In this document: positions 1-64,000 of the stretch, in pieces
Layout: every line of letters begins with the position of its first letter
Numbering within the stretch: the first letter of the stretch is position 1
Origin: Candidatus Omnitrophota bacterium
GTDB taxonomy: Bacteria > Omnitrophota > Gorgyraeia > Gygaellales > Profunditerraquicolaceae
Length of the DNA stretch: 64,000 nucleotides
Direction of reading: 5' to 3'
Assembly: GCA_003598135.1 (NCBI GenBank)
Contig: QZKA01000024.1
Location: 619-64,618 of the forward strand
Made by a program: the position numbers and the translations under genes
Notes under the pieces: generated by a model
Databases searched by the model: none
Seen by the model: only the letters and a program-made list of their open reading frames with translations
Told to the model about the DNA's origin: nothing

Positions 1-2109
1 CGTACCCCGCGGTGTCCCATCATCGGGTTTGCTTCATGCAGGTTATCCGCCCGTTTTGACAGCTCGTCCATCGAGATGTTCAGGTCTTTGGCTAATTGCT
101 CGAGTTTTGCCTTTTCGCGGGGGACGAATTCATGCAAGGGCGGGTCAAGAAGCCTGATGACTACCGGATATCCGTCCATCGCCTCAAGCGTGCCCTTGAT
201 ATCTTTCTTTACGAAAGGATAGAGTTCTGCAATAGCTGCCTGCCTTTCCTGAAGCGTGCTTGAGATAATCATTTTACGCAGGATAAAAAGCGGCTCATCA
301 GAACCCTTGCCGTAGAACATATGTTCTGTCCTGAACAGGCCGATTCCTTTTGCGCCGAATTGCCTGGCTTTCTTTGCGTCTTCGGGAGTATCGCCATTTG
401 TGCGCACGCCCAATTTCTTGATGGATTCGCACATCTTTAAGAATTCTGTAAGGAGCTCGTTTTCTTCCCCGGCATCCATCATCGGCAGCTTTCCTTCGTA
501 GACACAGCCCTTGGTGCCGTTTAAGGTAATCCAGTCGCCCTCGCTCAGCACTTTATCGCCGGCACGGAATTTTTTCTGCTCGGCCTCGACTTCAAGGGCA
601 CTGCAACCCACAATACAACACTTGCCCCAGCCACGGGCAACTAAGGCTGCATGGGAAGTCATGCCGCCCCGCGCAGTCAGGATCGCCTCTGCGGCACGCA
701 TCCCCTCTACGTCTTCGGGGTTTGTTTCTTCGCGGACAAGTATTACGCGCTTTCCCTGCTTTCTCCATTCAACGGCGTCGTTTGCATAAAAGACTATCTG
801 GCCGGCTGCCCCACCTGGCCCTGCAGGTAATCCTTTTACCAGGGGCTTATGTGTCAGCTCAACTTTCGGGTCGATGATAGGATGCAGCAATTCATCGAGC
901 TGGCTTGGGGTTACGCGCGTTACCGCTATTTCTTTATTGATAAGTTTTTCTTTGACCATATCCACGGCCATACGCACTGCAGCCGGGCCGTTACGTTTGC
1001 CCACGCGGCACTGCAGCATAAAGAGCTTGCCTTTTTCGATGGTAAATTCAATATCCTGCATGTCGCGGTAATGTGTTTCAAGCCGGTTGCGGATATCACA
1101 CAGTGCGTTGTAGATCGAGGGCATTGATTTTTCCAGGGTAACCAGCTCTTTGTTGTGGTCGGATTTTGAATATTCGTTGATTGGTGCAGGAGTGCGGGTG
1201 CCGGCAACCACGTCTTCGCCTTGCGCGTTCACCAGGTATTCGCCGTAGAATTTATTCTCACCGTTGCCGGGGTTGCGGGTAAACGCAACGCCGGTCGCGG
1301 AATCGTTTCCCATGTTCCCGAATACCATGGTCTGGACATTAACGGCTGTTCCCCATTCACCGGGAATATTTTCAATGCGGCGGTAGCTTATCGCACGCTT
1401 GCCGTTCCATGACGCGAATACCGCGCCGATGCCCCCCCATAATTGTTCGTTATGGGTATCGGGGAATTCCTTTCCCAATACTTGCTTGATTTTCTCTTTA
1501 AACAGAGAACAGAGCTTTTTTAAATCATCCGAAGTCAAGTCAGTGTCTGCCTTGTAGCCCTTCTCTTCTTTCATGCGGTGCATTATTTTTTCCAGCTGTT
1601 TGCGGATGCCTTGATCATCCTTGGGCTCTATGCCGGCAGCCTTTTCCATTACTACGTCTGAGAACATCATAATCAGGCGCCGATACGCATCATAGACAAA
1701 ACGGCTGTTACCGCCGCTTTTCTTTATGAGGCCGGGAATGGTCTTTTCGGTAAGGCCCACGTTTAATATCGTTTCCATCATGCCGGGCATCGACCTGCGG
1801 GCACCGGAGCGCACGGAAACCAAAAGCGGATTATCCGGGTCGCCGAATTTCTTCCCCATAAGCTTCTCTATTTTCTCCAAAGCCTTTACAACTTCCGCTT
1901 TAAGCGTTTTGGGGTAGTTTTTTTTGCTTTTATAATAATAGGTGCACACTTCGGTGGTGATGGTAAACCCGGGGGGGACAGGAAGCCGTAAATCTTTATG
2001 CCCTGCCATCTCGGCAAGGTTTGCGCCTTTGCCTCCCAGTAAATTTTTCATGCTTTCGTTGCCGTCAGCTTTTCCACCGCCGAAGAAGTAAACGTTTTTG
2101 TTGCCCATT
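1..2109 (-). CDS. ppdK: pyruvate, phosphate dikinase (3' partial; N-terminus at 2109, extends beyond window start)
   Basis: Reverse-complement translation from 2109 gives MGNKNVYFFGGGKADGNESMKNLLGGKGANLAEMAG..., the canonical PPDK N-terminus. The frame continues to the window edge. The plus-strand ORFs at 511-1412 are antisense artefacts. Confidence 0.85.
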
Positions 2110-2130
2110 GCTTTGTTAACCCTCCCTTTC

Positions 2131-2246
2131 GTATTGAGTATAGAGTATTGTGTATTGAGTGCGTTTAGCGTAAAACCGCTATATCTCAGATACTACCTTA
2201 ACCTAAGCCTTAACCTTAACCTAAGCCTTAACCTTAACCTGAACCT
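2131..2246. repeat. intergenic modular repeat, copy 1 (module A gtattgagtatagagtattgtgtattgagt plus module B, ccttaacctaagcc tandem units)
   Basis: The same modules recur at 5035, 9012, 11645, 16801 and 18555. This copy sits between the glyQS stop and the ppdK start. Confidence 0.8.
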
Positions 2247-2258
2247 TTATTTCTATTG

Positions 2259-3563
2259 TCATCCGGCCAGTTTCTGCAACAAGTATTCCTTCAGCGAATC
2301 GACGCTGATACGCTCCTGCTGCATTGAATCGCGGTCGCGGACAGTAACCTGCCTGTCTTGGAGTGATTGCACATCTACCGTCACGCAGAAGGGCGTACCT
2401 ACTTCGTCCTGCCGGCGATAGAGCTTTCCTATTGCGGCAGTGTCGTCATATACCGCAACCGTATGTTTCTTAAGGTCTTTTGAGATTGCGCGCGCCATTT
2501 CAACAATCTCAGGCCTGTTTTTCAAAAGTGGCAACACCGCCACTTTTACCGGCGCCAGATCCTTGTGAAGCTTAAGCACCACACGCAGATCGTCTTTAAC
2601 CTTCTCTTCGCTGTAGGCGTCGGTTAAAAACGCAAGGACTGTTCTGTCAACTCCGCCGGATGGCTCAATAATGTAGGGTAAGATCTTCTCTTTCTTGACG
2701 TCGTCGAAAAAGCGCAGGTCTTTCCCTGAGTATTGCGAATGCTGCTTTAGGTCAAAATCCGTACGGTTGGCAATTCCTTCAAGCTCCGACCATCCGAAAG
2801 GAAAATTGTATTCAATGTCGGTGCATGCCTTTGCATAGTGCGCCAGCTCGTCAGGGCCGTGTGCGCGCTTGCGTAAGTTTTCTCTTTTGATGCCAAGATC
2901 GCTATACCAATTGAAATGCAGTTCGATCCACTCTTGAAGCTTTTTATCTGCGTTCTCGGGCCTTACGAAATACTCTATTTCCATCTGCTCGAATTCGCGC
3001 GTCCTGAACGTTAAGTTTCCGGGAGTGATCTCATTACGGAATGCCTTGCCGACCTGCGCAAGGCCAAAAGGAAGCTTCGGGTGCCGTGAGTCAAGGATAT
3101 TCAAAAAATTGACAAACATACCCTGCGCGGTTTCAGGCCTTAGGTAAATGAGGTTTGCCTCATCGATGACTGCGCCCTGGTGGGTTTCAAACATTAAGTT
3201 AAACGGCCTGCTTTCGGTAAGCTCTCCCCTGCATTCCGGGCATTTGCTCTTGTCTTTCAGGTCCGCATCCTTAAACCTTTTTTTGCAGGATTTGCAGTCG
3301 CGCTTGAGGTCAAAAAAATTCTTCACGTGGCCGGACGCTTCCCAGACTTTCGGGTTCATCAGTATTGCTGCGTCCATCCCCAACATGTCATCGCGCTCAT
3401 AGACATTGGTTTTCCACCAGGCTCTCTTTACGTTGTTTTTAAGTTCAACGCCGTACGGGCCGTAATCCCAGGTATTGGCAAGCCCGCCGTAGATGTCGCT
3501 TCCCTGGAAGATAAATCCCCGGCGCTTACATAACGAAACGATCTTATCCATCATATCAGCCAT
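2259..3563 (-). CDS. glyQS: glycine--tRNA ligase (class II, GlyQS type)
   Basis: Translation MADMMDKIVSLCKRRGFIFQGSDIYGGLANTWDYGPYGVELKNNVKRAWW is typical GlyRS. The start was refined to the internal ATG at 3563, which overlaps the upstream gene by 8 nt. Confidence 0.88.
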   Translation of the reverse strand: MADMMDKIVSLCKRRGFIFQGSDIYGGLANTWDYGPYGVELKNNVKRAWWKTNVYERDDMLGMDAAILMNPKVWEASGHVKNFFDLKRDCKSCKKRFKDADLKDKSKCPECRGELTESRPFNLMFETHQGAVIDEANLIYLRPETAQGMFVNFLNILDSRHPKLPFGLAQVGKAFRNEITPGNLTFRTREFEQMEIEYFVRPENADKKLQEWIELHFNWYSDLGIKRENLRKRAHGPDELAHYAKACTDIEYNFPFGWSELEGIANRTDFDLKQHSQYSGKDLRFFDDVKKEKILPYIIEPSGGVDRTVLAFLTDAYSEEKVKDDLRVVLKLHKDLAPVKVAVLPLLKNRPEIVEMARAISKDLKKHTVAVYDDTAAIGKLYRRQDEVGTPFCVTVDVQSLQDRQVTVRDRDSMQQERISVDSLKEYLLQKLAG

Positions 3564-4965
3564 GTTCTTTTGCCTGCCCGTATTTATTGAATTCCTCCGA
3601 ATAGAACATCGCTGCTTCGGAATCGATGATGTCCATTTCAAGGTATCTTCGTATCGAGTCTGCCATAGATTGCATGCGGTATGCGCCGCTGGTCTGGATA
3701 ATGGTCGGCAGCTGGAAAAGCTCATCCTTACGGATGATCCTTTTTACCGCATCATTGGCAATGATGATTTCGGTCGCAAGGAGCCTGCCGGTGCGGTCTT
3801 TGCGCGGTATGAGCAGATGCGAGATTATCCCCTTAAGGCAGTTTGAAAGCTGCGAGAGGGCCTGTTTCCTCGCTTCAAGCGGGAAAAAGCTGACCAGGCG
3901 GTCAATTGCCTGCATGGTATTGGGCGAATGGAAAGAGGCGATTACTAAATATCCGGCTTCTGCCGCAATGAGCGCGGTCCTTACCGAATCGGCATCCTCA
4001 AGTTCTCCGATGACGATAATATTGGGGTCTTGTTTGAGGCTGCTTTTGATTGCTGCGGAAAAGGAATTTGTGTCAACGCCTACTTCACGCTGCTTGATGA
4101 TGCTTTTGATATTAGGATGCACGTATTCGATAGGCCGTTCAAGCGTGATAATAACCGCCCGTTTTTCGCGGTTAATCAGCTCAACCATCGCGGACATGGT
4201 AGTGGTTTTGCCGCTTCCCGTAGGCCCTACCAATAGCACCAAACCATCCCTCTGCCTGGCTAATTCCTGGACTACTGGGGGTATATTGAGCTCTTCAAAA
4301 GAAGAAACTTTTGTATTGATAAGCCTGAATGTCGCTTCCAGGAAGCCTCGTTGTTGGTGCACGTTGATCCTGAAACGGTTGCGGACATCGTATTGAATCC
4401 CGAAATCAAGCTCTTTTTCTTTTTCAAAGCGCCTTATCTGCTGCTTGGTCATAAGGCTGAATAAAATCTGAGGAATTTCTTCGGAGCTAAGGCTTGGGCC
4501 GTTTACTTCTTCCAATTCTCCGTTCACCCGTAAAACCGGGACGTGGTCTGCGAGTATATGCAGGTCAGAAGCGCCTCTTTTGATTGCAAGTTCCAGTAAT
4601 TTACCGACATTAAACCTTTCAATCAGCTGCTGGATTTCCTGTTTATGCGTGTCGTCGAGCTTGGTGAATACAGAACCTAAACCAAACGTCCTGCCTTCAT
4701 CCAGGGCCTCTATCCTTACAATCTTGATTGATGCCTGAATAGCGGTTTCGCTTTTGGGGAGGCGGAAACTGACAGTTGCTTCCATATTCAGAGGGAATAC
4801 CTCTTCGCTCTCCAGATAAATTCCGCCCGTGTTGATATTCGTGGCAAGGAGATTTCTTTCTTTTTTTACGTTCTCCTGGGAGTCCTGGAATGCAAATTTG
4901 ACGTGTATACGGGAATAGAGCCTGTAGTCTTTTCTTCTTTCCGGTATATCGTGCCGAGTCAGCAT
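3556..4965 (-). CDS. PilZ-domain / PilT-like type IV pilus retraction ATPase fusion
   Basis: N-terminal PilZ motifs: RRKDYR, then NINTGGIYL. The C-terminal PilT/GspE core has Walker A GPTGSGKTT. An AAGGAG ribosome-binding site precedes the ATG. Confidence 0.8.
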   Translation of the reverse strand: MLTRHDIPERRKDYRLYSRIHVKFAFQDSQENVKKERNLLATNINTGGIYLESEEVFPLNMEATVSFRLPKSETAIQASIKIVRIEALDEGRTFGLGSVFTKLDDTHKQEIQQLIERFNVGKLLELAIKRGASDLHILADHVPVLRVNGELEEVNGPSLSSEEIPQILFSLMTKQQIRRFEKEKELDFGIQYDVRNRFRINVHQQRGFLEATFRLINTKVSSFEELNIPPVVQELARQRDGLVLLVGPTGSGKTTTMSAMVELINREKRAVIITLERPIEYVHPNIKSIIKQREVGVDTNSFSAAIKSSLKQDPNIIVIGELEDADSVRTALIAAEAGYLVIASFHSPNTMQAIDRLVSFFPLEARKQALSQLSNCLKGIISHLLIPRKDRTGRLLATEIIIANDAVKRIIRKDELFQLPTIIQTSGAYRMQSMADSIRRYLEMDIIDSEAAMFYSEEFNKYGQAKEHG

Positions 4966-5034
4966 GGTATCTCCTTTTTAACGATAAACACAGAGTCGTA
5001 TTTTAGCATACATTGCAAAAAATCGCTATAGATT

Positions 5035-5135
5035 TCGTATTGAGTAGAGGCTCGCTGAAAAGACCGGCTACCTCAATCGTAACCTCAACCTCTCATTTTG
5101 CGTTAGCCTTGGCCTAAGCCTTAACCTTGGCCTTT
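5035..5135. repeat. intergenic modular repeat, copy 2 (A-like cgtattgagtagagg... plus taacctcaacctctcattttgcgttagccttggcctaagccttaacc)
   Basis: Shares the 'taacctcaacctctcattttgcgttagcc' block with the inverted copy at 9012-9135. Confidence 0.8.
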
Positions 5136-5852
5136 CTCTTTATTCTTTTGCAGCGTAGAAATAATTGTGAGTACCTTGTCTATATCCAGTTCTTTCTTCT
5201 TGTCCTTCAGGTACACCTTGAAAAATTCCTGCTTGCTATTTACTATGTCACAATTGAAGTAATTGCCTTCTTTCGTATAGTTGTAGGTAATAAACCCTCT
5301 TTTATCCGCTACGCTAAACCGTGCGATTTTTATGTTACTGCCCGGGCCAATGTCGGGAGTGAAGATGCTTTTCAGTATTACAAAGAGGGTGCTGGGCAGG
5401 TCTTTGATGTCAGGGGTTCTTGCGTTAAGGATGCGGCTTAAGAAATCGTAATTGTTTTTAAGGCTGTATTTTTTAAGCTGCGGGAAAAGCGACTGGAAGA
5501 AATCCGGATTTTGATACAACAGGTAGGCAATCGAATCCTTTTCGGTGCGTTTACGTTTTTTATAATAGGCCCTGTAAATCTGTTCTTTTATTACGAAGAA
5601 ATCCTTTGGGAGCGCTATTTCGATTTCTTCTATTTTATACCTCGCAAGGCTTAAGATATAGTTTTTGTCAATTTGGGGATTGGTAAAGTTTTGCGACGGT
5701 AGAATGCATAATACCGGTATTTTATTGCATGTACCGATACCCATTTCGACATAGGTTTTTAAAACGTACGGCTTGCCGAAGGTGGTCACTGTCAGGATAG
5801 CGGCGCTCCAGACTACTATCCACGGTAAAAATCTAGTGAGTTTCTTTTTCAT
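5121..5852 (-). CDS. hypothetical secreted protein (N-terminal signal peptide)
   Basis: MKKKLTRFLPWIVVWSAAILTVTTFG is a signal-like N-terminus. The gene is AT-rich and no known domain was recognised. Confidence 0.5.
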   Translation of the reverse strand: MKKKLTRFLPWIVVWSAAILTVTTFGKPYVLKTYVEMGIGTCNKIPVLCILPSQNFTNPQIDKNYILSLARYKIEEIEIALPKDFFVIKEQIYRAYYKKRKRTEKDSIAYLLYQNPDFFQSLFPQLKKYSLKNNYDFLSRILNARTPDIKDLPSTLFVILKSIFTPDIGPGSNIKIARFSVADKRGFITYNYTKEGNYFNCDIVNSKQEFFKVYLKDKKKELDIDKVLTIISTLQKNKEKGQG

Positions 5853-6690
5853 CGGGTATCGAATTTTTTAATTTTGAAAATTCTTCCTGCGATATCGAAA
5901 AGCTGTGTGCTTTATCGGGGAACGAGCCGCTTAAGACCTCATTTTTATACCGGATGATTGCTTCCCGCACCTGCGCGGCCACGTCGGCATATTGCATGAC
6001 GAATTTTGGTTTGAAGCCCTTAGACAGCCCGAGTATGTCATGTAGCACCAGGACCTGGCCGTCGCAATAAGGCCCTGCACCGATTCCAATAGTAGGGATA
6101 GAGAGTTTGTTCGTGATGAGTGAGGCGATTTTGTCGGGGACACACTCAAGCACGATAGAGAAACAGCCTGCGTCTTCGGATTCCTTTGCCTGTTGCAGAA
6201 GCTCTGTTGCGCGCTCAGCGTCTTTGCCCTGCACCTTAAACCCGCCGAGTTTATCCGCGGTCTGAGGGGTGAGGCCGATATGCCCCATCACCGGGATGCC
6301 TGCGTTGACAATCTCTTTTATCACAGTAAGGCATTGGGTAAACCATTCTACCTTTACCGCATCGCAGCCCCCTTCTTCTACCAGCCTTTTGGCGTTTCCT
6401 AGTGCCTTGTCGGGTTCAATCTGGTATGCCGAGAAAGGCATGTCAGCGATTACCAGCGCATGTGTTACTGCGCGGCTTACTGCTTTGGTATGATAGAGTA
6501 TTTCTTGTATTCCCACATCTTTTGTCGATTCCAGCCCTAACACTACGTTAGCCAGGGAATCACCTACAATAATTATATCGATACCTGACTGGTCGACCAG
6601 ATAGGCGAACGGGTAATCATAAGCGGTAAGGCAGGTACTTTTTTCTTTATTGTTCTTTTTGCTACGGATATCTTTAATTGTCAACTTCAT
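5833..6690 (-). CDS. panB: 3-methyl-2-oxobutanoate hydroxymethyltransferase
   Basis: LTAYDYPFA...IIVGDSLANVVLG...ADMPFSAY is the PanB signature. Confidence 0.88.
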   Translation of the reverse strand: MKLTIKDIRSKKNNKEKSTCLTAYDYPFAYLVDQSGIDIIIVGDSLANVVLGLESTKDVGIQEILYHTKAVSRAVTHALVIADMPFSAYQIEPDKALGNAKRLVEEGGCDAVKVEWFTQCLTVIKEIVNAGIPVMGHIGLTPQTADKLGGFKVQGKDAERATELLQQAKESEDAGCFSIVLECVPDKIASLITNKLSIPTIGIGAGPYCDGQVLVLHDILGLSKGFKPKFVMQYADVAAQVREAIIRYKNEVLSGSFPDKAHSFSISQEEFSKLKNSIPDEKETH

Positions 6691-6712
6691 GATAAAGGAT
6701 GGTTTCGTGAAG

Positions 6713-8116
6713 CTAGAAGCGCAGCGCAGGAATAAACAGTTGGGCTATTTTGAAATAAATTATTAACCCGCACACATCAACCACGCTTGTGGTAATTGGG
6801 CCTGCCAACACAGCAGGGTCGAGGCCTATTTTTTTCGAAAAAAACGGAAGAAATGTCCCTGTGGCAATAGCGAGTATCGCAATAAAAAGCATGCTTAAGC
6901 CAACGACTATGGCAAGCGTAAAGTCTTTTTGCAGCAGGAATGCCCTGCCGAAGGCGACGGTTCCTACTATTAGGCCCATCAGGAGGGCCGCGCTAAACTC
7001 AAGCTTGATAACCTTGAAGACATTCTTAAAATTCACGTCACCCGTGGCTAGTCCCCTTATAATCGTAATTGAAGTTTGGGCTCCGGCATTTCCGCCGGTG
7101 TCCAAAAGCATGGGGATGAAAAATGCCAGGGCTACGACAGAACTCAATGAATGTTCAAATGCTTTTAAGACTGTGCCGGTCAGAAAATCGAAAATCAACA
7201 GCAGTATCAGCCATCCTGCCCGCCTTTTCACCAATTCAGCGGTGGTGGCGCGCGCGTAACTGATAATCTGGCCACCCTTGGCATCCATTTTACCGATTTC
7301 GTATATATCTTTGGTAGCCTCTTTTTCTATGATATCGACTACGTCATCAATGGTGATAATCCCTACCAGGACGTCGTGGGTATCAACTACCGGCGCATCA
7401 AGTAAATCATATTTTTTGAAATAGCGGGCAACTTCAACGATATCGGTATCGGCATTCACTTTGATCAGGTCAGCGCTTTGCATAATTTCTTTTATCGCGA
7501 TATCGGGAGGGGCCTTTAATAAATCCTGCAGCGCAATACAGCCTCTTAGTTTATGGCCTTCGTCAGTTACAAATACCGAATAAATGTCCCTTGCGTATTC
7601 AGCCCTTAGGTTTTCCTGGATAGAAAGGATAGCTTGCCTGGCAGTCATATCTTTTTTCAACTCGACCATGTCTGTGGTCATCAAACTGCCTGCAGTCCCT
7701 TCGGGATACACCAGTAATTCGCGCAAGTCCTGCGCCTCTTCTTTATTGACCAGGTTGAACAATTTCTTCGAAACCTTATCAGGAAGCTCCTTAAAAAGGT
7801 CGGCTCTTTCGTCAGGAGACATTTCGTTAATAATCTGTGAGATCTCGGTATTGTTAAGGTTGTTTAAAATGAAGGATTGTTCCGAAAACGGGAGGGCTTC
7901 AAATACCTCTATGGCTTTTCTGGAGCTCAAGAGCTTAAATACCAGGATCTTGTCATTAGCCTCAAGGTGACGCCACCCTTCAGCCAGGTCAATGGACCGC
8001 ATTGTTTTGAGCACTAACTTAAGGCCGTTAAAGTCCTTCTTGGAAAGCAGCTGCTTTATTTCGGGAAGGAATAACGCAAATATGTCGACATTGCTTTTTT
8101 TCATACCGTTTTTCAT
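6713..8116 (-). CDS. mgtE: magnesium transporter MgtE
   Basis: MgtE N-domain, tandem CBS region and C-terminal membrane domain, as read from the translation. Confidence 0.85.
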   Translation of the reverse strand: MKNGMKKSNVDIFALFLPEIKQLLSKKDFNGLKLVLKTMRSIDLAEGWRHLEANDKILVFKLLSSRKAIEVFEALPFSEQSFILNNLNNTEISQIINEMSPDERADLFKELPDKVSKKLFNLVNKEEAQDLRELLVYPEGTAGSLMTTDMVELKKDMTARQAILSIQENLRAEYARDIYSVFVTDEGHKLRGCIALQDLLKAPPDIAIKEIMQSADLIKVNADTDIVEVARYFKKYDLLDAPVVDTHDVLVGIITIDDVVDIIEKEATKDIYEIGKMDAKGGQIISYARATTAELVKRRAGWLILLLIFDFLTGTVLKAFEHSLSSVVALAFFIPMLLDTGGNAGAQTSITIIRGLATGDVNFKNVFKVIKLEFSAALLMGLIVGTVAFGRAFLLQKDFTLAIVVGLSMLFIAILAIATGTFLPFFSKKIGLDPAVLAGPITTSVVDVCGLIIYFKIAQLFIPALRF

Positions 8117-9144
8117 GGCACAGCTACCATTTGACCTTCGTTATCACTCTCTACAATGCCGGCTTTTGCGGGGGGATATTTTTTTAACAGCTCTATCCCC
8201 TTCTCCCTGCCTAACACAAATAGGGAAGTAGCCAGCGCATCTGCGGTAAGGCAATCCTCTGCAATGACTGTCACTGAAATTACGCCGCCCTTGGCAGGAG
8301 CTCCTGTTTTGGGGTCAAGAATATGAGAAAAGACTTCATCTCTATTCTTAAAATACTGTTCATAATCCCCTGAAGTGGCTATGGCGCTGTTTTCCATGCT
8401 CATGGTGCTTAAGAAATTCTGTGAACGAGGGTTTTGCACTGCCACTTTCCATGGCGTGCCGAACTTGTTACCTAAACAATATATATCCCCGCCTGTATTA
8501 ATCAAGCAATTTTTTACGCCTGCGGCTTTTATTTTTTTGACTGCCGAATCAACGGCATACCCTTTGGCAATCGCACCCAGGTCAACAGCCATCCCGGGAA
8601 TACTAAATTCTATCACATTATTGTTTTTATGAAAAATAATTTTATCCATACCTACGCGCTTTGACGCCTTCTCAATTTCTTTTCTTTTCGGGACCTTATA
8701 CTGTGTATTGGAAAATCCCCAAATATTCATCAACGGGCCTACCGTAACATCGAATGCGCCGCCTGAGGCTTGCCAGAATTCCTTAGACTTCTGCATAATA
8801 TACCATGTCTCCTTGCTTGCGGCCACCTTGCCGGTTTTGTTCAGCCGGGAAATTTCGCTCTTCTCATCGTATTTGCTTAATAGGGATTCGATCCTCTTTA
8901 TCTCCTCAAAGGCAATGGCAGGCGCCCGTTCGTCAGGTGAAACAACTTCAACAAAGGTGCCCATCATGACGCGAGTTTCCTTATATAGCTTCTGGGGTTG
9001 ACAACCGTTAAATAAGGTTAAGGCCGAGGCTAAGGCCAAGGCTAACGCAAAATGAGAGGTTGAGGTTAAGGCTGAGGTAGCCGGTTTTTCTAGCGTGCTT
9101 CTACTCAATACCCTGTACCCTGCACTCAATACTGAATTTTTCAT
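8113..9144 (-). CDS. apbE: FAD:protein FMN transferase (ApbE family); start ambiguous (9144 or upstream 9318, or internal MMG)
   Basis: ATSGDYEQYF and the TRVMMGTFVEVV start of the mature domain identify ApbE. The N-terminal 40-50 aa, including the putative lipoprotein signal LALALASALTLFNGC, are encoded by repeat copy 3. Confidence 0.8.
   Translation of the reverse strand: MKNSVLSAGYRVLSRSTLEKPATSALTSTSHFALALALASALTLFNGCQPQKLYKETRVMMGTFVEVVSPDERAPAIAFEEIKRIESLLSKYDEKSEISRLNKTGKVAASKETWYIMQKSKEFWQASGGAFDVTVGPLMNIWGFSNTQYKVPKRKEIEKASKRVGMDKIIFHKNNNVIEFSIPGMAVDLGAIAKGYAVDSAVKKIKAAGVKNCLINTGGDIYCLGNKFGTPWKVAVQNPRSQNFLSTMSMENSAIATSGDYEQYFKNRDEVFSHILDPKTGAPAKGGVISVTVIAEDCLTADALATSLFVLGREKGIELLKKYPPAKAGIVESDNEGQMVAVP
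9012..9135. repeat. intergenic modular repeat, copy 3 (inverted orientation; overlaps the apbE 5' end)
   Basis: ggctaacgcaaaatgagaggttgaggtta... and ctactcaataccctgtaccctgcactcaatac are reverse complements of the copy 2 and module A sequences. Confidence 0.8.
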
Positions 9145-10850
9145 TTGTTTATCGCTTTTAGCAGTTCTCCCAATGGCAGTGTGTTGAGCACGTCTTTGGA
9201 AGTAAGCCAGCCCCTGCGGGCAACTGCGATACCGAACCTGGCTGCCTGAAGATGTTCTATGGAATGCGAATCGGTATTGATAGCCAGCTTCACTCCTCGT
9301 TCTTTTGCGCGGCGGCAATGGCTGTCGTTTAAGTCAAGCCGCAGCGGGAAAGAATTAATTTCTAAGGCGGTATTGGTATCTTTGGCTTGCGTGAGGATTG
9401 CGTCAAAATCTATTTCATAGGCATTGCGCGTTCCCCAGAGCCTGCCAGTGGGATGAGAAATAATGTGGACGTATTTGTTATCACAGGCTTTCAGCATCCT
9501 ATGGGTAAGTTTTTCTTTAGACTGTTTAAAGCCGCTATGGATAGCTGCAATGACGATATCGAATTCCTTTAAGATTTCGTCAGGATAATCAAGGCCTCCT
9601 TGCGAATCTATGTCTACCTCTGTCCCGTAAAGGACTTTGCACCGGCGTAATGTGTTATTGACTTTTTCGATTTCGCGCTTTTTCTTCAGAAGGTCTTTTA
9701 CCGAAAGGCCGTTTGCAATCGTAAGCCCTTGCGAATGGTCAGTTACAGCGATATAGGAATACCCTTGTCTTATTGCAGCATGCGCCATCTCTTGTATGGT
9801 ATGATTACCATCTGACCAGCTTGAGTGGGTATGCAAATCCCCCCTTAGATCATCCTGCGTAATCAATTTGGGTAGTTTTCCTTTTCTGGCAAGTTCGATT
9901 TCACCCGTATCCTCTCTTAGTTCCGGTTCGATATATTCCATCCCCAGCAGTTTGAAGATCTCCCCTTCTTTCCTTCCCGCAACAAAAGCCTTTCCTCTGA
10001 AAACGCCGTATTCGTTAATCTTTAAACTTTTCCGTATTGCTATTTGCCTTAATTTGATATTAAAATTTTTTGAGCCGGTAAAATACAGAAGCGCTGCCCC
10101 AAACGATTTTTCCATGACTACGCGGCAATCAACCTGGATGCCGTCATCCGTGCGCACGGATGATTTTGTGCTGCCTGAGGCAATAACCTCTTGTACCTGA
10201 GGCAGGCTTGTGAAGTGATGCATGATTTTTTGGGGTTTTTCCGAGACAATGAGGATATCGATATCCTTGATTGTTTCTTTCTGGCGCCGCAAGGAGCCTG
10301 CACAGGAAATCTTTTTAACCCCGGGTAAGTCCTGAAGCGGCTTTAGGAAGCTCTCAGCGACCTGCCAGGCAACCGAAAGCGGCATACGTTCTTTACCGGC
10401 TTTAAAAAGGCTTATCCCTGCGGTGATATTTTCAATAGTCTTTTCCTTGATGCCGAATATTCCCTTCAGCTTACCTTTAGCAATCGCAGACTCAAGGCCA
10501 GCCACATTTTGTATACGCAGCTCATCGTAAAGCAGCTTAGCGGTTTTTGGTCCGACTGAAGGGACGCGCAGCAACTCAAGCAGGCCGTCAGGGAATGATT
10601 TTTTCAATTCTTCGTACGCCCTAACCTTGCCCGTTCCGATAAATTCATTGATTTTCCTTTCCAGGTCTTCACCGATGCCGGGAATCTCTCTGAGCCTGCC
10701 TTCTTGCGCAATGATTTCGATATCTTCGTTGAGCCCCTCGATGGCCTGCGCTGCACGTTCATATGCCCTAGTGCGGAATGGGTTATCTTGGCGTATTTCA
10801 AACAGCTGGGATAGATTCCTGAAGGTTTCGGCGATTTTTAGGTTTAACAT
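9141..10850 (-). CDS. polX: DNA polymerase X family protein with C-terminal PHP domain
   Basis: HhH/pol-beta-like N-terminal half, then the PHP motif HTHSSWSDGNHTIQEMAHAA...VTDHSQ. Confidence 0.85.
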   Translation of the reverse strand: MLNLKIAETFRNLSQLFEIRQDNPFRTRAYERAAQAIEGLNEDIEIIAQEGRLREIPGIGEDLERKINEFIGTGKVRAYEELKKSFPDGLLELLRVPSVGPKTAKLLYDELRIQNVAGLESAIAKGKLKGIFGIKEKTIENITAGISLFKAGKERMPLSVAWQVAESFLKPLQDLPGVKKISCAGSLRRQKETIKDIDILIVSEKPQKIMHHFTSLPQVQEVIASGSTKSSVRTDDGIQVDCRVVMEKSFGAALLYFTGSKNFNIKLRQIAIRKSLKINEYGVFRGKAFVAGRKEGEIFKLLGMEYIEPELREDTGEIELARKGKLPKLITQDDLRGDLHTHSSWSDGNHTIQEMAHAAIRQGYSYIAVTDHSQGLTIANGLSVKDLLKKKREIEKVNNTLRRCKVLYGTEVDIDSQGGLDYPDEILKEFDIVIAAIHSGFKQSKEKLTHRMLKACDNKYVHIISHPTGRLWGTRNAYEIDFDAILTQAKDTNTALEINSFPLRLDLNDSHCRRAKERGVKLAINTDSHSIEHLQAARFGIAVARRGWLTSKDVLNTLPLGELLKAINK

Positions 10851-10864
10851 CTGAAAAACGAAGA

Positions 10865-11638
10865 TTACGCGCGCAAAGGAAGAGCGTCTGCCTTTTGCAT
10901 CCCTTCTAATACCCTTTGCGCCTTGAAACTTCTTTCAAGGTGATAGGTAAGGAAGGCGTTTAAGATTAAATTTAGTTCCCTCTTAATCTGCGGATTTATC
11001 CCTAAATTAAGGTTATTCTTCAGCTCATTCTTCTCGATATGCAGGATAGTGGCAACCGTGCCCCGGAAAATAAGGCGCGCATTTTTGTCTTTATGGTTAC
11101 AGGTAGTGCAGATGAGGCCGCCGAGCGCTAAACTGAATTTTGATTGGCTTAAGATTTTATTGCCGCAGGATACGCAGGAATCCAGGTGAGGCTTAAAGCC
11201 CGATAAGGAGAGAAGCTTTATTTTGAAAATAGTGGTGATTTTCTCCGGATTGGCACATGACCCCAGCTCTTGAAGCGAGGAATGAGCGAGCGAGAATATC
11301 TCTTCGTTCTTTTCTTCGGCAGGCATTACCGCGTGTAATAATTCTATCATTACGCTTGCGAGGCTTACTCTCGTAACATCGCGGCGGATTGCATCAAAAT
11401 TGTTCTTTAGGTCGCACTGACTAACCAGCTGGATATCCGAATTCTGTTTCCGGTAGAAAATAATCTCATTGAGCGAAAATAGATCCACGGAGCTGGCGAA
11501 TTTCTTCGGTTCAGTGCGTATCCCTTTTAATAGGCCGCTGATTTTTCCGAACTCAAGGGTGAAGAAATCCGCAATGAGGGACGTTTCACGAAAGGGCCGG
11601 CGGTTGAGTACTATCGCTTCTGTTTTATGGATCGACAT
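10865..11638 (-). CDS. recO: DNA repair protein RecO
   Basis: N-terminal OB fold (EAIVLNRRPFRETSLIADFFT) and a C-terminal CxxC...CxxC zinc motif. Confidence 0.85.
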   Translation of the reverse strand: MSIHKTEAIVLNRRPFRETSLIADFFTLEFGKISGLLKGIRTEPKKFASSVDLFSLNEIIFYRKQNSDIQLVSQCDLKNNFDAIRRDVTRVSLASVMIELLHAVMPAEEKNEEIFSLAHSSLQELGSCANPEKITTIFKIKLLSLSGFKPHLDSCVSCGNKILSQSKFSLALGGLICTTCNHKDKNARLIFRGTVATILHIEKNELKNNLNLGINPQIKRELNLILNAFLTYHLERSFKAQRVLEGMQKADALPLRA

Positions 11639-11644
11639 TTTGTG

Positions 11645-12080
11645 GTAGAAGGTTAAGGTTAAAGTTAAGTAAGGTTAAGGCCTAGGCTAAGGTTAAGTTT
11701 CGTATTGAGTATAGAGTATTGTGTATTGAGTACAATGACAAATACCAAAGCACCGATGACAGGAATGACAAATCACAAATGACAAAACTCAAATTCCAAA
11801 TAAATCCCAATGCCCAAAGGGCCAATGATAAATTCTAAACGACAAAACCTAATGGGGCGATAATCAATAGCCTATAGTCGATAGACCCTGCAAATGAAAT
11901 TTGCGCATTTATGCCTTGTCATTACGAGAGCTGCCTTAACCTCAACCTCGACCTTACTTAGCCTTAACCTTGACCTTAGCCTATTATAGTACAGTGTCCT
12001 GTATGGGTTATGCGTACAGCGTTACGCGCCGTTCTCCGTACGCATATCGCACTCAATACTCTGTACTCTATACTCACTAC
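11645..12080. mobile_element. composite MITE-like repeat element (~435 bp) with modules A and B at both ends in inverted orientation and a unique core
   Basis: Left end aaggttaagg... then gtattgagtatagagtattgtgtattgagt. Right end ccttaacctcaacc... then cactcaatactctgtactctatactcac. The core atgacaaataccaaagc...caaatgacaaaactcaaattccaaataaatcccaatgcccaaagg recurs inverted at 18700-18860. Confidence 0.6.
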
Positions 12081-12508
12081 TAACAAATATTATTTTTCTT
12101 CAAAATCCCCACTGCCCTTCTGTGCATTTCTTTTTTGCCTTTGGCAGTTTTATCATCAAAGCCCTGCAGATGAAGGATGCCGTGGGCTATATACAAGTAA
12201 AGTTCAAAAAGGGGCGAAGTACCAAACTCAGCCGCATTACGGAACGCCGTTTCAGTCGAAATAATAATATCTGCAGAAAACTCCTCTTTTTTTACGCCAA
12301 GCTCAAACGCTAATACGTCAGTGGGTTTTTTCTTGCCAAGAAAGCGGGAATTCAGTTTTTGTATCTGCGCGTCGTTTACGAAGCAAAAAGTCAATTCACC
12401 GGATTTTTTTAAGTCCCTGCGGGATAAGGCGCTAAAGGTTAACTTCTTTATCCTTGTCGGATTGATGGGAATTTTCTTTTGCAGGTTTTTTATGATTATT
12501 CTCAACAT
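12080..12508 (-). CDS. ybeY: endoribonuclease YbeY (rRNA maturation factor)
   Basis: HGILHLQGFDD matches the HxxxHxxxxxH zinc motif, and the N-terminus aligns with YbeY proteins. The start was chosen at MLRIII, which leaves about 77 nt of overlap with the upstream gene. Confidence 0.8.
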   Translation of the reverse strand: MLRIIIKNLQKKIPINPTRIKKLTFSALSRRDLKKSGELTFCFVNDAQIQKLNSRFLGKKKPTDVLAFELGVKKEEFSADIIISTETAFRNAAEFGTSPLFELYLYIAHGILHLQGFDDKTAKGKKEMHRRAVGILKKNNIC

Positions 12509-13877
12509 TCGCCTCTGGATAGGTGATGCGCACATGGTAGATACTGTTCAGGATGCGGATAAACACCTTTGAAATCTGTTCCAAATCCTTTAAGGTAAGC
12601 TCGCATTCATCAAGCTGGCCGTCGATAAATTTGTTATTGATGATCTTATGAACCACTTCTTCAATCTTGGCAGGGTTCGGCTCTTTTAAGGCGCGAGTAG
12701 CAGCCTCTACCGAATCCGCCAGCAATACCACAGCAGTCTCTTTGCTGTTTGGTTTCGGCCCGGGGTAACGGAACCCTTCCTCCTGGATTTTTTGGTCCTC
12801 TTCTACGCTTTCCACTGCGCGGCGGTAAAAATAATAGACAAGGCTGTTGCCATGGTGTTGATGGATGAAGTTTATGATTGCAGGGTTTAGCCTGCTGCGT
12901 TTTGCTAATTCGATGCCTTCTTTTACATGGTTCATAATTACCAGCTTGCTCATCGTGGGAGAAAGCTCGTCATGTTTACTTTGGCTTAAGTCCTGGTTTT
13001 CGCTGAAGTATTCAGGCTTTTCCAGCTTTCCGATGTCGTGGTAATATGCGCCTATGCGCGCAAGGAGCGCATTGGCATTGATGGCCTCGCAGGCAGCTTC
13101 AGAGAGATTGCCAACAATAAGGCTGTGGTGGTAAGTCCCCGGCACTTCAAGCATAAGGCGATGCAGGAGCGGCTGATTAAAATCGGATAATTCAAGAAGG
13201 GTAATATTGGTGATGGTTTTAAAGAGGTATTCAAAAATAGACAAAGTCCCCAATACGATGATGCTGCAGGCAAGGCCGTTTAAAAAGAACGCAGAATATA
13301 CAGTAGTGTGTTTTATAAGGTCGCCCGGATAAAGCAATAGATACGATAAGGCCTGGACGAAACCGATGATAAGCCCCGCCTTGATAATGGTGAACCTTCT
13401 CCTTGCCCCGACTACAAGTGTGATCGAAAGGATACCGCTGATAAGGAACAAAACCTCGACCAGAAGTTTGTTGCCAAAAATGAATGCCAGGGAAACGGCT
13501 GCGGCAAGATTGAGCAAAAACGGTATGGTAAGGCGAGGGAACAAAAGCGTTGCCAGCATAGGAAAGGCAGCGTAAGGTAGATAAAAAATCGGCAATTTCT
13601 GCTGTGCGAGCCAATAGGCGGTGACAAAATTAATCACAAAAAGAAACGAAGGATTTAATAGTTTATAGGCGAGCCGGTTATGCGTAAGGTAAAGATATTT
13701 AAAATAAATCGTCAGCGACAGCAGGAATAATCCCAAGAGGGTGTTGATATGCAGGACATAACAGAGCGTAAAAACAAGGATAGTCCCAAATAAGAATCCG
13801 ACGATTTCGCGGGTGCGCATCGAAGGGCTCATGCCCTGAGGCTGCTTTTTTTTGTTATTGACGGTTTGCGTGTTCAT
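12432..13877 (-). CDS. 7TM receptor with intracellular HD hydrolase domain (YqfF/PgpH-like)
   Basis: About 7 N-terminal TM helices followed by the HD domain HHSLIVGNLSE...GAYYHDIGK. It sits between phoH and ybeY as in Firmicutes. The start could be 13877, 13832 or 13820. Confidence 0.75.
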   Translation of the reverse strand: MNTQTVNNKKKQPQGMSPSMRTREIVGFLFGTILVFTLCYVLHINTLLGLFLLSLTIYFKYLYLTHNRLAYKLLNPSFLFVINFVTAYWLAQQKLPIFYLPYAAFPMLATLLFPRLTIPFLLNLAAAVSLAFIFGNKLLVEVLFLISGILSITLVVGARRRFTIIKAGLIIGFVQALSYLLLYPGDLIKHTTVYSAFFLNGLACSIIVLGTLSIFEYLFKTITNITLLELSDFNQPLLHRLMLEVPGTYHHSLIVGNLSEAACEAINANALLARIGAYYHDIGKLEKPEYFSENQDLSQSKHDELSPTMSKLVIMNHVKEGIELAKRSRLNPAIINFIHQHHGNSLVYYFYRRAVESVEEDQKIQEEGFRYPGPKPNSKETAVVLLADSVEAATRALKEPNPAKIEEVVHKIINNKFIDGQLDECELTLKDLEQISKVFIRILNSIYHVRITYPEANVENNHKKPAKENSHQSDKDKEVNL

Positions 13878-14844
13878 ATGCCTGGATTATTTTCTGGACA
13901 AGTTCGTGCCTGACGATATCCTCTCCTGTCAAAAATACGAATTTGATGCCTTCTATGTCGCGCAATATCTCCTGCGCCTGCAACAGCCCGATAGGCTTGC
14001 CGTCGGGCAGGTCGCTCTGCGTAATATCTCCGGTAATGACCGCTTTTGAATAAAACCCGATCCGGGTCAAAAACATTTTCATCTGCTCTGCGGTCGCGTT
14101 CTGTGCTTCATCGAGGACAATAAAGGCGTCGTTTAAGGTCCTGCCTCTCATATATGCAAGCGGCGCCACTTCGATGATCCCTGTTTCGATATATTTTTCT
14201 ATCCTTTCGGCATCCATCATGTCGTAAAGGGCATCATAGAGCGGCCGCAGATAGGGTGAGATTTTTTCATACATGTCCCCTGGCAAAAAACCAAGAGATT
14301 CACCGGCTTCGATTGCAGGCCGGGTAAGGATGATACGGCGCACTTCCTGTTTCTTGAGGGCCTCTACGGCTTGGGCCATTGCCAGGTATGTTTTTCCGGT
14401 ACCTGCTGGCCCGACTCCAAAAACTATGTCGTACTTCTTGATTGAATCAATGTATTCCCGCTGGCCCTTGGTCTTTGGCCCGATTGTCTTTTCGATGCCG
14501 AGCTTAGTTGAAGTTAAGGGCACCCTCTGATGTTTCTTTTCTCTCTTCAATTCTTCCCTTGCGTAATGCGGCACGCGCGGTTCTTCCTGCGGGCTCCTAA
14601 TGGAATCAAGTAGATCTTCTAGGTATTTGCGTGCCTTGCTGATCCTGACAGATGAACCGGATATCTGGAGATGGTTATCATGTATGGTCAGGCGGACCTT
14701 CAGTTCTTCTTCCAGCCTTTTTAGGCTTTCATCAAACCGCCCGCACAGCTGCTGTACTTCCGCAATGCTTTCTAACTTAATGATTTTTTTCACTGTCCCG
14801 TTATTTAAATTTCTGCATGCCTTCCGTAGCAACGGGCCCTTCAA
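13855..14844 (-). CDS. phoH: PhoH-like ATPase (YbeZ)
   Basis: GVGPAGTGKTYLAMAQAV...ILTRPAIEAGESLGFLPGD. Confidence 0.85.
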   Translation of the reverse strand: MKGPLLRKACRNLNNGTVKKIIKLESIAEVQQLCGRFDESLKRLEEELKVRLTIHDNHLQISGSSVRISKARKYLEDLLDSIRSPQEEPRVPHYAREELKREKKHQRVPLTSTKLGIEKTIGPKTKGQREYIDSIKKYDIVFGVGPAGTGKTYLAMAQAVEALKKQEVRRIILTRPAIEAGESLGFLPGDMYEKISPYLRPLYDALYDMMDAERIEKYIETGIIEVAPLAYMRGRTLNDAFIVLDEAQNATAEQMKMFLTRIGFYSKAVITGDITQSDLPDGKPIGLLQAQEILRDIEGIKFVFLTGEDIVRHELVQKIIQAYEHANRQ

Positions 14845-15388
14845 CAGGTATAACCAGTGTTTGTCCGGGGTAAATCTTATTGGGAGCTTTTAGGGTATTT
14901 TTGTTCGCCTCAAAGATCTTTTGCCATTTTTTTGTCGTTCCAAAAAATTTAAGGGAGATTTTTTGAAGCGTATCGCTTTTCTGGACTTTGTAGTTTTGAA
15001 AACTTGCTTTTTTGGCTGCTTGCGCGGGTTCGGCAATTTCAGGCGCATAGCTACTTGAGATATACCCACGGTTGCCCCACGCTTCTTTGTCTTCGGTTTT
15101 TTCGGCAATAGTTCCCCTCATAGCGACCTTTGAAGCGCTCTCTGAAGACGCAGGTGTTTTTTCAAATTTGAGCGGTGAATGTAATTCCATCTCAACCACC
15201 CTTAAGGAACGGGTAGCTTTACGGTCGGCCTTCTCGCCTGCAACAGGCCTGCCCTTAAGATAGCCACGGTTTCCCTGCAGATCCTGATCAACCCTGTTTT
15301 TTGTCGTTTGATACGTCCTCACCACGCAACCGGAAAGCAAAAACGCCGATGCCAAGAGCACAAAATACATTTGTTTTAGCGAATTCAT
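14801..15388 (-). CDS. LysM-domain lipoprotein
   Basis: Lipoprotein signal MNSLKQMYFVLLASAFLLSGC and a C-terminal LysM domain (YKVQKSDTLQKISLKFFGTTKKWQKIFEANKN...YPGQTLVIP). Confidence 0.7.
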   Translation of the reverse strand: MNSLKQMYFVLLASAFLLSGCVVRTYQTTKNRVDQDLQGNRGYLKGRPVAGEKADRKATRSLRVVEMELHSPLKFEKTPASSESASKVAMRGTIAEKTEDKEAWGNRGYISSSYAPEIAEPAQAAKKASFQNYKVQKSDTLQKISLKFFGTTKKWQKIFEANKNTLKAPNKIYPGQTLVIPVEGPVATEGMQKFK

Positions 15389-15389
15389 A

Positions 15390-16784
15390 CTAAGCCTCCT
15401 TTTTTTTGGCTAAATTGATTTTTAATTCTTTGAGCTGCCTTGCGTCAACCTCTGAAGGTGCTTGTGTAAGCGGACAGAATGCCTTCTGCGTCTTCGGGAA
15501 GCCGATTACTTCCCGGATACTCGCCTCATTGGCAAGTATTGCCAAGAGCCTATCTATGCCGAATGCGATACCTCCGTGCGGAGGCGCGCCGTATTGAAAC
15601 GCATCCAGAAGAAAACCGAAACGCTTGCGTGTTTCTTCATGCTGAATGCCGATTATCTTGAAAATCATTTCCTGAAGCGCCTGTTCGTGGATCCTTATCG
15701 AGCCGGAACCGATTTCCATGCCGTTTAATACTAGGTCATAAGAACGGGATAACGCCTCTGCTGGATTCGTTTCAAGCTTTTCAGCCTGGAGCGGATGTGG
15801 CGCAGTAAAAGGATGGTGTTCGCTCTCCCAGCGTTTTTCTTCATCATTATATTTAAACAGCGGAAAATCAACAACCCAGGCAAAGGCTAATTCCAGGCCC
15901 GACTCCTGCCGTAAGTCCGGCTTGTCGCTGGAATACCTGCGCATCGCCTCTTTATAAGAGATGCGCGGGAACGGCGTTTTTAACTCGATACCCTTTACCT
16001 TCTTTATTATTAGATACATCAATTCCTCTGTCAAACTAAATATATCCTCTTCGTTGACGAAGGACATTTCGATATCCAGCTGGGTAAATTCTGGCTGGCG
16101 GTCAGCGCGCAGGTCTTCGTCGCGGAAACATTTTGCGATCTGGTAATACCGTTCAATGCCTGAGACCATAAGGATCTGCTTGAATAGCTGCGGCGACTGG
16201 GGAAGCGCGTAAAATTGACCGGGGTTAAGCCTTGAAGGGACTAAATAATCACGCGCGCCTTCCGGTGTCGATTTAGTAAGTATGGGGGTTTCACATTCAA
16301 TAAAGTCCTTTTCCGCCAAAAAGGCCCTCATGACCTTATACACCTTGTCCCTCAAGGTAAAATTAGAAAAAACGTTTTTTCTGCGTAGGTCAAGATACCG
16401 GTACTTAAGCCGTAGTTCTTCGTCAATAGGTAGGTCCTCTTTTATCTCAAACGGCGGGGTGAGGCTGGGGTTGAGGATCTTAAGCCCGGTTGCAAGAATT
16501 TCTATTTCTCCCGTAGGCAACTTTGGATTGAGGGTACCTTGTGGTCTTTGATTTACCTTGCCGTTGACCATGACTACGTATTCATCCCGCAGCGTCTGTG
16601 CGGACTTATACGCCTCGCCGATATCTTTGGGGATAAAAACTACCTGGGTAAGGCCATACCTGTCCCTTATATCTATAAAAATAAGCTTACCGTGGTCGCG
16701 CCTGCTGGCAACCCAGCCGCATAGCGTTACTTCGCTACCGATGTCTTTCGCCGTTAATTCACCGCATGTGTGGGAACGTAGCAT
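15390..16784 (-). CDS. aspS: aspartate--tRNA ligase, short form lacking the GAD insertion domain
   Basis: Class IIb core with the bacterial-type motif FRDEDLRADRQPEFTQLDIEMSF and GGIAFGIDRL. At 464 aa it is well short of the ~590 aa typical of bacterial AspRS. Confidence 0.8.
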   Translation of the reverse strand: MLRSHTCGELTAKDIGSEVTLCGWVASRRDHGKLIFIDIRDRYGLTQVVFIPKDIGEAYKSAQTLRDEYVVMVNGKVNQRPQGTLNPKLPTGEIEILATGLKILNPSLTPPFEIKEDLPIDEELRLKYRYLDLRRKNVFSNFTLRDKVYKVMRAFLAEKDFIECETPILTKSTPEGARDYLVPSRLNPGQFYALPQSPQLFKQILMVSGIERYYQIAKCFRDEDLRADRQPEFTQLDIEMSFVNEEDIFSLTEELMYLIIKKVKGIELKTPFPRISYKEAMRRYSSDKPDLRQESGLELAFAWVVDFPLFKYNDEEKRWESEHHPFTAPHPLQAEKLETNPAEALSRSYDLVLNGMEIGSGSIRIHEQALQEMIFKIIGIQHEETRKRFGFLLDAFQYGAPPHGGIAFGIDRLLAILANEASIREVIGFPKTQKAFCPLTQAPSEVDARQLKELKINLAKKKEA

Positions 16785-16800
16785 TTTGTTAAAAAATTAC

Positions 16801-16950
16801 TTAAGGTTGAGGTTAAGGCTAAAGGTTAAGTAAGGTCAAGGATTAGGTAGTGAGTTTAGTGTATGGTGGTATGTTATTGGCCAAAAGAAAAACAACACCA
16901 ATTACCTTACCCAACAACCAAACCGACAACCTTACCTTTACCTAACTACT
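16801..16950. repeat. intergenic modular repeat, copy 5 (aaggttaagg-type units and degenerate ccttacc units)
   Basis: ttaaggttgaggttaaggctaaaggttaagtaaggtcaagg lies between the aspS start and the hisS stop. Confidence 0.7.
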
Positions 16951-18205
16951 TTACCTGATAAATAGCACCGATTTCCTGGATCATTTGTTCAATCTTAACT
17001 TCCTTCTGTTGCCCCGACTGCATATCTTTTAGGCTGATTGTTTCTTTACTCAACTCGTCTTCTCCCAGGATCGCTACAAACCTGGCATTGAAATCATTTG
17101 CTTTGCGCATTGCGCCCTTAAGGGATTTGCTCTCGTAATCTGTATCAGCAGCTATTCCATGATTACGTAAATTATTAAGAATCTTAAACCCTTCTTCCCT
17201 GGCCCGGTCGCCCAAAAGGATCAAAAAAACGAGCGGTTTAGGCGCAGGAATTACCTTTTCTTCTTTACACACCAACAATAATCTTTCTATCCCGAACGCA
17301 AATCCACACGCCCCTTTGTCAGGGCCGCCAAGCTCCTGAGTGAGAGTGTCGTACCTGCCGCCTGCGCCGAGTGCATCCTGCTGGCTCTCAAGTGACTTGT
17401 GTTTGAATTCAAACACCGTGCCCGTATAATAATCAAGGCCCCTGACCAATAAATGCGAAACTTCGTACTTGACTCCTAGCGCACCAAGCCCTTTCTTGAC
17501 CAGTTCAAAGTGCTGTGCGCATTCTTTGCATAAATGTTCGTTTTTAAGGCCGAGGTCTTTAACAAGGGCGCGGCAGGATTCATTTTTGCAATCAAGGATC
17601 CTGAATACATTGCGCTCATAACGCGCCCGGCATTCTTCGCAAAACCGCCCGACCTTGCCTTTAAGCGCAGCTCGTAATAGGTCTGAAAATTTCTTTTTGT
17701 CCTGCGGACAGCCAAGGCTGTTTAAGTGCAGGGTGTAGCCATCGATAAAAAAACGAGTAAGCAGGGTATTTGCCAGCGAGATAACCTCGACATCTACATA
17801 GGGGTCCTTTGAGCCGATTGCCTCACAGCCAATATGATGAAATTGCCTGAATCTTCCCTTTTGCGGACGTTCAAGCCTAAACATAGGGCCAATGTAATAT
17901 AGTTTCGAAAACGGCTGCTGCTTATCAAGGCTATTCTCAATATAGGCACGGACAATTGAGGCAGTAGCTTCTGGCCTGAGCGCGAACTCATCATCGCCTT
18001 TTTTTACTAGAAACATCTGTTTCTGGACGATTTCTGCGGTTTCCCCCAAAGATCGATTGAATAAAGACGAATCTTCAAGTAATGGAGGGCGCATCTCTTT
18101 ATAATTATAGAGATTGAATACTTCCCTGCTGATTGCTTCCAGGCTTTGCCATAGACTGACTTGTGCAGGCAGGATATCTTTTGTTCCGGCTACTCTTTTA
18201 AACAT
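16946..18205 (-). CDS. hisS: histidine--tRNA ligase
   Basis: The MFKRVAGTKDILP N-terminus and class IIa motifs across the length identify HisRS. Confidence 0.88.
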   Translation of the reverse strand: MFKRVAGTKDILPAQVSLWQSLEAISREVFNLYNYKEMRPPLLEDSSLFNRSLGETAEIVQKQMFLVKKGDDEFALRPEATASIVRAYIENSLDKQQPFSKLYYIGPMFRLERPQKGRFRQFHHIGCEAIGSKDPYVDVEVISLANTLLTRFFIDGYTLHLNSLGCPQDKKKFSDLLRAALKGKVGRFCEECRARYERNVFRILDCKNESCRALVKDLGLKNEHLCKECAQHFELVKKGLGALGVKYEVSHLLVRGLDYYTGTVFEFKHKSLESQQDALGAGGRYDTLTQELGGPDKGACGFAFGIERLLLVCKEEKVIPAPKPLVFLILLGDRAREEGFKILNNLRNHGIAADTDYESKSLKGAMRKANDFNARFVAILGEDELSKETISLKDMQSGQQKEVKIEQMIQEIGAIYQVK

Positions 18206-18208
18206 AGA

Positions 18209-18481
18209 TTATTTTATCTTTTTCTTCATTTCGAGGCCGGGCTTGAAGACTACTACTTTGCGGGGCGGAACAGGAACGACTTGACCTGTGCGCGGATTTC
18301 TGCCGGTTCGGCTTCTTCTCTGTTTTATTTTAAAAACGCCGAAATTCCTCAGCTCTATTTTTTCCCCGCGCACCAGAGCGTCTATTATGCAGTCGAAACA
18401 TTTTTGCACAACTCTTTTTACATCGGTTTGCTTCAGGTTAGTATCGTCAGAAATTTTCAGGATGATATCTTTTTTAGTCAT
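18209..18481 (-). CDS. hup: HU/IHF family DNA-binding protein
   Basis: MTKKDIILKISDDTNLKQTDVKRVV...GRNPRTGQVVPVPPRKVVVFKPG. Confidence 0.85.
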   Translation of the reverse strand: MTKKDIILKISDDTNLKQTDVKRVVQKCFDCIIDALVRGEKIELRNFGVFKIKQRRSRTGRNPRTGQVVPVPPRKVVVFKPGLEMKKKIK

Positions 18482-18554
18482 TTTTCCCTCCATTTTTTTC
18501 AGGCTAACTACGCAAGTATAGTATCAACAAAATGTTACGATGTCAATAGAATTT

Positions 18555-18892
18555 GTATTGAGTATAGAGTATTGAGCATAGAGTAAAAACAAACCATTCG
18601 GGAAATTCTAAACTCTAAGTCTTAAATTCTAAACAAATTTCAAATCCCAAGCGTTAAATCACAAATAAGCTCCAAATCTCAATCACCGAATTACCAAAGC
18701 GGGACAGTTTCGGCCATTGGTCCTTTGGGCATTGGGATTTATTTGGAATTTGAGTTTTGGAATTTGTGATTTGTCATTTGCCTGCCTGCCGCCTGTCCGA
18801 CGCCTGCCTGACGGCAGTCAGGGCAGTCAGGATAGGCAGGGTGCTTTGGTATTTGTCATTTACTCAATACACAATACTCTGTACTCAATACG
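18555..18892. mobile_element. MITE-like repeat element (~340 bp) bounded by inverted module-A copies, with the copy 4 core inverted inside
   Basis: gtattgagtatagagtattgagcatagagta at the left and tactcaatacacaatactctgtactcaatacg at the right. The internal tttgggcattgggatttatttggaatttgagttttg...gctttggtatttgtcatt is the reverse complement of the 11745-11830 core. A GC-rich palindrome cctgacggcagtcagg lies at about 18805-18835. Confidence 0.6.
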
Positions 18893-18893
18893 A

Positions 18894-21800
18894 TTAAATA
18901 ACTAACGAGAGCCTTTCTTCTCCGAGCAGGTTTTCGATATCGCTAATGAGATGTTCGGATGGATCGATATAGAGGTCCTTACCGACAACAAGTTGCACGT
19001 TTGTTTTGTTAGGAGTATCCAGGCGAAGGTACACAGGGGTCTTTCCGGGAGAACCGCTTAAGAGTTCTTTGAGGCTTTCAAAGATCGATTCACGCAAACC
19101 TAACAGATTGATCTGTAAGGCCGTTACGAGCTTATATACTTCTTCAACCGGAAAGATCTCGTTGGCAATGATTTTAGGAGTATCTTCTTTTAAGTTGAGC
19201 CTCCCTTTTACCATCACTGCGAGGTTTGGTTGCACGTAAAGATGGTTTTTCTGGTAGGATACCGGAAAAACAAGGACCTCGATTACCCCCTCAAGGTCTT
19301 CAACCAGCATTATCGCCATTTTTTCTTGCTTGGCGCGGGTAATGGTGTGCTTGACCTTGGCAATAAGGCCAATAATCGTAACAGGGTCCTGGTCTTTGAA
19401 ATTAGGCAAGTCGCGTATGGTCGTCGAGGAAAAGCGCTTCAATTGTTTTGCGTACCGAGCCAGAGGATGGCCTGAAATATAAAATCCGAGCATTTCTTTT
19501 TCAAAAGCGAGTAATTGAGGCTCAGGCCACTCCTTGACTTCAGCCTGTTCAATGAGCGAAACAGAATCTATAAACCCATGGGCATCAAACTCTTTGTCAA
19601 AAAAGGACAGCTGGCCCTTCGCTTTGTCTCGGCGCGAACTCGAAGAAAATTCCAGTATTTTTTCAAGAGACGCGAACATCTGCGCCCTGTTTTTTCTGAA
19701 AGAATCGAATGCCCCGCATTTTATCAGGCTCTCAAGCACCTTTTTATTCACCAGCCTTAGGTCAATACGCTGGCACAAATCTTCCAGGGTCGTAAACGTC
19801 CCGGATTCGTTCCTGGCATTAACGACTGAAACGATCGCTCCCCTGCCGACATTTTTAACCGCAAGCAGCCCGAACCGGATTGATGTATCATTTTCGATTT
19901 TAAAAAGCGCGTCGCTTTCGTTTATATCCGGTGGAGATATAGTAATGCCCATCTTTTCCGCCTCATTGACATATTCAACGATCTTATCCGTATTATCCCG
20001 CTCAGAGGTTAGAAGCGCGGTCATAAACTCAATCGGAAAATTCGACTTAAGGAATGCGGTCCTGTACGAAATGAGGGCGTACGCTGCGCTGTGGCTACGG
20101 TTAAAGCCATAACCTGAGAAGAAGACGATCTGATCGAATATCTTTTTTGCTGTTGCTTCATTCAACCCGTTCTTTACGCACCCTGAAGTGAAGTGTTTGC
20201 GCTGTTGCTCCATTACTTCGGGAATCTTCTTGCTCATTGCGCGCCTGAGCAAATCTGCTTCTGCAAGGCTGAAGCCCGCAAGGCTTGAGACAATCTGCAT
20301 GATCTGTTCCTGGTACACCATGATACCGTAGGTATCTTTCAAGATGGGTTCGAGCTTTTTATGGTCATAGCGTATGGGTATTTTATTTCTTTTCCTCTGG
20401 ATAAAATCAGTTAACATCCCTGAGCCCATAGGGCCAGGTCGGTAGAGCGCTAAAAGCGCAATCAGGTCTTCGAAGCGTTCCGGCTCAAGCTTCTTTAAAA
20501 GGTCGCGCATCCCGGAACTTTCGAGTTGGAACACCCCCATTGTGTGTGCCGAGGCGAGCAGTTTATATGTAGTCGCGTTATCCAGAGGGATATTCTCGAT
20601 ATCTATATCCTCACCCTTATGGCGCTTGATCAATTTAAGGGTTTCATCGATAACGGTCAGAGTCCTTAAGCCCAGGAAGTCTACCTTCAGCAGGCCGATT
20701 TTCTCAAGGGCCGTCATATCAAAACCACTGGTAATCTGATCGTCCTGCGTTTTGAATAACGGCATATAATTATTGAGCGGCTTATCGGCAATAACTACCC
20801 CTGCGGCATGAATAGAAGCGTGCCGGTTAAGTCCTTCCAGCGGCAATGCAGTATCAATTAGTTTGGTTATCTGCGCATCGTTGTTGAATAAATTCTTCAG
20901 TTCCGGTTCACTCTCCAGGGCGTCTTTAAGCGTAATATTTGGGTCGGGCGGAATCATTTTGGCGATCCGGTCAACGTCCGCATACGCCATTCCCATGACC
21001 CTGCCTACGTCCCTGATAACCGCACGCGCCTGCATTGTGCCAAATGTAATAATTTGGGCAACGTTTTCCTGTCCGTATTTCTTGGTCACATAATCAATAA
21101 CTTCCTGCCTGCGCTCATAACAGAAATCGATATCAATGTCCGGAAGGCCCTGCCTCTCAGGGTTGAGAAAACGCTCAAATAGCAGGTTATAACGCAAGGG
21201 GTCAATGTCTGTAATGCCGAGTAAAAAACTCACCAGGCTTCCTGCCGCAGAGCCCCTGCCCGGCCCAACCGGGATATGCTGGCTCTTTGCATAATGGATA
21301 AAATCCCATACAATGAGAAAATAACTGGTAAAGCCCATATCCTTTATGATTTTTAATTCATGGTCTAGCCGTGCGCGCACGCCTTCAGGCTGCGTGCCAT
21401 ACCGCTTAGAGAGGCCCTCAATGCATAACTGACGCAGGAATTCCTCTTTTGTCTTGCCTTCCGGCGGGACATATTTGGGGATATGGACCGAGGAGAAATT
21501 TAGCTCCAGATTACAACGCTCGGCAATCGCCTTGGTATTATAAATAGCTTCGGGAACTTCCCTGAAGGCCTCTTTCATTTCTTCTGGCGATTTGAAATAA
21601 AATTCGTCGGTCTGGAAACGCATACGGTTGGGGTCATTGAGGGTAGTCTGGGTCTGTATACATAGAAGCGCCTCGTGAGACCTTGCCCGGTCTTTGGTAA
21701 GGTAATGCACGTCATTAGTAGCAACAAGGCCCAGGCCCAGCTCTTTTGCAATCTTCAGCAAGCCCTGGTTTACGATCTTTTGTTCAGGGATTTTATTTTC

Positions 21801-22337
21801 CTGGAGCTCAAGGTAAAAATGCTCCTTGCCGAGGATATGCAGGAAATCATCCGCGGTTTTTAAGGCGTCGTTGAACCTATTTTGCTGCAGGAGAGAAGGA
21901 ATTTCTCCCTTAAGGCAGGCGCTTAATCCGATCAGCCCTTTACTGTGGGCAGCCAAAAGCTCTTTGTCGATTCGCGGCCTATAATAAAACCCGTCGATGT
22001 AGGCCTTAGAGACCAATTTCATTAAATTTTGCAGCCCTGTTTCGTCGCGCACCAGAAGAATAAAATGGTGCGCTGCTTCCTCAATGCTGCCCGTATCTTT
22101 ATCCAGGTGGCTTTTAGGCGCTATATACGCTTCGCAGCCGATAATCGGCTTGATTCCCGCTTTTTGCGCACCCAGGTAGAAATCTATTGCCCCGAACATG
22201 TTGCCGTGGTCGGTAATTGCCAAAGAGTCCATATTGTATTGCGCGGCTAGATTGAGGAGCTCGGGAATGCGGCAGGCACCATCAAGTAGGCTGTACTGCG
22301 TATGGAGGTGTAAATGGATGAAGTCGGAACGCGGCAT
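18894..22337 (-). CDS. dnaE: DNA polymerase III alpha subunit
   Basis: 1147 aa with an N-terminal PHP domain (LHLHTQYSLLDGA), polymerase core and OB fold. Confidence 0.9.
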   Translation of the reverse strand: MPRSDFIHLHLHTQYSLLDGACRIPELLNLAAQYNMDSLAITDHGNMFGAIDFYLGAQKAGIKPIIGCEAYIAPKSHLDKDTGSIEEAAHHFILLVRDETGLQNLMKLVSKAYIDGFYYRPRIDKELLAAHSKGLIGLSACLKGEIPSLLQQNRFNDALKTADDFLHILGKEHFYLELQENKIPEQKIVNQGLLKIAKELGLGLVATNDVHYLTKDRARSHEALLCIQTQTTLNDPNRMRFQTDEFYFKSPEEMKEAFREVPEAIYNTKAIAERCNLELNFSSVHIPKYVPPEGKTKEEFLRQLCIEGLSKRYGTQPEGVRARLDHELKIIKDMGFTSYFLIVWDFIHYAKSQHIPVGPGRGSAAGSLVSFLLGITDIDPLRYNLLFERFLNPERQGLPDIDIDFCYERRQEVIDYVTKKYGQENVAQIITFGTMQARAVIRDVGRVMGMAYADVDRIAKMIPPDPNITLKDALESEPELKNLFNNDAQITKLIDTALPLEGLNRHASIHAAGVVIADKPLNNYMPLFKTQDDQITSGFDMTALEKIGLLKVDFLGLRTLTVIDETLKLIKRHKGEDIDIENIPLDNATTYKLLASAHTMGVFQLESSGMRDLLKKLEPERFEDLIALLALYRPGPMGSGMLTDFIQRKRNKIPIRYDHKKLEPILKDTYGIMVYQEQIMQIVSSLAGFSLAEADLLRRAMSKKIPEVMEQQRKHFTSGCVKNGLNEATAKKIFDQIVFFSGYGFNRSHSAAYALISYRTAFLKSNFPIEFMTALLTSERDNTDKIVEYVNEAEKMGITISPPDINESDALFKIENDTSIRFGLLAVKNVGRGAIVSVVNARNESGTFTTLEDLCQRIDLRLVNKKVLESLIKCGAFDSFRKNRAQMFASLEKILEFSSSSRRDKAKGQLSFFDKEFDAHGFIDSVSLIEQAEVKEWPEPQLLAFEKEMLGFYISGHPLARYAKQLKRFSSTTIRDLPNFKDQDPVTIIGLIAKVKHTITRAKQEKMAIMLVEDLEGVIEVLVFPVSYQKNHLYVQPNLAVMVKGRLNLKEDTPKIIANEIFPVEEVYKLVTALQINLLGLRESIFESLKELLSGSPGKTPVYLRLDTPNKTNVQLVVGKDLYIDPSEHLISDIENLLGEERLSLVI

Positions 22338-22413
22338 GGTTTGGAATGAGATAATTTAAACTATCGGCTATGGACTATCGACTATAAGCCCATCTAAAGA
22401 ATTGCGTAGTAAC

Positions 22414-23955
22414 CTATTCCCACTCTATTGTTGCAGGAGGCTTTGAGGTGATGTCATAAACGACGCGGTTGACGCCCTTGACCTCGTTGATGATCCTGTT
22501 TGAGAGCCTCTCCAGAAGCTCTGGAGGCAGTTTAACCCAGTCGGCAGTCATGCCGTCAACACTGGAAACGCAACGAATAGCGACTACGTTTTCATACGTC
22601 CGTTCATCGCCCATAACACCCACGCTTTTAATAGGCAGAAGTATCGCAAACGACTGCCATATCTGCTTGGAGAGATTTTCCTTTTGAATTTCCTCCATCA
22701 CCCTGAAATCAACTTCCCTTAAGATGTTGAGGCGTTCTGGGGTTATTTCGCCGATTATACGGATAGCAAGGCCAGGCCCGGGAAAGGGCTGACGAAATAA
22801 AATGGAATCAGGCAAACCGAGTTCCCTGCCGATCTGACGGACCTCGTCTTTAAATAGCTCCCTCAAGGGCTCTATCAATTTCAGTTTCATATGCTCGGGA
22901 AGCCCTCCGACGTTGTGGTGGCTTTTGATCTTACTTGAAGGCGAGCCGATCGGAGAAAGGGATTCAATGACGTCGGGATAGAGTGTTCCCTGCGCGAGAA
23001 ATTTTACTCCCTTGATCTTTTTTGCCTCTGCTTCGAAGATCTTGATGAATTCGTTGCCGATTATTTTTCTTTTCTCTTCAGGGTCGATAACCCCTTTAAG
23101 GCGGGTAAGAAATCGCTTGCTAGCTTCTACGTAATCAAGATTGAGCCGGAAATTGCTTCGGAACACTTGTTTGATCTGGTCGGGCTCGTCTTTTCTGAGT
23201 ACGCCGTTATTGATAAAGATACAGCGGGAATTCCTTTTAACGGCCCTGTGCAATAAAAGCGCGGTTACCGATGAATCAACCCCGCCACTTAACCCAAGCA
23301 CGACCTTATTCTTGCCAACAGTTTTACGTATCTCTTCTATTGTCTGTTTGATGAAGGAATGCATGTTCCAGCGTCCAGAACAACTGCAAATCTTAAGTAG
23401 AAAATTGCTTAGAATGTGATTGCCTTTTTCGGTATGGGTGACTTCCGGGTGGAACTGGACGCCGTAAATCTTACGGGCGCGGTGCCCCATAGCCGCTATA
23501 GGAGAATTTAAGGTATGGGCAATGATACTAAAGCCCGGGGGAACCTTGGTTACATAATCGCCATGGCTTGCCCAGCAGGTAAAATTGCCGGGGAGCGAAC
23601 TGAAAAGCGAACGGTTATCATCGATAAAAATTTCGGCCTTACCGTATTCCCTCGCTTTTGTATGCTTTGTCCGTCCTCCCAAAAGCTGCGCAATCGCCTG
23701 CATCCCGTAACAAACTCCCAGCACCGGAATGCCGAGCTTAAAAATTCGAGCATCGGGCAAAGGGCTTTTCTTATCAACTACCGATGAAGGGCCGCCTGAA
23801 AGGATTATTCCCTTGGGAGAGAGTTCAGTTATCTCCTTGGCAGTTATATTGTAGGGTACGATCCTTGAGAAAATTTTATGCTCCCTGATGCGCCGCGCGA
23901 TAAGCTGGGTGTACTGGGAGCCAAAATCAAGAATCAATATTATTTCCTGTTTCAT
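22414..23955 (-). CDS. guaA: GMP synthase (glutamine-hydrolysing)
   Basis: GATase domain with catalytic GVCYGMQ, then the ATP-PPase motif SGGVDSSV and the C-terminal dimerisation domain. Confidence 0.9.
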
Positions 23956-25112
23956 TTGCCCATCCCCACTCTCTGGCCGACCTGAAAGATTTTTCCTTCG
24001 GTTTGTATTGAAGGCGCAATAATAATTTCTACATCATGCATCTCTTTTATATTTGCGGCACCCAAAGAACCCATGGAGGTCTTTAGCGCTCCCATCAAAT
24101 TTTGTGAGCCGTCATCGACCCTGGCAGGACCGAAAAGGATCTCTTTTAAACTCCCTGTAGTTCCGACATAAATTCGCGTGCCTCTGGGTAAATTGACATT
24201 TGAAGTTGCCATGCCCCAATGATAGCCTCCGCCCGGAGCTTCCTTTGCCCTGGCAAAGCTGGAACCAATCATTACTGCATCGGCTCCGCTGGCAAAGGCC
24301 TTACAGATATCTCCACCCCTGTTCATGCCGCCGTCAGTAATGATGGTCACGTACTTGCCAGTCCTCTTAAAATAAAAATCCCTCGCGGCAGCCGCGTCAA
24401 CAGTTGCGGTTACCTGAGGCACCCCAATGCCTAATACCCCCCTTGTGGTACAGGCAGCGCCAGGGCCTATTCCGATGAGCAGGCCCATAACGCCTGTCGA
24501 CATAAGGTCAAGGGTTGTTCCGTAAGTAACGCTGTTACCCACGACAACGGGAATTTTCATTTTTTTACAGAAGGCATATAAATCAAGGCTTTTATATTCT
24601 GTAGCTATATGCTTGGTGGAAGTAACAGTAGATTGTATCATAAAATAATCTGCGCCGGCAGAAACTGCGATTTTTGCAAAACGATCTGCATGGGAAGGGA
24701 TACAGCTTACCGCTGCGATACCGCCTTTGTGCTTAATCTGGGAAACCCTCTTGGCAATAAGCTTTTCTTTGATTGGCTTGGTATAGATTTCCTGAATGAG
24801 TTGGGTAGCTTCTTGGGGCGTTGCTGATGCGATTCTTTCCAAGACAACTTCCGGGTTCTCGTAGCGGGTCTGGACTCCGTCAAGGTTTATCACTGCTAGG
24901 CCGTTGAGTTTTGACATAGTTACCGCGAACTTTACATCTACTACGCCGTCCATAGCAGCAGCCAGTATAGGCACTTTAAATTTCCTTTTGCCAAGCTCAA
25001 AAGAAGTATCTACCTCTGCAGGATTTATGGTCTGATTACCCGGCACAAGGGCAATCTCATCAAATCCGTAACACCTGCGGGCTCTCCTGCCCATCCCGAT
25101 CCATTCTCCCAT
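23952..25112 (-). CDS. IMP dehydrogenase family protein lacking the CBS subdomain (GuaB-like)
   Basis: TIM barrel with active-site loop [11 protein letters not shown] (IMPDH has GIGPGSICTTR). At 386 aa there is no CBS pair. Confidence 0.75.
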
Positions 25113-25253
25113 CTTTTCTCCTTATTGTAACTTATTATTTTTCAATAGGTTATAAATGAACAAATCTAAATTTTTTGGGAATATGTGAATTTTATACTAA
25201 TAATCCTCTTTTGTCAACATTTATTTTTCAAAAAATTTAATGATATTGGCAGC

Positions 25254-25281
25254 TTTACAAAAAAATTATTTCTGCTATAAT
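25254..25281 (+). promoter_or_regulatory. putative sigma70-type promoter for the exeA-like gene
   Basis: tttaca at 25254-25259, a 16-nt spacer, then tataat at 25276-25281. A GAGGAAG ribosome-binding site lies 4 nt before the ATG at 25306. Confidence 0.4.
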
Positions 25282-25305
25282 ATGAACACAACAACAGAGG
25301 AAGCA

Positions 25306-26130
25306 ATGTATTGTAAATATTATGGATTAAAGGAAATGCCGTTTAATGTCACTGCTGACCCCACCTTCTTTTTTATGAGCCACCAGCATAAGGAGGCCCT
25401 CTCGCATCTTCTTTACGGAGTAAACCAACGCAAAGGAATAATCGTGATCACCGGTGAAATCGGCACCGGAAAAACCACGCTGTGCCGTTTCTTCCTTGAT
25501 CAGCTGGGAAAAAATGTAAAGACCGCTTTTATATTGAACCCGAATTTCTCAGAGCTTCAGCTGCTTGAAGCGATAGTCAGGGATTTCGGCGTTCAGATCA
25601 AGAACAAGACCAGGCTTGGTTTTATCTGGGAACTAAACAGGTTCCTGATTGAAGAGGCCAAGGCTGGCAATAACGTAGTGCTTATTATCGATGAAGCCCA
25701 GAATTTGAAACCCCACCAACTTGAACAGGTCCGCCTCCTTTCCAATCTTGAGACCGAAAAGGATAAGCTCATCCAAATAATACTGGTCGGCCAGCCCGAG
25801 CTAAACCATAAATTAAGCCTCTATGAATTACGGCAGCTACAACAAAGAATAATGGTGCGTTACCACATAATCCCCATAGAAAAAAAGGAGCTTGCAGAAT
25901 ACATCCGTCACCGGCTTAAGATTGCAGGCTCTGAGGATACTGTCAGCTTCAAGGACGATGCGATCGAATTGATCTCCGTTTTCTCAAGAGGCACACCGCG
26001 GCTGATTAATATTATTTGCGACCGGTCGCTTTTAGCAGGATTTGTCGCAGAGACAAAAGTCATTGACGGCAGCCTTGTCAAGAAATGCATCGCGGAACTC
26101 GAAACCTCGCTACAGCCGACTATTCTATGA
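25306..26130 (+). CDS. ExeA/GspA-like AAA+ ATPase
   Basis: MYCKYYGLKEMPF resembles the MYxxHFGLxxxPF start of ExeA. Walker A is GEIGTGKTT. The start was refined from the ORF track value of 25240 using the promoter and RBS. Confidence 0.75.
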   Translation: MYCKYYGLKEMPFNVTADPTFFFMSHQHKEALSHLLYGVNQRKGIIVITGEIGTGKTTLCRFFLDQLGKNVKTAFILNPNFSELQLLEAIVRDFGVQIKNKTRLGFIWELNRFLIEEAKAGNNVVLIIDEAQNLKPHQLEQVRLLSNLETEKDKLIQIILVGQPELNHKLSLYELRQLQQRIMVRYHIIPIEKKELAEYIRHRLKIAGSEDTVSFKDDAIELISVFSRGTPRLINIICDRSLLAGFVAETKVIDGSLVKKCIAELETSLQPTIL

Positions 26131-26618
26131 GCATTATTTACGAAGCGTTAAAAAAACTAGGCAAACACCCCGCGCAGCACCAAGCACAAGTCGAATCACC
26201 TTCAATTATTCAAAAGGCAAAAACTAGGCCGGTTGCTATATATATAATCCTTGCGATCACAGGAATGTTTATTGCCAAAAAAGGGTTTGATTATCTTTTC
26301 CCTCCGCTTCCAAATACCCCGAGCTCTGTACAAACTGCGCCGGTTTCGCCTGTTCAGCCTGCCGTACACGAAGCGCCTCTCCTTCCTCTCCCGGCACCTG
26401 CGGTAGTAGAAAACGAAGCTGTGCCTCAAACCGAACCCAGGGAACAATACACCTTAAATGGGGTGTTCTCTTCTGGAAATGACAGCTATGCCCTGATTAA
26501 TAATCAGATTGTGAGGCTGGGTGAAAAAGTGGATGGCGCAACAGTAGAAAAAATCACCGCGGATTCCGTAGAGTTAAGTACCCAGGAAGGACAGCTCATA
26601 CTCACCAACCGCCGTTAA
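26127..26618 (+). CDS. hypothetical single-TM protein with a proline-rich linker (possible GspB/ExeB-like partner)
   Basis: The ATG overlaps the exeA-like stop (atga). It has a TM helix IYIILAITGMFIA, a P-rich segment, and a C-terminal beta-rich domain. Assignment by context only. Confidence 0.45.
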   Translation: MSIIYEALKKLGKHPAQHQAQVESPSIIQKAKTRPVAIYIILAITGMFIAKKGFDYLFPPLPNTPSSVQTAPVSPVQPAVHEAPLLPLPAPAVVENEAVPQTEPREQYTLNGVFSSGNDSYALINNQIVRLGEKVDGATVEKITADSVELSTQEGQLILTNRR

Positions 26619-27709
26619 GGCTTTAGTATTGACCGGATTGCCTTCTTGACGGCCGACAAGTTAACGTTACGCACGATTATTGGCCTGCCAATGCCTTTCA
26701 GTAAGACAAATTTGTTCTCAAGGCCAGTGAACTTCTTATCGTGGCGATAGGCCGTAACAATTGCTTTAAGGGCAACCCTTGAGGCTTTTTGCGGTAATCC
26801 TATTTCTTTTAAAAGCCTGGTTATGCGGGCGGCCAAAGAGTTATTTATATACCCTAATTCCTGGCTTATGGCAATTGCTGCCAACATCCCAAGAGCAACT
26901 GCTTCTCCGTGACTAAAGCGCGAATACCCACATGCTGCTTCCACGGCATGCCCGATAGTGTGCCCGAAATTAAGTATCGTCCTTAACCCTTTTGCTTCTT
27001 TCTCGTCTTTTCCGACAATCTCCGACTTTATCTCCACGCAACGATAAATTACACGCCTGAGCGCTGGTTCATCTTTCTTAAGAAGTAAGCGGTAATTTTT
27101 CTCAATATAGGCAAAAAGGCTCGCATCCCGGATAAGGCCGTACTTTATTGCTTCTGAAAGGCCATTTTTTATCTGAGCTAAAGGCAGGCTCCGCAGGAGC
27201 GAGATATCAACAACCACTAACCTGGGCTGATAAAAACTTCCAATAAGGTTTTTTGCTTCTTTAAGGTCAACGGCAGTTTTTCCTCCGATACTGGAATCGA
27301 TCTGTGCTAGAAAAGTAGTGGGAACCTGCACATAGGGCACACCCCGCCTATAAATGGAGGCAATAAAGCCTGAGAGGTCTCCGACAACCCCTCCGCCGAA
27401 GGCAATGATACACAAGCGGCTTCTTGATCCTATCCGCGCCAGTTTTCTGATTACTAAAGAGGCGACTTTTAGGGACTTGCTCGCTTCGCTATCAGGAACC
27501 AGGCACCAGGTAAAATTGAGGCTTTTTGCGGTAAGAGATTTTTTGAGTTGAGTTCCGTATTTTTTCTTAATAAAAGGGGTGGTAATTATGAAGGCGTGGT
27601 CTCCCAGGCCATTTGTAACAAGCAGCTGCCCAAGGGAAGCCAGATTGCCGCTGCCGATAAGGATTGCATAGGAATTGCGTTTTAGCCTGACTTTTAGTTT
27701 TTTCATCAA
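26615..27709 (-). CDS. aroB: 3-dehydroquinate synthase
   Basis: Glycine-rich NAD-binding loop and the metal-binding motif GHTIGHAVE. Confidence 0.88.
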   Translation of the reverse strand: MMKKLKVRLKRNSYAILIGSGNLASLGQLLVTNGLGDHAFIITTPFIKKKYGTQLKKSLTAKSLNFTWCLVPDSEASKSLKVASLVIRKLARIGSRSRLCIIAFGGGVVGDLSGFIASIYRRGVPYVQVPTTFLAQIDSSIGGKTAVDLKEAKNLIGSFYQPRLVVVDISLLRSLPLAQIKNGLSEAIKYGLIRDASLFAYIEKNYRLLLKKDEPALRRVIYRCVEIKSEIVGKDEKEAKGLRTILNFGHTIGHAVEAACGYSRFSHGEAVALGMLAAIAISQELGYINNSLAARITRLLKEIGLPQKASRVALKAIVTAYRHDKKFTGLENKFVLLKGIGRPIIVRNVNLSAVKKAIRSILKP

Positions 27710-27711
27710 TT

Positions 27712-28329
27712 CTAGAAAGGATTCGCGAGCAAAGAGGCGATGAGCCTGATTACGGGCCAGACAAAAACATCAAACACGCCAAGCCAAAGAAGGATGATGA
27801 TGATAAAGAAGCCATACGGTTCTAAGCTCGCATAGCGCTCAGAAAGGTCACGAGGTAAAATGCCGGCGACGATCCTTGAGCCGTCAAGCGGAGGTATGGG
27901 CACAAGGTTGAATATCCCCAGCACGACATTGATGAAAATAAGATTATACAAAACGAGGCTTAACCCGCTGTGCGATGGCAAAAACCTAAGGAGTATCGAT
28001 GAAGCCACTGCAAAAAGAAGATTGGCCAACGGTCCGCTTAGCCCGATCAGCACCATATCCCGCTTTGGGTTACGTAGGGCAAGATAATTTATAGGAACGG
28101 GTTTTGCCGCACCGAATACAAACTGTCCATTGGTTGCAATAAGCAGCATAAGCGGCAGAAGCACAGTCCCTACCGGGTCGATATGCGCAAGCGGGTTAAG
28201 AGTAAGCCTTCCGAGATATTTGGCAGTGGTGTCCCCCAACCGGTACGCAGTCCAGCCGTGCGCAAATTCATGCACGCTCATTGCGATCATAAGAAGGCCG
28301 AATAGTACGATAAAATAAGGTATGTTCAT
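27712..28329 (-). CDS. site-2 protease family (M50) membrane metalloprotease
   Basis: HEFAHGWTA is an HExxH motif inside TM1, and the protein is multi-TM. Confidence 0.75.
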   Translation of the reverse strand: MNIPYFIVLFGLLMIAMSVHEFAHGWTAYRLGDTTAKYLGRLTLNPLAHIDPVGTVLLPLMLLIATNGQFVFGAAKPVPINYLALRNPKRDMVLIGLSGPLANLLFAVASSILLRFLPSHSGLSLVLYNLIFINVVLGIFNLVPIPPLDGSRIVAGILPRDLSERYASLEPYGFFIIIILLWLGVFDVFVWPVIRLIASLLANPF

Positions 28330-29111
28330 TCCAGGTATTCTATCTTTTTTACTTCGATGAGAGGGTATGCGTAGCCGGGTAACGTGCGTAAAGTGCCGGT
28401 TATTCTGGCGCGATAATTATTGAACTGGTTCAGGGTTTGCTTATCGCAGCGTAAAAAATACTCCTTCCCTGAACGATCCACGATTTTATGCGTTGTTTTT
28501 CTGTTAAAGAATATTCCTTGCGGCCTTACAATGCCTTCGACAGAAACGCTGTTCTCGCCGGGCCCTTCAGGAGTGCCGGATAATTCCTTTCGTATTTCTT
28601 TTTCGGAAGGCTGCGGTAAGGGCTTTGGTTCTGCGGGTCCCGGTGAATTATCTTTTTGCACAAATCGCTTATGTATCCAGCCGAAGGACTTCGTGACCGG
28701 CTTGATCTTATACCATGCTCCTGCGTCTGCCACTATGTTGACTACTTCCCCTTTTATGGCCCGCCCAATTATAGGAGAAGACTCATTGGGCTCTAGCCTA
28801 ATATTTATCCTCTCTTTGATTATTTCCGCCGAAGAACCTGCCTCTTTTGCGATAAGGTCTTTGCGGACAAAAGAAGGCGCATCGCCTGGTACCCTGACCT
28901 TATACCATTCGTATAACTCTGCGAGCACCTCAAGTGAATCGCCCTTGCCGGCATCACAGATAACAGGCGAGCTCACCGTAGAATCAGACCGTATATGTAT
29001 ACCGTCGGACGTCACTATTCCTTTAAACGGCGTAAAATCTTCGGCACTACATATGCCGCAGGTGAAAAAGATAAGCAGCGCGCTAGTAATAATGAGGGCC
29101 TTAAGTGACAT
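28326..29111 (-). CDS. secreted protein with bacterial SH3-like domains
   Basis: Signal peptide, and two SH3b-like segments (GDSLEVLAELYEWYKVRV and GEVVNIVADAGAWYKIKP). Confidence 0.55.
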   Translation of the reverse strand: MSLKALIITSALLIFFTCGICSAEDFTPFKGIVTSDGIHIRSDSTVSSPVICDAGKGDSLEVLAELYEWYKVRVPGDAPSFVRKDLIAKEAGSSAEIIKERINIRLEPNESSPIIGRAIKGEVVNIVADAGAWYKIKPVTKSFGWIHKRFVQKDNSPGPAEPKPLPQPSEKEIRKELSGTPEGPGENSVSVEGIVRPQGIFFNRKTTHKIVDRSGKEYFLRCDKQTLNQFNNYRARITGTLRTLPGYAYPLIEVKKIEYLE

Positions 29112-29117
29112 ATAGAG

Positions 29118-29417
29118 TTATTTACCCTTTTCTGAGCCTTTGGCGCCTGTCTGTTCTTTTCCTTTGGCACCTGCCTGTTCTTTAGTGGCAGGCGTGGCAG
29201 TAGCAGCACCTTCCGTACCGGCAACAGCTTCGGTTTTTTCGGCCTTTTCCTTCTTGATCTTGATTCGTACCGTTTTGATCTTCGGCAGCCCGTAAACGTC
29301 GTCTTTTTCCGACCACTCGTTCTTTTCGCTCATCAACTTAAGGCGTTCAATCCGTTTTAATACGGACCGCTGCTTCTTTGATTTATCTGCCGCACTCAAT
29401 GATGGATGTATTGACAT
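29118..29417 (-). CDS. hypothetical lysine-rich basic protein
   Basis: 99 aa. The C-terminus has low complexity (KEQAGAKGKEQTGAKG) produced by a 24-nt tandem duplication. Confidence 0.45.
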   Translation of the reverse strand: MSIHPSLSAADKSKKQRSVLKRIERLKLMSEKNEWSEKDDVYGLPKIKTVRIKIKKEKAEKTEAVAGTEGAATATPATKEQAGAKGKEQTGAKGSEKGK

Positions 29418-29422
29418 GTTTT

Positions 29423-29974
29423 CTACAACCTCCTGATGTAACAGTCGCGGAACGTTTTTTTAAGCTCGCTTAATAGCGACCGTGCCTTTTCTTTATTTGG
29501 AAAATTACCTACGCATACGATACTGTATTTGCCTCTGGATAAGATTATCGGTGAATGCCCCCTGTCCTTAAGTTTTACCGCTGCTTGTTCGGCATGTTTC
29601 TTTGTCTGAAAAGTAGCTACCTGGATCGTGTATGTATCAAGGGCAGGATTTGCATTTTTCAAAAATTCTTTTACAGAAGACGGCTGCGTAGTAGAGGCAA
29701 CCGCGACCTGCTCCTTGGGGGGTTGCGTATCCTGAGGCCTAGATGCGACATCAATAAATGAGGCGTGGTATACCCTTGCTGTCTTTTTGCCTTTTTCAAT
29801 ACCGATACAATACGCTAAAGTAGCGGTCGTCAAAAACCCGATGATAATGAGGATCGATTTTTCGTGATTTCTTAACGCAAGCAGGGTACGGCTTTGCTCA
29901 TGCCTCTTTCGCGGCGTTGCGGGATCCCCTGAGTCTGAAAATAATTCCAGCTGTGAATAATTAGCCCTATTCAT
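29423..29974 (-). CDS. SPOR-domain protein (putative cell-division/peptidoglycan-binding)
   Basis: One TM helix and a C-terminal SPOR fold (YTIQVATFQTKKHAEQAAVKLKDRGHSPIIL...YSIVCVGNFPNKEKA). Confidence 0.7.
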   Translation of the reverse strand: MNRANYSQLELFSDSGDPATPRKRHEQSRTLLALRNHEKSILIIIGFLTTATLAYCIGIEKGKKTARVYHASFIDVASRPQDTQPPKEQVAVASTTQPSSVKEFLKNANPALDTYTIQVATFQTKKHAEQAAVKLKDRGHSPIILSRGKYSIVCVGNFPNKEKARSLLSELKKTFRDCYIRRL

Positions 29975-29995
29975 ATTCTGCGTATTATATACTGC

Positions 29996-31057
29996 CTATT
30001 TCCTCAGTTGCAAGTATTTTTTTGCAACCTTTTTAGAGATTTTTAGGAATGCCTCCACTACTTTGGGGTCAAATTGGCTGCCGCTTTTCTTGCGTATTTC
30101 GTTAATCGCCTTGTCAATATTCATCCTTTCGCGGTAAGGCCTGCCGTATACCATCGCCTCAAACGCATCAGCGACTGCCATTATCCTAGCGCCAAGAGGA
30201 ATCTGCCCTTTTTTTAGTTTTGACGGATAGCCGGTGCCGTCAAATTTTTCATGATGATGCATAATAATGGGTATTGCCGGTTTTAAGACCTGAAGCGGCC
30301 GTAAAATCTGAACCCCTTTTATCGGATGCGTCTTAATAATGCGGAATTCATGAGGGGTAAGTTTTGAAGTCTTAGTAAGTATCTCAAGCGGGATATCGAC
30401 CTTGCCCGCGTCATGAAGGAGGCTAGCGTACTCAATGCTCTCAGCCTGCTTCTGTTCGATGTTCATCTGATGCGCTATCGCGGTCACTAATTTACTGAAA
30501 TAAGAAGAATGGGTATATTCCTGCGGCACGCGTTTATCCAGAAGAGAAACCAATGACTTAAGGCTCCCCAACACAATCTTTTGCTGCTCTACATACAGCT
30601 GCATGTTCTTGATCCCGATCATGACTTGCTCAAGCAAGGTGGTCAATGTATCCTGGTCATAATTATCAAATGCGGGCTGACGCCTTCCCCGTTTTACAAT
30701 AATAAGGCCCATGATATCTTCGGAAATAAGAGGCAGCCCTAGCAGGTGATGATTACGAACCGTCGCAAGCCTATCGATGATTTTTTTCTCAAGCCCGTTT
30801 GTAATCCTTTGTTTTTTATCGATGACTTTTTTGTGCCTGCCGCTTACAATACACCGGAAGCTTGAAAATTTCTTCGTAGAATCAAGAATTAGGATAACGC
30901 AATACCTGGCATCCAGGATCTGACACACCAGCCTCGCCAGACGGATAACAAGGTCTTTTAATTCGAATGTCGAGTTCACGAGCCGATAGACGCTGTGAAT
31001 CGCCGAGATTAGCTTTTTATACCTTCTCGTAGGGGTCAAATAATTTTTTGTACTCAT
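29996..31057 (-). CDS. HD-GYP domain c-di-GMP phosphodiesterase with N-terminal GAF-like region
   Basis: HDAGKV...HHHEKFDGTGYP. Confidence 0.8.
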   Translation of the reverse strand: MSTKNYLTPTRRYKKLISAIHSVYRLVNSTFELKDLVIRLARLVCQILDARYCVILILDSTKKFSSFRCIVSGRHKKVIDKKQRITNGLEKKIIDRLATVRNHHLLGLPLISEDIMGLIIVKRGRRQPAFDNYDQDTLTTLLEQVMIGIKNMQLYVEQQKIVLGSLKSLVSLLDKRVPQEYTHSSYFSKLVTAIAHQMNIEQKQAESIEYASLLHDAGKVDIPLEILTKTSKLTPHEFRIIKTHPIKGVQILRPLQVLKPAIPIIMHHHEKFDGTGYPSKLKKGQIPLGARIMAVADAFEAMVYGRPYRERMNIDKAINEIRKKSGSQFDPKVVEAFLKISKKVAKKYLQLRK

Positions 31058-32171
31058 CTAGCGCGTACCTGTCAGTCATGCCGGCGATATAATCGCAGAT
31101 TGCCCTCTTCTTCCCGTCACTAGCTATCCTCTTCTGGATATGCACCGGTAAAGCCTTAGGTTTCGATAAATACACATCAAATAATTCACCGATAAAATGT
31201 TTTGCCTTTTCGCTCATTCTCACCACGCGGTAGTGATGGTATAATTTCGAAATCAGGAATTTCCTTAAAGGAACCCTTTGCTTCTCTATTTTGCTGCTGA
31301 AGGTAATTATCTTCTCTCGTATCCTTTTGACGTCCAGATGGTTTGCCGGCTTAAGCGCGTCAAGCTTCTTAAGTGAAGTAGTGATCAAATCGGTTACCTG
31401 CATATCAATAAGCGAACGAATGATTAGGTATTTTCGCTTATCGTCATCCATTGTACCATACTTCTTTGAAATTTCCCTATAAATGTTATTCCATATCGGG
31501 ACCTCGGCCAGTTCCGGCTCCTTAAGCAGCCCGGAGGTAATGCCATCGTCAATATCGTGGTTGTCGTAGGCGATTTCATCGGCTACATCGACAACCTGCG
31601 TTTCAAGGGTGGGCATTTCGTCGGGAGCAAGATCTTTGAGCTTGAAACTCGTATCAAACGCAGATGAATGCTTGACTATGCCCTCTCTTACCTCCCAGCT
31701 TAAGTTTAAGCCCGGGTAATCAGGATATCGTTCCTCAAGAAGGTCTACTACTCTTAACCCTTGCAGGTTATGATTAAAACCCCCTTCCTTTGCCATGAGC
31801 TCGTTGAGTGCATCTTCTCCGGAATGCCCAAAAGGCGTATGCCCCAAGTCGTGCGCAAGGGCGATGGCCTCGGTTAGGTCTACATTAAGACACAAGGCTG
31901 AGGCGATAGTCCTGGCAATCTGTGCGACCTCAAGGGTATGCGTTAATCTGGTCCGGTAATAATCGCCTTCGTGATTCACGAAAACCTGCGTCTTGTATTC
32001 AAGCCTCCTAAAAGCAGCGGAATGAATTATCCTGTCCCTGTCTCGCTGGTATAGAGACCGGTAGGGGTGATCCTTCTCCTTGTGCACCCTGCCACGTGAA
32101 TTATAACTTTTCATGGCATAGGGAGCAAGGAGCTCGTCCTCAAGTTCTCTTACTGTTCTTACTTTCAGCAT
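31017..32171 (-). CDS. dgt: dGTP triphosphohydrolase-like HD protein
   Basis: HTLEVAQIARTIA...LAHDLGHTPFGHSGE, with RDRDRIIHSAAFRRLEYKTQVF at the N-terminus. The start is taken at the internal Met at 32171. Confidence 0.8.
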   Translation of the reverse strand: MLKVRTVRELEDELLAPYAMKSYNSRGRVHKEKDHPYRSLYQRDRDRIIHSAAFRRLEYKTQVFVNHEGDYYRTRLTHTLEVAQIARTIASALCLNVDLTEAIALAHDLGHTPFGHSGEDALNELMAKEGGFNHNLQGLRVVDLLEERYPDYPGLNLSWEVREGIVKHSSAFDTSFKLKDLAPDEMPTLETQVVDVADEIAYDNHDIDDGITSGLLKEPELAEVPIWNNIYREISKKYGTMDDDKRKYLIIRSLIDMQVTDLITTSLKKLDALKPANHLDVKRIREKIITFSSKIEKQRVPLRKFLISKLYHHYRVVRMSEKAKHFIGELFDVYLSKPKALPVHIQKRIASDGKKRAICDYIAGMTDRYALDEYKKLFDPYEKV

Positions 32172-32646
32172 TCCGTAATTGCGTATAAAGCTGGTCAAGT
32201 GATTGAGAAATTACTTTTGTCTGATAAATCACGGGCATAAAGTTGGTATCGCCGATCCATCGGGGAACAATGTGTATATGCAGATGACCGGGAATACCGG
32301 CGCCTGCAACCATCGAAGTATTGATCCCTATATTAAATCCGTGGGGCTTAAGGACTTTGACAAGGAGCTTTTGTACCCTCGTAAGCGCAGCGAATAGATC
32401 AAGTACTTCATGAGGCTTTAATTGCGCCAAATCCTTTACGTGCCTTTTGGGGCATACCATCATATGACCGTTGTTATACGGGTAAAGATTAAGGATAGCT
32501 AGTGAATAACGGGTTTGTAGTATTGCCTGTTTTTTCGTGCGCGGGCGCTGGCTGTAGCAAAAGATGCATTTCTTTGTTTTGTTATTGGACCGGACGTAAT
32601 GGATGCGCCACGGAGCCCAAAGCCTGTCAATTTTGTCAGCGTTCAT
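32140..32646 (-). CDS. HIT family hydrolase
   Basis: The histidine triad HLHIHIVPR and a CxxC zinc motif near the N-terminus. Confidence 0.8.
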   Translation of the reverse strand: MNADKIDRLWAPWRIHYVRSNNKTKKCIFCYSQRPRTKKQAILQTRYSLAILNLYPYNNGHMMVCPKRHVKDLAQLKPHEVLDLFAALTRVQKLLVKVLKPHGFNIGINTSMVAGAGIPGHLHIHIVPRWIGDTNFMPVIYQTKVISQSLDQLYTQLRNAESKNSKRT

Positions 32647-33131
32647 AACTTAATGATTTTCGACTCTATGGCGTCGTTTATCTCGATTATACCGTATGAA
32701 TTAAAAGGCGTAAATAACTTATCGGTCACGCTTCCGGGGTTGAAGAATTTAATGCCCTTTTTCACAAATTCTGCCGGTCGGTGCGAATGGCCAAAAATAA
32801 CCAAGTTGACATTATCGTTTTTAAATTCCTCCAGCAATAATTCCGGTAATTTATCGGGATGACCGTAGCCATGCATTATCCCGATCCTGAATTTTCCGAT
32901 TTTGAGAATCTTTTTGCCGGGGAGCAACTCCCTGACTTCTGCAGGGTCCATGTTACCCCATACTGCCTGCACGTTCTTGCAAACGCGCTTCAACTCTTCT
33001 ATGACAGCGGCCTCAACGAGGTCGCCTGCATGAATTACCATATCGACATGCCTGAATTCCTTAAGGATTACCTCCGGAATTGCATCCGCCCTGTCGGGAA
33101 TATGGGTATCGGCAATAACTCCTATTTTCAC
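32643..33131 (-). CDS. YfcE/MJ0936-family metallophosphoesterase
   Basis: MKIGVIADTHIP...HAGDL...GNMD...GHSH. Confidence 0.8.
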   Translation of the reverse strand: MKIGVIADTHIPDRADAIPEVILKEFRHVDMVIHAGDLVEAAVIEELKRVCKNVQAVWGNMDPAEVRELLPGKKILKIGKFRIGIMHGYGHPDKLPELLLEEFKNDNVNLVIFGHSHRPAEFVKKGIKFFNPGSVTDKLFTPFNSYGIIEINDAIESKIIKL

Positions 33132-34720
33132 GCGATTATCCTCGGCCTAGAATATAAATCAAGGATCTGGTTTAAGTGCTCAAGGTTTAGTGTGAGAATC
33201 TTCTCGTCAAGAGCCCGTAAACGGCTATTCTCATCAAGGTTCTTAAACGCGATAATAATCTTTCTTTGCATCTTATGGCGGAACTTTTTGCATTCTTTTG
33301 CGAACTCGGAAATATCGTCTTCGGTAAGCGGCTCAAAGTTAAGCCCCATAATCCATAAACTGTCCGTAGAACGGCACAAAAGCCCTTCCCTTAAATTAGG
33401 CTTCCCGAATTCAAGGGGCTTGATCTCCCTGAAATGGTAAAGTTTGATCTTTTTCTTTTCAAACTGAATCGTGTCGTTTTCAAAGAGCCTCAATAATTCA
33501 ATGATGCGCTCAGTGACCGGTTTGTTTGCATCAAGGAGAAACTCCTGTAGCATTGATTCAAGGCTCTTCCTGAACGCGGCTTTCTGGCTTTTGGCATCAA
33601 AGGTCAGAGAGTGTAATTTTTCCTGGTATACAAATTTAAGCCAGAACCCAAATACCCGGTCATTGATTTTTAAAAAATCGCCGGTCCGGCTGATTACGTC
33701 GGACTCAAGCAGCTCATCAATCCTTGCCCTTAGTTGCGCCTGGGGCTTACGCATAAGATGGGAAATTTCCTTATATTTATTATGCCCGCTTGCCACCAAA
33801 TAAAGGATATGCTGGTACTCCGAGCTAAAACGGCTGTCCTGGAAACGCTTGAGGTAATTGGAAAATTTATGATGCATGATTCCGGATGATGAAAAAAGAA
33901 GGTTTTCCAATATATCGACGAGTGATTCTTCTTTTGCGTGCGAGAGCGCTTCAGCAATCATCTGCACGTAAAGAGGAGTCCCCCCGGTAAAATTCACGAT
34001 AAAATTCCGTATACCCCTGCTTAGATTAAGCCCGGGCAATAAGTAATCGATAAATTGGCCGGTAGTATCCATGTCAAACGGTTCGATAGTTATCAATTCA
34101 AAATTCCCGAAGAGCAAACTAAGTTCTTTGGAGAGTATTACCTGGGCTTTGTGTTTCCGGGAACTGATTATAATATACATGGTATTTTTTTGAGTAATCA
34201 AAAGCTTCGACCATTCCGCATAAAGGCGTTTTTTTCCAATAAACTCAAGGTTATGGAATTCGTCCAGAATAACACAGGTACGTTTTTGCGTTTCTTGATA
34301 GAGCGATTCGCAAAGAGAAAGCAGCTCTGAAAACATATTTTCTTTTTTGCCCTTTGCCAGGTCACTTAGAAGTGAGTTGATTTTACTGACGGTGTGCGGT
34401 ATATAGGATGAGGCCTTTTTGACGAGGAAATCCAGGTTTTCTTTAAGCTCTAGGTTACTATTGATAAGAAAATTATAGAGCAGTACACCGATAAACCTCC
34501 TGGCAAAAGAAACGAGCGTTTCCTGCCTGACGTCAAGATACACAAACACAAGGCGGGATTCACAGACAGAATCAAGGAATTTCGAAATAATCGATGTCTT
34601 ACCTATTGAATCGTCTCCGATTAGTGCAATATTCTGCCGATATCCGTCTCTAAATGCGGCTGTTCTTTTTTGCAGGACATTAAGGTACTCAGCCCGATCG
34701 AAAATATTATCTTTTAGCAT
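33128..34720 (-). CDS. AAA+/STAND-like ATPase (archaeal-ATPase-type N-terminal domain with C-terminal DUF234-like region)
   Basis: Walker A GDDSIGKTS and Walker B VILDEF. Confidence 0.6.
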   Translation of the reverse strand: MLKDNIFDRAEYLNVLQKRTAAFRDGYRQNIALIGDDSIGKTSIISKFLDSVCESRLVFVYLDVRQETLVSFARRFIGVLLYNFLINSNLELKENLDFLVKKASSYIPHTVSKINSLLSDLAKGKKENMFSELLSLCESLYQETQKRTCVILDEFHNLEFIGKKRLYAEWSKLLITQKNTMYIIISSRKHKAQVILSKELSLLFGNFELITIEPFDMDTTGQFIDYLLPGLNLSRGIRNFIVNFTGGTPLYVQMIAEALSHAKEESLVDILENLLFSSSGIMHHKFSNYLKRFQDSRFSSEYQHILYLVASGHNKYKEISHLMRKPQAQLRARIDELLESDVISRTGDFLKINDRVFGFWLKFVYQEKLHSLTFDAKSQKAAFRKSLESMLQEFLLDANKPVTERIIELLRLFENDTIQFEKKKIKLYHFREIKPLEFGKPNLREGLLCRSTDSLWIMGLNFEPLTEDDISEFAKECKKFRHKMQRKIIIAFKNLDENSRLRALDEKILTLNLEHLNQILDLYSRPRIIA

Positions 34721-34733
34721 TTTAGCCTAGGCA

Positions 34734-35405
34734 CTAGTTTGGAAGAAAAAAATATGGGTTTTGAGGAAAGTGGCCTTTGCGAATCTCAAAGTGGAGATAC
34801 GCACTTTCCTGTTTTCCTATCGCGCCTACCTTTGCGATCATCTCGCCCTTATGCACCGTAGCACCCTTCTGCACAAGGACAGATGTAACCCTTGAATATA
34901 CTGTCAAAAATCCGTCGCCGTGGTCAATAATAACCGTTTTACCGAAGGAAAGAAAATTATCGCTGTAAAATACTACTTTTCCCGTACGCGCGGCAACGAC
35001 CGAGGCATCCTTGGGCGCCTGGATATTAATGCCCTTAGTTATGACGTTGTCAAAAAGTTGGCCGAAAGTAGCTATGACCCTGCCTTTCACTGGCCAGATA
35101 AAATCTTCCTGCGTGTATGCCTGACTGGGATCATTGGGTTTTTGTTTGCCGGGAATAAAAAGAAACTGCCCTGCTTCGACGCGGCTTGTGTCGGTAATGC
35201 GGTTAATACGAGCTAATTCATTGAGATCGGTATCATGCATCCGGGATATTCCATACAAAGTTTGTCCTCTTGAAATCTGGTGATAGAATCCCGGTGTGCC
35301 GGCAGCAATAATCCCGGAATGCATAGGCGAAGCGCATCCCATGACGCCAAACGCAGATACTGCGACGATACAATAGGCGAAGTGTGTAGCAATATTATTT
35401 TGCAT
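34734..35405 (-). CDS. LysM-domain M23 family peptidase
   Basis: LysM domain (RGQTLYGISRMHDTDLNELARINRI), then the M23 motifs GINIQAP...IIDHGDGFLTVYS...HFEIR. Confidence 0.8.
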   Translation of the reverse strand: MQNNIATHFAYCIVAVSAFGVMGCASPMHSGIIAAGTPGFYHQISRGQTLYGISRMHDTDLNELARINRITDTSRVEAGQFLFIPGKQKPNDPSQAYTQEDFIWPVKGRVIATFGQLFDNVITKGINIQAPKDASVVAARTGKVVFYSDNFLSFGKTVIIDHGDGFLTVYSRVTSVLVQKGATVHKGEMIAKVGAIGKQESAYLHFEIRKGHFPQNPYFFLPN

Positions 35406-35424
35406 TCACGGCTTAATTTATCCA

Positions 35425-35495
35425 AGCGGGCGAAGGGAATCGAACCCTCCTATCCAGCTTGGGAAGCTGGTGTTCTACCGATGAACTACGCCCGC
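35425..35495 (-). tRNA. tRNA-Gly (anticodon CCC)
   Basis: The reverse complement GCGGGCGTAGTTCATCGGTAGAACACCAGCTTCCCAAGCTGGATAGGAGGGTTCGATTCCCTTCGCCCGCT folds as a cloverleaf with anticodon loop UUCCCAA. CCA is not encoded. Confidence 0.8.
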
Positions 35496-35507
35496 AAAAA
35501 ATCAGTT

Positions 35508-36800
35508 TTAAAGATATGACTCTTCCGTTATTTTTATTGAACAATATTCCCCGCACATCGTGCATACATCCGAAAGGCGGGGCTGCGAAATCATCCTGGA
35601 GGCGCCTGCTTTTTCAGGATCGACGGAAAGGGCAATCTGTTTTTCCCAATTCCGCTGCCTGCGTGCCTCTGACATCTTTTTATCCCAATCTTTAGCGGCA
35701 GGAAAACCTTTTACTATATCAGCTGCATGCGCTGCAATCTTTGAAGCAATGACGCCGTCCCTTACGTCTTCGGAACTAGGGTGTTTGAGGTGCTCGGCAG
35801 GGGTTACGTAACAGAGAAAATCTGCGCCGTAACTTGCTGCAAGCGCGCCACCGATTGAACCACTAATATGGTCATACCCTGAGGCGACATCCGTTACCAG
35901 GGGCCCCAGCACATAAAATGGGGCGCCGCGGCATATCCGTTTTTCAAGAAGCACATTCTTTTTTATCTGATCAAGCGGCACATGGCCGGGCCCCTCGATT
36001 ATTACCTGGACATTTCTCTTCCTTGCGCGGGCTGCAAGCTTGCCGAGGGTCTTTAACTCTTCCAGCTGCGGCTTATCGGTAGCATCAAGAATAGAGCCGG
36101 GGCGCAGACCATCGCCGAGGCTCAAAGTGATATCAAACTCGCATGCAATATCCAGGATAAGGTCGAAGTACTCATAAAAAGGGTTTTCTTTTTTATTCTT
36201 GCGCATCCAACACGAAAGTATTGCGCCTCCACGCGAAACGAGACTAAGTAGCCTCTTTTGCATCTTCAGGAGTTTGAGTGCTTTCTGGGTAACACCTGCG
36301 TGGATGGTAAAAAAATCAACGCCATCTTCTGCCTGCACACGCAATGTTTCCAGGATATCTTTGATTTCAAAACTCAAATAGTCTTTTCTGTTGACAGCAG
36401 CATTTACCGAGATTTCATATATCGGAACAGTCCCTACCGGAAGCGATGAGGCAGAAAGTATTTGTTGACGGATTTTTCGAATCTGCCCACCAATGCTCAA
36501 ATCCATCACCGTATCAGCACCATAGTGCTCTGCCGTTTCCAATTTTCTTAATTCTTCCGCGATGTCGGTTTTATCGGTTGAAGTGCCGATATTGGCATTT
36601 ATCTTAGTCCGCAAACCAAAACCTACTGCACATGGTTTTTTCACTACCCTGTTTGCATTATGAGGTATTGCTATTCTGCCTTCCTTGATGCGCCGCATTA
36701 ACACGGCACTGGAAATTCCCTCTGAGGCAGCAATCCTTTTCATCAACGGGGTAATCACCCCTCGTCTTGCCTGTCCTAATTGTGTCATACCTGCATTCAT
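35508..36800 (-). CDS. thiC: phosphomethylpyrimidine synthase
   Basis: C-terminal CTMCGEYCSIK and the conserved core identify ThiC. The start is at MNAGMTQLG, directly after the thiE stop. Confidence 0.85.
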   Translation of the reverse strand: MNAGMTQLGQARRGVITPLMKRIAASEGISSAVLMRRIKEGRIAIPHNANRVVKKPCAVGFGLRTKINANIGTSTDKTDIAEELRKLETAEHYGADTVMDLSIGGQIRKIRQQILSASSLPVGTVPIYEISVNAAVNRKDYLSFEIKDILETLRVQAEDGVDFFTIHAGVTQKALKLLKMQKRLLSLVSRGGAILSCWMRKNKKENPFYEYFDLILDIACEFDITLSLGDGLRPGSILDATDKPQLEELKTLGKLAARARKRNVQVIIEGPGHVPLDQIKKNVLLEKRICRGAPFYVLGPLVTDVASGYDHISGSIGGALAASYGADFLCYVTPAEHLKHPSSEDVRDGVIASKIAAHAADIVKGFPAAKDWDKKMSEARRQRNWEKQIALSVDPEKAGASRMISQPRLSDVCTMCGEYCSIKITEESYL

Positions 36801-37432
36801 CGTAGCGCTTCCCGAAACGCACGGACTACAGGATAAGGGTCGGTAACCGCGCAGATTGCCTTTGCAACAGCAACCCTCCTTACCCCACACCGGACCAGTT
36901 CATTTATGTTGCTTCTATTTATCCCGCCGATAGCGAAAACCGGTATGCGTATTCTGTTTGTACAATTCCGTAGCACTGTTTTTTTTATCTTTTTTGACTC
37001 TGGTTTTGTCACGGTAATGAAACAAGGGCCGATACCAATATAATCGGCTCCTCCCTCTTGCGCCTTAAGCGCTTCTTGAATGCTCGCGCAGGAAATACCA
37101 ATAATCTTATCCTTTCCGAGCATCTTCCTTGCATAGGCAAGAGGCATATCCTGTTGTCCCAGATGTACACCATCTGCCTGCGCTGCCAACGCGATATCAA
37201 CGCGGTCGTTTACAATACAAAGAGCCTTTGTTTTCGCGAGAGCCTTCTTTAACTCAACAACCTCTTTTAAGGATGAACGCGCATCAGCGCATTTATCCCT
37301 GAACTGAAAAACCCTGATTCCTGCGTTTGCCATCCTCAATGCAACTTTCGAAATCTGTTTTCCAGCAAGCGCCCGCCTATCCAGAATGGCGTAAAGATGC
37401 GAGTTGTTCAGCTGCTTTCTTTTCCAGTTCAT
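36797..37432 (-). CDS. thiE: thiamine-phosphate synthase
   Basis: LYAILDRR...GADYIGIGPCF...AIGGI. The open frame continues upstream to 37501 and overlaps the next ORF. Confidence 0.8.
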   Translation of the reverse strand: MNWKRKQLNNSHLYAILDRRALAGKQISKVALRMANAGIRVFQFRDKCADARSSLKEVVELKKALAKTKALCIVNDRVDIALAAQADGVHLGQQDMPLAYARKMLGKDKIIGISCASIQEALKAQEGGADYIGIGPCFITVTKPESKKIKKTVLRNCTNRIRIPVFAIGGINRSNINELVRCGVRRVAVAKAICAVTDPYPVVRAFREALR

Positions 37433-37820
37433 ATACGCGGTACCGTAACTGTTTATAGTACAAGGCACAACGGCTGTCTTTGAGCTTAGAAAACTCTTCA
37501 AGTACTCTCACCGATTCTTTGACACGTTGAATATTCGCAAAGAAGATATCCGTGATATCCTTTCTTTTTAATTCGTTGTGTGCATGGAGCAGGCGGCCCT
37601 TGTCCTTAAAAGCCGACCTTTCCTCAAGGAGGCAGGATAGGCGAGTATACCGTTTGGCGGTTTTTTCTATACCGTGCCTTATTTGTTTGAGCCCGCTCGT
37701 CAGGCGCGCATTATCCAAAACAAACCTGCAAATATCTTCGCATACCCGTAAGCCTTCTTTGGCACGGTTGATATTCGCATCCAAAATCCTATTTATGCCC
37801 TTACGCATATGATCGCGCAA
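37377..37820 (-). CDS. hypothetical helical protein (147 aa) overlapping both neighbours
   Basis: The ORF sits between rfaE2 and thiE in a different frame. No recognisable motif. Confidence 0.35.
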   Translation of the reverse strand: MRDHMRKGINRILDANINRAKEGLRVCEDICRFVLDNARLTSGLKQIRHGIEKTAKRYTRLSCLLEERSAFKDKGRLLHAHNELKRKDITDIFFANIQRVKESVRVLEEFSKLKDSRCALYYKQLRYRVYELEKKAAEQLASLRHSG

Positions 37821-38310
37821 TTTTTTTAATCAAAGCGGTAGTAGATTTACCAGGGACAAAGCGTATCGTCTTGACTCTGCCACCATAGCTCTTTACGAAC
37901 TCATTACCGACTATATCCTTCCTTTTCCAGTCTGCGCCTTTTATTAGGACATGCGGCCTGATCATTGTAATTAAAGCAAGGGGTGTATCTTGGCGGAAAG
38001 GAACAACGTAACTTACGCTCTCAAGCGCTGCCACCAGCCTGAGCCTGTCTTTCTGTCCGACTATGGGCCTGTTTTTTCCTTTTATCCTTTTTATCGATGC
38101 GTCACTGTTTATTCCGACGATTAACGCATCGCCCTTGCCCGATGCTTCTTCCAGATATTTTACATGGCCATAATGCATAAGGTCAAAACAGCCGTTGGTA
38201 AATACGATCTTTTTGCCGTTTTTCCGTAAGCGTAACGCTATTCGCTTAAGTATCGCGTAATCAGTAATGACTTTCTTTTCTAACACAGCGCCTGCTCCAC
38301 AAGTTCGCAA
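37801..38310 (-). CDS. D-glycero-beta-D-manno-heptose-1-phosphate adenylyltransferase (RfaE domain II / HldE C-terminal type)
   Basis: KKIVFTNGCFDLMHYGHVKYL...VGINSDASIKRIKG is the cytidylyltransferase fold. Confidence 0.8.
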   Translation of the reverse strand: MRTCGAGAVLEKKVITDYAILKRIALRLRKNGKKIVFTNGCFDLMHYGHVKYLEEASGKGDALIVGINSDASIKRIKGKNRPIVGQKDRLRLVAALESVSYVVPFRQDTPLALITMIRPHVLIKGADWKRKDIVGNEFVKSYGGRVKTIRFVPGKSTTALIKKIARSYA

Positions 38311-38846
38311 ATAATATGGCCTAGGGTGATATGCACTTCCTGGATTCGGGCGGTGTTAGTGGAAGAAATAACCATGGCTGTGTCTGCTAATTTTGCCAAT
38401 TCCCCGCCATCGCCTCCTGTAAATACTACCGTCTTTATCCCCATTTTTTTTGCCTGCTTGATCCCCTGAATCACATTCTTTGCCTTGCCGCTCGTCGAAA
38501 TCCCGATTGCCACATCGTTCACTGAACCCAATGCTTCAATCTGTTTTGCAAACACAATATCGTAACCGTAATCGTTTGCAAGCGCGGTGAGTATTGAGGT
38601 ATTCGTGGTGAGCGCAATAGAAGGCAGCGGCCTGCGGTCTTTTTTAAATCTTCCTACGAGTTCAGCAGCAAGGTGTTGGCTATCGCTGGCAGAGCCACCG
38701 TTTCCGAAAAAAATAACCTTCCCGCCCTTTTTAAGGCATTCGATAACAATATCGGCGATTTCCATAATTTCGGTTATGCCGGTGTGCAGCAGGTCTTCCT
38801 TTACTTGGATGCTCTCAAGGAGAGAATCTTTAATTATATCCCTCAT
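38280..38846 (-). CDS. gmhA: phosphoheptose isomerase (sedoheptulose-7-phosphate isomerase)
   Basis: SIS domain: FFGNGGSASDSQHLAAEL...GISTSG. Confidence 0.85.
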   Translation of the reverse strand: MRDIIKDSLLESIQVKEDLLHTGITEIMEIADIVIECLKKGGKVIFFGNGGSASDSQHLAAELVGRFKKDRRPLPSIALTTNTSILTALANDYGYDIVFAKQIEALGSVNDVAIGISTSGKAKNVIQGIKQAKKMGIKTVVFTGGDGGELAKLADTAMVISSTNTARIQEVHITLGHIICELVEQALC

Positions 38847-38859
38847 ACTCCACCCCGCG

Positions 38860-39888
38860 TTAACCAAAGAATACTTTGGCTATTTCATATATTTCTTCAT
38901 CCACCGTTTTTAACTCTTTTACGGCTTCTTCCAGGGAAACATCAATAACCTTATTGCCTTGCAGCGCAACCATTCTGCCGAATTTTTTGTGCAAGACAAG
39001 TTCGACGGCCTTAACGCCGAAACGGGTACCCAAGATCCTGTCGAATGCGGTCGGAGAACCGCCTCTTTGAATATGCCCCAGGACGCTGACGCGCGTCTCG
39101 TATCCTATCCTCTTTTCGATTTCTTTGCCCAAGATCTCTCCGATACCGCCAAGCCTGACGTGGCCGAACTCATCCAGCTTCTCTTCCTGCAGCACCATAC
39201 TTCTTGACTTAAACTGGGCACCTTCAGCAACCACGACGATGCTGAAATTCTTTCCCCGCCCATGCCTTTTTTTAATGAGCGCACAGACCTCGTCCATATC
39301 GATCGGAATTTCAGGTATCAGTATCACATCTGCCCCTCCCGCAAGACCCGATTCAATCGCAATCCAGCCGGCATGCCTGCCCATAACCTCAACGACTATG
39401 ATACGATGGTGGCTTTCAGCGGTAGTATGCAGCTTATCAATACACTCCATAGCCGTATTAATTGCGGTGTCAAAACCAAATGTATAATCGGTGCAGGAAA
39501 GATCGTTATCTATCGTTTTCGGTACGCCGACAATATTGGGAATTTCGTCTTTAATCAATTTAGACGCAACGCCAAGCGTATCTTCTCCTCCGACTGCAAT
39601 CAGCGCATGCAAACCGAGCTTTGAGAAATTCTCTTTTGTTTTTTCTCTTCCGCCTTCTTTCTTGTATGGATTTGTCCGGCTCGTACCGAGAATTGTACCC
39701 CCTTTAGGCAAGATGCCTGAAACGGTATTGAGGGTAAGCGGGATGGTGTCGTTATCAATGAGCCCCTTCCATCCGTTCTTTATCCCCACCACTTCGCAGC
39801 CCGATACGTTTGCCTTTCTTACTACAGCCCGAATCACAGGATTAAGGCCCGGACAATCTCCGCCGCCAGTCAAAATACCTATCTTCAT
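38860..39888 (-). CDS. pfkA: 6-phosphofructokinase
   Basis: MKIGILTGGGDCPGLN...GGEDTLGVA...MGRHAGW. Confidence 0.88.
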   Translation of the reverse strand: MKIGILTGGGDCPGLNPVIRAVVRKANVSGCEVVGIKNGWKGLIDNDTIPLTLNTVSGILPKGGTILGTSRTNPYKKEGGREKTKENFSKLGLHALIAVGGEDTLGVASKLIKDEIPNIVGVPKTIDNDLSCTDYTFGFDTAINTAMECIDKLHTTAESHHRIIVVEVMGRHAGWIAIESGLAGGADVILIPEIPIDMDEVCALIKKRHGRGKNFSIVVVAEGAQFKSRSMVLQEEKLDEFGHVRLGGIGEILGKEIEKRIGYETRVSVLGHIQRGGSPTAFDRILGTRFGVKAVELVLHKKFGRMVALQGNKVIDVSLEEAVKELKTVDEEIYEIAKVFFG

Positions 39889-39901
39889 TTCCTGTTACCT
39901 C

Positions 39902-40516
39902 CTACTTGTTAAACGTTGTGTAACCGCCATAGGGGACAGAGGGGATTTGCTGCTCAATTTGCCCTCTTCTTTTGTCCTTTTCTTCCTTTGTGATTATTTT
40001 TGCGATATGGATCTTAATTACGATAGCCTCCTCGATCCCTAGAACCTCCTGGATTCTCGTTTTGGTCACATCCTGAAGCCTTGAGGTCAATTCAGGCAAG
40101 TTGGCTTCGGTACGCAAAACTACCCGCATGTGCACGATTATTCCTTTTTTAGTCGCGATTACGTCAGGCTTAAGTTCCTTGATTTCAGGAAATACGAATG
40201 CAAGCTGTCTGATAAGGTCCTCAACTGCCGAAAGAGAAATAGTCACTTCTCCGGTCGAAGTCGCAAACGCGATAGTTTTTTCCCGCTGAAAACGGCCCAG
40301 TATAAGCTGTGCAAAGGAATAACTGATAATGATAAGCAGGCCGCCGGATAACCCGAGCAGGATGCGGTAATTCGTATTATACTGTGTAATTTCCAGCAAT
40401 CGGATTATATCGACGGGTGCAAGTACGTTAAAAGAAAATACTATCATACCGAGCCCTATAAAGATCAACACGATCATGTAAAACGATATGCCCACAACGG
40501 TAAGGAATCTCATCAT
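39902..40516 (-). CDS. Asp23-anchoring membrane protein (AmaP-like)
   Basis: Two N-terminal TM helices, and the gene sits immediately upstream of an asp23 gene. Confidence 0.55.
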   Translation of the reverse strand: MMRFLTVVGISFYMIVLIFIGLGMIVFSFNVLAPVDIIRLLEITQYNTNYRILLGLSGGLLIIISYSFAQLILGRFQREKTIAFATSTGEVTISLSAVEDLIRQLAFVFPEIKELKPDVIATKKGIIVHMRVVLRTEANLPELTSRLQDVTKTRIQEVLGIEEAIVIKIHIAKIITKEEKDKRRGQIEQQIPSVPYGGYTTFNK

Positions 40517-40872
40517 TGCCCCCTTTCTATGCCTACAATACTGACATTGATATCGATTATCGAGAGGTTCGTCATTTTGTCTACCGCGGCACTGACATTT
40601 TCCTGGACCTTACTGGCGATGTCGGGAATATTAAAACCGTATTTTACTATCAACGGGATCTCAATGCGCACATCGCTATTTTTATCTATCTCTACCCTTA
40701 TTCCGGAATTCTTATGCCTAAAACCAATTAATTCAAAAAGATTTGTTTTCATATTCCTGCCGATGCCGTTTACGCCTTCGATTTCTTCAGCCGCAAGATA
40801 GGCAATAGAAGCAATTACGTTTTTATGGATGTTGACTGCGCCAAGCCCTGTTGCTGAATCATCCTTAGTCAT
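40513..40872 (-). CDS. Asp23/Gls24 family alkaline-shock protein
   Basis: 119 aa with the characteristic IASIAYLAAEEIEGV core. Confidence 0.75.
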   Translation of the reverse strand: MTKDDSATGLGAVNIHKNVIASIAYLAAEEIEGVNGIGRNMKTNLFELIGFRHKNSGIRVEIDKNSDVRIEIPLIVKYGFNIPDIASKVQENVSAAVDKMTNLSIIDINVSIVGIERGQ

Positions 40873-42236
40873 TATCCCTCCTTTGCCTGTTCTTCTTCTC
40901 CGAGCATCTCATTAACGAAATGCGTAGAGAACTCGCCTTTTGCAAAAAGGGAGTTCGAAAGAAGCTGTATGTGAAATGGTATTGTAGTTTTGATCGGCTC
41001 AATCTTGAATTCACTCAGCGCCCTCTGCATAATCCTTAAAGCCTCGTTACGGTCTTTGCCATGAGCGATTATCTTTGCGACTAATGAGTCGTAGTATGGG
41101 GAGATTTCATACCCCTGGTAAATATGGGTATCGATCCGGATCCCCGGGCCTCCGGGAAGGATAAGCGTCTCGATCTTACCGGGACAGGGAATAAAACCGT
41201 TTCGGAAATCTTCGGCGTTTATGCGGCATTCAATCGCTGCGCCGTTAAGATGGATGTCGCTTTGCTTAAAAGACAATCTTGTGCGGGCAGCAACTAAAAT
41301 CTGCTGCTTAATCAAGTCGATACCGCTAACCATTTCGGTAACGGGATGCTCAACCTGAATGCGCGTGTTCATTTCCATAAAATATACGTTTTTCTCCTGA
41401 TCAAGCAAAAACTCTATGGTGCCTGCGCCGACATAATCAAAGGATTTCGCGGCTTTTATCGCCATATCTCCCAGCCGCTTGCGTAATTTAGAATCAACGA
41501 TAGGCGAAGGCGACTCTTCGAGTAGTTTCTGGTGCCTGCGCTGAATACTACAATCCCTCTCGCCAAGATAGAGGTGATGACCGTAGGTATCGCTTAAAAT
41601 CTGCACTTCTATGTGGCGGGGCTTATCGATATATTTTTCGATATAGACGTTTGGGTTGCCGAAGTTGGCTTCTGCCTCTGCCTGTGCAGTCATGAAACTG
41701 CTCACAAGTTTTATCTCGTTATGGCATATTCTCATTCCTTTACCGCCGCCCCCTGCAGAGGCCTTTATAATCACGGGGTATTTGATGCGGTTTGCCGTTT
41801 TAATCGCTTCGTCTTTATTCTTAATAACTGAAGTGCTTCCCGGAACTATGGGAAGCCCGATTTTTTGCATTGTCGTACGCGCCGCCATTTTATCACCCAT
41901 AAGCTTGATATTTTCAGGGGTCGGGCCGATAAAAGTAATATGGCAGGACTCGCAGATCTCCGCAAAATGAGCGTTTTCGGCAAGAAAACCGTATCCGGGG
42001 TGTATTGCCTCAACATCGGTAATCTCTGCGGCGCTGATAACGGCAGGAATATTAAGGTAGCTTGAACTACTTTGGGCTCGACCGATACAGATAGCTTCAT
42101 CAGCCATTTGTACGTGCAGAGAACTCGCATCGGCCTGGGAATACACCGCGACCGTTCTGATTCCCATTTCTTTACACGCACGGATTATGCGTAAGGCGAT
42201 TTCGCCGCGGTTTGCGATAAGAATTTTGGAAAACAT
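40872..42236 (-). CDS. accC: acetyl-CoA carboxylase, biotin carboxylase subunit
   Basis: ATP-grasp biotin carboxylase: MFSKILIANRGEIALRIIRAC... Confidence 0.9.
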   Translation of the reverse strand: MFSKILIANRGEIALRIIRACKEMGIRTVAVYSQADASSLHVQMADEAICIGRAQSSSSYLNIPAVISAAEITDVEAIHPGYGFLAENAHFAEICESCHITFIGPTPENIKLMGDKMAARTTMQKIGLPIVPGSTSVIKNKDEAIKTANRIKYPVIIKASAGGGGKGMRICHNEIKLVSSFMTAQAEAEANFGNPNVYIEKYIDKPRHIEVQILSDTYGHHLYLGERDCSIQRRHQKLLEESPSPIVDSKLRKRLGDMAIKAAKSFDYVGAGTIEFLLDQEKNVYFMEMNTRIQVEHPVTEMVSGIDLIKQQILVAARTRLSFKQSDIHLNGAAIECRINAEDFRNGFIPCPGKIETLILPGGPGIRIDTHIYQGYEISPYYDSLVAKIIAHGKDRNEALRIMQRALSEFKIEPIKTTIPFHIQLLSNSLFAKGEFSTHFVNEMLGEEEQAKEG

Positions 42237-42246
42237 TTATCTAGAA

Positions 42247-42699
42247 TTAAAGAGGTTCGACAATAAACATGGACTGCCCGAATTCAACTGGCTCAGCATT
42301 TTCGACTAAAATCTCAACAATCCTGCCCTTGATTTCGGATTTAATCTCGTTCATAAGCTTCATCGCTTCGATGATACAAAGCACCTGCCCTGCCTCAATG
42401 ACCTGCCCTATTTCAATGTAAGGCGGGGCTTCCGGGGCAGGAGCACGGTAGAAAGTACCGACCATCGGCGCCTTTATTTCAACATTTTTTGAGGACACTT
42501 CCTTGGCGGGCTCAGAGGTAAAAGAGGCTTTTGCGGATGGTGCTGTTTCCCTCTCTATGACTATCGGCCCGCTTACGCCCTCCATCCCAGAGCCTGTTTT
42601 TTTCAGCCTTATACGCATACCGTCCTTTTCGATTTCAAGCTCGACAAGGCCGTTTTCATTCATGAGGTTGATCATCTCTTTGATTTCTTTGATATTCAT
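42247..42699 (-). CDS. accB: biotin carboxyl carrier protein
   Basis: Biotinylation motif EAMKLMNEI within a C-terminal lipoyl-like domain. Confidence 0.88.
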   Translation of the reverse strand: MNIKEIKEMINLMNENGLVELEIEKDGMRIRLKKTGSGMEGVSGPIVIERETAPSAKASFTSEPAKEVSSKNVEIKAPMVGTFYRAPAPEAPPYIEIGQVIEAGQVLCIIEAMKLMNEIKSEIKGRIVEILVENAEPVEFGQSMFIVEPL

Positions 42700-42712
42700 G
42701 TATGCTCTCCCG

Positions 42713-43276
42713 TTAATATACCCTTTCTACATACCCGCCGGTCCTCGTATCAATTTTTATCTTGTCGCCACTATTAACGAATAGAGGAACCTGTACCGTA
42801 GCCCCGGTTTCAATAGTGGCAGGCTTTGTGCCACTCTTTGCTGTATCGCCTTTAATGCCGGGTTCAGTATGTGTGATCGCAAAATGGATAAAATTAGGAA
42901 GGCTGATATTGAGGATATCGTCTTTGTAAGAATAGGCGACTACCTCCAGATTGTCTTTTAAATATTTTGTTTGGTCGCCAAGAACAGGAGCAGGAATTGC
43001 TACTTCATCGTAAGTTTCCTGGTCCATGAAGTGGTATATGCCAGAAGAGGCATATTGAAACTGAAGTTTACGTTCATCAACGTATGCGCTTTCTATCTTT
43101 TCATCGCCACGGTACGTCTTCTCAAGGACGTTACCGCTTTTCATATTCCTTACCCTGGTCCTTACGAACGCCGCACCTTTACCTGGTTTGACGTGTTGGA
43201 AATCAATCACCTGATACACATCGTTATCCACCAGAATAGTTAACCCCGATTTGATTTCGTTGATTGAGAGAGCCAC
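42713..43276 (-). CDS. efp: elongation factor P
   Basis: Three OB-like domains, with KPGKGAAFVRTRVRN. Confidence 0.88.
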   Translation of the reverse strand: MALSINEIKSGLTILVDNDVYQVIDFQHVKPGKGAAFVRTRVRNMKSGNVLEKTYRGDEKIESAYVDERKLQFQYASSGIYHFMDQETYDEVAIPAPVLGDQTKYLKDNLEVVAYSYKDDILNISLPNFIHFAITHTEPGIKGDTAKSGTKPATIETGATVQVPLFVNSGDKIKIDTRTGGYVERVY

Positions 43277-44316
43277 TAGAGTACCTCAACTCCTTTCGCA
43301 GTCACCAGTACCATATCTTCAATCCTTATGCCGTATTTGCCGTAAAGGTATATTCCCGGCTCAACCGTAAAAACCATACCTTGGCGGATCAGCTCATTGC
43401 TCTTTTTAGATATTCGGGGGTCTTCGTGGACTTCTAGGCCAACGCCGTGGCCTACGCTATGACCAAAAAACCCGCCAAATCCACAACGGGCTATATACTG
43501 GCGGGCTGTTGCGTCAATTACCTTGGCCGAAGTCCCGGGTTTTATTTTACTTATTGCGCTCTTTTGAGCCCGAAGCACAATCTCGTAAGTCTTTTTTACA
43601 GCGTTACTTATTTTACCGGAGTTAAAAACCCTTGTCAAGTCAGATTTATACCCTTGATAATCAACCCCCATATCAATCAAGACGGGTTCGTTCTTTTCAA
43701 TCCTTTTCATAGAGGTAATGTGATGCGGAAAGGCAGAATTTTTGCCGGAGGCGACAATAACAGGAAACGCAGCTGCCCATGCACCGTGGAACCGCACAAA
43801 CCTTTCAAGCTCGGCGGCAACCTCTATCTCCCTCCTACCCGGCACGATCAGCCCTTGCGCAAAATACATCGCTTTTTTAGCGATATCGACCGCCCGTTTT
43901 ATCAGAGCGATCTCATCTTCTGCTTTGATGGAACGCAATTCTTCGATAAGGTGTGTTTTTGGAACCAGCGTTACTTTTCTACCTAGCCGTTTTCGCATCA
44001 GCGCATACGCAGAGTAACTGATGTGGCGCCCCTCAAAACCAACCCGCTTCAGGCCAAGCCGCAGGCATTCTTTTGCTGCCAATTCAACCAGAGAACCACT
44101 GTACGTTTTTACCAAAAAACCGTTGGTTCGGTCCTTAAGTTCTTCGGAATACCTGGTATCGGTCAGAAATAAGCTCTTTCCTGAAGTGATTAAAAGGTAG
44201 GTGTCCCGGCAGGGATATCCTGCTGCGTACGAAACGTTCGCGGAGGAAAAAAGCACAATTCCGTCAAGACGGTCTGTGCATAGCTTCCGCTTAATCTGCG
44301 CCAGCCTTGCATTCAT
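43276..44316 (-). CDS. pepP: Xaa-Pro aminopeptidase (M24B)
   Basis: Creatinase N-domain and M24 metal ligands (HGVGHGVGLEVHE). Confidence 0.85.
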   Translation of the reverse strand: MNARLAQIKRKLCTDRLDGIVLFSSANVSYAAGYPCRDTYLLITSGKSLFLTDTRYSEELKDRTNGFLVKTYSGSLVELAAKECLRLGLKRVGFEGRHISYSAYALMRKRLGRKVTLVPKTHLIEELRSIKAEDEIALIKRAVDIAKKAMYFAQGLIVPGRREIEVAAELERFVRFHGAWAAAFPVIVASGKNSAFPHHITSMKRIEKNEPVLIDMGVDYQGYKSDLTRVFNSGKISNAVKKTYEIVLRAQKSAISKIKPGTSAKVIDATARQYIARCGFGGFFGHSVGHGVGLEVHEDPRISKKSNELIRQGMVFTVEPGIYLYGKYGIRIEDMVLVTAKGVEVL

Positions 44317-44319
44317 TGT

Positions 44320-44760
44320 CTATGTAAGGAGATTACACAAGGCCTCAAGCCCCAAGACGTAGCTTTTAGGCCCAAAACCCATAACCGTACCTTTTACCAC
44401 CGGGCTGATGAGAGACTTATGCCTGAATTCCTCTCTTGTGTAAATATTTGAAAGGTGTACTTCAACGGAAGGAACTTGAGCTGCGGCAATCGCGTCTCTG
44501 ATTGCCACGCTTGTGTGTGTATATGCTGCGGGGTTGATAAGCAGCCCCTGAAAAACACCTTTGCTCTTACAAATAAGATCCACGATTTCACCTTCGTGGT
44601 TGGATTGCGCAATAACCAGCCTGACTTTCCTCTTTTTTGCATAACCCTTGAGGCTTCGGTTTATTTGTACCAAAGTAGTCTTGCCGTAAACCTGCGGCTC
44701 GCGTGTACCCAAAAGCTTGAGGTTCGGACCGTGGATAACCAATATTTTTTTAATCTTCAT
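44320..44760 (-). CDS. aroQ: 3-dehydroquinate dehydratase, type II
   Basis: [17 protein letters not shown]...[15 protein letters not shown]. Confidence 0.88.
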
Positions 44761-44939
44761 TTATCCGCCTCGCCTATTAACATAACTGGTATACCGTTTA
44801 CGATGGAATACTTTTTCCCGCACTTTTTGCAGACAATTTTCGCCTTAACCATACCCACATCCGACTTGCAATCAGGACAGGAAAGGATATCAAGCAACAA
44901 ATTGTCAGCTACTGTTTTATTTTTTTGTTTTTTCGACAT
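44757..44939 (-). CDS. Trm112/YcaR-like zinc-ribbon protein
   Basis: [10 protein letters not shown]...[18 protein letters not shown]. The start could equally be 44957 or 44993. Confidence 0.6.
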
Positions 44940-45255
44940 ACTGCATTTTAAGCTCATAGAGCACATTTTCAAAAAACGTGCCTTCTTCCTCATTTAAATT
45001 CCCTTTGGTTTTTTCCCTCAGCATATCAAGCGTATCGATGATAAATTTTGCCTGACTTAAGTCTTCTTCCTTCTGATTTGTCACAGGGTTTTCAATCAAG
45101 CCAAGAAAAATCGAAGCCTGCAGGGAAAGGGTAGAAACAAAGAATTTGAAATCCGGGATAGGCGGTATAAACTCCTTCTCCTGCCCGCCTTGAGTTTTTT
45201 CCTTATCTACGTTCTCTTTCCATTCATTATCAATGTGTTTATTTTTTTCTTCCAT
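44917..45255 (-). CDS. DUF1844 domain protein
   Basis: DFKFFVSTLSLQASIFLGLIENP. The start is at MEEKN. Confidence 0.6.
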   Translation of the reverse strand: MEEKNKHIDNEWKENVDKEKTQGGQEKEFIPPIPDFKFFVSTLSLQASIFLGLIENPVTNQKEEDLSQAKFIIDTLDMLREKTKGNLNEEEGTFFENVLYELKMQYVEKTKK

Positions 45256-45287
45256 CGCTATCCTACCTCGTTTAAAATGACGCTCGG

Positions 45288-46106
45288 TTAATAAATAATC
45301 ATCCCCGCATAACCAACTACGCTGCTTGTGTCTTTGCTCACTTCTGCGCTGGTTTGATACTTGACAAGACTGCCTGAAGATGCCCCTAGTGTTTTTGCTG
45401 CAGAGAGCATAACGGCAACTGCGGCATAACCGCACATCGAAATGCCCTGCGCTGCAATATTTTCAAAGAGGGCATCTTCATTTAATGCAAGTATCGCTTC
45501 AATCGCTAGCCTGTCCTTCTTCTCTGCGTGCTCCAGAGGCTCATAGTGCGTCATGTCAGTGCTCGCAGCTATCACAACTGAATCCTTTGCTCCGCAGGAA
45601 ATAATTGCCTGGGCAATTTCTTTGCCGATACGTTTTAAAAGCGCGAGCTCGCCGGAAAAGACCGCTATGGGCACAATCTCAAAAGACATCTTAAAATACT
45701 GCAAAATAGGAAGTTCAACTTCCAGGGAATGCTCATACCTATGCGCAAGCGTATCTTCTTTCAGGCTTGGCGAATGAGACGCCATTTGTTTGGCAAGATC
45801 AGAATTAATCCGCACATCGCCCATCGGGGTCTGCCATACCCCTTCAGTCATTATGCTGAATTCTTCTCCGTAGCCGGAATGATTAGGGCCTATCAATATC
45901 ACGGTATCCTTGATCTTCATTGACGAGACCGTTTCAACGGCAACCCTGCCTGAATACACGTATCCTGCGTGTGGTAATACACAAGCGATCACGTCTTTGT
46001 TGGCAGGCTCTTTGACAATAAAACTGGCAATCAGCCTTTTTAACTCCTGTTCCGAAGAAGGGTAGAATTGCCCTGCAACCGCAGGCTTACGAATTCCGCC
46101 GGCCAC
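45288..46106 (-). CDS. amrB: AmmeMemoRadiSam system protein B (MEMO1-like dioxygenase-fold protein)
   Basis: KPAVAGQFYP and LPHAGYVYSG. No AMMECR1 partner (amrA) lies adjacent. Confidence 0.8.
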   Translation of the reverse strand: MAGGIRKPAVAGQFYPSSEQELKRLIASFIVKEPANKDVIACVLPHAGYVYSGRVAVETVSSMKIKDTVILIGPNHSGYGEEFSIMTEGVWQTPMGDVRINSDLAKQMASHSPSLKEDTLAHRYEHSLEVELPILQYFKMSFEIVPIAVFSGELALLKRIGKEIAQAIISCGAKDSVVIAASTDMTHYEPLEHAEKKDRLAIEAILALNEDALFENIAAQGISMCGYAAVAVMLSAAKTLGASSGSLVKYQTSAEVSKDTSSVVGYAGMIIY

Positions 46107-47013
46107 TAGATAACCTTTCGTTTATAATCGTTTTACTGGCTTTTAGTTCGCGCGCGCTTGAGTTACGGTGTGCCTCAATTATTTTAATAGTAGTTTCTTT
46201 AAGAAACCCGTTAAGGATACTAAAGTCAAAAGTGCCTGTCCCTGGCGCCTTGTGGTCATTGCATCCAGCCAGATCATGCAAGTGTACGCCGATAAGAGGC
46301 TTTTTAAAATTCACAATATAATCGTTATGACTAAGAAATCCCAAATTTTCCATTACCTGCGCATGGCCGGTATCGTGCCAATAGCGTAAGTTCGAACCCC
46401 TGAATTGCTGAAAGATATGCACGAGTTCTTCAAAGGATGGGATCTCACGGTAATAAAAACGATTCTCAAGCCCCAAAAGAACGTTATTCTCCCCTGCACA
46501 GCGGTTTAATTCCTCTAAGCTTCTAAGCGCGCTCTGCAGGAAAGGCTTACATTTTCTTTCCCTTTCTTTTATCGCTTGGTTCTTTTCTTTTGAAAAGAGT
46601 CGAAAATCCTTTTTGTTGTATAAAGATATGAGTCTCTTTGTCCTATCGGCGATTTCAACCCTTCCGCAATGTAGCACTACGGCTTTGGCACCAAGGCAGG
46701 CCGCAGTAGCAATAGTTCTCTTGGTATAGCGTATGGCAAGGCGCCTTTCCTCCTTATCCAAAGAAGCCAATGAATAACAATCGGGGAGGGCTTTTTCTCT
46801 GGCCAGACAAGCGGGAATGGGACAAAAGTTATGAATACTTAAAATGCGGCAGAGTTTCTTTGCAACGAGCTTTTTAAACCCGTTTACAATAAAAGAGTTG
46901 AGGTTATAGCTCAACTCAAACGTATTAAATCCGAGTACTTCCAACTCTGATGTTATAGCCCCTGCGCAATGGTGGCGATACGCATTCCAGGCAGTCGAAA
47001 CACCCAGGGCCAT
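46087..47013 (-). CDS. xylose-isomerase-like TIM-barrel sugar-phosphate isomerase/epimerase family protein
   Basis: Fold-level resemblance only (MALGVSTAWNAYRHH...LHDLAGCNDHKAPGTGTFDF). Confidence 0.5.
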   Translation of the reverse strand: MALGVSTAWNAYRHHCAGAITSELEVLGFNTFELSYNLNSFIVNGFKKLVAKKLCRILSIHNFCPIPACLAREKALPDCYSLASLDKEERRLAIRYTKRTIATAACLGAKAVVLHCGRVEIADRTKRLISLYNKKDFRLFSKEKNQAIKERERKCKPFLQSALRSLEELNRCAGENNVLLGLENRFYYREIPSFEELVHIFQQFRGSNLRYWHDTGHAQVMENLGFLSHNDYIVNFKKPLIGVHLHDLAGCNDHKAPGTGTFDFSILNGFLKETTIKIIEAHRNSSARELKASKTIINERLSSGRRNS

Positions 47014-47175
47014 TTACCGCCTGCCCTTAGCCTTCCTTCGCTTTCGCTCGCTGGGCTTTTCATAGTGCTTGCGGTCTCTGACTTCCCTTAAAATACCTTC
47101 CTGCTCAATTTGTTTTTTGAAACGGCGCATCGCCGCCTCAAAAGAATCGCCTTTTCTGATCTCAATCTGCGACAT
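47014..47175 (-). CDS. rpsU: 30S ribosomal protein S21
   Basis: The 53-aa ORF was translated by hand from the sequence: MSQIEIRKGDSFEAAMRRFKKQIEQEGILREVRDRKHYEKPSERKRRKAKGRR. At <60 aa it is absent from the ORF track. Confidence 0.85.
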   Translation of the reverse strand: MSQIEIRKGDSFEAAMRRFKKQIEQEGILREVRDRKHYEKPSERKRRKAKGRR

Positions 47176-47277
47176 CTAATCACCATCCTCCTCATCTAGA
47201 ATTTCTTAAACTATATCATTAATTTTAGCTGGAGTCAATCGTTTTAGGAGAAGTATTAATGTAGAAATTCAAAATTC

Positions 47278-48621
47278 CTATATCAGTGCTTTAAGCACTT
47301 TAGTGACCCTACTATTATTGGGAAGATTTTTTATATCCTTTACCGTAAAATGGCGTTTTGAAAAGTTATTTTGGATTTCTTCCAGGTCTTCTACAGTAAG
47401 TTCATCATTTGCGAATGGCATAAGCGACGGGGCTAATTCTTCTAAATCTCTGCCCTTTATGAGATGCCTATAATTAACATACTCTTCGGTGCCAGGTATA
47501 GGGGTATAAGGTAGTACCACCGGCAAACATCCTAATTTCCAAACGTCTATCAAAGTAAGGAGAATCGATTTCAAACTTTGTTCTGGCAGACCTATCAGAA
47601 CAAATAACCAAATGTCGTTTTCATAACGCATGGTTTTATGGCAAAAATAACCTTCTTCCTTAAATAATTTTACCACCTTCTCAAAATAAGAAAGTTTTAG
47701 TTTCTTATGAAACCTGTGCTGCAAATTAGAATCGCTGCTTTCTAAAGCCAAGCCTATATAGCTAACTCCGCTTAAACGCAATTTTCTAATAATCTCAGGA
47801 TAAATTAAACGTGGATCGAAGCCCTCGGGGATCTGGATAGAAAGATCTAGTTCCAATTCTATAATCCTATCCAGTAATTTTTCAAAATACTGTTTTGCAT
47901 CCTGTAAAATATTTGACTCCCAAAATACTATTTTCCTAATGCCGCTACTAACGCGCAACTGCAACTCAGCGATAACATCTCCTATCGGACGGTGCGTAAT
48001 AATTTTACCTTCGACCTTCGGGACTGCACAGTAGCTGCAGTTGTTACAACAACCGCGAGTGGTTTTTATTATTGCGTATTTATATTCCCTTTCTTTCATT
48101 AACTCCATAGCGGGCGGCAAATCGCTGGCTCCTTTAAATTGTCCGATAATAACATTATCTGCCTTTGATCTCTTGGCATGTTCGGGAGCAAGAGTTGGAT
48201 AAATTCCTCCTATGGTAACAGGGATATCAGGATATAACTTTTTACAGATCTCTACTACCTTGTGGACGCCCTCCCAATAAAAAGTCAAGGATGAACCTAC
48301 GTAGATTTCATCGGGTTTCTTAATTTTTTTTAGCTCAGTATTAAAAAACGAATAAGGCTTACCAATATGATAACGCTTTTTAAATATTTTCTTACTCCCC
48401 ATACCACATCTTTTTTTATCAACATACCTACCTGGCTCCTTATAAGGATGGTCTTCTCCTATATATTTATACATCCCCTCTAGAAAATCAAAAAAGCATA
48501 CCCGGCAACCTTGATTTTTTAAAAAAGCCCCGATTTTTAATAATCCTGTGTTGTAGTCAAAGTTTGCGTTTGGGCGACTATCTAACAAAGGGGGATTTAT
48601 TAGTAGTATTTCTTTAGTCAT
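47278..48621 (-). CDS. B12-binding-domain radical SAM protein (class B)
   Basis: N-terminal cobalamin-binding Rossmann domain (ILLINPPL...) and a radical-SAM core (TTRGCCNNCSYCAVP). Confidence 0.8.
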   Translation of the reverse strand: MTKEILLINPPLLDSRPNANFDYNTGLLKIGAFLKNQGCRVCFFDFLEGMYKYIGEDHPYKEPGRYVDKKRCGMGSKKIFKKRYHIGKPYSFFNTELKKIKKPDEIYVGSSLTFYWEGVHKVVEICKKLYPDIPVTIGGIYPTLAPEHAKRSKADNVIIGQFKGASDLPPAMELMKEREYKYAIIKTTRGCCNNCSYCAVPKVEGKIITHRPIGDVIAELQLRVSSGIRKIVFWESNILQDAKQYFEKLLDRIIELELDLSIQIPEGFDPRLIYPEIIRKLRLSGVSYIGLALESSDSNLQHRFHKKLKLSYFEKVVKLFKEEGYFCHKTMRYENDIWLFVLIGLPEQSLKSILLTLIDVWKLGCLPVVLPYTPIPGTEEYVNYRHLIKGRDLEELAPSLMPFANDELTVEDLEEIQNNFSKRHFTVKDIKNLPNNSRVTKVLKALI

Positions 48622-48648
48622 AGGAATGTTAGGCCTTACAGCCTTACT

Positions 48649-49629
48649 TTATAACGGTTTTATTTCAGAGTCTCCGTAATGAAACACATAATTTAAAAAT
48701 ACTCCTGGGCAATATTGCTCAATTTGACAATGGAAACATTTGCTTAATTTGTGGTACGAAAAAACCCTCGTGTACAAAAATATTGCATCAGATATATCGT
48801 TCTCTATTTTACATAATAAATTCGTTTTATAATTTTTGCTGCAAGAGACTGTCTTGGAAAATTTTTCTGGTGACAGCTCTTTTAAAACACACAAAGGAAA
48901 ACCGACAAAATTAAAATTAGAATTTCTAAATTTCCTTATTATTTCTTTATAAGAAGGTATTAAGCTTTTATAGGGAAGCTTGGCCTTATATTTAAGATGC
49001 AGTATCGAAAGGGGTACTTTTGTTACCTTAGCGCATAGACTAATTATTTTATCTACATGGTTTATATTTTGCTTAAGTAACAATGTGTGCAGATAAATTT
49101 TTACCCCTGGATGTGACCTTAGATTATCCACTCCGCTTCTCAGTAAATTATAACTCTTGTGATTAGCAACTATCTGATTATGCAATTTATTTATACCGTA
49201 TACCGGAATGGATATATTCCTTAATCCGTATCTTACTAGTTTTTCTGTAAATGACGAATTCGAAAAAAATTCTCCGGAAGATATGGTTTCAATTGTCTTA
49301 AAACCATACTTATTTGCAGATTCTAACAAATCCAAAATCCCCGGATAACGCAATGGTTCATTAGCGGCAAGAAGCAAGTGAGATATGTTATTTTTTCTAT
49401 TTAAATGCATCGAATTTTTTAGGCTGGCAAGAATTGAATCGTTATAACCTTTCTTAGGATCATCTTTATGAAAACAAAAAATGCAATAATTACAACATCC
49501 GGTCTGGAAACTTATAATATTATACTTCTTATTACACCCGAGCCCCTTTAATAAATGAAGCTGTTTATCGAATGGGGCAGTAAAAATACTTAAAAGGCCT
49601 TTATTATCTTGGTTAAAATCTAAATACAT
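48649..49629 (-). CDS. radical SAM protein, ~300-aa paralogous family member (copy 1)
   Basis: CCNYCIFC is a CxxxCxxC motif. The C-terminus reads CFHCQIEQYCPG...GDSEIKPL. Closest relative is the second domain of the 694-aa fusion (LHTLLLKQN). Confidence 0.75.
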   Translation of the reverse strand: MYLDFNQDNKGLLSIFTAPFDKQLHLLKGLGCNKKYNIISFQTGCCNYCIFCFHKDDPKKGYNDSILASLKNSMHLNRKNNISHLLLAANEPLRYPGILDLLESANKYGFKTIETISSGEFFSNSSFTEKLVRYGLRNISIPVYGINKLHNQIVANHKSYNLLRSGVDNLRSHPGVKIYLHTLLLKQNINHVDKIISLCAKVTKVPLSILHLKYKAKLPYKSLIPSYKEIIRKFRNSNFNFVGFPLCVLKELSPEKFSKTVSCSKNYKTNLLCKIENDISDAIFLYTRVFSYHKLSKCFHCQIEQYCPGVFLNYVFHYGDSEIKPL

Positions 49630-49641
49630 ACATTCTAATTT

Positions 49642-50784
49642 TTAAAAATACGTTTGACTGATTTTTCCAAAAATTAACAAATTTATTATAGGAAATTTAA
49701 CTAATACCGTAATGAAGGCGCCTAAAAATATAAAGGGCGCCAACGGCAAAGTTTTATATATCTCTATTGTTTCCGATGAACGATTTCTCAATAAGTCCGT
49801 TCTAACTTCATTAATTTGATCTTGAGTTAAGCCATCAGGATAGAGTTTACCAATTTTTTTGAAACCAAATTTCAAAATTGACTCATCAGTAAGCTGTAAC
49901 CTATCCGGCAAGTTTGCAACCGGCACCTCTTCTATTATATCATTTCTTAAAGAAAGCAATTTCCGGAGAGAATAAAAAAGCACAAAAAAGTAAGTAAAAT
50001 TCTTTAAGTACACAATAAAACTAAGAATCGCACTTGATCCGAAAATAATGAAAGAATTAACTAGAAGGCAAATCATTAAAAAACTTGAAAAAACAAGAAT
50101 GGATACATGTTTCAATAGGGTTTTATTGAATGTTCTATACAACAAAAGCGGCATTAAATAGCTCAACATTGACAAAGAAGAATCCAATTTTAGTTGAGGA
50201 AAATTCATATTAAGCACAACCAACTGAATCAACATAATAAAAGTAAGGTAACTCAACACAAACCTTAAACATTTAAATATTCTCTTTTTGATATATTTAA
50301 AAATATTTTTTAAGGAAAACAAAAAAACGTCATAAAAACTGCGAGAGCCGCTCTGTAATACCTTATTTTTAATAAAAACAACTACTTTCGTGAAATAAAC
50401 AGCTAACAAGAAAATAAAAAGCAACACAAAGACATTTGTTAAGAAAACAATTATGGGATAAAGCGGCAAAATTTTCTGAAAGGGATTTACTTTTAAAAGC
50501 ACAAAAAATGAAAACATAATAAAAAGCTTAGAATCTCCGGCAGCCCAGAATCCAAAATACCAGATTAAAAAGGCGACCAAAGTTATTAACGCGGCGTTTA
50601 TAATCACAAAAGAAAGAAAATGGAAACTCAAATACTTGAACAACAGCAAATACATAAAACTTATAAATGAAAAAAATATGCCTACGATTACCAAATTGTT
50701 CTTAATTTTTGAATATCTGATGTCGCTATACGAACTAAACAAACCGATGATCAAAAATATTAAAAAATAAATAAAATTTTCCAT
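49642..50784 (-). CDS. polytopic membrane protein with a split prepilin-peptidase (A24/TadV-like) aspartyl-protease signature
   Basis: SYSDIRYSKIKNN parallels the D(L/I)RxxxIPN motif, WAAGDSKLFIM parallels GxGDVKL, and the C-terminal TLPLAPFIFLGAF parallels PFGPFLALGA. A ~200-aa multi-TM insertion sits between the motifs. Confidence 0.55.
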   Translation of the reverse strand: MENFIYFLIFLIIGLFSSYSDIRYSKIKNNLVIVGIFFSFISFMYLLLFKYLSFHFLSFVIINAALITLVAFLIWYFGFWAAGDSKLFIMFSFFVLLKVNPFQKILPLYPIIVFLTNVFVLLFIFLLAVYFTKVVVFIKNKVLQSGSRSFYDVFLFSLKNIFKYIKKRIFKCLRFVLSYLTFIMLIQLVVLNMNFPQLKLDSSLSMLSYLMPLLLYRTFNKTLLKHVSILVFSSFLMICLLVNSFIIFGSSAILSFIVYLKNFTYFFVLFYSLRKLLSLRNDIIEEVPVANLPDRLQLTDESILKFGFKKIGKLYPDGLTQDQINEVRTDLLRNRSSETIEIYKTLPLAPFIFLGAFITVLVKFPIINLLIFGKISQTYF

Positions 50785-50829
50785 TTAAGATTTAATGTTT
50801 CTTGCAGCTAATTTTGCGTTTCGGTCCGG

Positions 50830-51807
50830 TTAACGAGTAGCATGAATTCTTCTTATAATTACATCGGGATTACAAAAAATGGGATAGAGTTCTTTGCTTC
50901 CGTAAATATTGATATATTCTTTTTGGATTCCCGCACAAATTCTATTGGCCGAACAATGGGCGCAACACTCAACTTTAATTCTAAATTTCGTAGGCTTCAC
51001 CTGCCTTAATTTATCCGTCCTTTTTTTACTTATAAATGAACAAATATAAAGTTCATTCTTGACTATTTTCCTGGTTTCAGACGAAAGCTCTTCAAAGCCT
51101 TGCATATAACATAATGGAACTCGCTCAATTCTCATTGTCCTCTCATGCGTTCTCAGCAATTCAACAGTTTTCTTCAACTCCAGCTCGATATCTGTATACC
51201 TTGCTACAATCCATTGGTTATTTACTACCCTACTATTAATTTCACCATCCGCCTTCCCCGGGTCGAGATTATTATAAACAAAATGTTTTATACCAGGAAA
51301 AGCCTTAATGAAAAATTTCGCAGTGTTAGACAGATTTTTACAATTAAGCGTATTTATAGTACTATTGAGCGCCACATGGAATCCTACTCTCAATGAGTTC
51401 TCTAGCCCTTTTATTGCCTTTTTAAAATGGCCTTTCTTTTGAGATAATTTGTCTGCGATGCTGCTGCTATCGGAATGAATCGAAATATTTATATCCCTTA
51501 AACCAGCCTTAAAAAGTTTTTTAGTTAAGCGAGGGTCCTCCAGTTTGCAACCATTCGTTATGATCCTGCTTGCAATGCCGTTTTTTTGAATAAATGATAT
51601 TACTTCCGGCAAAAAGCTTACCAATGTCGGTTCTCCGCCAGTAAGAATAATTTCAGTGATGTTCTGTTTTTTTAAAGCGATAATTTTGTTTTTTATTTCA
51701 CCTAAGCCATAATTTTTTTTAAATTGGGGGTTAGAACAAAATAAACATTCATTATTACATTCCCGGGTAATCTGAAGATAAGCTGCTTTTCTAGACCTTG
51801 GGCTCAT
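50830..51807 (-). CDS. radical SAM protein, paralogous family member (copy 2)
   Basis: CNNECLFC, GGEPTL, ISIHSDS, ERVPLCYMQGFEE and the C-terminal CCAHCSANRICAG. Confidence 0.75.
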   Translation of the reverse strand: MSPRSRKAAYLQITRECNNECLFCSNPQFKKNYGLGEIKNKIIALKKQNITEIILTGGEPTLVSFLPEVISFIQKNGIASRIITNGCKLEDPRLTKKLFKAGLRDINISIHSDSSSIADKLSQKKGHFKKAIKGLENSLRVGFHVALNSTINTLNCKNLSNTAKFFIKAFPGIKHFVYNNLDPGKADGEINSRVVNNQWIVARYTDIELELKKTVELLRTHERTMRIERVPLCYMQGFEELSSETRKIVKNELYICSFISKKRTDKLRQVKPTKFRIKVECCAHCSANRICAGIQKEYINIYGSKELYPIFCNPDVIIRRIHATR

Positions 51808-51819
51808 CGGAGGCGTAGT

Positions 51820-52746
51820 TTATTTAAAAGTAAATAATAAAGGTTTCTCGTTTTTGATTTTACCCACCTCTTTATCGTTAAGAAAAACGGAAATGGTTTT
51901 TTTACCAAGAATAATGTTATTTCCGTTCTCAAGTCTATTATACGCACAAAGATAATTTCGATCTTTCTCAAAGCCGTGGTTTTGATTTATGCTTTTATAT
52001 ATGAAATTATAACGGGCGCTTCCTGCTGACATATCAACACTATTAAAAAAAAATGTTTTTCCGTTATTCAAAACAAGTACAGGAAGCTTTAAAAAAAACT
52101 CAATGTATTCCCGAATTTCAGTTTCCGAAACACAAATCGAATTTAGGACTTTTTGCGCATACTTTTTTGACTCATTACACGTATAAGAACATGGAAAATG
52201 TGAAATTAGCGCCCCAAAACGAGAGCCGGGGAATGCGTGTAAATTGTTTAAGTAAAATGAAGGCGTTCCTTTGGTATTCTCAAATGCACTAGATATTAAT
52301 TTTATTGATGGAGAATTTGTATTTTGTTTAAAGAAATTTATGCAGCATTGTGGGTATCCTAATAAATGGCCTATGGTTTCATCAACCATAGAGAAAAACT
52401 TTCTTCCTGACGAATATATACCTTTTATTCTTTTATCTTCCTGCTCTTTTAAAGCCTTAGCAAGTTTTGGTAATTTCGATGCGTAAAATATTATTTGGCC
52501 GCCATGGCTATGTAAAGGTGCCGCCCTTAACATCTTTTTTGTTCTTTTGATTTTATAATCGGAATGGGTTATATATATTCCGTTTTTCTCATAAATTTTT
52601 TTTATTCCTTTAAATTGCCCATGGTCGATTATGCTTCTCTGTGTAGGCTTAATACCATTTCTCAATGCCAAATACTCAAAATTAATATTTTCAATAACTT
52701 TGATGGCTTTCAATATATGTTGCGTATCGATTTTAACTCTACTCAT
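51820..52746 (-). CDS. hypothetical Cys-motif protein (308 aa) embedded in the rSAM cluster
   Basis: Motifs HLLGYPQCC and HFPCSYTC. No recognisable family. Confidence 0.4.
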   Translation of the reverse strand: MSRVKIDTQHILKAIKVIENINFEYLALRNGIKPTQRSIIDHGQFKGIKKIYEKNGIYITHSDYKIKRTKKMLRAAPLHSHGGQIIFYASKLPKLAKALKEQEDKRIKGIYSSGRKFFSMVDETIGHLLGYPQCCINFFKQNTNSPSIKLISSAFENTKGTPSFYLNNLHAFPGSRFGALISHFPCSYTCNESKKYAQKVLNSICVSETEIREYIEFFLKLPVLVLNNGKTFFFNSVDMSAGSARYNFIYKSINQNHGFEKDRNYLCAYNRLENGNNIILGKKTISVFLNDKEVGKIKNEKPLLFTFK

Positions 52747-53663
52747 TTGATCGGGGCGAGCTCAAGCCAGCCTATCTTTTCAGCATACGTTACATCAATC
52801 CCGCTGCATAATTTGTAGTGCCTGCAAGGTGAGCAAATCGGTGTTTTTGTAGTAGCTGAACTACGGTGGAGCATTGTCTTTTCTTTATTTTTAATATAGT
52901 ACGGTGTTTCTGGAATCCCTACATAATTCTCGTAACCACCCATTAGGCAAAATGGCATAGTTTCTATCTTAATGGGCAGCTCTTTTTTGTCGCCATACGA
53001 ACGCTTTAGTTTGTCAATCGCTTTTTTAAATTCTTTCGCTAACTCTGAGTATGAAACAAAGAGCTGATTAAAAAATTTATCTGCATTTCCTGCATACATG
53101 AGGGTGTTCAGTATTATACAATCGATTTTTTCGAAAGCCAGCAACATCTTAATAAGAAAATAAATATTTTTATAATTTAGCTTGGTAAGCGTAGAACATG
53201 TATTTACCTTTAACCGAAAAATATCTTTTAAGGCAACTATATTCTTCAATCCTTGGACGGTTTGCGCATATCCATTGGGAGTACGAGTTAAAGCTTCATG
53301 AATTTTTTTTGAGCTTCCATGGATAGAAATATTGACTTCTGTTAAGCCTGCTTTGACGAGCTCATCGACATAGCTACCGTAACTCAGCAATCTTCCGTTT
53401 GTTTGAAGGCAAATGTGTTTATATCCTTTTTGTTTCGCTAATTTAATAAAATTAGTTAAATTTTTATTAAGCGTGGGTTCGCATGTAGTAAAAAGCATTG
53501 AGTCAAGCGATTCGATCTTTTTACTTTGTTTTAAAAACCCTTCGGGTGTAAGCCAAGCAGCGTTTTTAAAAGACAGGTCCGGTTTGCGATCAGAACAAAA
53601 AACACAATTATTATTACAGGCAGCGCTTGTAAATATGGTAAGCCGGTCATTATCCATACGCAC
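52743..53663 (-). CDS. radical SAM protein, paralogous family member (copy 3)
   Basis: CNNNCVFC, ISIHGSSKKIHEALT, ETMPFCLMGGYEN and CSPCRHYKLCSG. Confidence 0.75.
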   Translation of the reverse strand: MRMDNDRLTIFTSAACNNNCVFCSDRKPDLSFKNAAWLTPEGFLKQSKKIESLDSMLFTTCEPTLNKNLTNFIKLAKQKGYKHICLQTNGRLLSYGSYVDELVKAGLTEVNISIHGSSKKIHEALTRTPNGYAQTVQGLKNIVALKDIFRLKVNTCSTLTKLNYKNIYFLIKMLLAFEKIDCIILNTLMYAGNADKFFNQLFVSYSELAKEFKKAIDKLKRSYGDKKELPIKIETMPFCLMGGYENYVGIPETPYYIKNKEKTMLHRSSATTKTPICSPCRHYKLCSGIDVTYAEKIGWLELAPIK

Positions 53664-53698
53664 CCTATGTTACTATGCTTCTACTTTCTCAGCCGTAT

Positions 53699-55783
53699 TC
53701 AAGGTAAACTGGTTAATGGCTTAAATTCGCCATCGCCATACAGCTTTAAATATAGGTCGGGAATCCCCATACAAAAATTATTTAATTTGCATTGACTGCA
53801 TTTAGTCAAAAAAGATATTTTATCTTCCATATACGTTCCTTCATTACAAAAAATTAACCTGTTCATTGAAATTTTAACGAAAGGATTGTTTTCATAAAAA
53901 TTACCTGGTTGAAGCAATTCGTCTTCAGTATAACCGGATATGGCACTTTTTAAATAAAATTTTGGCAACACACAATACGGTATCCTGATTTTAGCACGGT
54001 CCATAACCTTGTTATGCTTTAATATTTTCGCAATGTCAGAGAATTTAGGAGCAAATTCATAGTAATCGCGCTGGTCGCTATTTCTTGGTCTTACCATGCA
54101 AAAATTTATCGGAAATATTCTAAAGTAAGAAGCAATAAAATCGTATATTTTGGATATAAATAAATAGTTTTGCTTCAAAAGCAAAGAGTGCAACATTATT
54201 TCTACCTTAGGAAATCTCTGCAAATTCCTGATTGCGTTTAATAAGATTTTGAAGCTCCCACGGGAACCAGTAATTAAATCGTGAGATTCGTCATTATATC
54301 CATAAATGGACAATTGGACTTTGTCAACACCGGAAGCACAGAACTTACGGGTAAAATTAAAATTAATCAATCTTTCGCCAGAAGTGGCCAGCCTAATTTC
54401 TCTATAGCCTAATTCTTTCGCATATTTTATTACTCTTAATAAGCCCGGGTAATTTAAGGGTTCATTGCCTCCTATCCTTAGCGTATCTATTTTCAAGCTA
54501 TTGTGGATATAGGATAAATCTGATTCTATCTTATTCGGCTTTACCACAATTTCCTTATTTTTTTTGTTTTTCAGAGAACGCGAGCAAAAAATACAGCCTT
54601 TTTTACATGGAGAAGGAATTTCGCAAGAGACAAAACAGTTTTTAGAAGATTTTTCTGGTATGGGCACTAAGACTTTATATCCGTTGTTTTTAATGCGGCC
54701 GCACTGCATTCCATCGCAGGTAGCGGTAAATTTACATAAAGCGCATCTAGGGCTTTTTACAAAATAACGGTTTTTTATAAAAAAATCTAGAAAGTCAAAT
54801 ATATCTATATCATGGCCTTTATTAACTATCGGCTGACTTTCAAGCATCCTTTCAGAAATCTCGTTGTTTTTTATGCAATACGGCATATTTTTTGGCTTGA
54901 GGATACCGTCACGTTTAAATAACGATATGTCATCGCAAAAACTTTTCAAAACACAATAATCGCACCGAGTGCCTTTGCATCTTAAAGTAATATTATTTTT
55001 AAGATATTTCTCAAATTCTGCTTTTCTCCCCATTACTTCATAAAATAATTTTGCAGGGCTCTGTATTAAGTCTTCATAACCTTCGAAATATTGAGCGGGA
55101 AAACGGTTTGTGAAAATATTTAATTTTCTGTTTTTTGATAATTCAAATGCCTTTTTCAAATAGCTTAATTCTTTTTCAATGTCATAAAAAAGGATACTTC
55201 GATTATTCCACGCCCTACCAAAAGGCACTATTTGTAATAAATCAAATTCGCTTACGCCTATTCCTATAAAAAACTTTATAATACTTTCAAGCCTCCTTAC
55301 ATTTAATTTATTAACAACGATATCTTGGCTTACAATTAGCTTAGGAGACTTTAGCGCATTAATTAATCCCGCTAACGACTGAAAATAAGAGCCAGCTACT
55401 TGCGTTATACGATCATGGGGTTTTTCCTCGCATTCATGAATAGAAAAAGTTATCTCTTTTAAGCCGGAGGATATTGTATCCTGTAAAAAACTCTTATATG
55501 CAAACATCCTCCCGTTAGTTATAACCTGTATATGGCTATATCCTATCTTATTTGCGAATCTAACAATCTCTTGAAATCTTGGATGCAAAGATGGCTCTCC
55601 CCCGCTCAAAACTGCCCTTCTTATATTTTCTTTCCGCCCCTTCATTAATTCAGATTTCACTAGAGAGAACTCGATACAACTTCCGTCTTGTGATTCATAA
55701 TCCAAACAAAAAAGGCATCTATTATTGCACGCCTTAGTTAATCGGACCCAATATCTTTTTTCCTCCGGAGAACTTTTTGACAT
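53699..55783 (-). CDS. tandem double radical SAM protein (two complete rSAM domains, 694 aa)
   Basis: Domain 1 has CNNRCLFC, GGEPSL and SIHECEEKPHD. The linker carries CDYCVLKSFC and CALCKFTATCDGMQCG. Domain 2 has CKKGCIFC, GGNEPL and the C-terminal CSQCKLNNFCMG. Confidence 0.75.
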   Translation of the reverse strand: MSKSSPEEKRYWVRLTKACNNRCLFCLDYESQDGSCIEFSLVKSELMKGRKENIRRAVLSGGEPSLHPRFQEIVRFANKIGYSHIQVITNGRMFAYKSFLQDTISSGLKEITFSIHECEEKPHDRITQVAGSYFQSLAGLINALKSPKLIVSQDIVVNKLNVRRLESIIKFFIGIGVSEFDLLQIVPFGRAWNNRSILFYDIEKELSYLKKAFELSKNRKLNIFTNRFPAQYFEGYEDLIQSPAKLFYEVMGRKAEFEKYLKNNITLRCKGTRCDYCVLKSFCDDISLFKRDGILKPKNMPYCIKNNEISERMLESQPIVNKGHDIDIFDFLDFFIKNRYFVKSPRCALCKFTATCDGMQCGRIKNNGYKVLVPIPEKSSKNCFVSCEIPSPCKKGCIFCSRSLKNKKNKEIVVKPNKIESDLSYIHNSLKIDTLRIGGNEPLNYPGLLRVIKYAKELGYREIRLATSGERLINFNFTRKFCASGVDKVQLSIYGYNDESHDLITGSRGSFKILLNAIRNLQRFPKVEIMLHSLLLKQNYLFISKIYDFIASYFRIFPINFCMVRPRNSDQRDYYEFAPKFSDIAKILKHNKVMDRAKIRIPYCVLPKFYLKSAISGYTEDELLQPGNFYENNPFVKISMNRLIFCNEGTYMEDKISFLTKCSQCKLNNFCMGIPDLYLKLYGDGEFKPLTSLP

Positions 55784-55793
55784 AATGGCGTTA

Positions 55794-56720
55794 TTAATTC
55801 TCCTCCTTCTTAAACTCTTTCTGGCCGTATTTTCTTAGGTATTCTTGCCAAATGCCCCAGCAATTACTACTCACTGGACAATTCTGACATTCTTTAACCT
55901 TCACATAGGTAATGATTTTATTTTTTGATACCGCATAATACTCCCTGTACTTTGTTACTGATGAATGGGGTAAAAAATTTTCTTCATTTCTGGAATCACC
56001 GTATCGAATCGAGTTATTTTTAAAGTATTTATGAAAATAGCAGCCAACCGGTGGGTTAAGCAAGCACCATGAGAAACCAAGGCCTTGTCCTTTATCTAAG
56101 GCACGTACTATATAAGGCGCTGCTTCTGATATACGCGGCGTGAGGCTTTTAAATATAGATTCATTTTTCGTGATTATATACATAAATTCCGCCCTCTTTA
56201 TCTGATATGCAAGTAAGATTTTACCAATAGACGGCAAATATTTGTAATTTTGCTTGGTAATCGTAGTATTGGTTCCTATCTGATTGAACCCTAATTTTTT
56301 TAAATTTTCTATCCCTTTTACTAATTGCTGAAAACTCCCTGCTGTATCGGTAAGATAATCGTGCACCTTGGGGCTATGGCCGTGCAAAGAAAAATCTATT
56401 TCTGATACACCGGATTTTATCAATTGCCGGGCAAAATCGTCGTACGCCAACATTCTGCCGTTTGTACTTATTCTCACTTTTTTAAAACCGATTTTTTTTC
56501 CGTATGCAATCAACTCGCAAATGTCCTTCCTTATAGTCGGTTCTCCTCCGATTAGATTAAGCCAGCTCTTCCCGATCTTTTTTGCTGCTAAAATTTCACT
56601 TTTAACTTCTTCTGTCGTTTTCTCGGACAGATGACGGTTCTCCCGGTCATAACAAAATAGGCAACCGTTATTACATTTAAATCCAAATACAATAGCGGCA
56701 TGATCGCTTATGTTGTTCAT
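55794..56720 (-). CDS. radical SAM protein, paralogous family member (copy 4)
   Basis: CNNGCLFC, IGGEPTI, FSLHGHSPKVHDYLT and CQNCPVSSNCWG. Confidence 0.75.
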   Translation of the reverse strand: MNNISDHAAIVFGFKCNNGCLFCYDRENRHLSEKTTEEVKSEILAAKKIGKSWLNLIGGEPTIRKDICELIAYGKKIGFKKVRISTNGRMLAYDDFARQLIKSGVSEIDFSLHGHSPKVHDYLTDTAGSFQQLVKGIENLKKLGFNQIGTNTTITKQNYKYLPSIGKILLAYQIKRAEFMYIITKNESIFKSLTPRISEAAPYIVRALDKGQGLGFSWCLLNPPVGCYFHKYFKNNSIRYGDSRNEENFLPHSSVTKYREYYAVSKNKIITYVKVKECQNCPVSSNCWGIWQEYLRKYGQKEFKKEEN

Positions 56721-57649
56721 ATAGCAAACTCCTTGTCTTTAAATTCAAGGTAATATCTTTTAAATATCCCGCCGCAGTTACTACTCATAGAACAGCTTTC
56801 GCATACATGGATCTTAATCCTATTACGAGTCGGATAACAACTCAAAGTTTCCTTTAAAAATATATTTTTAGAACTTTTCCGCTGCTCAACTGTTATTCTA
56901 GGGGACCAGTGAAAATCATTAGTGTAAAGTTCATAACCCTTTAGCACGCAAAGAGGAAGCCCAAAAAATCTAATAATTAGAGCTTTTTTATTCGCATATT
57001 CAACTAATCGAGGGACTGCCGTTTTTATTTCTTTTAAAGGAACAACTAATTTTTTAAAATTAGCCAATCCATTTCCTTCCGGGGCGAAGTTAGAAAAAAG
57101 TATTTGTTTGACTTTTTTAAAATTGCTGACCAAATCGATTACCTTCTCAAGTGAGCTAACATTATATTTAGTAATAACTGTGTTAATGAACAAAAAAATG
57201 TCCCCCTTTGACCTTTCAATATTTTCTAATGCGTTCATACATCTGCTGAAGCTTTCTCTGTTGGCGGTGTGAAGATTATGAAGCGTTCCGCTATGACCGT
57301 GCAGAGAAAAACAAATTTCATCAACATAAAAAAGAGTTTTATCGCAAAACCTTTTTAAGGAAAATAAGCCTCCGTTAGAACTACAATACACTGTATACAT
57401 TAACTGCTTTGCGGATTGGATTATTTCTACAAAACTCGGGTGAAAAGTCGGCTCTCCCCCTGTTAATGTAATGTGGTTTAAGCCTTTTTCGGCAAAATAT
57501 TTTAATTTATTTTGTATTATATTGAAGTCAACAAAATGGTTATTACGTTTATTTAATTGGCCTGCCTCGGAACAAAAAATGCAGTTATTGACACATTTAT
57601 ACGATATGTGAAATTCTAATCTCTTTGCCTTAGATCTATTTCCCGTCAT
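56717..57649 (-). CDS. radical SAM protein, paralogous family member (copy 5)
   Basis: CVNNCIFC, TGGEPTF, FSLHGHSGTLHNL, GLPLCVLKGYEL and CESCSMSSNCGG. Confidence 0.75.
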   Translation of the reverse strand: MTGNRSKAKRLEFHISYKCVNNCIFCSEAGQLNKRNNHFVDFNIIQNKLKYFAEKGLNHITLTGGEPTFHPSFVEIIQSAKQLMYTVYCSSNGGLFSLKRFCDKTLFYVDEICFSLHGHSGTLHNLHTANRESFSRCMNALENIERSKGDIFLFINTVITKYNVSSLEKVIDLVSNFKKVKQILFSNFAPEGNGLANFKKLVVPLKEIKTAVPRLVEYANKKALIIRFFGLPLCVLKGYELYTNDFHWSPRITVEQRKSSKNIFLKETLSCYPTRNRIKIHVCESCSMSSNCGGIFKRYYLEFKDKEFAI

Positions 57650-57651
57650 CT

Positions 57652-59070
57652 TTATCCATAAAGTAAGTAAGATAGTTGGAAGTCAATATTCCGGTATTCA
57701 TTCTTATTCTTATCAACTAATCCTGAATATCTAGCCAAAAAACGACCATCAAGAAAGCAATTTGAATAAATGTATCTTTCACATCTTGTTTTCGCAGATA
57801 ACGTAATAAAATTTCTGTCTTCTCCCACGGGGCACATTTTTTTTATTAACTTGAGTTCCCTTGGATATAGCTTTTCGGGTTCTTCATTGAATATTTTTTG
57901 AAACAAATTTTTATCAATTCTCCCTTCTTCCTGAATAGAGTTTATTATATTGAAACGCATCTCTAAATCCTTTGATAATTGGAACGCGAAGAGTTTAGGG
58001 AAAATATTTCGTTTGAGATTTCTTTCATAATCCGGATAGTGTAGGTCTTTTACGTAGTACATCTTTTTAAACGCATGTGAGATTGCCCCCCACCCTAATC
58101 CCAAAACCGAACTATTAAATTTATACATGTCAAAAAATTGTAAATTTTCTTTATTTGTACTGTAATCCTCCAACGCATAAGGATACGCACTGCTAATCAT
58201 CTGGTACGCTAAATCGAGCATCTTTTTACAGCGGATTACATCACTAAAGTTTAATGTAAGGCCGTTTTTAGTAAACCTTGTAAAAACATCTGGACAAAAA
58301 GAGTTAACGTGGATAGTATCTGGTTTCAGTTTTAAAATATTTTTTAACGAGATTTGGAACGATTCAATTGATTGATAAGGAACCCCTGCCATCAAATCAA
58401 CATTGATATGGCGTATCTTCAATTTTCTACAATTTTGATATAGCTGAAAAACTAATTTTGCATTTTGCGGCCTTTGGAGTTTCTTGAGGACATTTTTATC
58501 CAGCGATTGAACTCCGATAGTTACTTTGTTTACCCCATAATCCTTAAGTATTTTTACTTTCTCATAAGAGCACGTGTATGGGCTAAGTTCAACCATAAAT
58601 TGCTCTTTATTCTCCACATTATAATTTTCTGAAATCATGACCATGAGTCTTTTGAGATTGGCAGATGATAATATTGAAGGCGTACCGCCACCTATATAAA
58701 CGGTTTTTGCTTCCAATTTCTTTGGAAAATCCAATAATTTTATTTCTTTTTCCAGTGCATTAAGAAAGCGGGAATGTGACTGATCATTAGTCTGGGGGAA
58801 TGATAGGGTGTTACAATAAAAACACTTGCTGACACAAAATGGAATGTGGACATATATACCGAATCTATCGTGGCTACCCTTCTCTTTAAGGATGGATGTC
58901 GCAACAGATCGCCAAGATTTTTTTACTTCCTCTAGGCGTATTGATCTTCTTTGGAGTCTCAGTACCGAATACGGCGTTCCTAAGCCATAAAAAATCAAAT
59001 CCCTGGTTATGCACTTAAACAGCTCAAGCTTCTTATTAACTTCATTACTTAAAAGGGACAAGTTCGGCAT
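57652..59070 (-). CDS. HemN/HemW-like radical SAM protein (coproporphyrinogen-III-oxidase family)
   Basis: YVHIPFCVSKCFYC, GGGTPS and VTIGVQSLD. Confidence 0.75.
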   Translation of the reverse strand: MPNLSLLSNEVNKKLELFKCITRDLIFYGLGTPYSVLRLQRRSIRLEEVKKSWRSVATSILKEKGSHDRFGIYVHIPFCVSKCFYCNTLSFPQTNDQSHSRFLNALEKEIKLLDFPKKLEAKTVYIGGGTPSILSSANLKRLMVMISENYNVENKEQFMVELSPYTCSYEKVKILKDYGVNKVTIGVQSLDKNVLKKLQRPQNAKLVFQLYQNCRKLKIRHINVDLMAGVPYQSIESFQISLKNILKLKPDTIHVNSFCPDVFTRFTKNGLTLNFSDVIRCKKMLDLAYQMISSAYPYALEDYSTNKENLQFFDMYKFNSSVLGLGWGAISHAFKKMYYVKDLHYPDYERNLKRNIFPKLFAFQLSKDLEMRFNIINSIQEEGRIDKNLFQKIFNEEPEKLYPRELKLIKKMCPVGEDRNFITLSAKTRCERYIYSNCFLDGRFLARYSGLVDKNKNEYRNIDFQLSYLLYG

Positions 59071-59971
59071 CCGAATATTTTAAGAAATATTTTTCGTAAA
59101 CGCCTCCGCATATGCTATTCTTTGAGCATTTTTTACACTTGCGGGTTTTTATTCTTCCGATATCGATTTTAAAATTGTTTTCGATATATTTCCCCGGCTC
59201 ATTCCATAATCGTATTTTTCCATTATGATCTTTCTGATTATCAATTTTGAAGGGTTCCCATAAATCATAGGAATACTGATATCTATCTCCTAAAATACAC
59301 ATAGGAATACCGGAAAACCTGATTTTAATATTTTTGGACTCGCAAAAGTTTATTGCTTTTATTACGTGTGGGGAAAGAACAGAAAATTTAGGAAAAATCT
59401 CGTAAAATTTTCGGCTCCCCTCTCCTGTAGGTACAATAGACATACATTGATATTCGTTTATTCCAAAATTATGAATCAACTCAGCTATGTTGGTTAAAAA
59501 TTTATAATTAAGACTGGTTATCGCAGTGGTTGCTTGAAGTCTGCCCTTATAATATTTCTTCAGATTTTTCATTCCTTGAAAGACAGATTTAAAAGCTGCC
59601 GGGTTACGGGTATTAATTGAATGAATTTTATTATTATGCCCGTGTATAGAAATCATAATTTCGTCGAGATAAGGCAATGTCTTGATGCAAAACTCATAAG
59701 AGCTGAACATAATTGCATTTGAAATAATAAATGTATTATAATGTAATGCCTTTGACAATTTTAATATTTCGGGAAAATGAGAATGTAATGTTGGCTCCCC
59801 TCCTACAAAGTGTACAAGATTTGCCCCTTTAGACCTTTCAGCTACTAATATATTCTTAATTTTCTCAAATGAGAGCTCAGAGCCATCAAGGTTATTTCTT
59901 TCGCTGCAAAAAATACATCTATTACAGCATTTTTTTACAATAAAAAGGTCAATTCGTCTGGTGTGTACCAT
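59045..59971 (-). CDS. radical SAM protein, paralogous family member (copy 6)
   Basis: CNRCIFC, VGGEPTL, ISIHGHNNKIHS, GIPMCILGDRYQ and CKKCSKNSICGG. Confidence 0.75.
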   Translation of the reverse strand: MVHTRRIDLFIVKKCCNRCIFCSERNNLDGSELSFEKIKNILVAERSKGANLVHFVGGEPTLHSHFPEILKLSKALHYNTFIISNAIMFSSYEFCIKTLPYLDEIMISIHGHNNKIHSINTRNPAAFKSVFQGMKNLKKYYKGRLQATTAITSLNYKFLTNIAELIHNFGINEYQCMSIVPTGEGSRKFYEIFPKFSVLSPHVIKAINFCESKNIKIRFSGIPMCILGDRYQYSYDLWEPFKIDNQKDHNGKIRLWNEPGKYIENNFKIDIGRIKTRKCKKCSKNSICGGVYEKYFLKYSDAELVPFK

Positions 59972-60905
59972 ATTCGTAAGGAAGAACTGAACAATACATA
60001 CTAATCTCTTTGGCCCTGGTAGAATTTAGAAAGGTCAATCCCAGGGCAGTAGGATAAATACAACTGTGAAATGTCGCATAAAGATTATTTAATCCGTAGA
60101 TAAATTTATTTATACTCAAAAGGGGAACTTTCAACTTCTTGATATCTGACCATCTTTCTTTCGGATTAAAATTGCACTGGAATTCTCTGGTTTCATAAAT
60201 TAAATAATTCTTCAGAAAAGCTATCGTTCCTGGTTTTTTTAATTTGACCGCAGCAAGGTAAAATACATTTTTCTTTGGTGAATTTTTGAAAAATACGCTA
60301 AATTTAGATTTGAAGTCGTTATGCAAAAAGCTAAATTTGTTTAATTCTTGTAGCGCATGATACCTAAAATAAAGCTTAATTGACATTTGATTACTATTCG
60401 GGCAAAGCACTAATGCAAGCGCACAGATTTCATATCGTAAATATAAACCGACCATATTCGGATCGTAGCCCGATATCAAACACAACTTATACAATATATC
60501 GTTTTTCAAAAAAGGGCCGCATTCAACTTCAATTTTTAAAGTGGGGGCCCTGTCTGATTCAGCCCACTCAAACCCCAAAGTGACTGGAAAAGCTTTAATT
60601 ACATAGATTGCTTTTTCCGCTTGTTGTCGCAATTCCCCATCGTAACACAATCGTATTATTGAACGTATTTTATTGAGAAATTCGACTCTCTCCCCTGAAT
60701 CATTAATACTAAATCTCAAAAGATGTTTAGGCCTTCTATTAATTTTAAAAGAAAAATCAAACTTAAAAAAATCAAGACTACGCATTTGGTAATCATCAAA
60801 GAGGATTTTGATAATACATGGGAAATTTTTCTTTTCATAAATATTATTTTCTCTTGCAATTTGTTCTATAATATTTCTGTAACAAGTAAGGATGTTAGTG
60901 CTCAT
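59949..60905 (-). CDS. hypothetical protein (318 aa) homologous to the C-terminal domain of the 624-aa rSAM fusion
   Basis: KFDFSFKINRRPKHLLRFSINDSGERVEF aligns with KFDFSISASDSNARSLRFSYNDFGEKKEF at residues ~330-360 of ORF 61951..63825. Confidence 0.45.
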   Translation of the reverse strand: MSTNILTCYRNIIEQIARENNIYEKKNFPCIIKILFDDYQMRSLDFFKFDFSFKINRRPKHLLRFSINDSGERVEFLNKIRSIIRLCYDGELRQQAEKAIYVIKAFPVTLGFEWAESDRAPTLKIEVECGPFLKNDILYKLCLISGYDPNMVGLYLRYEICALALVLCPNSNQMSIKLYFRYHALQELNKFSFLHNDFKSKFSVFFKNSPKKNVFYLAAVKLKKPGTIAFLKNYLIYETREFQCNFNPKERWSDIKKLKVPLLSINKFIYGLNNLYATFHSCIYPTALGLTFLNSTRAKEISMYCSVLPYEYGTHQTN

Positions 60906-60913
60906 TTAAAAGA

Positions 60914-61957
60914 TTAAAAACTGCGATTGGCTAATGCGTTATTTAAATATGCAACAAAATTTGACATTAATTGGCCCGCTAAGATAGTATTATTCAGATA
61001 TTTGGTAACATTATTTTCACGGAAAATTATTTCCATTGCTTCTTCATTAGTAAGCCGCTTTTTCTCAAACGCATCCATACTCTCTTTTATTTCGTTGATA
61101 TTCCCCAGGATGAACTTCCTTTTCCTTTCATAGTTTTGAATTAAATAACTGATACACGCAGAGTAGATGTTTCCGTCAAAATCCACGGATATCTCTGTAT
61201 TCATCCTAAATGGCGGGAACCATTCTGTCAGGTTTTGCAACCGAATATCATTTTTTAGTCTTAGTTTTAAATACAGACTCCTTAATTTAATCAGATTCCT
61301 TGCCAAAACTATTCTATCGTTGTTTGACCATTTTACTCCACAGGCAATCATTATGAATATATTTCTAAAGCCTAAATTTACTAAATGGCTGAAATTGTCA
61401 ACAATTCTGCCCACTGTCATGGGAGAAACTACCATACTGACCTGGCAATCTGTATTATATTTAAAAATTATCGGAAGGTTGCGGACAATAAGAGAATACG
61501 AGTCGGGTAAACCATTCTTTTGCGGCCTATTTAACCTCTGCGCTCCAGGGCCTCCATCCAGACTTAGCTCAAGAAGTACATTGTTTTCTTTGAAGAACCT
61601 TACTTTTTCTTCATTCAACAATACTCCGTTTGTTGTAAGAATAGGGGTTAATTTTCTTTTTTTGGCATTTGCTACTTTGTTTGCATACATTATTCCTTTC
61701 TTTAAAATCTTGAAAGGCAGCATTAGTGGTTCGCCGCCGAAAAAATGCAATTGTAAAACGTCTGCTGAGGAAGTCATCAAAAAATCGACAGATTTAAGCA
61801 AAACGTGCTCGGACATATATCTTTTTGAACTTTGCGATACAAAGCAGTATTTGCACTTCAAACAACAGTCATGGGTTAATAACAGTAACAGTCTAGTTGT
61901 TCTAAACTCAGTCCGCTCCCCTATTAAATTGTTTCCTTTTTTTTCTGAAATCACCAT
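60914..61957 (-). CDS. anSME/SPASM-like radical SAM core lacking the C-terminal Cys-rich domain
   Basis: LLLLLTHDCCLKCKYCF, FFGGEPLM and ELSLDG. There are no C-terminal cysteine clusters. Confidence 0.65.
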   Translation of the reverse strand: MVISEKKGNNLIGERTEFRTTRLLLLLTHDCCLKCKYCFVSQSSKRYMSEHVLLKSVDFLMTSSADVLQLHFFGGEPLMLPFKILKKGIMYANKVANAKKRKLTPILTTNGVLLNEEKVRFFKENNVLLELSLDGGPGAQRLNRPQKNGLPDSYSLIVRNLPIIFKYNTDCQVSMVVSPMTVGRIVDNFSHLVNLGFRNIFIMIACGVKWSNNDRIVLARNLIKLRSLYLKLRLKNDIRLQNLTEWFPPFRMNTEISVDFDGNIYSACISYLIQNYERKRKFILGNINEIKESMDAFEKKRLTNEEAMEIIFRENNVTKYLNNTILAGQLMSNFVAYLNNALANRSF

Positions 61958-63825
61958 TTAACCGTAAAATAGACGTCAGCCTTTTGGGAACCCCTTGCAT
62001 GATCAATGGCCGCGATCACTGGAAATACTTTTCTTCCTTTTAATGCGCATAAACTGCAGATCTCTGAAAAAACTTCATTCGCCGCTTTGTCATTTGAATT
62101 AATCAATATGTTCCTAATTTCAGGCGTAACCTGATTAGAATCTTTGATTTGGCTAATTTCATAGATTTTATATAATTTGATTGAATTAATACAGCCGTTC
62201 TCCTGGAACCTTTTAGTGATGTAATAAAATACCTTCAACTTAGATTCGCCCTTATTTAAAATTGATTTTAGAAGCTTTCTGGCCGCATTCAACCCATTCT
62301 TCCTTAAAAATTTTAAAAATGTTTTTTCGTTTACTTTTTTATGAATACAATATACTTTAAGGTTTATGTTTTTTTTGGGCAAAAAATCTACGCAAATCGC
62401 ACCAATAATAGCGCGAGAGTTAATTTGTAATTTCTTATAATCGATTTTCAATACCTTACAAATACGTTGCAGAAAAATCCTGATTTCTGATTGAGTAAAG
62501 GAATGAACCAATTCTTCAAAATATACTTTTATTTTTGGGTAATTTTCCTTGGAAAACCAAACCAAACCAATGGTCGTTTGTTGCTTATTGCCGAACGGGA
62601 TCATTACGCATAGCAGTTCATTTATTTGATTAATGGAGTAAGCATCGCCGAATAATTGAAAGATTTTCAATAATTTATTTTTGAACTCTTTTTTCTCCCC
62701 AAAATCATTATAGCTAAACCGTAAACTCCTTGCGTTACTATCGCTGGCTGAAATTGAAAAATCAAATTTTTGGTTATCTTTAAGCCATGATTCTTTAAAA
62801 TCCGTGAAAAGAATATTTGTTATTCTGTCAACTTTCTCTTTTAAAAACTTCAGGCCAAAGTGCTTAATTAACAAATTAGAAATATCTGTAAAAATAGAAA
62901 CGGTAGAAACACTGCCTTTGTTATTTAATACAAACCCTTTTCTAACGGGTTTAAATTCATCCCATCCGAATTTCTGCGGATACTCCCTCCAGGGTCCTTC
63001 ACACACTGCGTAGTACCGACATTTAGGACAATTTGTTGATTTACTTTTCCCTTCCTTTTTACGAACAAGCCCAAAATTTTCTATAACTCCATTTACATCG
63101 TATATCTTTGTTTCGGGCAAAATCCTCTCAGCAATATAATCCTCGTAGCCCCTCATGAAACAATAAGGAATTGCCTCGGTCATCACTCTCTTTCCAGCAG
63201 AAATGCCTTTTTCTAGTGCCATCTTGACAAACGGTTCAACCAGTGACATCCGGGGCACTATAGAATCAAAGTTATCTTTTGCGCTTCCTAAAGGGTGAGG
63301 GAATGCGAATTGGAACTGGTCAACCCCGAGCCTAATCAATAAATCTGCTATCGAGGGCAAATACGCAAAATTAGACTTGGTTATGACGGTATTGGTAATA
63401 ACCGTCTGCCCTAGTTTTTTTAAGTTTATTATCCCATCAACAGTTTGTTTAAAGCTACCCGGGGAGCTTGTGAGGTAATCGTGCATATGGGGGGTACTTC
63501 CGTGCAAAGCAGGAGAAAATTCATTGGCACCGCATTTAATCGCCTTTTTGCAAAATTCAGAATAAGAAAAAAAACGGCCATTAGATTGGATTTGAATTGT
63601 ATTGAAGTTCAATGCTTTGGCAAAAGCAACAAATTGAAAAAAGTCTTTATGTAAGGTAGGCTCTCCGCCGGTAAAGACTATATCGCGACAGCTTGTTCTC
63701 GCCTTCTCCATTTCATTTTTTATAATTCCGGTATCCCTGCTTCCGTATGCCTTGCGCTTGTCGCCCTGAACGCAAAATTTACAGAAGTTATTACAATTGA
63801 ATCCAATCTTTATATCGGCTTTCAT
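61951..63825 (-). CDS. radical SAM (family copy 7) fused to a ~300-aa C-terminal domain of unknown function
   Basis: CNNFCKFC, TGGEPTL, PALHGSTPHMHDYLT, EAIPYCFMRGYED and CPKCRYYAVCEG, followed by a domain paralogous to ORF 59949..60905. Confidence 0.75.
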   Translation of the reverse strand: MKADIKIGFNCNNFCKFCVQGDKRKAYGSRDTGIIKNEMEKARTSCRDIVFTGGEPTLHKDFFQFVAFAKALNFNTIQIQSNGRFFSYSEFCKKAIKCGANEFSPALHGSTPHMHDYLTSSPGSFKQTVDGIINLKKLGQTVITNTVITKSNFAYLPSIADLLIRLGVDQFQFAFPHPLGSAKDNFDSIVPRMSLVEPFVKMALEKGISAGKRVMTEAIPYCFMRGYEDYIAERILPETKIYDVNGVIENFGLVRKKEGKSKSTNCPKCRYYAVCEGPWREYPQKFGWDEFKPVRKGFVLNNKGSVSTVSIFTDISNLLIKHFGLKFLKEKVDRITNILFTDFKESWLKDNQKFDFSISASDSNARSLRFSYNDFGEKKEFKNKLLKIFQLFGDAYSINQINELLCVMIPFGNKQQTTIGLVWFSKENYPKIKVYFEELVHSFTQSEIRIFLQRICKVLKIDYKKLQINSRAIIGAICVDFLPKKNINLKVYCIHKKVNEKTFLKFLRKNGLNAARKLLKSILNKGESKLKVFYYITKRFQENGCINSIKLYKIYEISQIKDSNQVTPEIRNILINSNDKAANEVFSEICSLCALKGRKVFPVIAAIDHARGSQKADVYFTVKW

Positions 63826-64000
63826 CAGTTTAAAGAAGAAATGAACTCGGTAAGCTTATAATCTATATTAATCGTGGATTTTAAGACTCTGAAAGGAGTA
63901 CATTTTTCGACAATTTTACCGAGATCTGCCTGCATAATCAAGCGTTTTATTTTTTTTAAACTTCTAATTGAATTAACGTTTCCGAGTTTAAATTTTTTCG
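63826..64000 (-). CDS. 3' end of an upstream minus-strand gene in the same operon (partial, unknown function)
   Basis: The open frame ends ...KLTEFISSLN, and its stop overlaps the start of the following gene (atga). The gene begins beyond the window. Confidence 0.4.

Follow-up and report, generated by a model that had tools for sequence, protein, structure and literature searches.

Eight minus-strand ORFs at 48649–63825 of the window (the whole 64,000-nucleotide stretch of DNA analysed here) encode nine radical SAM domains that are homologous to one another, each some 300 aa long. By their sequences, these are HxsC-like radical SAM enzymes and not HxsC equivalogs. In the His-Xaa-Ser (HXS) system HxsC is the second radical SAM maturase, and the locus is probably an enlarged, unpublished variant of this peptide-maturation system. 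We consider it likely that these HxsC-like enzymes, which are ancient paralogs, belong to the downstream part of an HXS-type operon and perform different chemical steps. The region would correspond to the downstream two-thirds of this very large maturation operon, carried on a horizontally acquired low-GC island by a probable Omnitrophota bacterium.

The eight ORFs, which a sequence-only reading had already named, were all found where it placed them on the minus strand. The contig stops inside the gene cluster, 56 bp past the end of the window. GC content is 0.34 in the cluster versus 0.46 in the flank, with a step from 0.37 to 0.44 at the B12-binding radical SAM gene (47278..48621). Besides the HxsC-like set, the operon encodes four radical SAM domains of other families (47278–48621, 57652–59070, 60914–61957 and 63825–64000).

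Table. Genes and domains of the cluster, listed in the direction of transcription.
Feature	Coordinates	Strand	Remarks
Further SPASM-less HxsB-like radical SAM gene, 3' end	63825..64000	-	runs off contig
H, N-terminal HxsC-like radical SAM domain	62938..63825	-	aa 1-296 of 624-aa ORF 61951-63825
H, C-terminal domain, predicted ABBA (PT-barrel) aromatic prenyltransferase fold	61954..62925	-	aa 301-624
HxsB/PapB-like peptide-maturase radical SAM protein	60914..61957	-	347 aa; without SPASM cysteines
Stand-alone paralog of the ABBA-fold domain	59949..60905	-	318 aa
G, HxsC-like radical SAM protein	59045..59971	-	308 aa; PMC225 + C279x2Cx5C; no GYE
HemN/HemW-like (class C) radical SAM protein	57652..59070	-	
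F, HxsC-like radical SAM protein	56717..57649	-	310 aa
E, HxsC-like radical SAM protein	55794..56720	-	308 aa; SWC219 + C278x2Cx5C; no GYE
D1, first domain of tandem protein	54662..55783	-	aa 1-374 of ORF 53699-55783; nine C-terminal Cys
D2, second tandem domain	53702..54661	-	aa 375-694; CKKGCIFC, GNEPL, PYC604, C662x2Cx5C
C, HxsC-like radical SAM protein	52743..53663	-	306 aa; GTG start; PFC239...GYE...C277x2Cx5C
DUF483 protein	51820..52746	-	308 aa; GYPQCC + HFPCS motifs
B, HxsC-like radical SAM protein	50830..51807	-	325 aa
Polytopic membrane protein, A24 (prepilin/preflagellin) aspartic peptidase-like	49642..50784	-	380 aa
A, most divergent HxsC-like radical SAM protein	48649..49629	-	326 aa; CCNYCIFC, ANEPL, PLC247, C298x2Cx5C
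B12-binding radical SAM protein	47278..48621	-	447 aa; last gene of low-GC island

When the nine domains are aligned with MAFFT (residue columns in H numbering), their motifs fall into register position for position. This agrees with the earlier claim of a single family, and the misaligned motifs named as speaking against it were not seen. Pairwise identity is 20–36%, and since BLASTP scores among the window domains amount to 100–169 bits, the likeness reflects homology and not chance. Their place in the radical SAM superfamily is borne out by CX3CX2C in 9/9 domains and a (beta-alpha)6 core in the AF2 model; Pfam PF04055 scores above its cut-off in 8/8 ORFs. CX3CX2C occurs once in every single-domain ORF and twice in the tandem ORF, while each domain has one Cx2Cx5C near its C-terminus and D1 two copies. 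Besides the three radical SAM Cys, the invariant columns are F17, E55, P56, N134, N152, C266, C269, C275 and G277. CX3CX2C, E-P and the C-terminal Cx2Cx5C-x-G are kept throughout, and the upstream PxC Cys in 8/9 domains, as exemplified by H with CNNFCKFC, GGEPTL and IPYC222...C266x2C269x5C275-E-G.

Not every motif that had been described as common to the set is so. The radical SAM Cys and the Cx2Cx5C-x-G tail are indeed present in all nine domains, but GGEPTL is replaced in A (ANEPL), D2 (GNEPL) and C (TCEPTL), and the HG motif reads YG in A and D2. A GYE or GFE directly following the PxC Cys is found in five of the nine (B, C, D1, F and H) and is absent from A, E and G; D2 has GYTEDE, displaced from this Cys. 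The PxC Cys itself, which had been put about 60 aa from the C-terminal end, lies 67–92 residues from it.

One auxiliary Fe-S site per domain, twitch-like or partial-SPASM in type, as had been proposed, remains the best reading, given four Cys in 262/319 family domains, the AF2 topology and the SkfB and BlsE folds. Among the same 319 domains CX3CX2C is kept in 317–318 and Cx2Cx5C in 314–315. In the AF2 model of the H domain (pLDDT 96) a beta-hairpin (strands 239–243 and 246–248) and a helix (251–259) separate the PxC Cys C222 from C266, C269 and C275. The nearest solved folds are those of the twitch enzymes SkfB (PDB 6efn) and BlsE (7vob), with 234/300 residues aligned at 18–21% identity; like these, the modelled window domain would have a short C-terminal subdomain of beta-hairpin and helix with Cys enough for one auxiliary cluster. 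Viperin, GDGT-MAS and SuiB reach nearly equal structural scores. To our knowledge, SkfB, BtrN and MoaA do not share this ligand pattern, in which one Cys precedes the hairpin and a SPASM-style Cx2Cx5C follows the helix. Each domain would combine a SAM-cleaving [4Fe-4S] site at CX3CX2C with a short twitch or partial-SPASM subdomain, in which the four Cys of PxC and Cx2Cx5C should ligate one auxiliary cluster, a stoichiometry that we infer for the HxsC-like domains.

The first tandem domain, D1, has Ala at the PxC column and had been taken as degenerate in its cluster ligation. Its sequence instead shows a Cys that has moved and a complete additional motif: C269x4C274x2C277x5C283 is followed by PYC303...(43 aa)...C347x2C350x5C356-D-G-x3-C361. 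The PxC Cys is found in 0/44 D1-type orthologs, nearly all of which have a compensating Cys 4–5 residues ahead of Cx2Cx5C, and 19/44, the window copy included, have the further downstream PxC...(43 aa)...Cx2Cx5CxG unit. The D1 type would have rewired ligands and probably two clusters; it is for the members with the extra unit that the Cys pattern suggests two auxiliary clusters.

The sequence-only reading had left the family unnamed and missed its HxsC-like identity. HxsC4 and HxsC are the best NCBIfam matches of all nine domains. HxsC4 (NF038332) is the top NCBIfam match in 6/8 ORFs and runs end to end, including the tail, in B, F, G and H, with a best score of 190.9 bits (C; 166 for H and 78 for A) against a cut-off of 500. 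HxsC (TIGR03977) scores 48.6–147.6 bits (102 for B, 108 for H) against a curated cut-off of 267.9. As the window copies stay below both cut-offs and lack the N-terminal extension of canonical HxsC, they are HxsC-like by sequence and not equivalogs. PADLOC returned only generic viperin-core matches for the locus, and a paper describing the variant types HxsC4, HxsA3 (NF038309), HxsA4 (NF038313) and HxsD_rel (NF038315) was not found in the literature.

The paralogs had been described as an expansion, and a local burst is not what the comparisons support: for each copy, an ortholog from a distant phylum is closer than any relative in the window, the best cross-phylum orthologs being 34–63% identical versus 27–34% for in-window paralogs, so the paralogs are ancient. 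For D2, the closest domain in the window is A (27%) and elsewhere one in L010 (41%); the ortholog of B in an uncultured archaeon (L038) is 53% identical, and that of F in L004 45%. The H type is the universally conserved member, with orthologs 53–69% identical in CPR, DPANN, Myxococcota and others. At 40% identity, dozens of loci have an H, a B or a D1 type (45 other loci for B, 39 for D1; 13 for the F type), so the nine domains are, as far as sequence comparison goes, an old, co-inherited enzyme set. Loci of CPR, Elusimicrobiota, Schekmanbacteria and DPANN likewise have arrays of 5–9 copies, with nine copies in one Saccharibacteria and one Schekmanbacteria locus and seven in Moraniibacteriota and Elusimicrobia loci.

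Because the window's contig, which ends inside the cluster, holds no precursor, HxsD or full HxsB gene, the link to a His-Xaa-Ser (HxS) substrate rests on the sister locus L007 of Omnitrophota MAG207. There, the H ortholog is 90% identical and those of G, F, E, D1 and D2 76–92%. Upstream of H lie HxsD (TIGR03976, 59.8 bits versus a cut-off of 50), an HxsD-like protein of 69 aa that passes HxsD_rel (63 versus 41), HxsB (481 versus 370) and an HxsA3-like precursor ending ...HSSHGSHSSHGSHGQW. HxsA3 is the best match of the related-locus precursors: that of L007 (...GGHSSHGSHSSHGSHGQW) and that of L025 remain under the cut-off, and that of L004 reaches it exactly (65.0 versus 65). HxS-repeat precursors with a single conserved leader occur in 23/87 surveyed loci, and their HGS/HSS triplets hardly differ from one another. 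The largest arrays (L023, L025, L010, L027, L007, L004) all encode HxS precursors and HxsB, and most encode HxsD. By analogy with L007, the substrate gene of the window's cluster would sit just past the contig end. Its product would be HxsA3-like, with a conserved leader, a hydrophobic helix, His-Gly/Ser-Ser repeats and a terminal Trp, and would be handled jointly with HxsB, HxsD and the HxsD-like protein.

Several partner proteins add to this picture. Residues 301–624 of H are predicted to form five alpha-alpha-beta-beta units, and modelling indicates a ten-stranded antiparallel PT barrel of such repeats for both the fused and the stand-alone domain. The two align along their whole span at 27% identity (BLASTP, E 3e-12) and share conserved Lys/Arg and Tyr on strands (K133-x-Y135, K190-x-Y192, K250-x-Y252, Y319), candidates for residues that would bind a prenyl diphosphate. 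The predicted fold of H 301–624 resembles DMATS-type ABBA prenyltransferases (MpnD, CymD, FgaPT2), the His prenyltransferase FunA and the RiPP ABBA enzymes PatF, PagF and DciF; no sequence similarity to ABBA prenyltransferases is detectable (identity 8–12%), and unlike these enzymes it shares a polypeptide with a radical SAM domain. For the HxsB/PapB-like protein, the NCBIfam models PapB (146 bits) and HxsB (98 bits) match the N-terminal two-thirds only and stay under cut-off; one Cys lies in its C-terminal third. The partial gene at the window's end, whose translation ends ...NGDIYPSNAFF...FISSLN, is the ortholog of a complete 309-aa gene (L007:9072-10001). Matches of the HemN-like protein to the NCBIfam models of the STM4012 family (170 bits) and of HemN (158 bits) stay under cut-off; its start may be over-extended, as the JGI call has 360 aa. 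The B12-binding protein has a Pfam Radical_SAM match, a B12-binding match under cut-off and, as top NCBIfam match, a lipid-biosynthesis B12/rSAM family (60 bits). The DUF483 protein (Pfam 29 bits versus a cut-off of 25) has homologs in the related loci L002, L005 and L006. The A24-like protein scores slightly under the Peptidase_A24 cut-off (24.5 versus 26.5 bits) with both Asp motifs present (SYSDIRY, AAGDSKLF); homologs occur in 35/87 loci, and that of L002 has a faint precomputed Arc_PepC match.

We infer the reactions of the HxsC-like set as follows: each paralog would generate a 5'-deoxyadenosyl radical and abstract a hydrogen from a His-Xaa-Ser unit, and the auxiliary cluster would serve the completion of an oxidative cross-link or rearrangement. 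The paralogs are ancient and separately conserved subfamilies, so their chemical steps most likely differ, with every step carried out again and again along the array, and are not one step assigned to different sites. Methyl or C1 groups would come from the B12 and HemN-like enzymes, prenylation of the terminal Trp or of a His would be the task of the modelled ABBA-fold domains, and the A24-like peptidase would remove the leader.

Could the paralogs instead share one reaction, each serving one repeat or position of the precursor? Nine divergent copies and a repetitive substrate invite this idea, which the sequence-only reading had raised, and the L007 precursor, with only about 5 HxS units for at least 7 paralogs, would numerically allow one enzyme per site. 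We regard it as quite unlikely. Nothing tells the sites apart in near-identical HGS/HSS triplets, and loci with more HxS triplets do not have more HxsC-like domains (Spearman rho -0.06, n=22), as seen in 3 domains with 16–18 triplets or 6 domains with 50. Loci of very different repeat number have the same subfamilies (H, B and D1), and the cluster complement that the D1 sequences imply would point to a different chemistry. It is highly improbable that only one or two copies are active enzymes and that most of the others persist as inactive relics or scaffolds: the low identity among them, the altered SAM-binding motifs of A, C and D2 and the loss of GYE in A, E and G would fit, but the radical SAM Cys, E-P and the tail persist in 9/9 copies and their Cys motifs almost throughout the 319 domains, and the conserved orthologs in distant phyla imply purifying selection on each paralog.

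It is also unlikely, in our estimate, that the paralogs leave the backbone and side chains of the peptide alone and make or modify another moiety (a small molecule, sugar, nucleotide or isoprenoid), which would then be joined to the HxS protein or serve some other purpose. BlsE, viperin and GDGT-MAS, near-tied as structural neighbours, act on nucleotides, sugars or lipids; some family members lie in glycosyltransferase-rich loci (L005), and a C. perfringens plasmid member adjoins a sugar nucleotidyltransferase, MetK and MtnK. The window paralogs lack any N-terminal peptide-recognition extension, the predicted ABBA prenyltransferase fold would imply an isoprenoid donor, and many loci, mostly of Myxococcota, have no HxS peptide within 10 kb of their H-type genes. 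On the other hand, the largest arrays go with HxS precursors, HxsB and mostly HxsD, and the best structural match, SkfB, is a peptide maturase. HxsC, the sole studied family member, from the E. coli HXS antiphage system, is genetically needed for HxsA maturation and binds HxsD (Li et al., Nat Commun 2026, PMC13128918).

The number of HxsC-like copies sets this locus apart from the HXS systems of the published survey, of which 99.8% consist of four genes and 99.7% come from Pseudomonadota (PMC13128918). In E. coli, HxsA maturation needs HxsB together with HxsC and brings a +8 Da change on the SHRSS motif, and the system defends against phages by blocking DNA entry (PMC13128918). The role of the window's system may likewise be defence, or a surface or metal-binding structure. 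Canonical HxsC and the window copies have a common core of CNNxCxFC, GGEP, the PL(Y/H)...VHD region and a C-terminal (Y/F)PLC...Cx2Cx5C-x-G; in HxsC of Klebsiella and Rhizobium the PLC...Cx2Cx5C-x-G tail aligns column for column with that of the window. The differences lie around this core: canonical HxsC has an N-terminal extension of about 90 aa, so that CX3CX2C starts at residue 97–101 in the Rhizobium and Klebsiella proteins versus 11–19 in eight window domains and 45 in A. With this extension absent and scores far below the cut-offs, the window paralogs may bind HxsD or the peptide differently from canonical HxsC. The spacer from PxC to Cx2Cx5C measures about 43 aa in the window versus 24 aa in canonical HxsC, and where the canonical HXS system has one HxsC, the window has nine HxsC-like domains.

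The sequence-only reading had placed nine related radical SAM domains in eight ORFs, here called A, B, C, D1, D2, E, F, G and H, with D1 and D2 forming the tandem protein D. Regular-expression scans locate the CX3CX2C and Cx2Cx5C motifs where that reading put them, and in a MAFFT alignment the motifs stand in register across all nine domains, position for position, which confirms the observation. The invariant columns are the three radical SAM cysteines, F17, E55-P56, N134, N152, C266, C269, C275 and G277 (H numbering), at pairwise identities of 20–36% and BLASTP scores of 100–169 bits. Some details had to be amended: GYE or GFE follows the PxC cysteine in five domains only, A, C and D2 carry degenerate forms of GGEPTL and SxHG, and the PxC cysteine lies 67–92 rather than about 60 residues before the C-terminus.

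In NCBIfam, HxsC4 (NF038332) and HxsC (TIGR03977) are the top-ranking models of all eight ORFs, with scores that in every case stay far under the curated cut-offs. HxsC belongs to the His-Xaa-Ser (HXS) system, which comprises the precursor HxsA, the radical SAM maturases HxsB and HxsC, and HxsD. Two canonical HxsC proteins, one encoded in the hxsDBCA operon of a Klebsiella plasmid and the other on a plasmid of Rhizobium, can be aligned to the window domains over the whole core and have the same (Y/F)PLC ... Cx2Cx5C-x-G tail, but carry an additional N-terminal region of ~90 residues and a shorter spacer between PxC and Cx2Cx5C. Since this tail is common to both groups, the signature picked out from the sequence is that of the HxsC family. 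The window proteins are HxsC-like and not HxsC equivalogs; the finding holds up and falls within a system family that is already known, with several of its first interpretations corrected.

Where is the rest of the operon? None of the window's six frames contains an HxS-repeat ORF. When species-representative genomes were scanned with an alignment of the H-type subfamily, 577 confirmed stretches emerged across Omnitrophota, CPR/Patescibacteria, DPANN archaea, Elusimicrobiota, Myxococcota and others. The best match, at 90% identity, lies in Omnitrophota MAG207 (locus L007), where G, F, E, D1 and D2 have orthologs of 76–92% identity. Upstream of the H ortholog, this locus encodes HxsD (TIGR03976, 59.8 bits against a cut-off of 50; recognised by NCBIfam and not by Pfam), a 69-residue HxsD-like protein (NF038315, 63 bits against 41), HxsB (TIGR03978, 481 bits against 370), a small protein with the C-terminal sequence ...GGHSSHGSHSSHGSHGQW and HxsA3 as its best match, and a complete version of the gene that is cut at the window end. 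By analogy with this locus, the window probably contains the tailoring part of an HXS-type operon. The closest relative of the cluster and a similar GC content of the flanks point to a probable Omnitrophota host.

The term expansion might suggest a recent local burst of gene duplication. This reading is rejected, as the best matches lie outside the window: every paralog has a closer relative in another phylum (see table), while the best paralog within the window is only 27–34% identical. Single-linkage clustering at 40% identity assigns B-type domains to 45 further loci, D1-type domains to 39 and F-type domains to 13. The paralogs look like a toolkit of distinct enzymes that have been inherited together.

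Genes of the radical SAM island in transcription order, with the best match elsewhere of each HxsC-like domain
Feature	Coordinates	Strand	Best match elsewhere (identity)	Remark
Truncated radical SAM gene	63825-64000	-		first in transcription order
H, 624 aa	61951-63825	-	63%	
Radical SAM protein, 347 aa	60914-61957	-		
318-aa protein	59949-60905	-		
G	59045-59971	-	34%	
HemN-like radical SAM protein	57652-59070	-		
F	56717-57649	-	45%	
E	55794-56720	-	41%	
D, tandem, 694 aa	53699-55783	-	D1 56%; D2 41%	
C	52743-53663	-	37%	
DUF483 protein	51820-52746	-		
B	50830-51807	-	53%	match in an archaeon
A24-peptidase-like membrane protein	49642-50784	-		
A	48649-49629	-	34%	
B12-binding radical SAM protein	47278-48621	-		last in transcription order

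From ~47.3 kb to the window end all long ORFs lie on the minus strand, tightly packed or overlapping. GC content falls sharply at ~47.2 kb, from 0.46 in 1-47000 to 0.34 in 47278-64000, and the L007 cluster is likewise GC-poor (0.37–0.39 against 0.45 in its flank). The drop suggests that the cluster was acquired horizontally, from a lineage of low GC. JGI contig Ga0104761_1000182 (sample 3300007354) contains the window as its reverse complement and stops 56 bp past window position 64000, still within the cluster. The JGI gene calls are shorter for D, the HemN-like protein and the 347-residue radical SAM protein (602, 360 and 287 residues). For D, the shorter call would remove the CX3CX2C motif, so the 694-residue reading is the correct one; the HemN-like ORF, with its long N-terminus, may have been started too far upstream. 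A 264-residue ORF at 61167-61961 (+), antisense to the 347-residue radical SAM gene, is probably spurious, and Rfam matches nothing in the window but a tRNA gene at 35425-35495 (-). The island is followed immediately downstream by genes for a Memo-like AmmeMemoRadiSam system protein B (45288-46106) and a xylose-isomerase-like TIM-barrel protein (46087-47013); in L007, the stretch 28-2854, a few kb upstream of the cluster, encodes a radical SAM protein of AmmeMemoRadiSam type and a Memo/AMMECR1 fusion.

How widespread are such arrays? ORFs were called in 86 fetched loci and searched with the nine-domain profile, which recovered 319 family domains of nearly full length. These loci typically have arrays, with nine copies in one Saccharibacteria and one Schekmanbacteria locus, seven in Moraniibacteriota and Elusimicrobia loci and in L007, and four to six in many others. 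CX3CX2C is kept in 317–318 of the 319 domains, Cx2Cx5C in 314–315 and the PxC cysteine in 265; all four tail cysteines occur together in 262. A profile of the tail by itself retrieved 2,026 cluster representatives among 1.84 billion (E ≤ 1e-3), that is, ~2,000 tail-bearing clusters at 50% identity, with three to five tails on some single proteins. Three polypeptides, P0122 (1028 aa), P0128 (1318 aa) and P0132 (1054 aa), have four to five HxsC-like tail matches each, which suggests fusions of three or more such domains. A further family member (304 aa, 27% identical to H, full tail present) is encoded at 21968-22882 of the Clostridium perfringens plasmid NZ_CP075938.1, in one cluster with MetK, MtnK, a sugar nucleotidyltransferase, another radical SAM protein, DUF6365 proteins and a leader peptide of the NHLP clan; here the family occurs in a RiPP-like setting of another kind.

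The tail had been taken to hold a single auxiliary cluster of twitch or partial-SPASM type. In an AF2 model of the H domain (83-sequence alignment, pLDDT 96.1) the core is a (beta-alpha)6 fold, C222 comes directly after its last strand, and a beta-hairpin (239-248) and a helix (251-259) precede C266, C269 and C275. We take this arrangement to be the subdomain topology of SPASM and twitch structures. Together with the conservation of the tail cysteines, the predicted topology makes a single cluster of this type the best reading, short of proof. For D1 the same early reading had proposed degenerate ligation. The PxC cysteine is indeed absent from 44 of 44 D1-type orthologs, but nearly all have an extra cysteine 4–5 residues before Cx2Cx5C (CX4-5CX2CX5C), and 19 of the 44, among them the copy in the window, go on to PYC303 ... 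43 aa ... C347x2C350x5C356-D-G-x3-C361 (window numbering), a second copy of the family's own tail. The C-terminal part of D1 (54662-55129) thus holds nine cysteines, as CX4CX2CX5C plus a second PxC...Cx2Cx5CxG unit. With a substitute cysteine and a second tail, the cluster has probably not been lost; D1 more likely combines a rewired first site with a second one and would then resemble SPASM enzymes in having two auxiliary clusters.

HxS-repeat proteins are encoded in 23 of the fetched loci. Most have a leader in common, P-x-IKK-x-(I/L)K-x-FL-x-SEEGKI-x-KK, after which come K-x-G, a hydrophobic helix and (HGS)n, with Trp as the last residue. Written as a regular expression, the leader matched 18 ORFs, 17 of them HxS precursors. 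The number of HxsC-like domains does not track the number of repeats (rho -0.06, n=22). Precursors with the FLxSEEGKIxKK...K-x-G leader and hydrophobic helix are found in L002, L004, L007, L008, L010, L013, L015, L023, L025 and others, and leader and helix presumably resemble Flp/Tad prepilin leaders or class III signal peptides. Pfam detects no Flp or pilin domain in the HxS precursors; L004 has N_methyl pilin-like genes downstream. In two Myxococcales loci (L024, L046) the HxS-repeat proteins have 16–18 HGS units, and a twin-arginine-like signal (TRRDLV...AQA) replaces the FLxSEEG leader.

The accessory proteins add further pieces. The C-terminal half of H (residues 301-624) and the 318-residue ORF are homologs (E 3e-12). 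For the H copy, five alpha-alpha-beta-beta units are predicted (AF2, pLDDT 87), as in the ABBA or PT-barrel prenyltransferase fold, and 12 H-type fusion proteins in the database carry this domain. It has no sequence-level match to ABBA prenyltransferases, and a sequence search of the PDB was empty. As the precursors are His-rich with an invariant terminal Trp, prenylation of Trp or His by these predicted domains is an attractive idea. The membrane protein retains both A24 Asp motifs, and its like co-occurs with the HxsC-like family in 35 of 87 loci. The DUF483 protein, which contains GYPQCC and HFPCS motifs and also adjoins family members in L002, L003, L005 and L006, has no relative of solved structure in a sequence search of the PDB. 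The best match of the B12-binding enzyme, a lipid-biosynthesis family, raised the question of a ladderane or lipid pathway; the score of 60 bits against a cut-off of 360 and the HXS context led us to reject this reading.

All this can be joined in one reading, which we regard as speculative and rather unlikely: the window would sample a widespread, undescribed maturation pathway that turns a poly(His-Gly-Ser) tail into a new cross-linked, possibly prenylated polymer. Four families of radical SAM enzymes, with up to 13 domains between them, would bring this about together with the ABBA-fold domains and leave the polymer heavily cross-linked. The tail would belong to a small protein whose leader is Flp/pilin-like, and a dedicated peptidase of A24 type would process the product for display on the membrane or as a filament. 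If true, protein post-translational modification would gain a new class, equipped with a radical SAM-prenyltransferase fusion enzyme of its own. Irrespective of the polymer, the locus and its relatives show that HxsC founds a far larger and ancient set of radical SAM subfamilies, probably of twitch type, that these subfamilies occur jointly in arrays with as many as nine copies, for the most part in uncultured lineages with small genomes, and that one branch has recruited a prenyltransferase-fold domain without sequence relatives among solved structures. Because the arrays combine distinct subfamilies, they dissect the pathway naturally, with each gene giving one enzyme type, which could make the HXS modification tractable. 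The arrays may also represent a new class of peptide or protein modification that is found in CPR, DPANN and Omnitrophota.

How does this compare with known HXS systems? Our literature search found no publication on variant HXS components (HxsC2, HxsC3 and HxsC4 included), on multi-HxsC arrays or on a radical SAM-prenyltransferase fusion, and nothing relevant on DUF483 with radical SAM or on Omnitrophota with prenyltransferases. The only experimental HXS study found (PMC13128918) describes the E. coli system as an antiphage system, in which processing of HxsA and a +8 Da change on SHRSS require HxsB and HxsC, and HxsC binds HxsD. For the E. coli system, this +8 Da shift is all that is reported on the chemistry of HxsB and HxsC. 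PADLOC returned only generic viperin-core matches on the window. According to the same study, 99.8% of HXS systems are four-gene systems and 99.7% occur in Pseudomonadota. NCBIfam, in turn, holds models for the variant components HxsA2, HxsA3, HxsA4, HxsD_rel and HxsC4, so variant types of HXS are already recognised at the database level.

What the first reader, a model, noticed from the sequence alone, without database searches (positions are those of the whole stretch)
49642..50784. Expanded prepilin-peptidase-like intramembrane aspartyl protease inside the rSAM operon
The N-terminus carries both catalytic-Asp motifs of A24/TadV peptidases (SYSDIRYSKIKNN and WAAGDSKLFIM), and the extreme C-terminus carries the family's PLAPFIFLGAF helix. 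Between them lies a ~200-aa multi-TM insertion. Such a protease could remove a class III (pilin-like) leader from a small substrate. No Tad/Flp pilus genes are nearby.
Basis: partly seen in the sequence, partly recalled or inferred. Interest (0 to 1): 0.7.

Follow-up and report, generated by a model that had tools for sequence, protein, structure and literature searches.

The report
Aspartyl protease in His-Xaa-Ser cluster
This 380-residue membrane protein has the fold and both catalytic aspartates of prepilin/preflagellin peptidases and belongs to a large unannotated family built into giant radical-SAM "His-Xaa-Ser" peptide-maturation clusters of uncultured bacteria and archaea, which makes it the likely leader-cutting protease of those systems.

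Summary

The protein is not a one-off. An exhaustive search finds 1,603 relatives (277 at E<=1e-30), and those with a source name are called "hypothetical". In CPR, DPANN, Elusimicrobiota and Omnitrophota the gene almost always follows a ~300-aa HxsC-like radical SAM gene at the end of a tandem rSAM array.

The syntenic Omnitrophota cluster carries bona fide HxsB, HxsD and an HxS-repeat precursor just beyond this contig's end. The window therefore holds the downstream part of an expanded His-Xaa-Ser system.

Best reading: a dedicated GxGD-type protease that removes the conserved leader of the HxS-repeat precursor. The substrate and cut site are inferred. No classical class III signal was found.

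The parts
49642..50784 (-). Gene for the 380-aa A24-like (GxGD-type) intramembrane aspartyl protease homolog, the subject of the finding
50389..50784 (-). Residues 1-132: A24 catalytic core (TM1-TM5). D21 is codon 50722-50724 and D84 is codon 50533-50535, in the motif W-A-A-G-D-S-K-L-F.
   Evidence: Pfam match 8-123. D21 126/126, D84 125/126, K86 126/126. Pfam profile positions ~14/~77 against GspO 14/78.
49966..50388 (-). Residues 133-273: family-specific insertion. It has a basic cytoplasmic amphipathic segment and about four extra TM helices.
   Evidence: Hydropathy. AF2 helices 109-144, 150-192, 202-225, 227-248, 250-280. Positive-inside pattern. No Pfam or NCBIfam match.
49750..49965 (-). 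Residues 274-345: ~70-aa charged cytoplasmic alpha/beta domain with conserved D-G-L...Q (G318 111/126, L319 105/126, Q323 105/126)
   Evidence: Only weak sub-threshold Arc_PepC / Arc_PepC_II hints in relatives.
49645..49749 (-). Residues 346-380: last TM helix with the conserved F-P-F-A-P-x-x-F-x-G-x-x-x-T motif (P347 101/126, G355 105/126, T359 112/126). It is the counterpart of the C-terminal 'AFGPWLALG' helix of GspO.
50830..51807 (-). 325-aa HxsC-like radical SAM gene directly upstream (45-nt gap). This is the conserved partner of the protease gene in nearly all loci.
   Evidence: Pfam Radical_SAM. Best NCBIfam hit HxsC TIGR03977, 102 bits, below cut-off. Adjacency in other loci.
47278..49629 (-). 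Two downstream radical SAM genes that end the operon: a 326-aa rSAM (48649-49629) and a 447-aa B12-binding rSAM (47278-48621). rpsU follows at 47014-47175.
51820..52746 (-). 308-aa DUF483 protein, a recurrent member of these clusters
   Evidence: Pfam DUF483, 29 bits. Recurs in L001, L091 and L066.
52743..59971 (-). Tandem array of six radical SAM genes: 306 aa, 694 aa (two rSAM domains), 308 aa, 310 aa, 472 aa (HemN/STM4012-like) and 308 aa. Most are HxsC/HxsC4-like.
59949..60905 (-). 318-aa protein with an ABBA / PT-barrel (peptide/aromatic prenyltransferase) fold
60914..61957 (-). 347-aa radical SAM whose best hits are PapB/HxsB-type RiPP maturases, below cut-off. Pfam finds Radical_SAM and Fer4_12 but no SPASM domain.
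61951..63825 (-). 624-aa fusion of an HxsC4-like radical SAM domain (1-295) and a second ABBA-like domain (about 335-561), paralogous to the 318-aa protein
   Evidence: The rSAM domain is 50-62% identical across CPR, DPANN, Elusimicrobiota and Myxococcota.
63828..64000 (-). 3' end of a further radical SAM gene that runs off the window. It is 74% identical to the C-terminus of the 309-aa rSAM that directly follows hxsA in the syntenic MAG207 cluster.

Best explanation
The gene encodes an active GxGD-type (A24 superfamily) intramembrane aspartyl protease. It belongs to a distinct, unannotated subfamily that is a dedicated component of expanded His-Xaa-Ser (HxsA3/A4-type) radical-SAM peptide-maturation systems.

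Proposed mechanism:
1. A small ribosomal precursor (about 80-160 aa) carries a conserved ~30-aa basic leader ([IL]P-x-[IL]KK-x-[IL]-x-x-FL-x-x-EEGKI-x-KK), a short hydrophobic segment and C-terminal H-x-S repeats. It is modified in the cytoplasm by HxsB, HxsD and the battery of HxsC-like rSAM enzymes, and possibly by the two ABBA prenyltransferase-like domains.
2. The hydrophobic segment enters the membrane.
3. The protease holds its two Asp residues at the cytoplasmic membrane face, next to a family-specific cytoplasmic domain and four extra helices. It cuts at or near the leader/hydrophobic boundary (conserved K-x-[G/A]), as prepilin peptidases cut after a small -1 residue. This releases the leader and allows export or anchoring of the mature product.
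4. The family-specific parts are proposed to recognise the leader or to dock the rSAM encoded immediately upstream.

Shown: homology, fold, Asp conservation, predicted topology and gene linkage. Inferred: catalytic activity, substrate identity, cleavage site and order of events.
For: Protease identity:
- Pfam A24 covers the whole profile, and 102/126 relatives match it.
- D21, D84 and K86 are essentially invariant over sequences only ~25% identical.
- D21/D84 fall at Pfam profile positions ~14/~77, against 14/78 for the two motif Asp of GspO.
- MAFFT co-aligns GD-x-KL and the C-terminal Pro/Gly helix with GspO.
- The positive-inside pattern places both Asp residues and the soluble domain in the cytoplasm.

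Dedicated role:
- 32 of 80 loci fetched through the first rSAM carry a family member within 10 kb, on the same strand in 28 of the 32, and in most gene-order maps it comes right after a ~300-320-aa rSAM.
- Five family members chosen independently of the rSAM and with upstream DNA available (P0004, P0006, P0007, P0050, P0120) all follow an rSAM gene.
- A precursor-seeded locus (L094) contains rSAM, the A24-like gene, HxsD, an HxsB-like gene and the HxS precursor.

Hxs identity:
- In syntenic MAG207, HxsB scores 481 bits (cut-off 370) and HxsD 59.8 (cut-off 50). An HxS-repeat protein lies two genes upstream of the first rSAM.
- Synteny runs to the window's edge.

Substrate plausibility:
- The precursors share a sharply conserved leader, and G/A occupies the boundary position in 17/18 sequences.
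- In the characterised HXS system, N-terminal HxsA processing is non-canonical, essential, and has no identified protease (PMC13128918).
Against: - The window itself has no precursor, hxsB or hxsD gene, because the contig ends.
- The precursor's hydrophobic stretch is only 13-16 aa, lacks Glu at +5, has a hydrophobic rather than basic -2 residue, and is followed by AxA- or lipobox-like sites. Signal peptidase I or II might suffice.
- In the truncated loci, co-occurrence of the protease and a recognisable precursor is not statistically significant (11 of 32 against 8 of 48, Fisher p = 0.11). Thirteen protease loci show neither HxsA nor HxsD within 10 kb.
- The four-gene proteobacterial HXS system processes HxsA without such a protease.
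- This protein's Pfam score is below the gathering cut-off.
- Profile searches of PDB sequences and Foldseek did not recover FlaK.
- The first Gly of GxGD is Ala, Ser or Thr in most members.
- No biochemical data exist.
Confidence: 0.5

Rival explanations
1. It processes a different membrane-inserted substrate of the cluster, or it acts like a signal-peptide peptidase. In the second case it clears or trims the long leader-plus-signal fragment after signal peptidase I/II has released the HxS-repeat peptide, rather than making the primary maturation cut.
For: The precursor signal looks Sec-like, with AxA or x-A-G-C sites after a short h-region. Other secreted proteins recur in the clusters: the 'TTYYPSPYG' protein next to hxsD and the c4 repeat proteins after the protease gene in CPR. 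GxGD proteases include signal-peptide peptidases (established knowledge).
Against: A24-type enzymes characterised so far cut at the cytoplasmic face N-terminal to the hydrophobic segment (established knowledge). The other secreted proteins occur in only a minority of loci and have ordinary Sec signals. The only universal neighbour is the rSAM.
Confidence: 0.2
2. It is mainly a non-proteolytic membrane scaffold or export conduit. It would tether the adjacent rSAM or maturation complex to the membrane, or pass the modified peptide across it, with the A24 core retained structurally.
For: About 210 family-specific residues include four extra TM helices and a conserved cytoplasmic domain. The gene frequently overlaps or abuts the upstream rSAM gene, for example in L091, L092 and L004. 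The EpeP precedent in RiPPs combines cleavage and export (PMC10885120).
Against: Near-absolute conservation of both Asp residues, the Gly before the second Asp and the following Lys across ~25%-identical sequences argues for retained catalysis. There is no ATPase or transporter signature.
Confidence: 0.12
3. It is the organism's ordinary prepilin/pseudopilin peptidase that happens to lie in the rSAM operon.
For: It has A24 homology. A classical pilin-like ORF occurs ~9 kb upstream of the first rSAM in one Omnitrophota locus (L024 211-798). A faint N_methyl protein lies two genes downstream of the protease gene in L092.
Against: Linkage to HxsC-like rSAM arrays is conserved across bacterial and archaeal phyla. 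No pilus, Tad or T2SS genes lie near the gene in the window or MAG207. No G/A-x4-E ORF is found in the window, L001 or L009. The architecture differs from PilD, TadV and FlaK.
Confidence: 0.05

Closest known systems
FlaK / PibD (archaeal preflagellin/prepilin peptidases, MEROPS A24B; structure 3S0X)
   Different: Sequence identity is 16%, and no sequence-level hit to FlaK was obtained. The query has ~10 TM helices instead of 6 and is 380 aa long, against 186 aa in the 3S0X chain. It carries [A/S]-A-G-D rather than G-x-G-D. There are no archaellum or pilus genes nearby. Archaeal A24 C-terminal domain models hit only weakly.
PilD/GspO and TadV/CpaA (bacterial type IV prepilin peptidases, A24A)
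   Same: Both match Pfam PF01478. The motifs correspond: D-[IF]-[RK]-x-x-x-[IL]-x-[ND] (GspO SVIDFRTQLLPD, query SYSDIRYSKIKN), G-D-x-K-L (GYGDFKLL, AAGDSKLF) and the C-terminal helix (AFGPWLALG, PLAPFIFLG).
   Different: No N-terminal methyltransferase or Cys-rich region was detected (Pfam finds only the A24 domain). A ~210-residue insertion lies before the last helix. The genomic partners are radical SAM enzymes rather than pilins or secretion ATPases. The family HMM does not align the catalytic regions of GspO at sequence level.
HXS antiphage system HxsA-D (Li et al., Nat Commun 2026, PMC13128918); NCBIfam TIGR03976-03979
   Same: The syntenic clusters contain bona fide HxsB and HxsD and an HxS-repeat protein, and the many ~300-aa rSAMs are closest to HxsC/HxsC4. 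In HXS the repeat protein undergoes an rSAM-dependent, non-canonical N-terminal cleavage.
   Different: Canonical HXS has four genes (D-B-C-A), is 99.7% Pseudomonadota, and has no protease gene. Its HxsA has a short Sec signal, mid-protein repeats and a peptidoglycan-binding domain. Here there are at least 15 genes including 12 rSAM genes, two ABBA-like domains, DUF483 and the A24-like protease. The precursor is small, leader-bearing and ends in the repeats. The window's rSAMs score below the HxsC cut-offs. An antiphage role is untested.
NCBIfam HxsA3 (NF038309), HxsA4 (NF038313) and HxsC4 (NF038332) variant models
   Same: Repeat proteins in loci with the A24-like gene pass HxsA4 (L053 131.5 bits, L066 106; cut-off 55). 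The repeat protein of the second Omnitrophota cluster, L024, also passes (60 bits), although its A24-like gene would lie beyond the fetched range. HxsC4 is the best hit for several window rSAMs. Curators therefore already recognise these variant Hxs systems.
   Different: No NCBIfam model matches the A24-like protein. The members that carry a source name are called 'hypothetical protein'. I found no paper describing the protease component or these expanded clusters as Hxs systems.
Intramembrane proteases of RiPP pathways (M50 EpeP, TglG/TmoG)
   Same: Both are membrane-embedded proteases encoded next to radical SAM peptide maturases and proposed to cut, and possibly export, the modified peptide (PMC10885120).
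   Different: Those enzymes are zinc metalloproteases. The 2023 review of RiPP leader proteases lists no aspartyl, A24 or prepilin-type protease.

Membership tests
Peptidase A24 / GxGD intramembrane aspartyl proteases | Two conserved Asp residues at the cytoplasmic ends of two TM helices, at the family's homologous positions | tested here: met
   D21 126/126 and D84 125/126. Approximate Pfam profile positions ~14/~77 against 14/78 for GspO D94/D158. The cytoplasmic side is supported by the positive-inside pattern.
Peptidase A24 / GxGD intramembrane aspartyl proteases | Second Asp within a G-x-G-D motif | tested here: inconclusive
   The Gly before the Asp is kept (G83 116/126), and D-x-K-L follows as in GspO (GYGDFKLL). 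The first Gly is Ala 73, Ser 33, Thr 10, Pro 7 and Gly 3 of 126, so the motif is [AS]-A-G-D.
Peptidase A24 / GxGD intramembrane aspartyl proteases | Score above Pfam PF01478 gathering threshold | tested here: not met
   24.5 bits against 26.5 for this protein, although the match spans profile positions 1-102 of 104. 102/126 relatives match at E<0.01, best 1.6e-9. This marks a divergent subfamily rather than a non-member.
Peptidase A24 / GxGD intramembrane aspartyl proteases | FlaK-like fold | tested here: met
   [not shown]
Peptidase A24 / GxGD intramembrane aspartyl proteases | Conserved C-terminal TM helix with a Pro/Gly motif | tested here: met
   F-P-F-A-P-x-x-F-x-G..T is conserved. It pairs with GspO 201-217 in hhalign, HMMER and MAFFT, though with weak statistics.
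Peptidase A24 / GxGD intramembrane aspartyl proteases | Substrates with class III (prepilin-type) signal peptides, and pilus, archaellum or secretion genes in context | tested here: not met
   There is no G/A-x4-E ORF in the window, L001 or L009 and no pilus genes nearby. The candidate substrate has a non-classical signal.
Peptidase A24 / GxGD intramembrane aspartyl proteases | Aspartyl endopeptidase activity | not testable with these tools
   This needs biochemistry or genetics.
His-Xaa-Ser (Hxs) system | HxS-repeat protein (HxsA-type) encoded in the cluster | tested here: inconclusive
   None is in the window because the contig ends first. Syntenic MAG207 has one (L009 8688-9059; HxsA3 49.6 bits, cut-off 65). 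L024 passes HxsA4 (60, cut-off 55) and L053/L066 pass clearly.
His-Xaa-Ser (Hxs) system | HxsB rSAM/SPASM maturase | tested here: inconclusive
   In syntenic MAG207, L009 6829-8250 scores 481.4 bits on TIGR03978 (cut-off 370), full length. Inside the window only an HxsB/PapB-like enzyme below cut-off is present (60914-61957).
His-Xaa-Ser (Hxs) system | HxsC radical SAM maturase (TIGR03977 / HxsC4 NF038332) | tested here: not met
   HxsC or HxsC4 is the best hit for six window rSAMs, but all are far below cut-off, for example 102 against 267.9 and 190.9 against 500. They are HxsC-like paralogs, not equivalogs.
His-Xaa-Ser (Hxs) system | HxsD (LLNDYxLRE protein) | tested here: inconclusive
   There is no hit in the window. 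L009 6193-6621 scores 59.8 and L024 55.3 (cut-off 50). Twenty-four of the 80 rSAM-seeded loci have an HxsD-like gene.
His-Xaa-Ser (Hxs) system | Compact four-gene D-B-C-A organisation; antiphage activity | tested here: not met
   The organisation is at least 15 genes here, against four in 99.8% of described systems. Antiphage activity is not testable with these tools.

The most novel reading that the evidence does not exclude
This family would be the first GxGD/A24-type aspartyl protease dedicated to leader removal in a ribosomal peptide (RiPP-like) pathway. It would also identify the class of enzyme behind the unexplained, non-canonical N-terminal processing of HxS-repeat effectors. By extension, in the four-gene proteobacterial HXS antiphage systems a host prepilin peptidase (for example GspO or PppA in E. 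coli) could be the missing 'host factor'. The expanded clusters (a dozen rSAMs, two prenyltransferase-like domains and, in Elusimicrobiota, nitrogenase-like reductases) would make a heavily modified, membrane-associated His-rich peptide of unknown function in CPR, DPANN, Omnitrophota and Elusimicrobiota.
Probability: 0.3. Interest if true: 0.8.

Novelty: new variant of a known kind. Interest (0 to 1): 0.6.

Why it matters
A24/GxGD proteases are known almost only as pilin, archaellin and pseudopilin leader peptidases. A large, unannotated subfamily (1,603 detectable relatives) that is hard-wired to radical-SAM His-Xaa-Ser clusters would extend the substrate range of this protease class to modified ribosomal peptides.

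It would also give the 2026 HXS antiphage work a concrete, testable candidate for the kind of protease that performs HxsA's non-canonical N-terminal cleavage.

It reinterprets the 'extensive radical SAM suites' noted in groundwater Elusimicrobia as Hxs-type peptide-maturation clusters. It also shows that Hxs-type systems are widespread in CPR, DPANN, Omnitrophota and Elusimicrobiota, not confined to Pseudomonadota.

Tried and rejected
- Sequence searches of the PDB with the protein and with the 126-member profile did not reach FlaK. They returned only insignificant MthK matches.
- Foldseek against the PDB gave nothing (E>1). The afdb50 library was unavailable.
- hhalign and HMMER of the family profile against the single GspO sequence aligned only the C-terminal helix. 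MAFFT misplaced the first Asp motif. The homology of Asp positions therefore rests on shared Pfam profile coordinates, which are approximate.
- The AF2 coordinates are not exposed, so the Asp-Asp distance could not be measured.
- The word-index homolog search suggested a tiny family of 6 hits. The exhaustive search overturned this.
- A scan for classical prepilin signals found one ORF far upstream in L024 and none in the window, L001 or L009.
- The 198-aa protein next to hxsD in MAG207 at first looked class III-like (MVKG|A...). Its homologs show ordinary Sec signals, so it was rejected as a substrate.
- Arc_PepC / Arc_PepC_II hits to the C-terminal region are sub-threshold.
- The rSAM next to the protease gene is only moderately enriched for cross-locus orthology (46% against ~27% by chance).
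- Protease-precursor co-occurrence in the truncated loci is not significant (p = 0.11).
- No near-identical precursor from the window's own organism exists in the protein collection.
Full report
**1. Observation**

The ORF exists as described: 49642..50784, minus strand, ATG start, 380 aa. The three motifs are at residues 18-30 (SYSDIRYSKIKNN, D21), 80-90 (WAAGDSKLFIM, D84) and 347-357 (PLAPFIFLGAF). The start is shared with homologs that are 67% and 66% identical. The gene sits 45 nt after an rSAM gene and 12 nt before the next one.

**2. Is it an A24-type protease?**

- Pfam Peptidase_A24 matches residues 8-123 over almost the whole profile (1-102 of 104) at E 3.9e-5. The score is 24.5 bits, just under the 26.5-bit gathering cut-off. 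NCBIfam has no model for the protein, and PDB sequence searches find nothing.
- The word-index search suggested a tiny family of 6 hits. The exhaustive profile search found 1,603 relatives at E<=1e-3 and 277 at E<=1e-30, mostly full-length at 360-420 aa.
- In a 126-member alignment averaging 25% identity, D21 is invariant, D84 is present in 125/126 and K86 is invariant. The consensus around the second Asp is W-A-A-G-D-A-K-L-F. Pfam recognises A24 in 102 of the 126 members.
- E. coli GspO, a bona fide prepilin peptidase (Pfam 104.9 bits), shows the same three motifs: SVIDFRTQLLPD, GYGDFKLL and AFGPWLALG. In shared Pfam profile coordinates the query's Asp residues fall at about 14 and 77, against 14 and 78 for GspO.

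**3. Architecture**

Hydropathy, the model's helices and the positive-inside rule across the family all point to ten TM helices with N-out/C-out topology. Mean K+R is 3.4, 8.4, 2.8 and 13.4 in alternate loops, against 0.3-0.9 on the other side. Both Asp residues and a ~70-aa charged alpha/beta domain (274-345, conserved D-G-L...Q) lie on the cytoplasmic side.

FlaK has six TM helices plus a beta domain (PMC4985597). The family adds a basic amphipathic segment and about four TM helices (133-273). The 'insertion' is real, but it is not purely membrane. Its last part may correspond to the archaeal A24 C-terminal domain, supported only by weak Pfam hints.

**4. Context in the window**

Positions 47.3-64 kb form a low-GC block (33% against 45%). 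The block holds one minus-strand operon:
- 12 radical SAM genes, one of them with two rSAM domains
- a DUF483 protein
- the A24-like gene
- two copies of an unannotated domain

The ~300-aa rSAMs are closest to HxsC/HxsC4, one is PapB/HxsB-like, one is HemN-like and one is B12-dependent. All score below the family cut-offs. No pilus genes occur from about 14 kb to 64 kb.

**5. What the cluster is**

- The 67%-identical homolog lies in a fully syntenic cluster in an Omnitrophota MAG, also at low GC.
- Upstream of that cluster's first rSAM are, in order: a secreted protein, HxsD (59.8 bits, cut-off 50), a bona fide HxsB (481 bits, cut-off 370), a 187-aa unknown protein, a small protein ending in ...HSSHGSHSSHGSHGQW, and a 309-aa rSAM.
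- The last 57 codons of the window are 74% identical to the end of that 309-aa rSAM, and the contig ends about 0.7 kb later. The hxsA-hxsB-hxsD part therefore lies just off this contig.
- The window is thus the distal part of an expanded His-Xaa-Ser system.

**6. Is the protease a system component?**

Three independent seedings agree.
- (a) Of 80 loci fetched through the first rSAM, 32 carry a family member within 10 kb, on the same strand in 28 of the 32. In most gene-order maps it comes directly after a ~300-320-aa rSAM at the end of a tandem array; the 34 loci analysed hold 183 rSAM ORFs. By taxon: 13 of 19 CPR loci, 8 of 18 Elusimicrobiota and 5 of 15 DPANN.
- (b) Five family members chosen independently of the rSAM, and with upstream DNA available, all follow an rSAM gene.
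- (c) A locus seeded on a precursor homolog (L094) contains rSAM, the A24-like gene (360 bits), HxsD, an HxsB-like gene and the HxS precursor.

Twenty-four of the 89 sources scanned (window plus 88 loci) encode HxS-repeat proteins. Those from Elusimicrobiota pass NCBIfam HxsA4.

**7. Candidate substrate**

Twenty such precursors, 77-158 aa long, were collected. They share this layout:
- a basic N-terminus
- a sharply conserved leader ([IL]P-x-[IL]KK-x-[IL]-x-x-FL-x-x-E-[ED]-G-K-I-x-K)
- K-x-[G/A] at the start of a 13-16-aa hydrophobic stretch
- a short linker that often has an AxA or x-A-G-C site
- H-x-S repeats ending in G-[QSN]-[WY]

A small residue at the leader/hydrophobic boundary is what A24 enzymes cut after. 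However, the short hydrophobic region, the missing Glu at +5 and the downstream signal-peptidase-like sites make this a non-classical signal. No classical prepilin ORF is present, and the 'MVKG|A' protein next to hxsD is Sec-type.

**8. Comparison with known systems**

The characterised HXS antiphage system has four genes, is 99.7% Pseudomonadota and has no protease gene. Its HxsA undergoes an essential, non-canonical N-terminal cleavage that depends on HxsB, HxsC and HxsD, and no protease has been identified (PMC13128918). A canonical HxsA (Aeromonas plasmid) has a short Sec signal, mid-protein repeats and a peptidoglycan-binding domain.

NCBIfam already models the HxsA3, HxsA4 and HxsC4 variants, but not the protease. 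The members that carry a source name are called 'hypothetical protein'. A 2023 review of RiPP leader proteases lists no aspartyl or A24 enzyme.

**9. Verdict**

With high confidence this is a divergent but probably active A24/GxGD protease of a new subfamily dedicated to expanded Hxs systems. That it removes the precursor's leader at the cytoplasmic membrane face is the best-supported mechanism, but it is inferred (about 0.5). The rivals are a role on another substrate or after signal peptidase, a scaffold or export role, and a housekeeping prepilin peptidase. Novelty: a new variant of a known kind.

Noticed in passing
[not shown]
   Followed up: yes
window 47300-64000: The whole cluster is a low-GC block (32-35% against ~45% for the rest of the window). 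The syntenic MAG207 cluster shows the same contrast (37-38% against 45-47%). This is consistent with horizontal acquisition, yet the cluster occupies the same chromosomal site next to rpsU in both genomes.
   Followed up: partly
L046 2390-6041; same ORF clusters in L050 and L060: In Elusimicrobiota, NifH-like and nitrogenase-component-1-like genes lie in the same clusters as the HxsC-like rSAM arrays and A24-like genes. L043 is GWA2_69_24, a genome named by Meheust et al. 2020 for its rSAM suite beside a novel nitrogenase paralog. That 'suite' appears to be an Hxs-type cluster.
   Followed up: partly
window 51820-52746 (-); L091 11168-12145; L066 13414-16599: A DUF483 protein recurs in these clusters. 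It sits once directly after the protease gene and once within a ~1,060-codon stop-free frame that has not been checked as a real gene. Its function is unknown.
   Followed up: partly
L009 5593-6189; homologs in L024, L045, L043, L053, L073, L087: A secreted protein with a Sec signal followed by a conserved '...(E)KITLTTYYPSPYG' motif is encoded next to hxsD (within 124 nt in 5 of 7 sources; Omnitrophota and Elusimicrobiota).
   Followed up: partly
HxsD-like proteins, e.g. L049 5046-5534 and L053 12064-12723: The HxsD-like proteins of these clusters are longer than the 90-position HxsD model. They carry a conserved C-terminal 'DPLGIA-x-PWEEKYG' motif followed by a Lys-rich tail.
   Followed up: no
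L002 2280-3098 and L007 1396-2211: In two related loci the gene after the A24-like gene is an Amj-family (alternate lipid II flippase) homolog.
   Followed up: no
L095 (Omnitrophica, 83-kb contig) and L091/L096: Other precursor- or protease-seeded clusters add further genes: a DUF5838 protein, a diphthamide-synthase-like PP-loop ATPase, Peptidase_U32, a PMT-family glycosyltransferase, and an Rce1-like CPBP intramembrane protease a few kb upstream. The accessory gene set is highly variable.
   Followed up: no
window 53699-55783 (-): A 694-aa protein contains two complete radical SAM domains in tandem (Pfam reports 2 stretches). Similar double or triple rSAM fusions (680-955 aa) occur in other loci.
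   Followed up: no
L024 211-798: This is the only classical type IV pilin-like ORF found (MSVKTRA|VTLVELMV...). It lies ~9 kb upstream of the first rSAM of that Omnitrophota cluster and is probably unrelated to it.
   Followed up: no
L010, L062, L068, L048, L004 (CPR loci), genes after the A24-like gene: Large secreted or anchored repeat proteins (ORF cluster c4) often follow the protease gene in CPR genomes.
   Followed up: no
window 29996-31057 (-): An identical protein is encoded on NCBI MAG contig JAGVBV010000025.1 (GCA_020059565.1). The window's organism, or a near-identical strain, is therefore represented by a public MAG that could be used to look for the missing hxsA-hxsB-hxsD segment.
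   Followed up: no

What the first reader, a model, noticed from the sequence alone, without database searches (positions are those of the whole stretch)
53699..55783. Single polypeptide with two complete radical SAM domains and an extra Cys-rich linker
The 694-aa ORF contains two full CxxxCxxC/GGEP cores joined by a linker carrying CDYCVLKSFC and CALCKFTATCDGMQCG, which may add further Fe-S sites. Domain 2 is most similar to ORF 48649. Domain 1 has lost the conserved Cys of the PxCxxxGYE motif. Tandem rSAM fusions are uncommon and suggest coupled consecutive reactions.
Basis: seen in the sequence. Interest (0 to 1): 0.65.

Follow-up and report, generated by a model that had tools for sequence, protein, structure and literature searches.

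The report
Fused double radical-SAM peptide maturase
A real, evolutionarily conserved gene that joins two different radical-SAM enzyme domains (about five predicted iron-sulfur clusters) in one protein, sitting in an unusually large His-Xaa-Ser-repeat peptide-modification cluster of an Omnitrophota bacterium; the Cys-rich "linker" is simply the normal tail of the first enzyme.

Summary
The 694-aa ORF (53699..55783, minus strand) is real and uninterrupted. It has two complete radical SAM cores. It is not an assembly artefact: more than 25 full-length homologues (36-81% identity) come from independent assemblies, and the junction DNA aligns without gaps to a sister genome.

The "Cys-rich linker" is not a linker. 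It is two tandem C-terminal auxiliary-cluster modules that define the domain-1 family, and standalone ~380-aa members carry them too. Eighteen Cys are conserved in 22 fused homologues (15 invariant, 3 in at least 90%), which predicts five [4Fe-4S] clusters.

The two halves are old paralogues (25% identity). Domain 2 is marginally closest to ORF 48649.

The gene lies in a low-GC, ~17-kb operon of HxsC-like radical SAM paralogues. In the syntenic sister genome this operon starts with HxsD, HxsB and an HxsA-like (His-Gly/Ser-Ser)n peptide. It is therefore an expanded His-Xaa-Ser system.

The domain-1 family is widespread (at least 511 genome loci). It is recurrently fused to different partners, giving proteins with up to four radical SAM domains.

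Most likely function: a bifunctional maturase that performs two radical steps on the HxS-repeat peptide. I rate it a new variant of a known kind, of moderate interest.

The parts
53699..55783 (-). Whole 694-aa ORF: a tandem fusion of two HxsC-like radical SAM domains
   Evidence: Uninterrupted ORF. PF04055 matches in two stretches. Full-length homologues exist in independent assemblies. AF2 model has pLDDT 86 and shows two partial TIM barrels.
54998..55783 (-). Domain 1 radical SAM core (aa 1-262), with CNNRCLFC at nt 55706-55729 and the GGEP motif
   Evidence: A local HMM of this region scores 438 bits. The best NCBIfam stretch for HxsC and HxsC4 lies here.
54887..54997 (-). Auxiliary module 1a (aa 263-299), with Cys C269, C274, C277 and C283. 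It sits where the paralogues' CxxCx5C motif lies. The upstream PxC Cys is replaced by Ala, and C269 is the likely replacement ligand.
   Evidence: All four Cys are invariant in 22 homologues. The segment aligns with the paralogues' motif. The paralogue auxiliary-module HMM hits aa 227-285 (i-E 0.0019).
54653..54886 (-). Auxiliary module 1b (aa 300-377), a second complete copy of the PxC...CxxCx5CxG...P module, with Cys C303, C347, C350 and C356
   Evidence: The four Cys are invariant. HMM hit at aa 299-366 (i-E 1.4e-4), and i-E 5.9e-10 in homologue P0050. BLAST of aa 300-358 against the ORF 61951 tail gives E 0.017. The module is present in standalone ~380-aa homologues.
53702..54652 (-). Domain 2 (aa 378-694), a 'type A' HxsC-like radical SAM domain. 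It carries CKKGCIFC (nt 54584-54607), GGNEP, and its own auxiliary module with C604, C662, C665 and C671 (nt 53771-53974).
   Evidence: The closest in-window paralogue is ORF 48649 (104 bits, 27% identity). Orthologues were seen only in the fused state in the 87 loci examined.
47278..64000 (-). The surrounding low-GC operon (34% GC against 46% elsewhere). It holds 12 radical SAM domains in 11 genes, plus a truncated twelfth gene at the window edge: seven single-domain HxsC-like paralogues, this fusion, a B12-radical SAM, a HemN-like enzyme and a PapB/HxsB-like core. It also holds a DUF483 protein, an A24-like peptidase and two ABBA-fold domains. It runs off the window end.
   Evidence: The syntenic loci L001 and L087 show that the missing start encodes HxsD, an HxsD-like protein, HxsB and an HxsA-like peptide.

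Best explanation
The ORF is a genuine, vertically conserved fusion of two different HxsC-like radical SAM maturase domains.

Domain 1 (aa 1-377) belongs to a widespread family. That family pairs a radical SAM core with two tandem C-terminal auxiliary-cluster modules: C269/274/277/283 and C303/347/350/356. Domain 2 (aa 378-694) is a distinct paralogue with one auxiliary module (C604/662/665/671). With the two SAM-binding clusters, this predicts five [4Fe-4S] clusters in one polypeptide.

The gene is part of an expanded His-Xaa-Ser (Hxs) system. In that system, HxsB, HxsD and a battery of HxsC-like enzymes process a small HxsA-like precursor. The precursor ends in (His-Gly/Ser-Ser)n followed by Trp.

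The most likely mechanism is as follows. Each domain reductively cleaves SAM and performs its own radical modification on the repeat peptide. The auxiliary clusters would serve substrate binding or electron transfer. Fusion would keep two consecutive, or obligatorily paired, steps together.

Shown here: the ORF's integrity, the domain architecture, Cys conservation, conservation of the fusion, and the genomic association with HxsA, HxsB and HxsD.

Inferred only: the number of clusters, catalytic activity of both halves, the peptide substrate, and the order and chemistry of the steps.
For: Integrity of the ORF:
- Searches show an uninterrupted ORF.
- One search finds more than 25 homologues with 96-100% coverage, including an 81%-identical protein from a Candidatus Omnitrophota assembly.
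- One search shows a gapless alignment of the junction DNA.

Two radical SAM domains:
- Supported.
- The AF2 model (pLDDT 86) has two beta/alpha barrels. Its Foldseek hits are SkfB, BlsE, MoaA, GDGT-MAS and viperin, and each hit covers only about one half of the model (TM-score about 0.25-0.3 when normalised to the query).

Cys conservation:
- Fifteen of the 18 proposed ligand Cys are invariant in 22 fused homologues; the three of the first SAM cluster are present in at least 90%.

The tail belongs to the family:
- Standalone ~380-aa proteins carry both auxiliary modules.
- Myxococcota versions have a 100-300-aa insertion between the two modules.

Hxs context:
- In the sister genome the same operon begins with HxsD (59.9 bits, cutoff 50), an HxsD-like protein (63, cutoff 41), HxsB (481, cutoff 370) and an 85-aa peptide ending ...GGHSSHGSHSSHGSHGQW.
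- The Moranbacteria locus has HxsB (538 bits) and HxsA4 (59.4, cutoff 55).
- An HxS-repeat small ORF lies within 10 kb of the domain-1 gene in 40 of 87 loci.

Functional coupling:
- Domain 1 is fused in different lineages to non-orthologous HxsC-like domains (types A, B and C), in both orders. It is also fused to HemN-like, DUF483, ABBA-like and kinase-like domains.
- Some proteins carry 3-4 radical SAM domains.

Experimental precedent:
- In the canonical HXS system, HxsB and HxsC are required for HxsA maturation. Mutating either the SAM-cluster Cys or the second-cluster Cys impairs it (PMC13128918).
Against: - No biochemical data exist for this family.
- None of the domains reaches the curated cutoffs for HxsC (147.6 against 267.9) or HxsC4 (160.9 against 500). 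Equivalence to characterised HxsC is therefore by resemblance only.
- HxsA, HxsB and HxsD are not visible in the window itself, because the cluster runs off the end at 64000.
- Domain 2 has GNEP instead of GGEP.
- The relative orientation of the two domains is not confidently predicted (pTM 0.64).
- Some loci with the domain-1 family show glycosyltransferases and no HxsA within 10 kb.
Confidence: 0.65

Rival explanations
1. Assembly or frameshift artefact: two adjacent ~380-aa and ~310-aa genes were merged by a sequencing error at the junction.
For: The junction contains A5, A6 and T6 homopolymer runs. In many other genomes the domain-1 family gene is a separate ~380-aa ORF followed within a few bases by another radical SAM gene.
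Against: - The same 694-aa frame exists in an 81%-identical protein from a different assembly. The junction DNA aligns without gaps over 210 nt despite about 30 substitutions.
- A 100%-identical copy lies on an independent JGI contig (P0001).
- Type A fusions of 691-733 aa also occur in Moranbacteria.
- There is no Met or other obvious start between aa 359 and the second CxxxCxxC.
Confidence: 0.02
2. Only one half is catalytic. The other would be a degenerate radical SAM fold retained as a scaffold, a peptide-binding module or an electron conduit for its partner.
For: Domain 2 deviates at the GGE motif (GNEP; the position varies N/T/G/D in type A orthologues). The halves are only 25% identical. 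Pseudo-SAM proteins are known in related families (NCBIfam lists a pseudo-SAM/SPASM family among the weak hits).
Against: Both CxxxCxxC triads, and the Glu-Pro of the GGE motif, are conserved across 22 homologues (second triad, G439, E441 and P442 invariant; first triad and E63 in at least 90%). Both halves score as full-length PF04055 / HxsC-like domains.
Confidence: 0.15
3. The enzyme does not act on the HxS-repeat peptide. Instead it acts on a small molecule, cofactor, lipid or glycan, and the Hxs genes are merely neighbours.
For: The closest solved structures include MoaA, BlsE, viperin and GDGT-MAS, which have small-molecule or lipid substrates. One Omnitrophota locus (L004) has glycosyltransferase and U32 genes interleaved and no HxsA within 10 kb. 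A B12-radical SAM gene in the operon weakly resembles a lipid-biosynthesis family.
Against: - An HxS-repeat ORF co-occurs in 40 of 87 loci, although many contigs are truncated.
- The best family matches are HxsC and HxsC4.
- SkfB, a RiPP maturase, is the top fold hit.
- HxsB and HxsD pass curated cutoffs in the same operon of the sister genome.
- The cluster encodes RiPP-like ABBA-fold domains and a leader-peptidase-like protease.
Confidence: 0.12

Closest known systems
HxsC, His-Xaa-Ser system radical SAM maturase (NCBIfam TIGR03977) of the canonical HxsD-B-C-A antiphage system (PMC13128918)
   Same: It is among the best family matches for both halves and for all seven single-domain paralogues. 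It shares the radical SAM core plus a C-terminal second Cys cluster. It is associated with HxsB, HxsD and a His-Xaa-Ser repeat protein.
   Different: - Scores fall below the curated cutoff (147.6 against 267.9).
- The canonical system has four genes with a single HxsC and is 99.7% in Pseudomonadota. Here there are 12-14 radical SAM domains in an Omnitrophota genome.
- The precursor is a short (85-93 aa) peptide with a hydrophobic segment and a (HGS)n-Trp tail. [quoted passage not shown]
- Two HxsC-like domains are fused, and domain 1 has a duplicated auxiliary module.
HxsC4 / HxsA3 / HxsA4 / HxsD-like (NCBIfam NF038332, NF038309, NF038313, NF038315): curated 'rare' Hxs variants
   Same: The precursors in related loci hit HxsA3 and HxsA4. 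The Moranbacteria peptide passes the HxsA4 cutoff, and the HxsD-like protein passes its own cutoff. HxsC4 is the top model for most paralogues.
   Different: No window protein approaches the HxsC4 cutoff of 500 bits (best is 190.9). No curated model covers the domain-1 family or the fusion.
FbiC (fused CofG/CofH), the F0 synthase with two radical SAM domains (from my own knowledge; the phrase also occurs in a paper on production of an F420 precursor, PMC11917521, which I did not open)
   Same: It is one polypeptide with two complete radical SAM domains. The domains also exist as separate genes in other organisms and act on consecutive steps of one pathway.
   Different: There is no specific sequence relationship: CofG and CofH are not among the listed best 25 of the 44 NCBIfam matches. 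FbiC acts on a small-molecule substrate and has no auxiliary clusters.
Twitch/SPASM-type radical SAM enzymes with C-terminal auxiliary clusters (SkfB 6efn, BlsE 7vob, MoaA 1tv7)
   Same: These are the top structural matches for the model (E 1e-10 to 1e-8). They share a partial TIM barrel followed by a Cys-rich C-terminal auxiliary-cluster module.
   Different: There is no Pfam SPASM hit. The Cys spacing (PxC...CxxCx5C) is family-specific. Domain 1 has two such modules in tandem, the first using a Cx4Cx2Cx5C arrangement.
Three-residue-motif radical SAM cyclophane synthases acting on His (HtkB, HaaB; PMC11499958)
   Same: They provide chemical precedent for radical SAM crosslinking on His-X-X motifs in repeat peptides. 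HxsB in this cluster shows weak similarity to cyclophane-forming SPASM maturases.
   Different: Those are SPASM enzymes related to HxsB, not to the HxsC-like domains fused here. No chemistry has been shown for this system.

Membership tests
Radical SAM superfamily (PF04055) | CxxxCxxC motif and a Pfam score above the gathering threshold, for each half | tested here: met
   Two motifs at aa 19-26 and 393-400. PF04055 scores 100.2 bits against 29.5, in two stretches. Both halves align over their full length with the single-domain paralogues.
HxsC (TIGR03977) | Score at or above the curated cutoff of 267.9 bits | tested here: not met
   147.6 bits summed over two stretches.
HxsC (TIGR03977) | Encoded in one cluster with HxsB, HxsD and a His-Xaa-Ser repeat protein | tested here: inconclusive
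   This cannot be seen in the window, because the cluster is cut at 64000. It is met in the syntenic sister-genome locus L087: HxsD 59.9 (cutoff 50), HxsB 481 (cutoff 370), and an HxsA3-like peptide at 51.3 bits (below its cutoff of 65) with clear HxS repeats.
HxsC4 (NF038332) | Score at or above the curated cutoff of 500 bits | tested here: not met
   160.9 bits for the fusion. The best paralogue, ORF 52743, scores 190.9.
Canonical HXS antiphage system (PMC13128918) | [quoted passage not shown] | tested here: not met
   The operon has 12-14 radical SAM domains. The precursor is 85-93 aa with an (HGS)n tail and has no Pfam domain. Antiphage activity cannot be tested here. PADLOC gives only generic pVip-level radical SAM similarity.
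SPASM domain radical SAM (PF13186) | A seven-Cys SPASM motif or a Pfam SPASM hit C-terminal to the core | tested here: not met
   There is no PF13186 hit at E <= 0.01 for the fusion or any HxsC-like paralogue. The auxiliary modules use PxC...CxxCx5C instead.
Twitch-type radical SAM (SkfB/BlsE/MoaA-like) | A single auxiliary [4Fe-4S] or [2Fe-2S] cluster in a short beta-hairpin/helix module after the barrel | tested here: inconclusive
   The top Foldseek hits are SkfB, BlsE and MoaA, but the alignments mainly cover the barrel.
Domain-1 family (defined here; ~380 aa; no curated model) | Radical SAM core, then FP[A/P]xY in place of PxC, then Cx4-5Cx2Cx5C, then PxC...CxxCx5CxG...P | tested here: met
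   All features are present and conserved in 22 fused homologues and in the standalone homologues inspected.
FbiC / CofGH two-domain radical SAM | Homology to CofG and CofH | tested here: not met
   No CofG, CofH or FbiC model appears among the listed best 25 of the 44 NCBIfam matches at E <= 0.01. The resemblance is architectural only.

The most novel reading that the evidence does not exclude
The fusion is one visible piece of an undescribed radical SAM 'assembly line'. In it, the domain-1 family acts as a hub that evolution has repeatedly welded to different tailoring enzymes: other HxsC-like domains in either order, and HemN-like, DUF483, ABBA-prenyltransferase-like and kinase-like domains, giving up to four radical SAM domains per protein. 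Together with HxsB/HxsD and a prepilin-peptidase-like protease, these enzymes would convert a short poly(His-Gly-Ser)-Trp peptide into a very heavily modified product. That product would be a new RiPP class, or a new kind of envelope or antiphage effector. The system is widespread in small-genome lineages (Omnitrophota, Patescibacteria/CPR, DPANN archaea) as well as in Elusimicrobia and Myxococcota.
Probability: 0.35. Interest if true: 0.78.

Novelty: new variant of a known kind. Interest (0 to 1): 0.52.

Why it matters
Proteins with two radical SAM domains are rare. Where they are understood (FbiC), they mark consecutive steps of one pathway. Here the fusion partners vary between lineages. 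This gives a Rosetta-stone map of which enzymes of a very large, uncharacterised radical SAM cluster work together.

The canonical four-gene HXS system was only recently shown to be an antiphage defence, and its chemistry is still unresolved (a +8 Da modification). The expanded (HGS)n variant has 12-14 radical SAM domains, two prenyltransferase-fold domains and a dedicated peptidase. It is found in at least 511 species-level genome loci, including CPR bacteria, DPANN archaea and a cultured Nannocystis strain.

It offers many natural 'dissections' of the pathway and a tractable entry point for working out what Hxs enzymes do to His-Xaa-Ser repeats. A single polypeptide predicted to hold five [4Fe-4S] clusters would also interest Fe-S enzymologists.

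Tried and rejected
1. Frameshift or merged genes: rejected on the basis of homologues and the gapless junction alignment.
2. 'Linker-specific Fe-S sites': rejected, because both Cys modules are present in standalone family members.
3. Recent internal duplication: rejected, because the halves are only 25% identical and each is closer to other paralogues.
4. Split genes as direct ancestors: in L004 and L006 the radical SAM gene downstream of the standalone domain-1 gene is not an orthologue of our domain 2. It matches ORF 50830 or ORF 55794 types instead. Type A domain 2 was found only in fused form in the 87 loci. Type B does have standalone orthologues.
5. A homologue search with domain 2 alone returned nothing at E <= 1e-10, although a 79%-identical homologue is known. 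I treat this as a failure of the word-index tool, not as evidence.
6. PADLOC gave only superfamily-level pVip similarity.
7. A precursor peptide inside the window: none was found. The only gap, 47013-47278, holds rpsU.
8. Cys-Cys distances in the AF2 model could not be measured, because no coordinates were provided.
9. Literature searches found no description of the expanded cluster or of the fusion.
Full report
**Observation**

The ORF at 53699..55783 lies on the minus strand. It starts with ATG, encodes 694 aa and has no internal stop.

- It has two CxxxCxxC motifs: CNNRCLFC at aa 19-26 and CKKGCIFC at aa 393-400.
- It has two GGE-type motifs: SGGEP and GGNEP.
- It has three CxxCx5C motifs, at aa 274, 347 and 662.
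- Pfam PF04055 matches in two separate stretches (E 1.9e-28).

**Anatomy**

I aligned the two halves with the seven ~308-aa single-domain paralogues of the same operon.

- Each paralogue is a radical SAM core followed by a C-terminal module: PxCxxxGYE ... CxxCx5CxG ... Y...G..E..P.
- Domain 2 (aa 378-694) has exactly this layout, with C604, C662, C665 and C671.
- Domain 1 differs in two ways. First, the PxC Cys is replaced (FPAQYFEGYE). Second, the module occurs twice.
  - Copy 1a keeps CxxCx5C (C274, C277, C283) and has an extra upstream Cys (C269).
  - Copy 1b (aa 300-377) is complete. It has MPYC303, C347, C350 and C356, plus the G...GY.VLVP tail.
- An HMM of the paralogue modules hits domain 1 twice: aa 227-285 (i-E 0.0019) and aa 299-366 (i-E 1.4e-4). 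It hits module 1b of homologue P0050 at 5.9e-10. BLAST also links aa 300-358 to the tail of ORF 61951.
- The real connector between the end of module 1b and the first strand of domain 2 is only about 10-18 residues long.

The 'Cys-rich linker' is therefore the normal, duplicated tail of domain 1.

**Is the fusion real?**

- A search of 5.8 billion proteins found more than 25 homologues of 669-733 aa covering 96-100% of the query at 36-81% identity. They come from Omnitrophota, Moranbacteria and unnamed metagenomes. There is also a 100%-identical fragment on an independent JGI contig.
- The 81%-identical protein lies in a fully syntenic operon of a Candidatus Omnitrophota assembly (L001/L087).
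- The 210-nt junction aligns to that genome without any gap, despite about 30 substitutions.
- There is no internal start between M359 and the second SAM motif.

The artefact explanation is refuted for practical purposes.

**Conservation**

- In 22 fused homologues, these Cys are invariant: C269/274/277/283, C303/347/350/356, C393/397/400 and C604/662/665/671. C19/23/26 are present in at least 90%.
- C361, C383 and C387 are not conserved.
- This predicts two SAM clusters plus three auxiliary clusters, five [4Fe-4S] in all. That number is an inference.
- The AF2 model (pLDDT 86, pTM 0.64) shows two partial beta/alpha barrels.
- Its Foldseek hits are SkfB, BlsE, MoaA, GDGT-MAS and viperins, and each covers only about one half of the model (TM-score about 0.25-0.3 when normalised to the query). 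The profile search of PDB sequences agrees.

**Relationship of the halves**

- The halves are only 25% identical to each other. They are old paralogues, not a recent duplication.
- Domain 2 is closest to ORF 48649 (104 bits), barely ahead of ORF 55794 (102 bits). It shares the unusual xNEP and LH(S/T)LLLKQN motifs with ORF 48649.

**The domain-1 family**

- About 100 of the best hits are ~380-aa standalone proteins that cover aa 1-377, including both auxiliary modules.
- A scan of one genome per GTDB species found at least 511 loci. They come from Omnitrophota, Patescibacteria (Moran-, Parcu-, Portnoy- and Saccharibacteria), Elusimicrobia, Spirochaetes, Planctomycetia, Myxococcota (including cultured Nannocystis radixulma), some Gammaproteobacteria MAGs, and DPANN archaea.
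- An exhaustive HMMER search of 1.84 billion representatives gave 358 clusters at E <= 1e-30.
- Among the 81 non-redundant loci analysed (80 from this scan plus those fetched earlier), most genes are standalone. Myxococcota versions carry a 100-300-aa insertion between modules 1a and 1b. About six loci carry a second radical SAM domain.

**Recurrent fusion**

- The fused second domain falls into at least three non-orthologous types.
  - Type A: ours, the sister genome, Moranbacteria and a few metagenomes.
  - Type B: CNAxCLFCNVP, found in most Omnitrophota fusions. It has standalone orthologues elsewhere.
  - Type C: P0023.
- Other architectures exist:
  - an HxsC-like domain placed N-terminal to domain 1;
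  - HemN-like plus domain 1;
  - domain 1 plus DUF483;
  - domain 1 plus an ABBA-like domain;
  - domain 1 plus an APH-like kinase;
  - proteins with three radical SAM domains (1028-1070 aa) and with four (1318 aa).
- Several partner types (HemN-like, DUF483, ABBA fold) are also separate genes in the window's operon.

This is a Rosetta-stone pattern, with domain 1 as the common partner.

**Context**

- The gene sits in a minus-strand operon from 47278 to the window end, with tiny or overlapping gene junctions. Its GC content is 34%, against 46% for the rest of the window.
- The operon contains:
  - seven single-domain HxsC-like paralogues, one of which is fused to a C-terminal domain;
  - this fusion;
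  - a B12-binding radical SAM enzyme;
  - a HemN-like radical SAM enzyme;
  - a PapB/HxsB-like radical SAM core;
  - a DUF483 protein;
  - a Peptidase_A24-like membrane protein.
- The best NCBIfam matches for the paralogues are HxsC and HxsC4, and all fall below the curated cutoffs.
- The window ends just before the start of the cluster.
- In the syntenic sister genome the missing part encodes HxsD (59.9, cutoff 50), an HxsD-like protein (63, cutoff 41), HxsB (481, cutoff 370), a 187-aa protein, and an 85-aa HxsA3/A4-like peptide ending GGHSSHGSHSSHGSHGQW.
- A Moranbacteria locus has an HxsD-like protein, HxsB (538 bits), HxsA4 (59.4, cutoff 55...HGSHGSHGSHGSW), about 13 radical SAM genes, and two adjacent type A fusions.
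- Across 87 loci, 40 contain a small ORF with a C-terminal (HGS)n repeat ending GQW, GSW or GGWC.
- The frequent co-occurring partners of domain 1 are the ORF 61951N-type and ORF 50830-type paralogues (48 of 81 loci each), the ORF 56717 type, and an A24-like peptidase.

**Comparison with what is known**

- The canonical HXS system (HxsD-B-C-A) was recently shown to be an antiphage defence. In it, HxsB and HxsC mature HxsA by N-terminal processing and a +8 Da change on SHRSS. Both Fe-S motifs of HxsC matter, and HxsC binds HxsD (PMC13128918).
- That paper reports that 99.7% of systems are in Pseudomonadota and more than 99.8% have four genes.
- The cluster here is therefore a strongly expanded variant in different phyla, with a different, short (HGS)n precursor.
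- NCBIfam curators have models for rare variants (HxsA3, HxsA4, HxsC4, HxsD-like). No model or paper that I could find covers the domain-1 family or the fusions.
- Two-domain radical SAM proteins are known (FbiC = CofG+CofH; my own knowledge), but they are unrelated in sequence.
- Radical SAM crosslinking at His in three-residue motifs (HtkB, HaaB; PMC11499958) is a chemical precedent for what Hxs enzymes might do. This link is speculative.

**Mechanism (best guess)**

Each half binds SAM at its own cluster and abstracts a hydrogen from the HxS-repeat peptide or an intermediate. The three auxiliary clusters would bind substrate or relay electrons. Fusion enforces 1:1 stoichiometry and proximity of two steps.

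- Confidence that the ORF is a genuine two-domain enzyme of an Hxs-type cluster: about 0.9.
- Confidence in the specific mechanism: about 0.5.

**Verdict**

The fusion is real and suggests coupling. The 'linker' is misread, and the wider Hxs context was missed.

I rate this a new variant of a known kind. The fusion itself is of moderate interest. The expanded cluster around it is the more interesting object.

Noticed in passing
window 59949..60905 (-) and window 61951..~62937 (-; C-terminal half of the 624-aa ORF 61951..63825): These are two homologous domains (28.5% identity, E 2e-15) with no Pfam or NCBIfam hit. A shallow-MSA AF2 model (pLDDT 60, pTM 0.67) shows five alpha-alpha-beta-beta repeats. 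Its top 43 Foldseek PDB hits are all ABBA aromatic prenyltransferases, including the RiPP enzymes PagF, PirF, KgpF, LimF (a His geranyltransferase) and DciF. One of the two domains is fused to an HxsC-like radical SAM domain.
   Followed up: partly
window 49642..50784 (-); precursors at L001:762-1019 and L002:3079-3360: A 380-aa membrane protein resembles the type IV prepilin peptidase family A24 (24.5 bits against a cutoff of 26.5; AAGDSKL motif). An A24-like gene recurs in 35 of 81 related loci. The HxsA-like precursors have K(M/I/L)G followed by a hydrophobic stretch, which looks like a class III (prepilin-type) signal. Cleavage by this peptidase is an untested idea.
   Followed up: partly
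window 51820..52746 (-): A DUF483 protein (29 bits against a cutoff of 25; motif GYPQCCINFF) sits inside the operon. In other organisms the same domain is fused C-terminally to the domain-1 family (P0041, P0138: YPECCIDFF / YPKCCIDFF).
   Followed up: partly
window 47278..64000 versus 1..47200: There is a sharp drop in GC content (0.341 against 0.459) exactly over the radical SAM operon. The edge is marked by rpsU at 47014..47175. The sister genome has the cluster at the same chromosomal site, also with lower GC (0.36-0.39 against 0.42-0.44). This suggests an old acquisition or a composition-biased island.
   Followed up: partly
proteins P0129, P0130, P0133, P0139, P0163, P0124: The same family includes single polypeptides with three HxsC-like radical SAM domains (1028-1070 aa). 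One has four radical SAM domains (1318 aa). Another combines a kinase-like domain, a HemN-like domain and two HxsC-like domains (1391 aa).
   Followed up: partly
L002/L007 10001..14288 (Moranbacteria GCA_030679895.1): Two type A double-radical-SAM genes (691 and 733 aa) lie side by side in a CPR genome, within a cluster of about 13 radical SAM genes that follows the HxsD-like gene, HxsB and HxsA4. That is a large investment for a small genome.
   Followed up: partly
L054 (Nanoarchaeota MAG), L068 (Woesearchaeota MAG), L085 (Nannocystis radixulma NZ_JAQNDN010000027.1): The domain-1 family occurs in DPANN archaeal MAGs and in a cultured myxobacterium. The myxobacterium could serve as an experimental host.
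   Followed up: no
window 63826..64000 (-): The last 175 bases appear to be the 3' end of another radical SAM gene, the homologue of the 309-aa gene in L001. The HxsA-like precursor gene should therefore lie just beyond the window.
   Followed up: partly
tool behaviour: The word-indexed homologue search with domain 2 alone (316 aa) returned no hit at E <= 1e-10. Yet full-length hits P0001 (100% identical) and P0002 (79% identical in this region) exist. Negative results from that tool should not be over-read.
   Followed up: no
window 35425..35495 (-): The only RNA gene detected in the window is tRNA-Gly(CCC). No other Rfam family reached its gathering score.
   Followed up: yes
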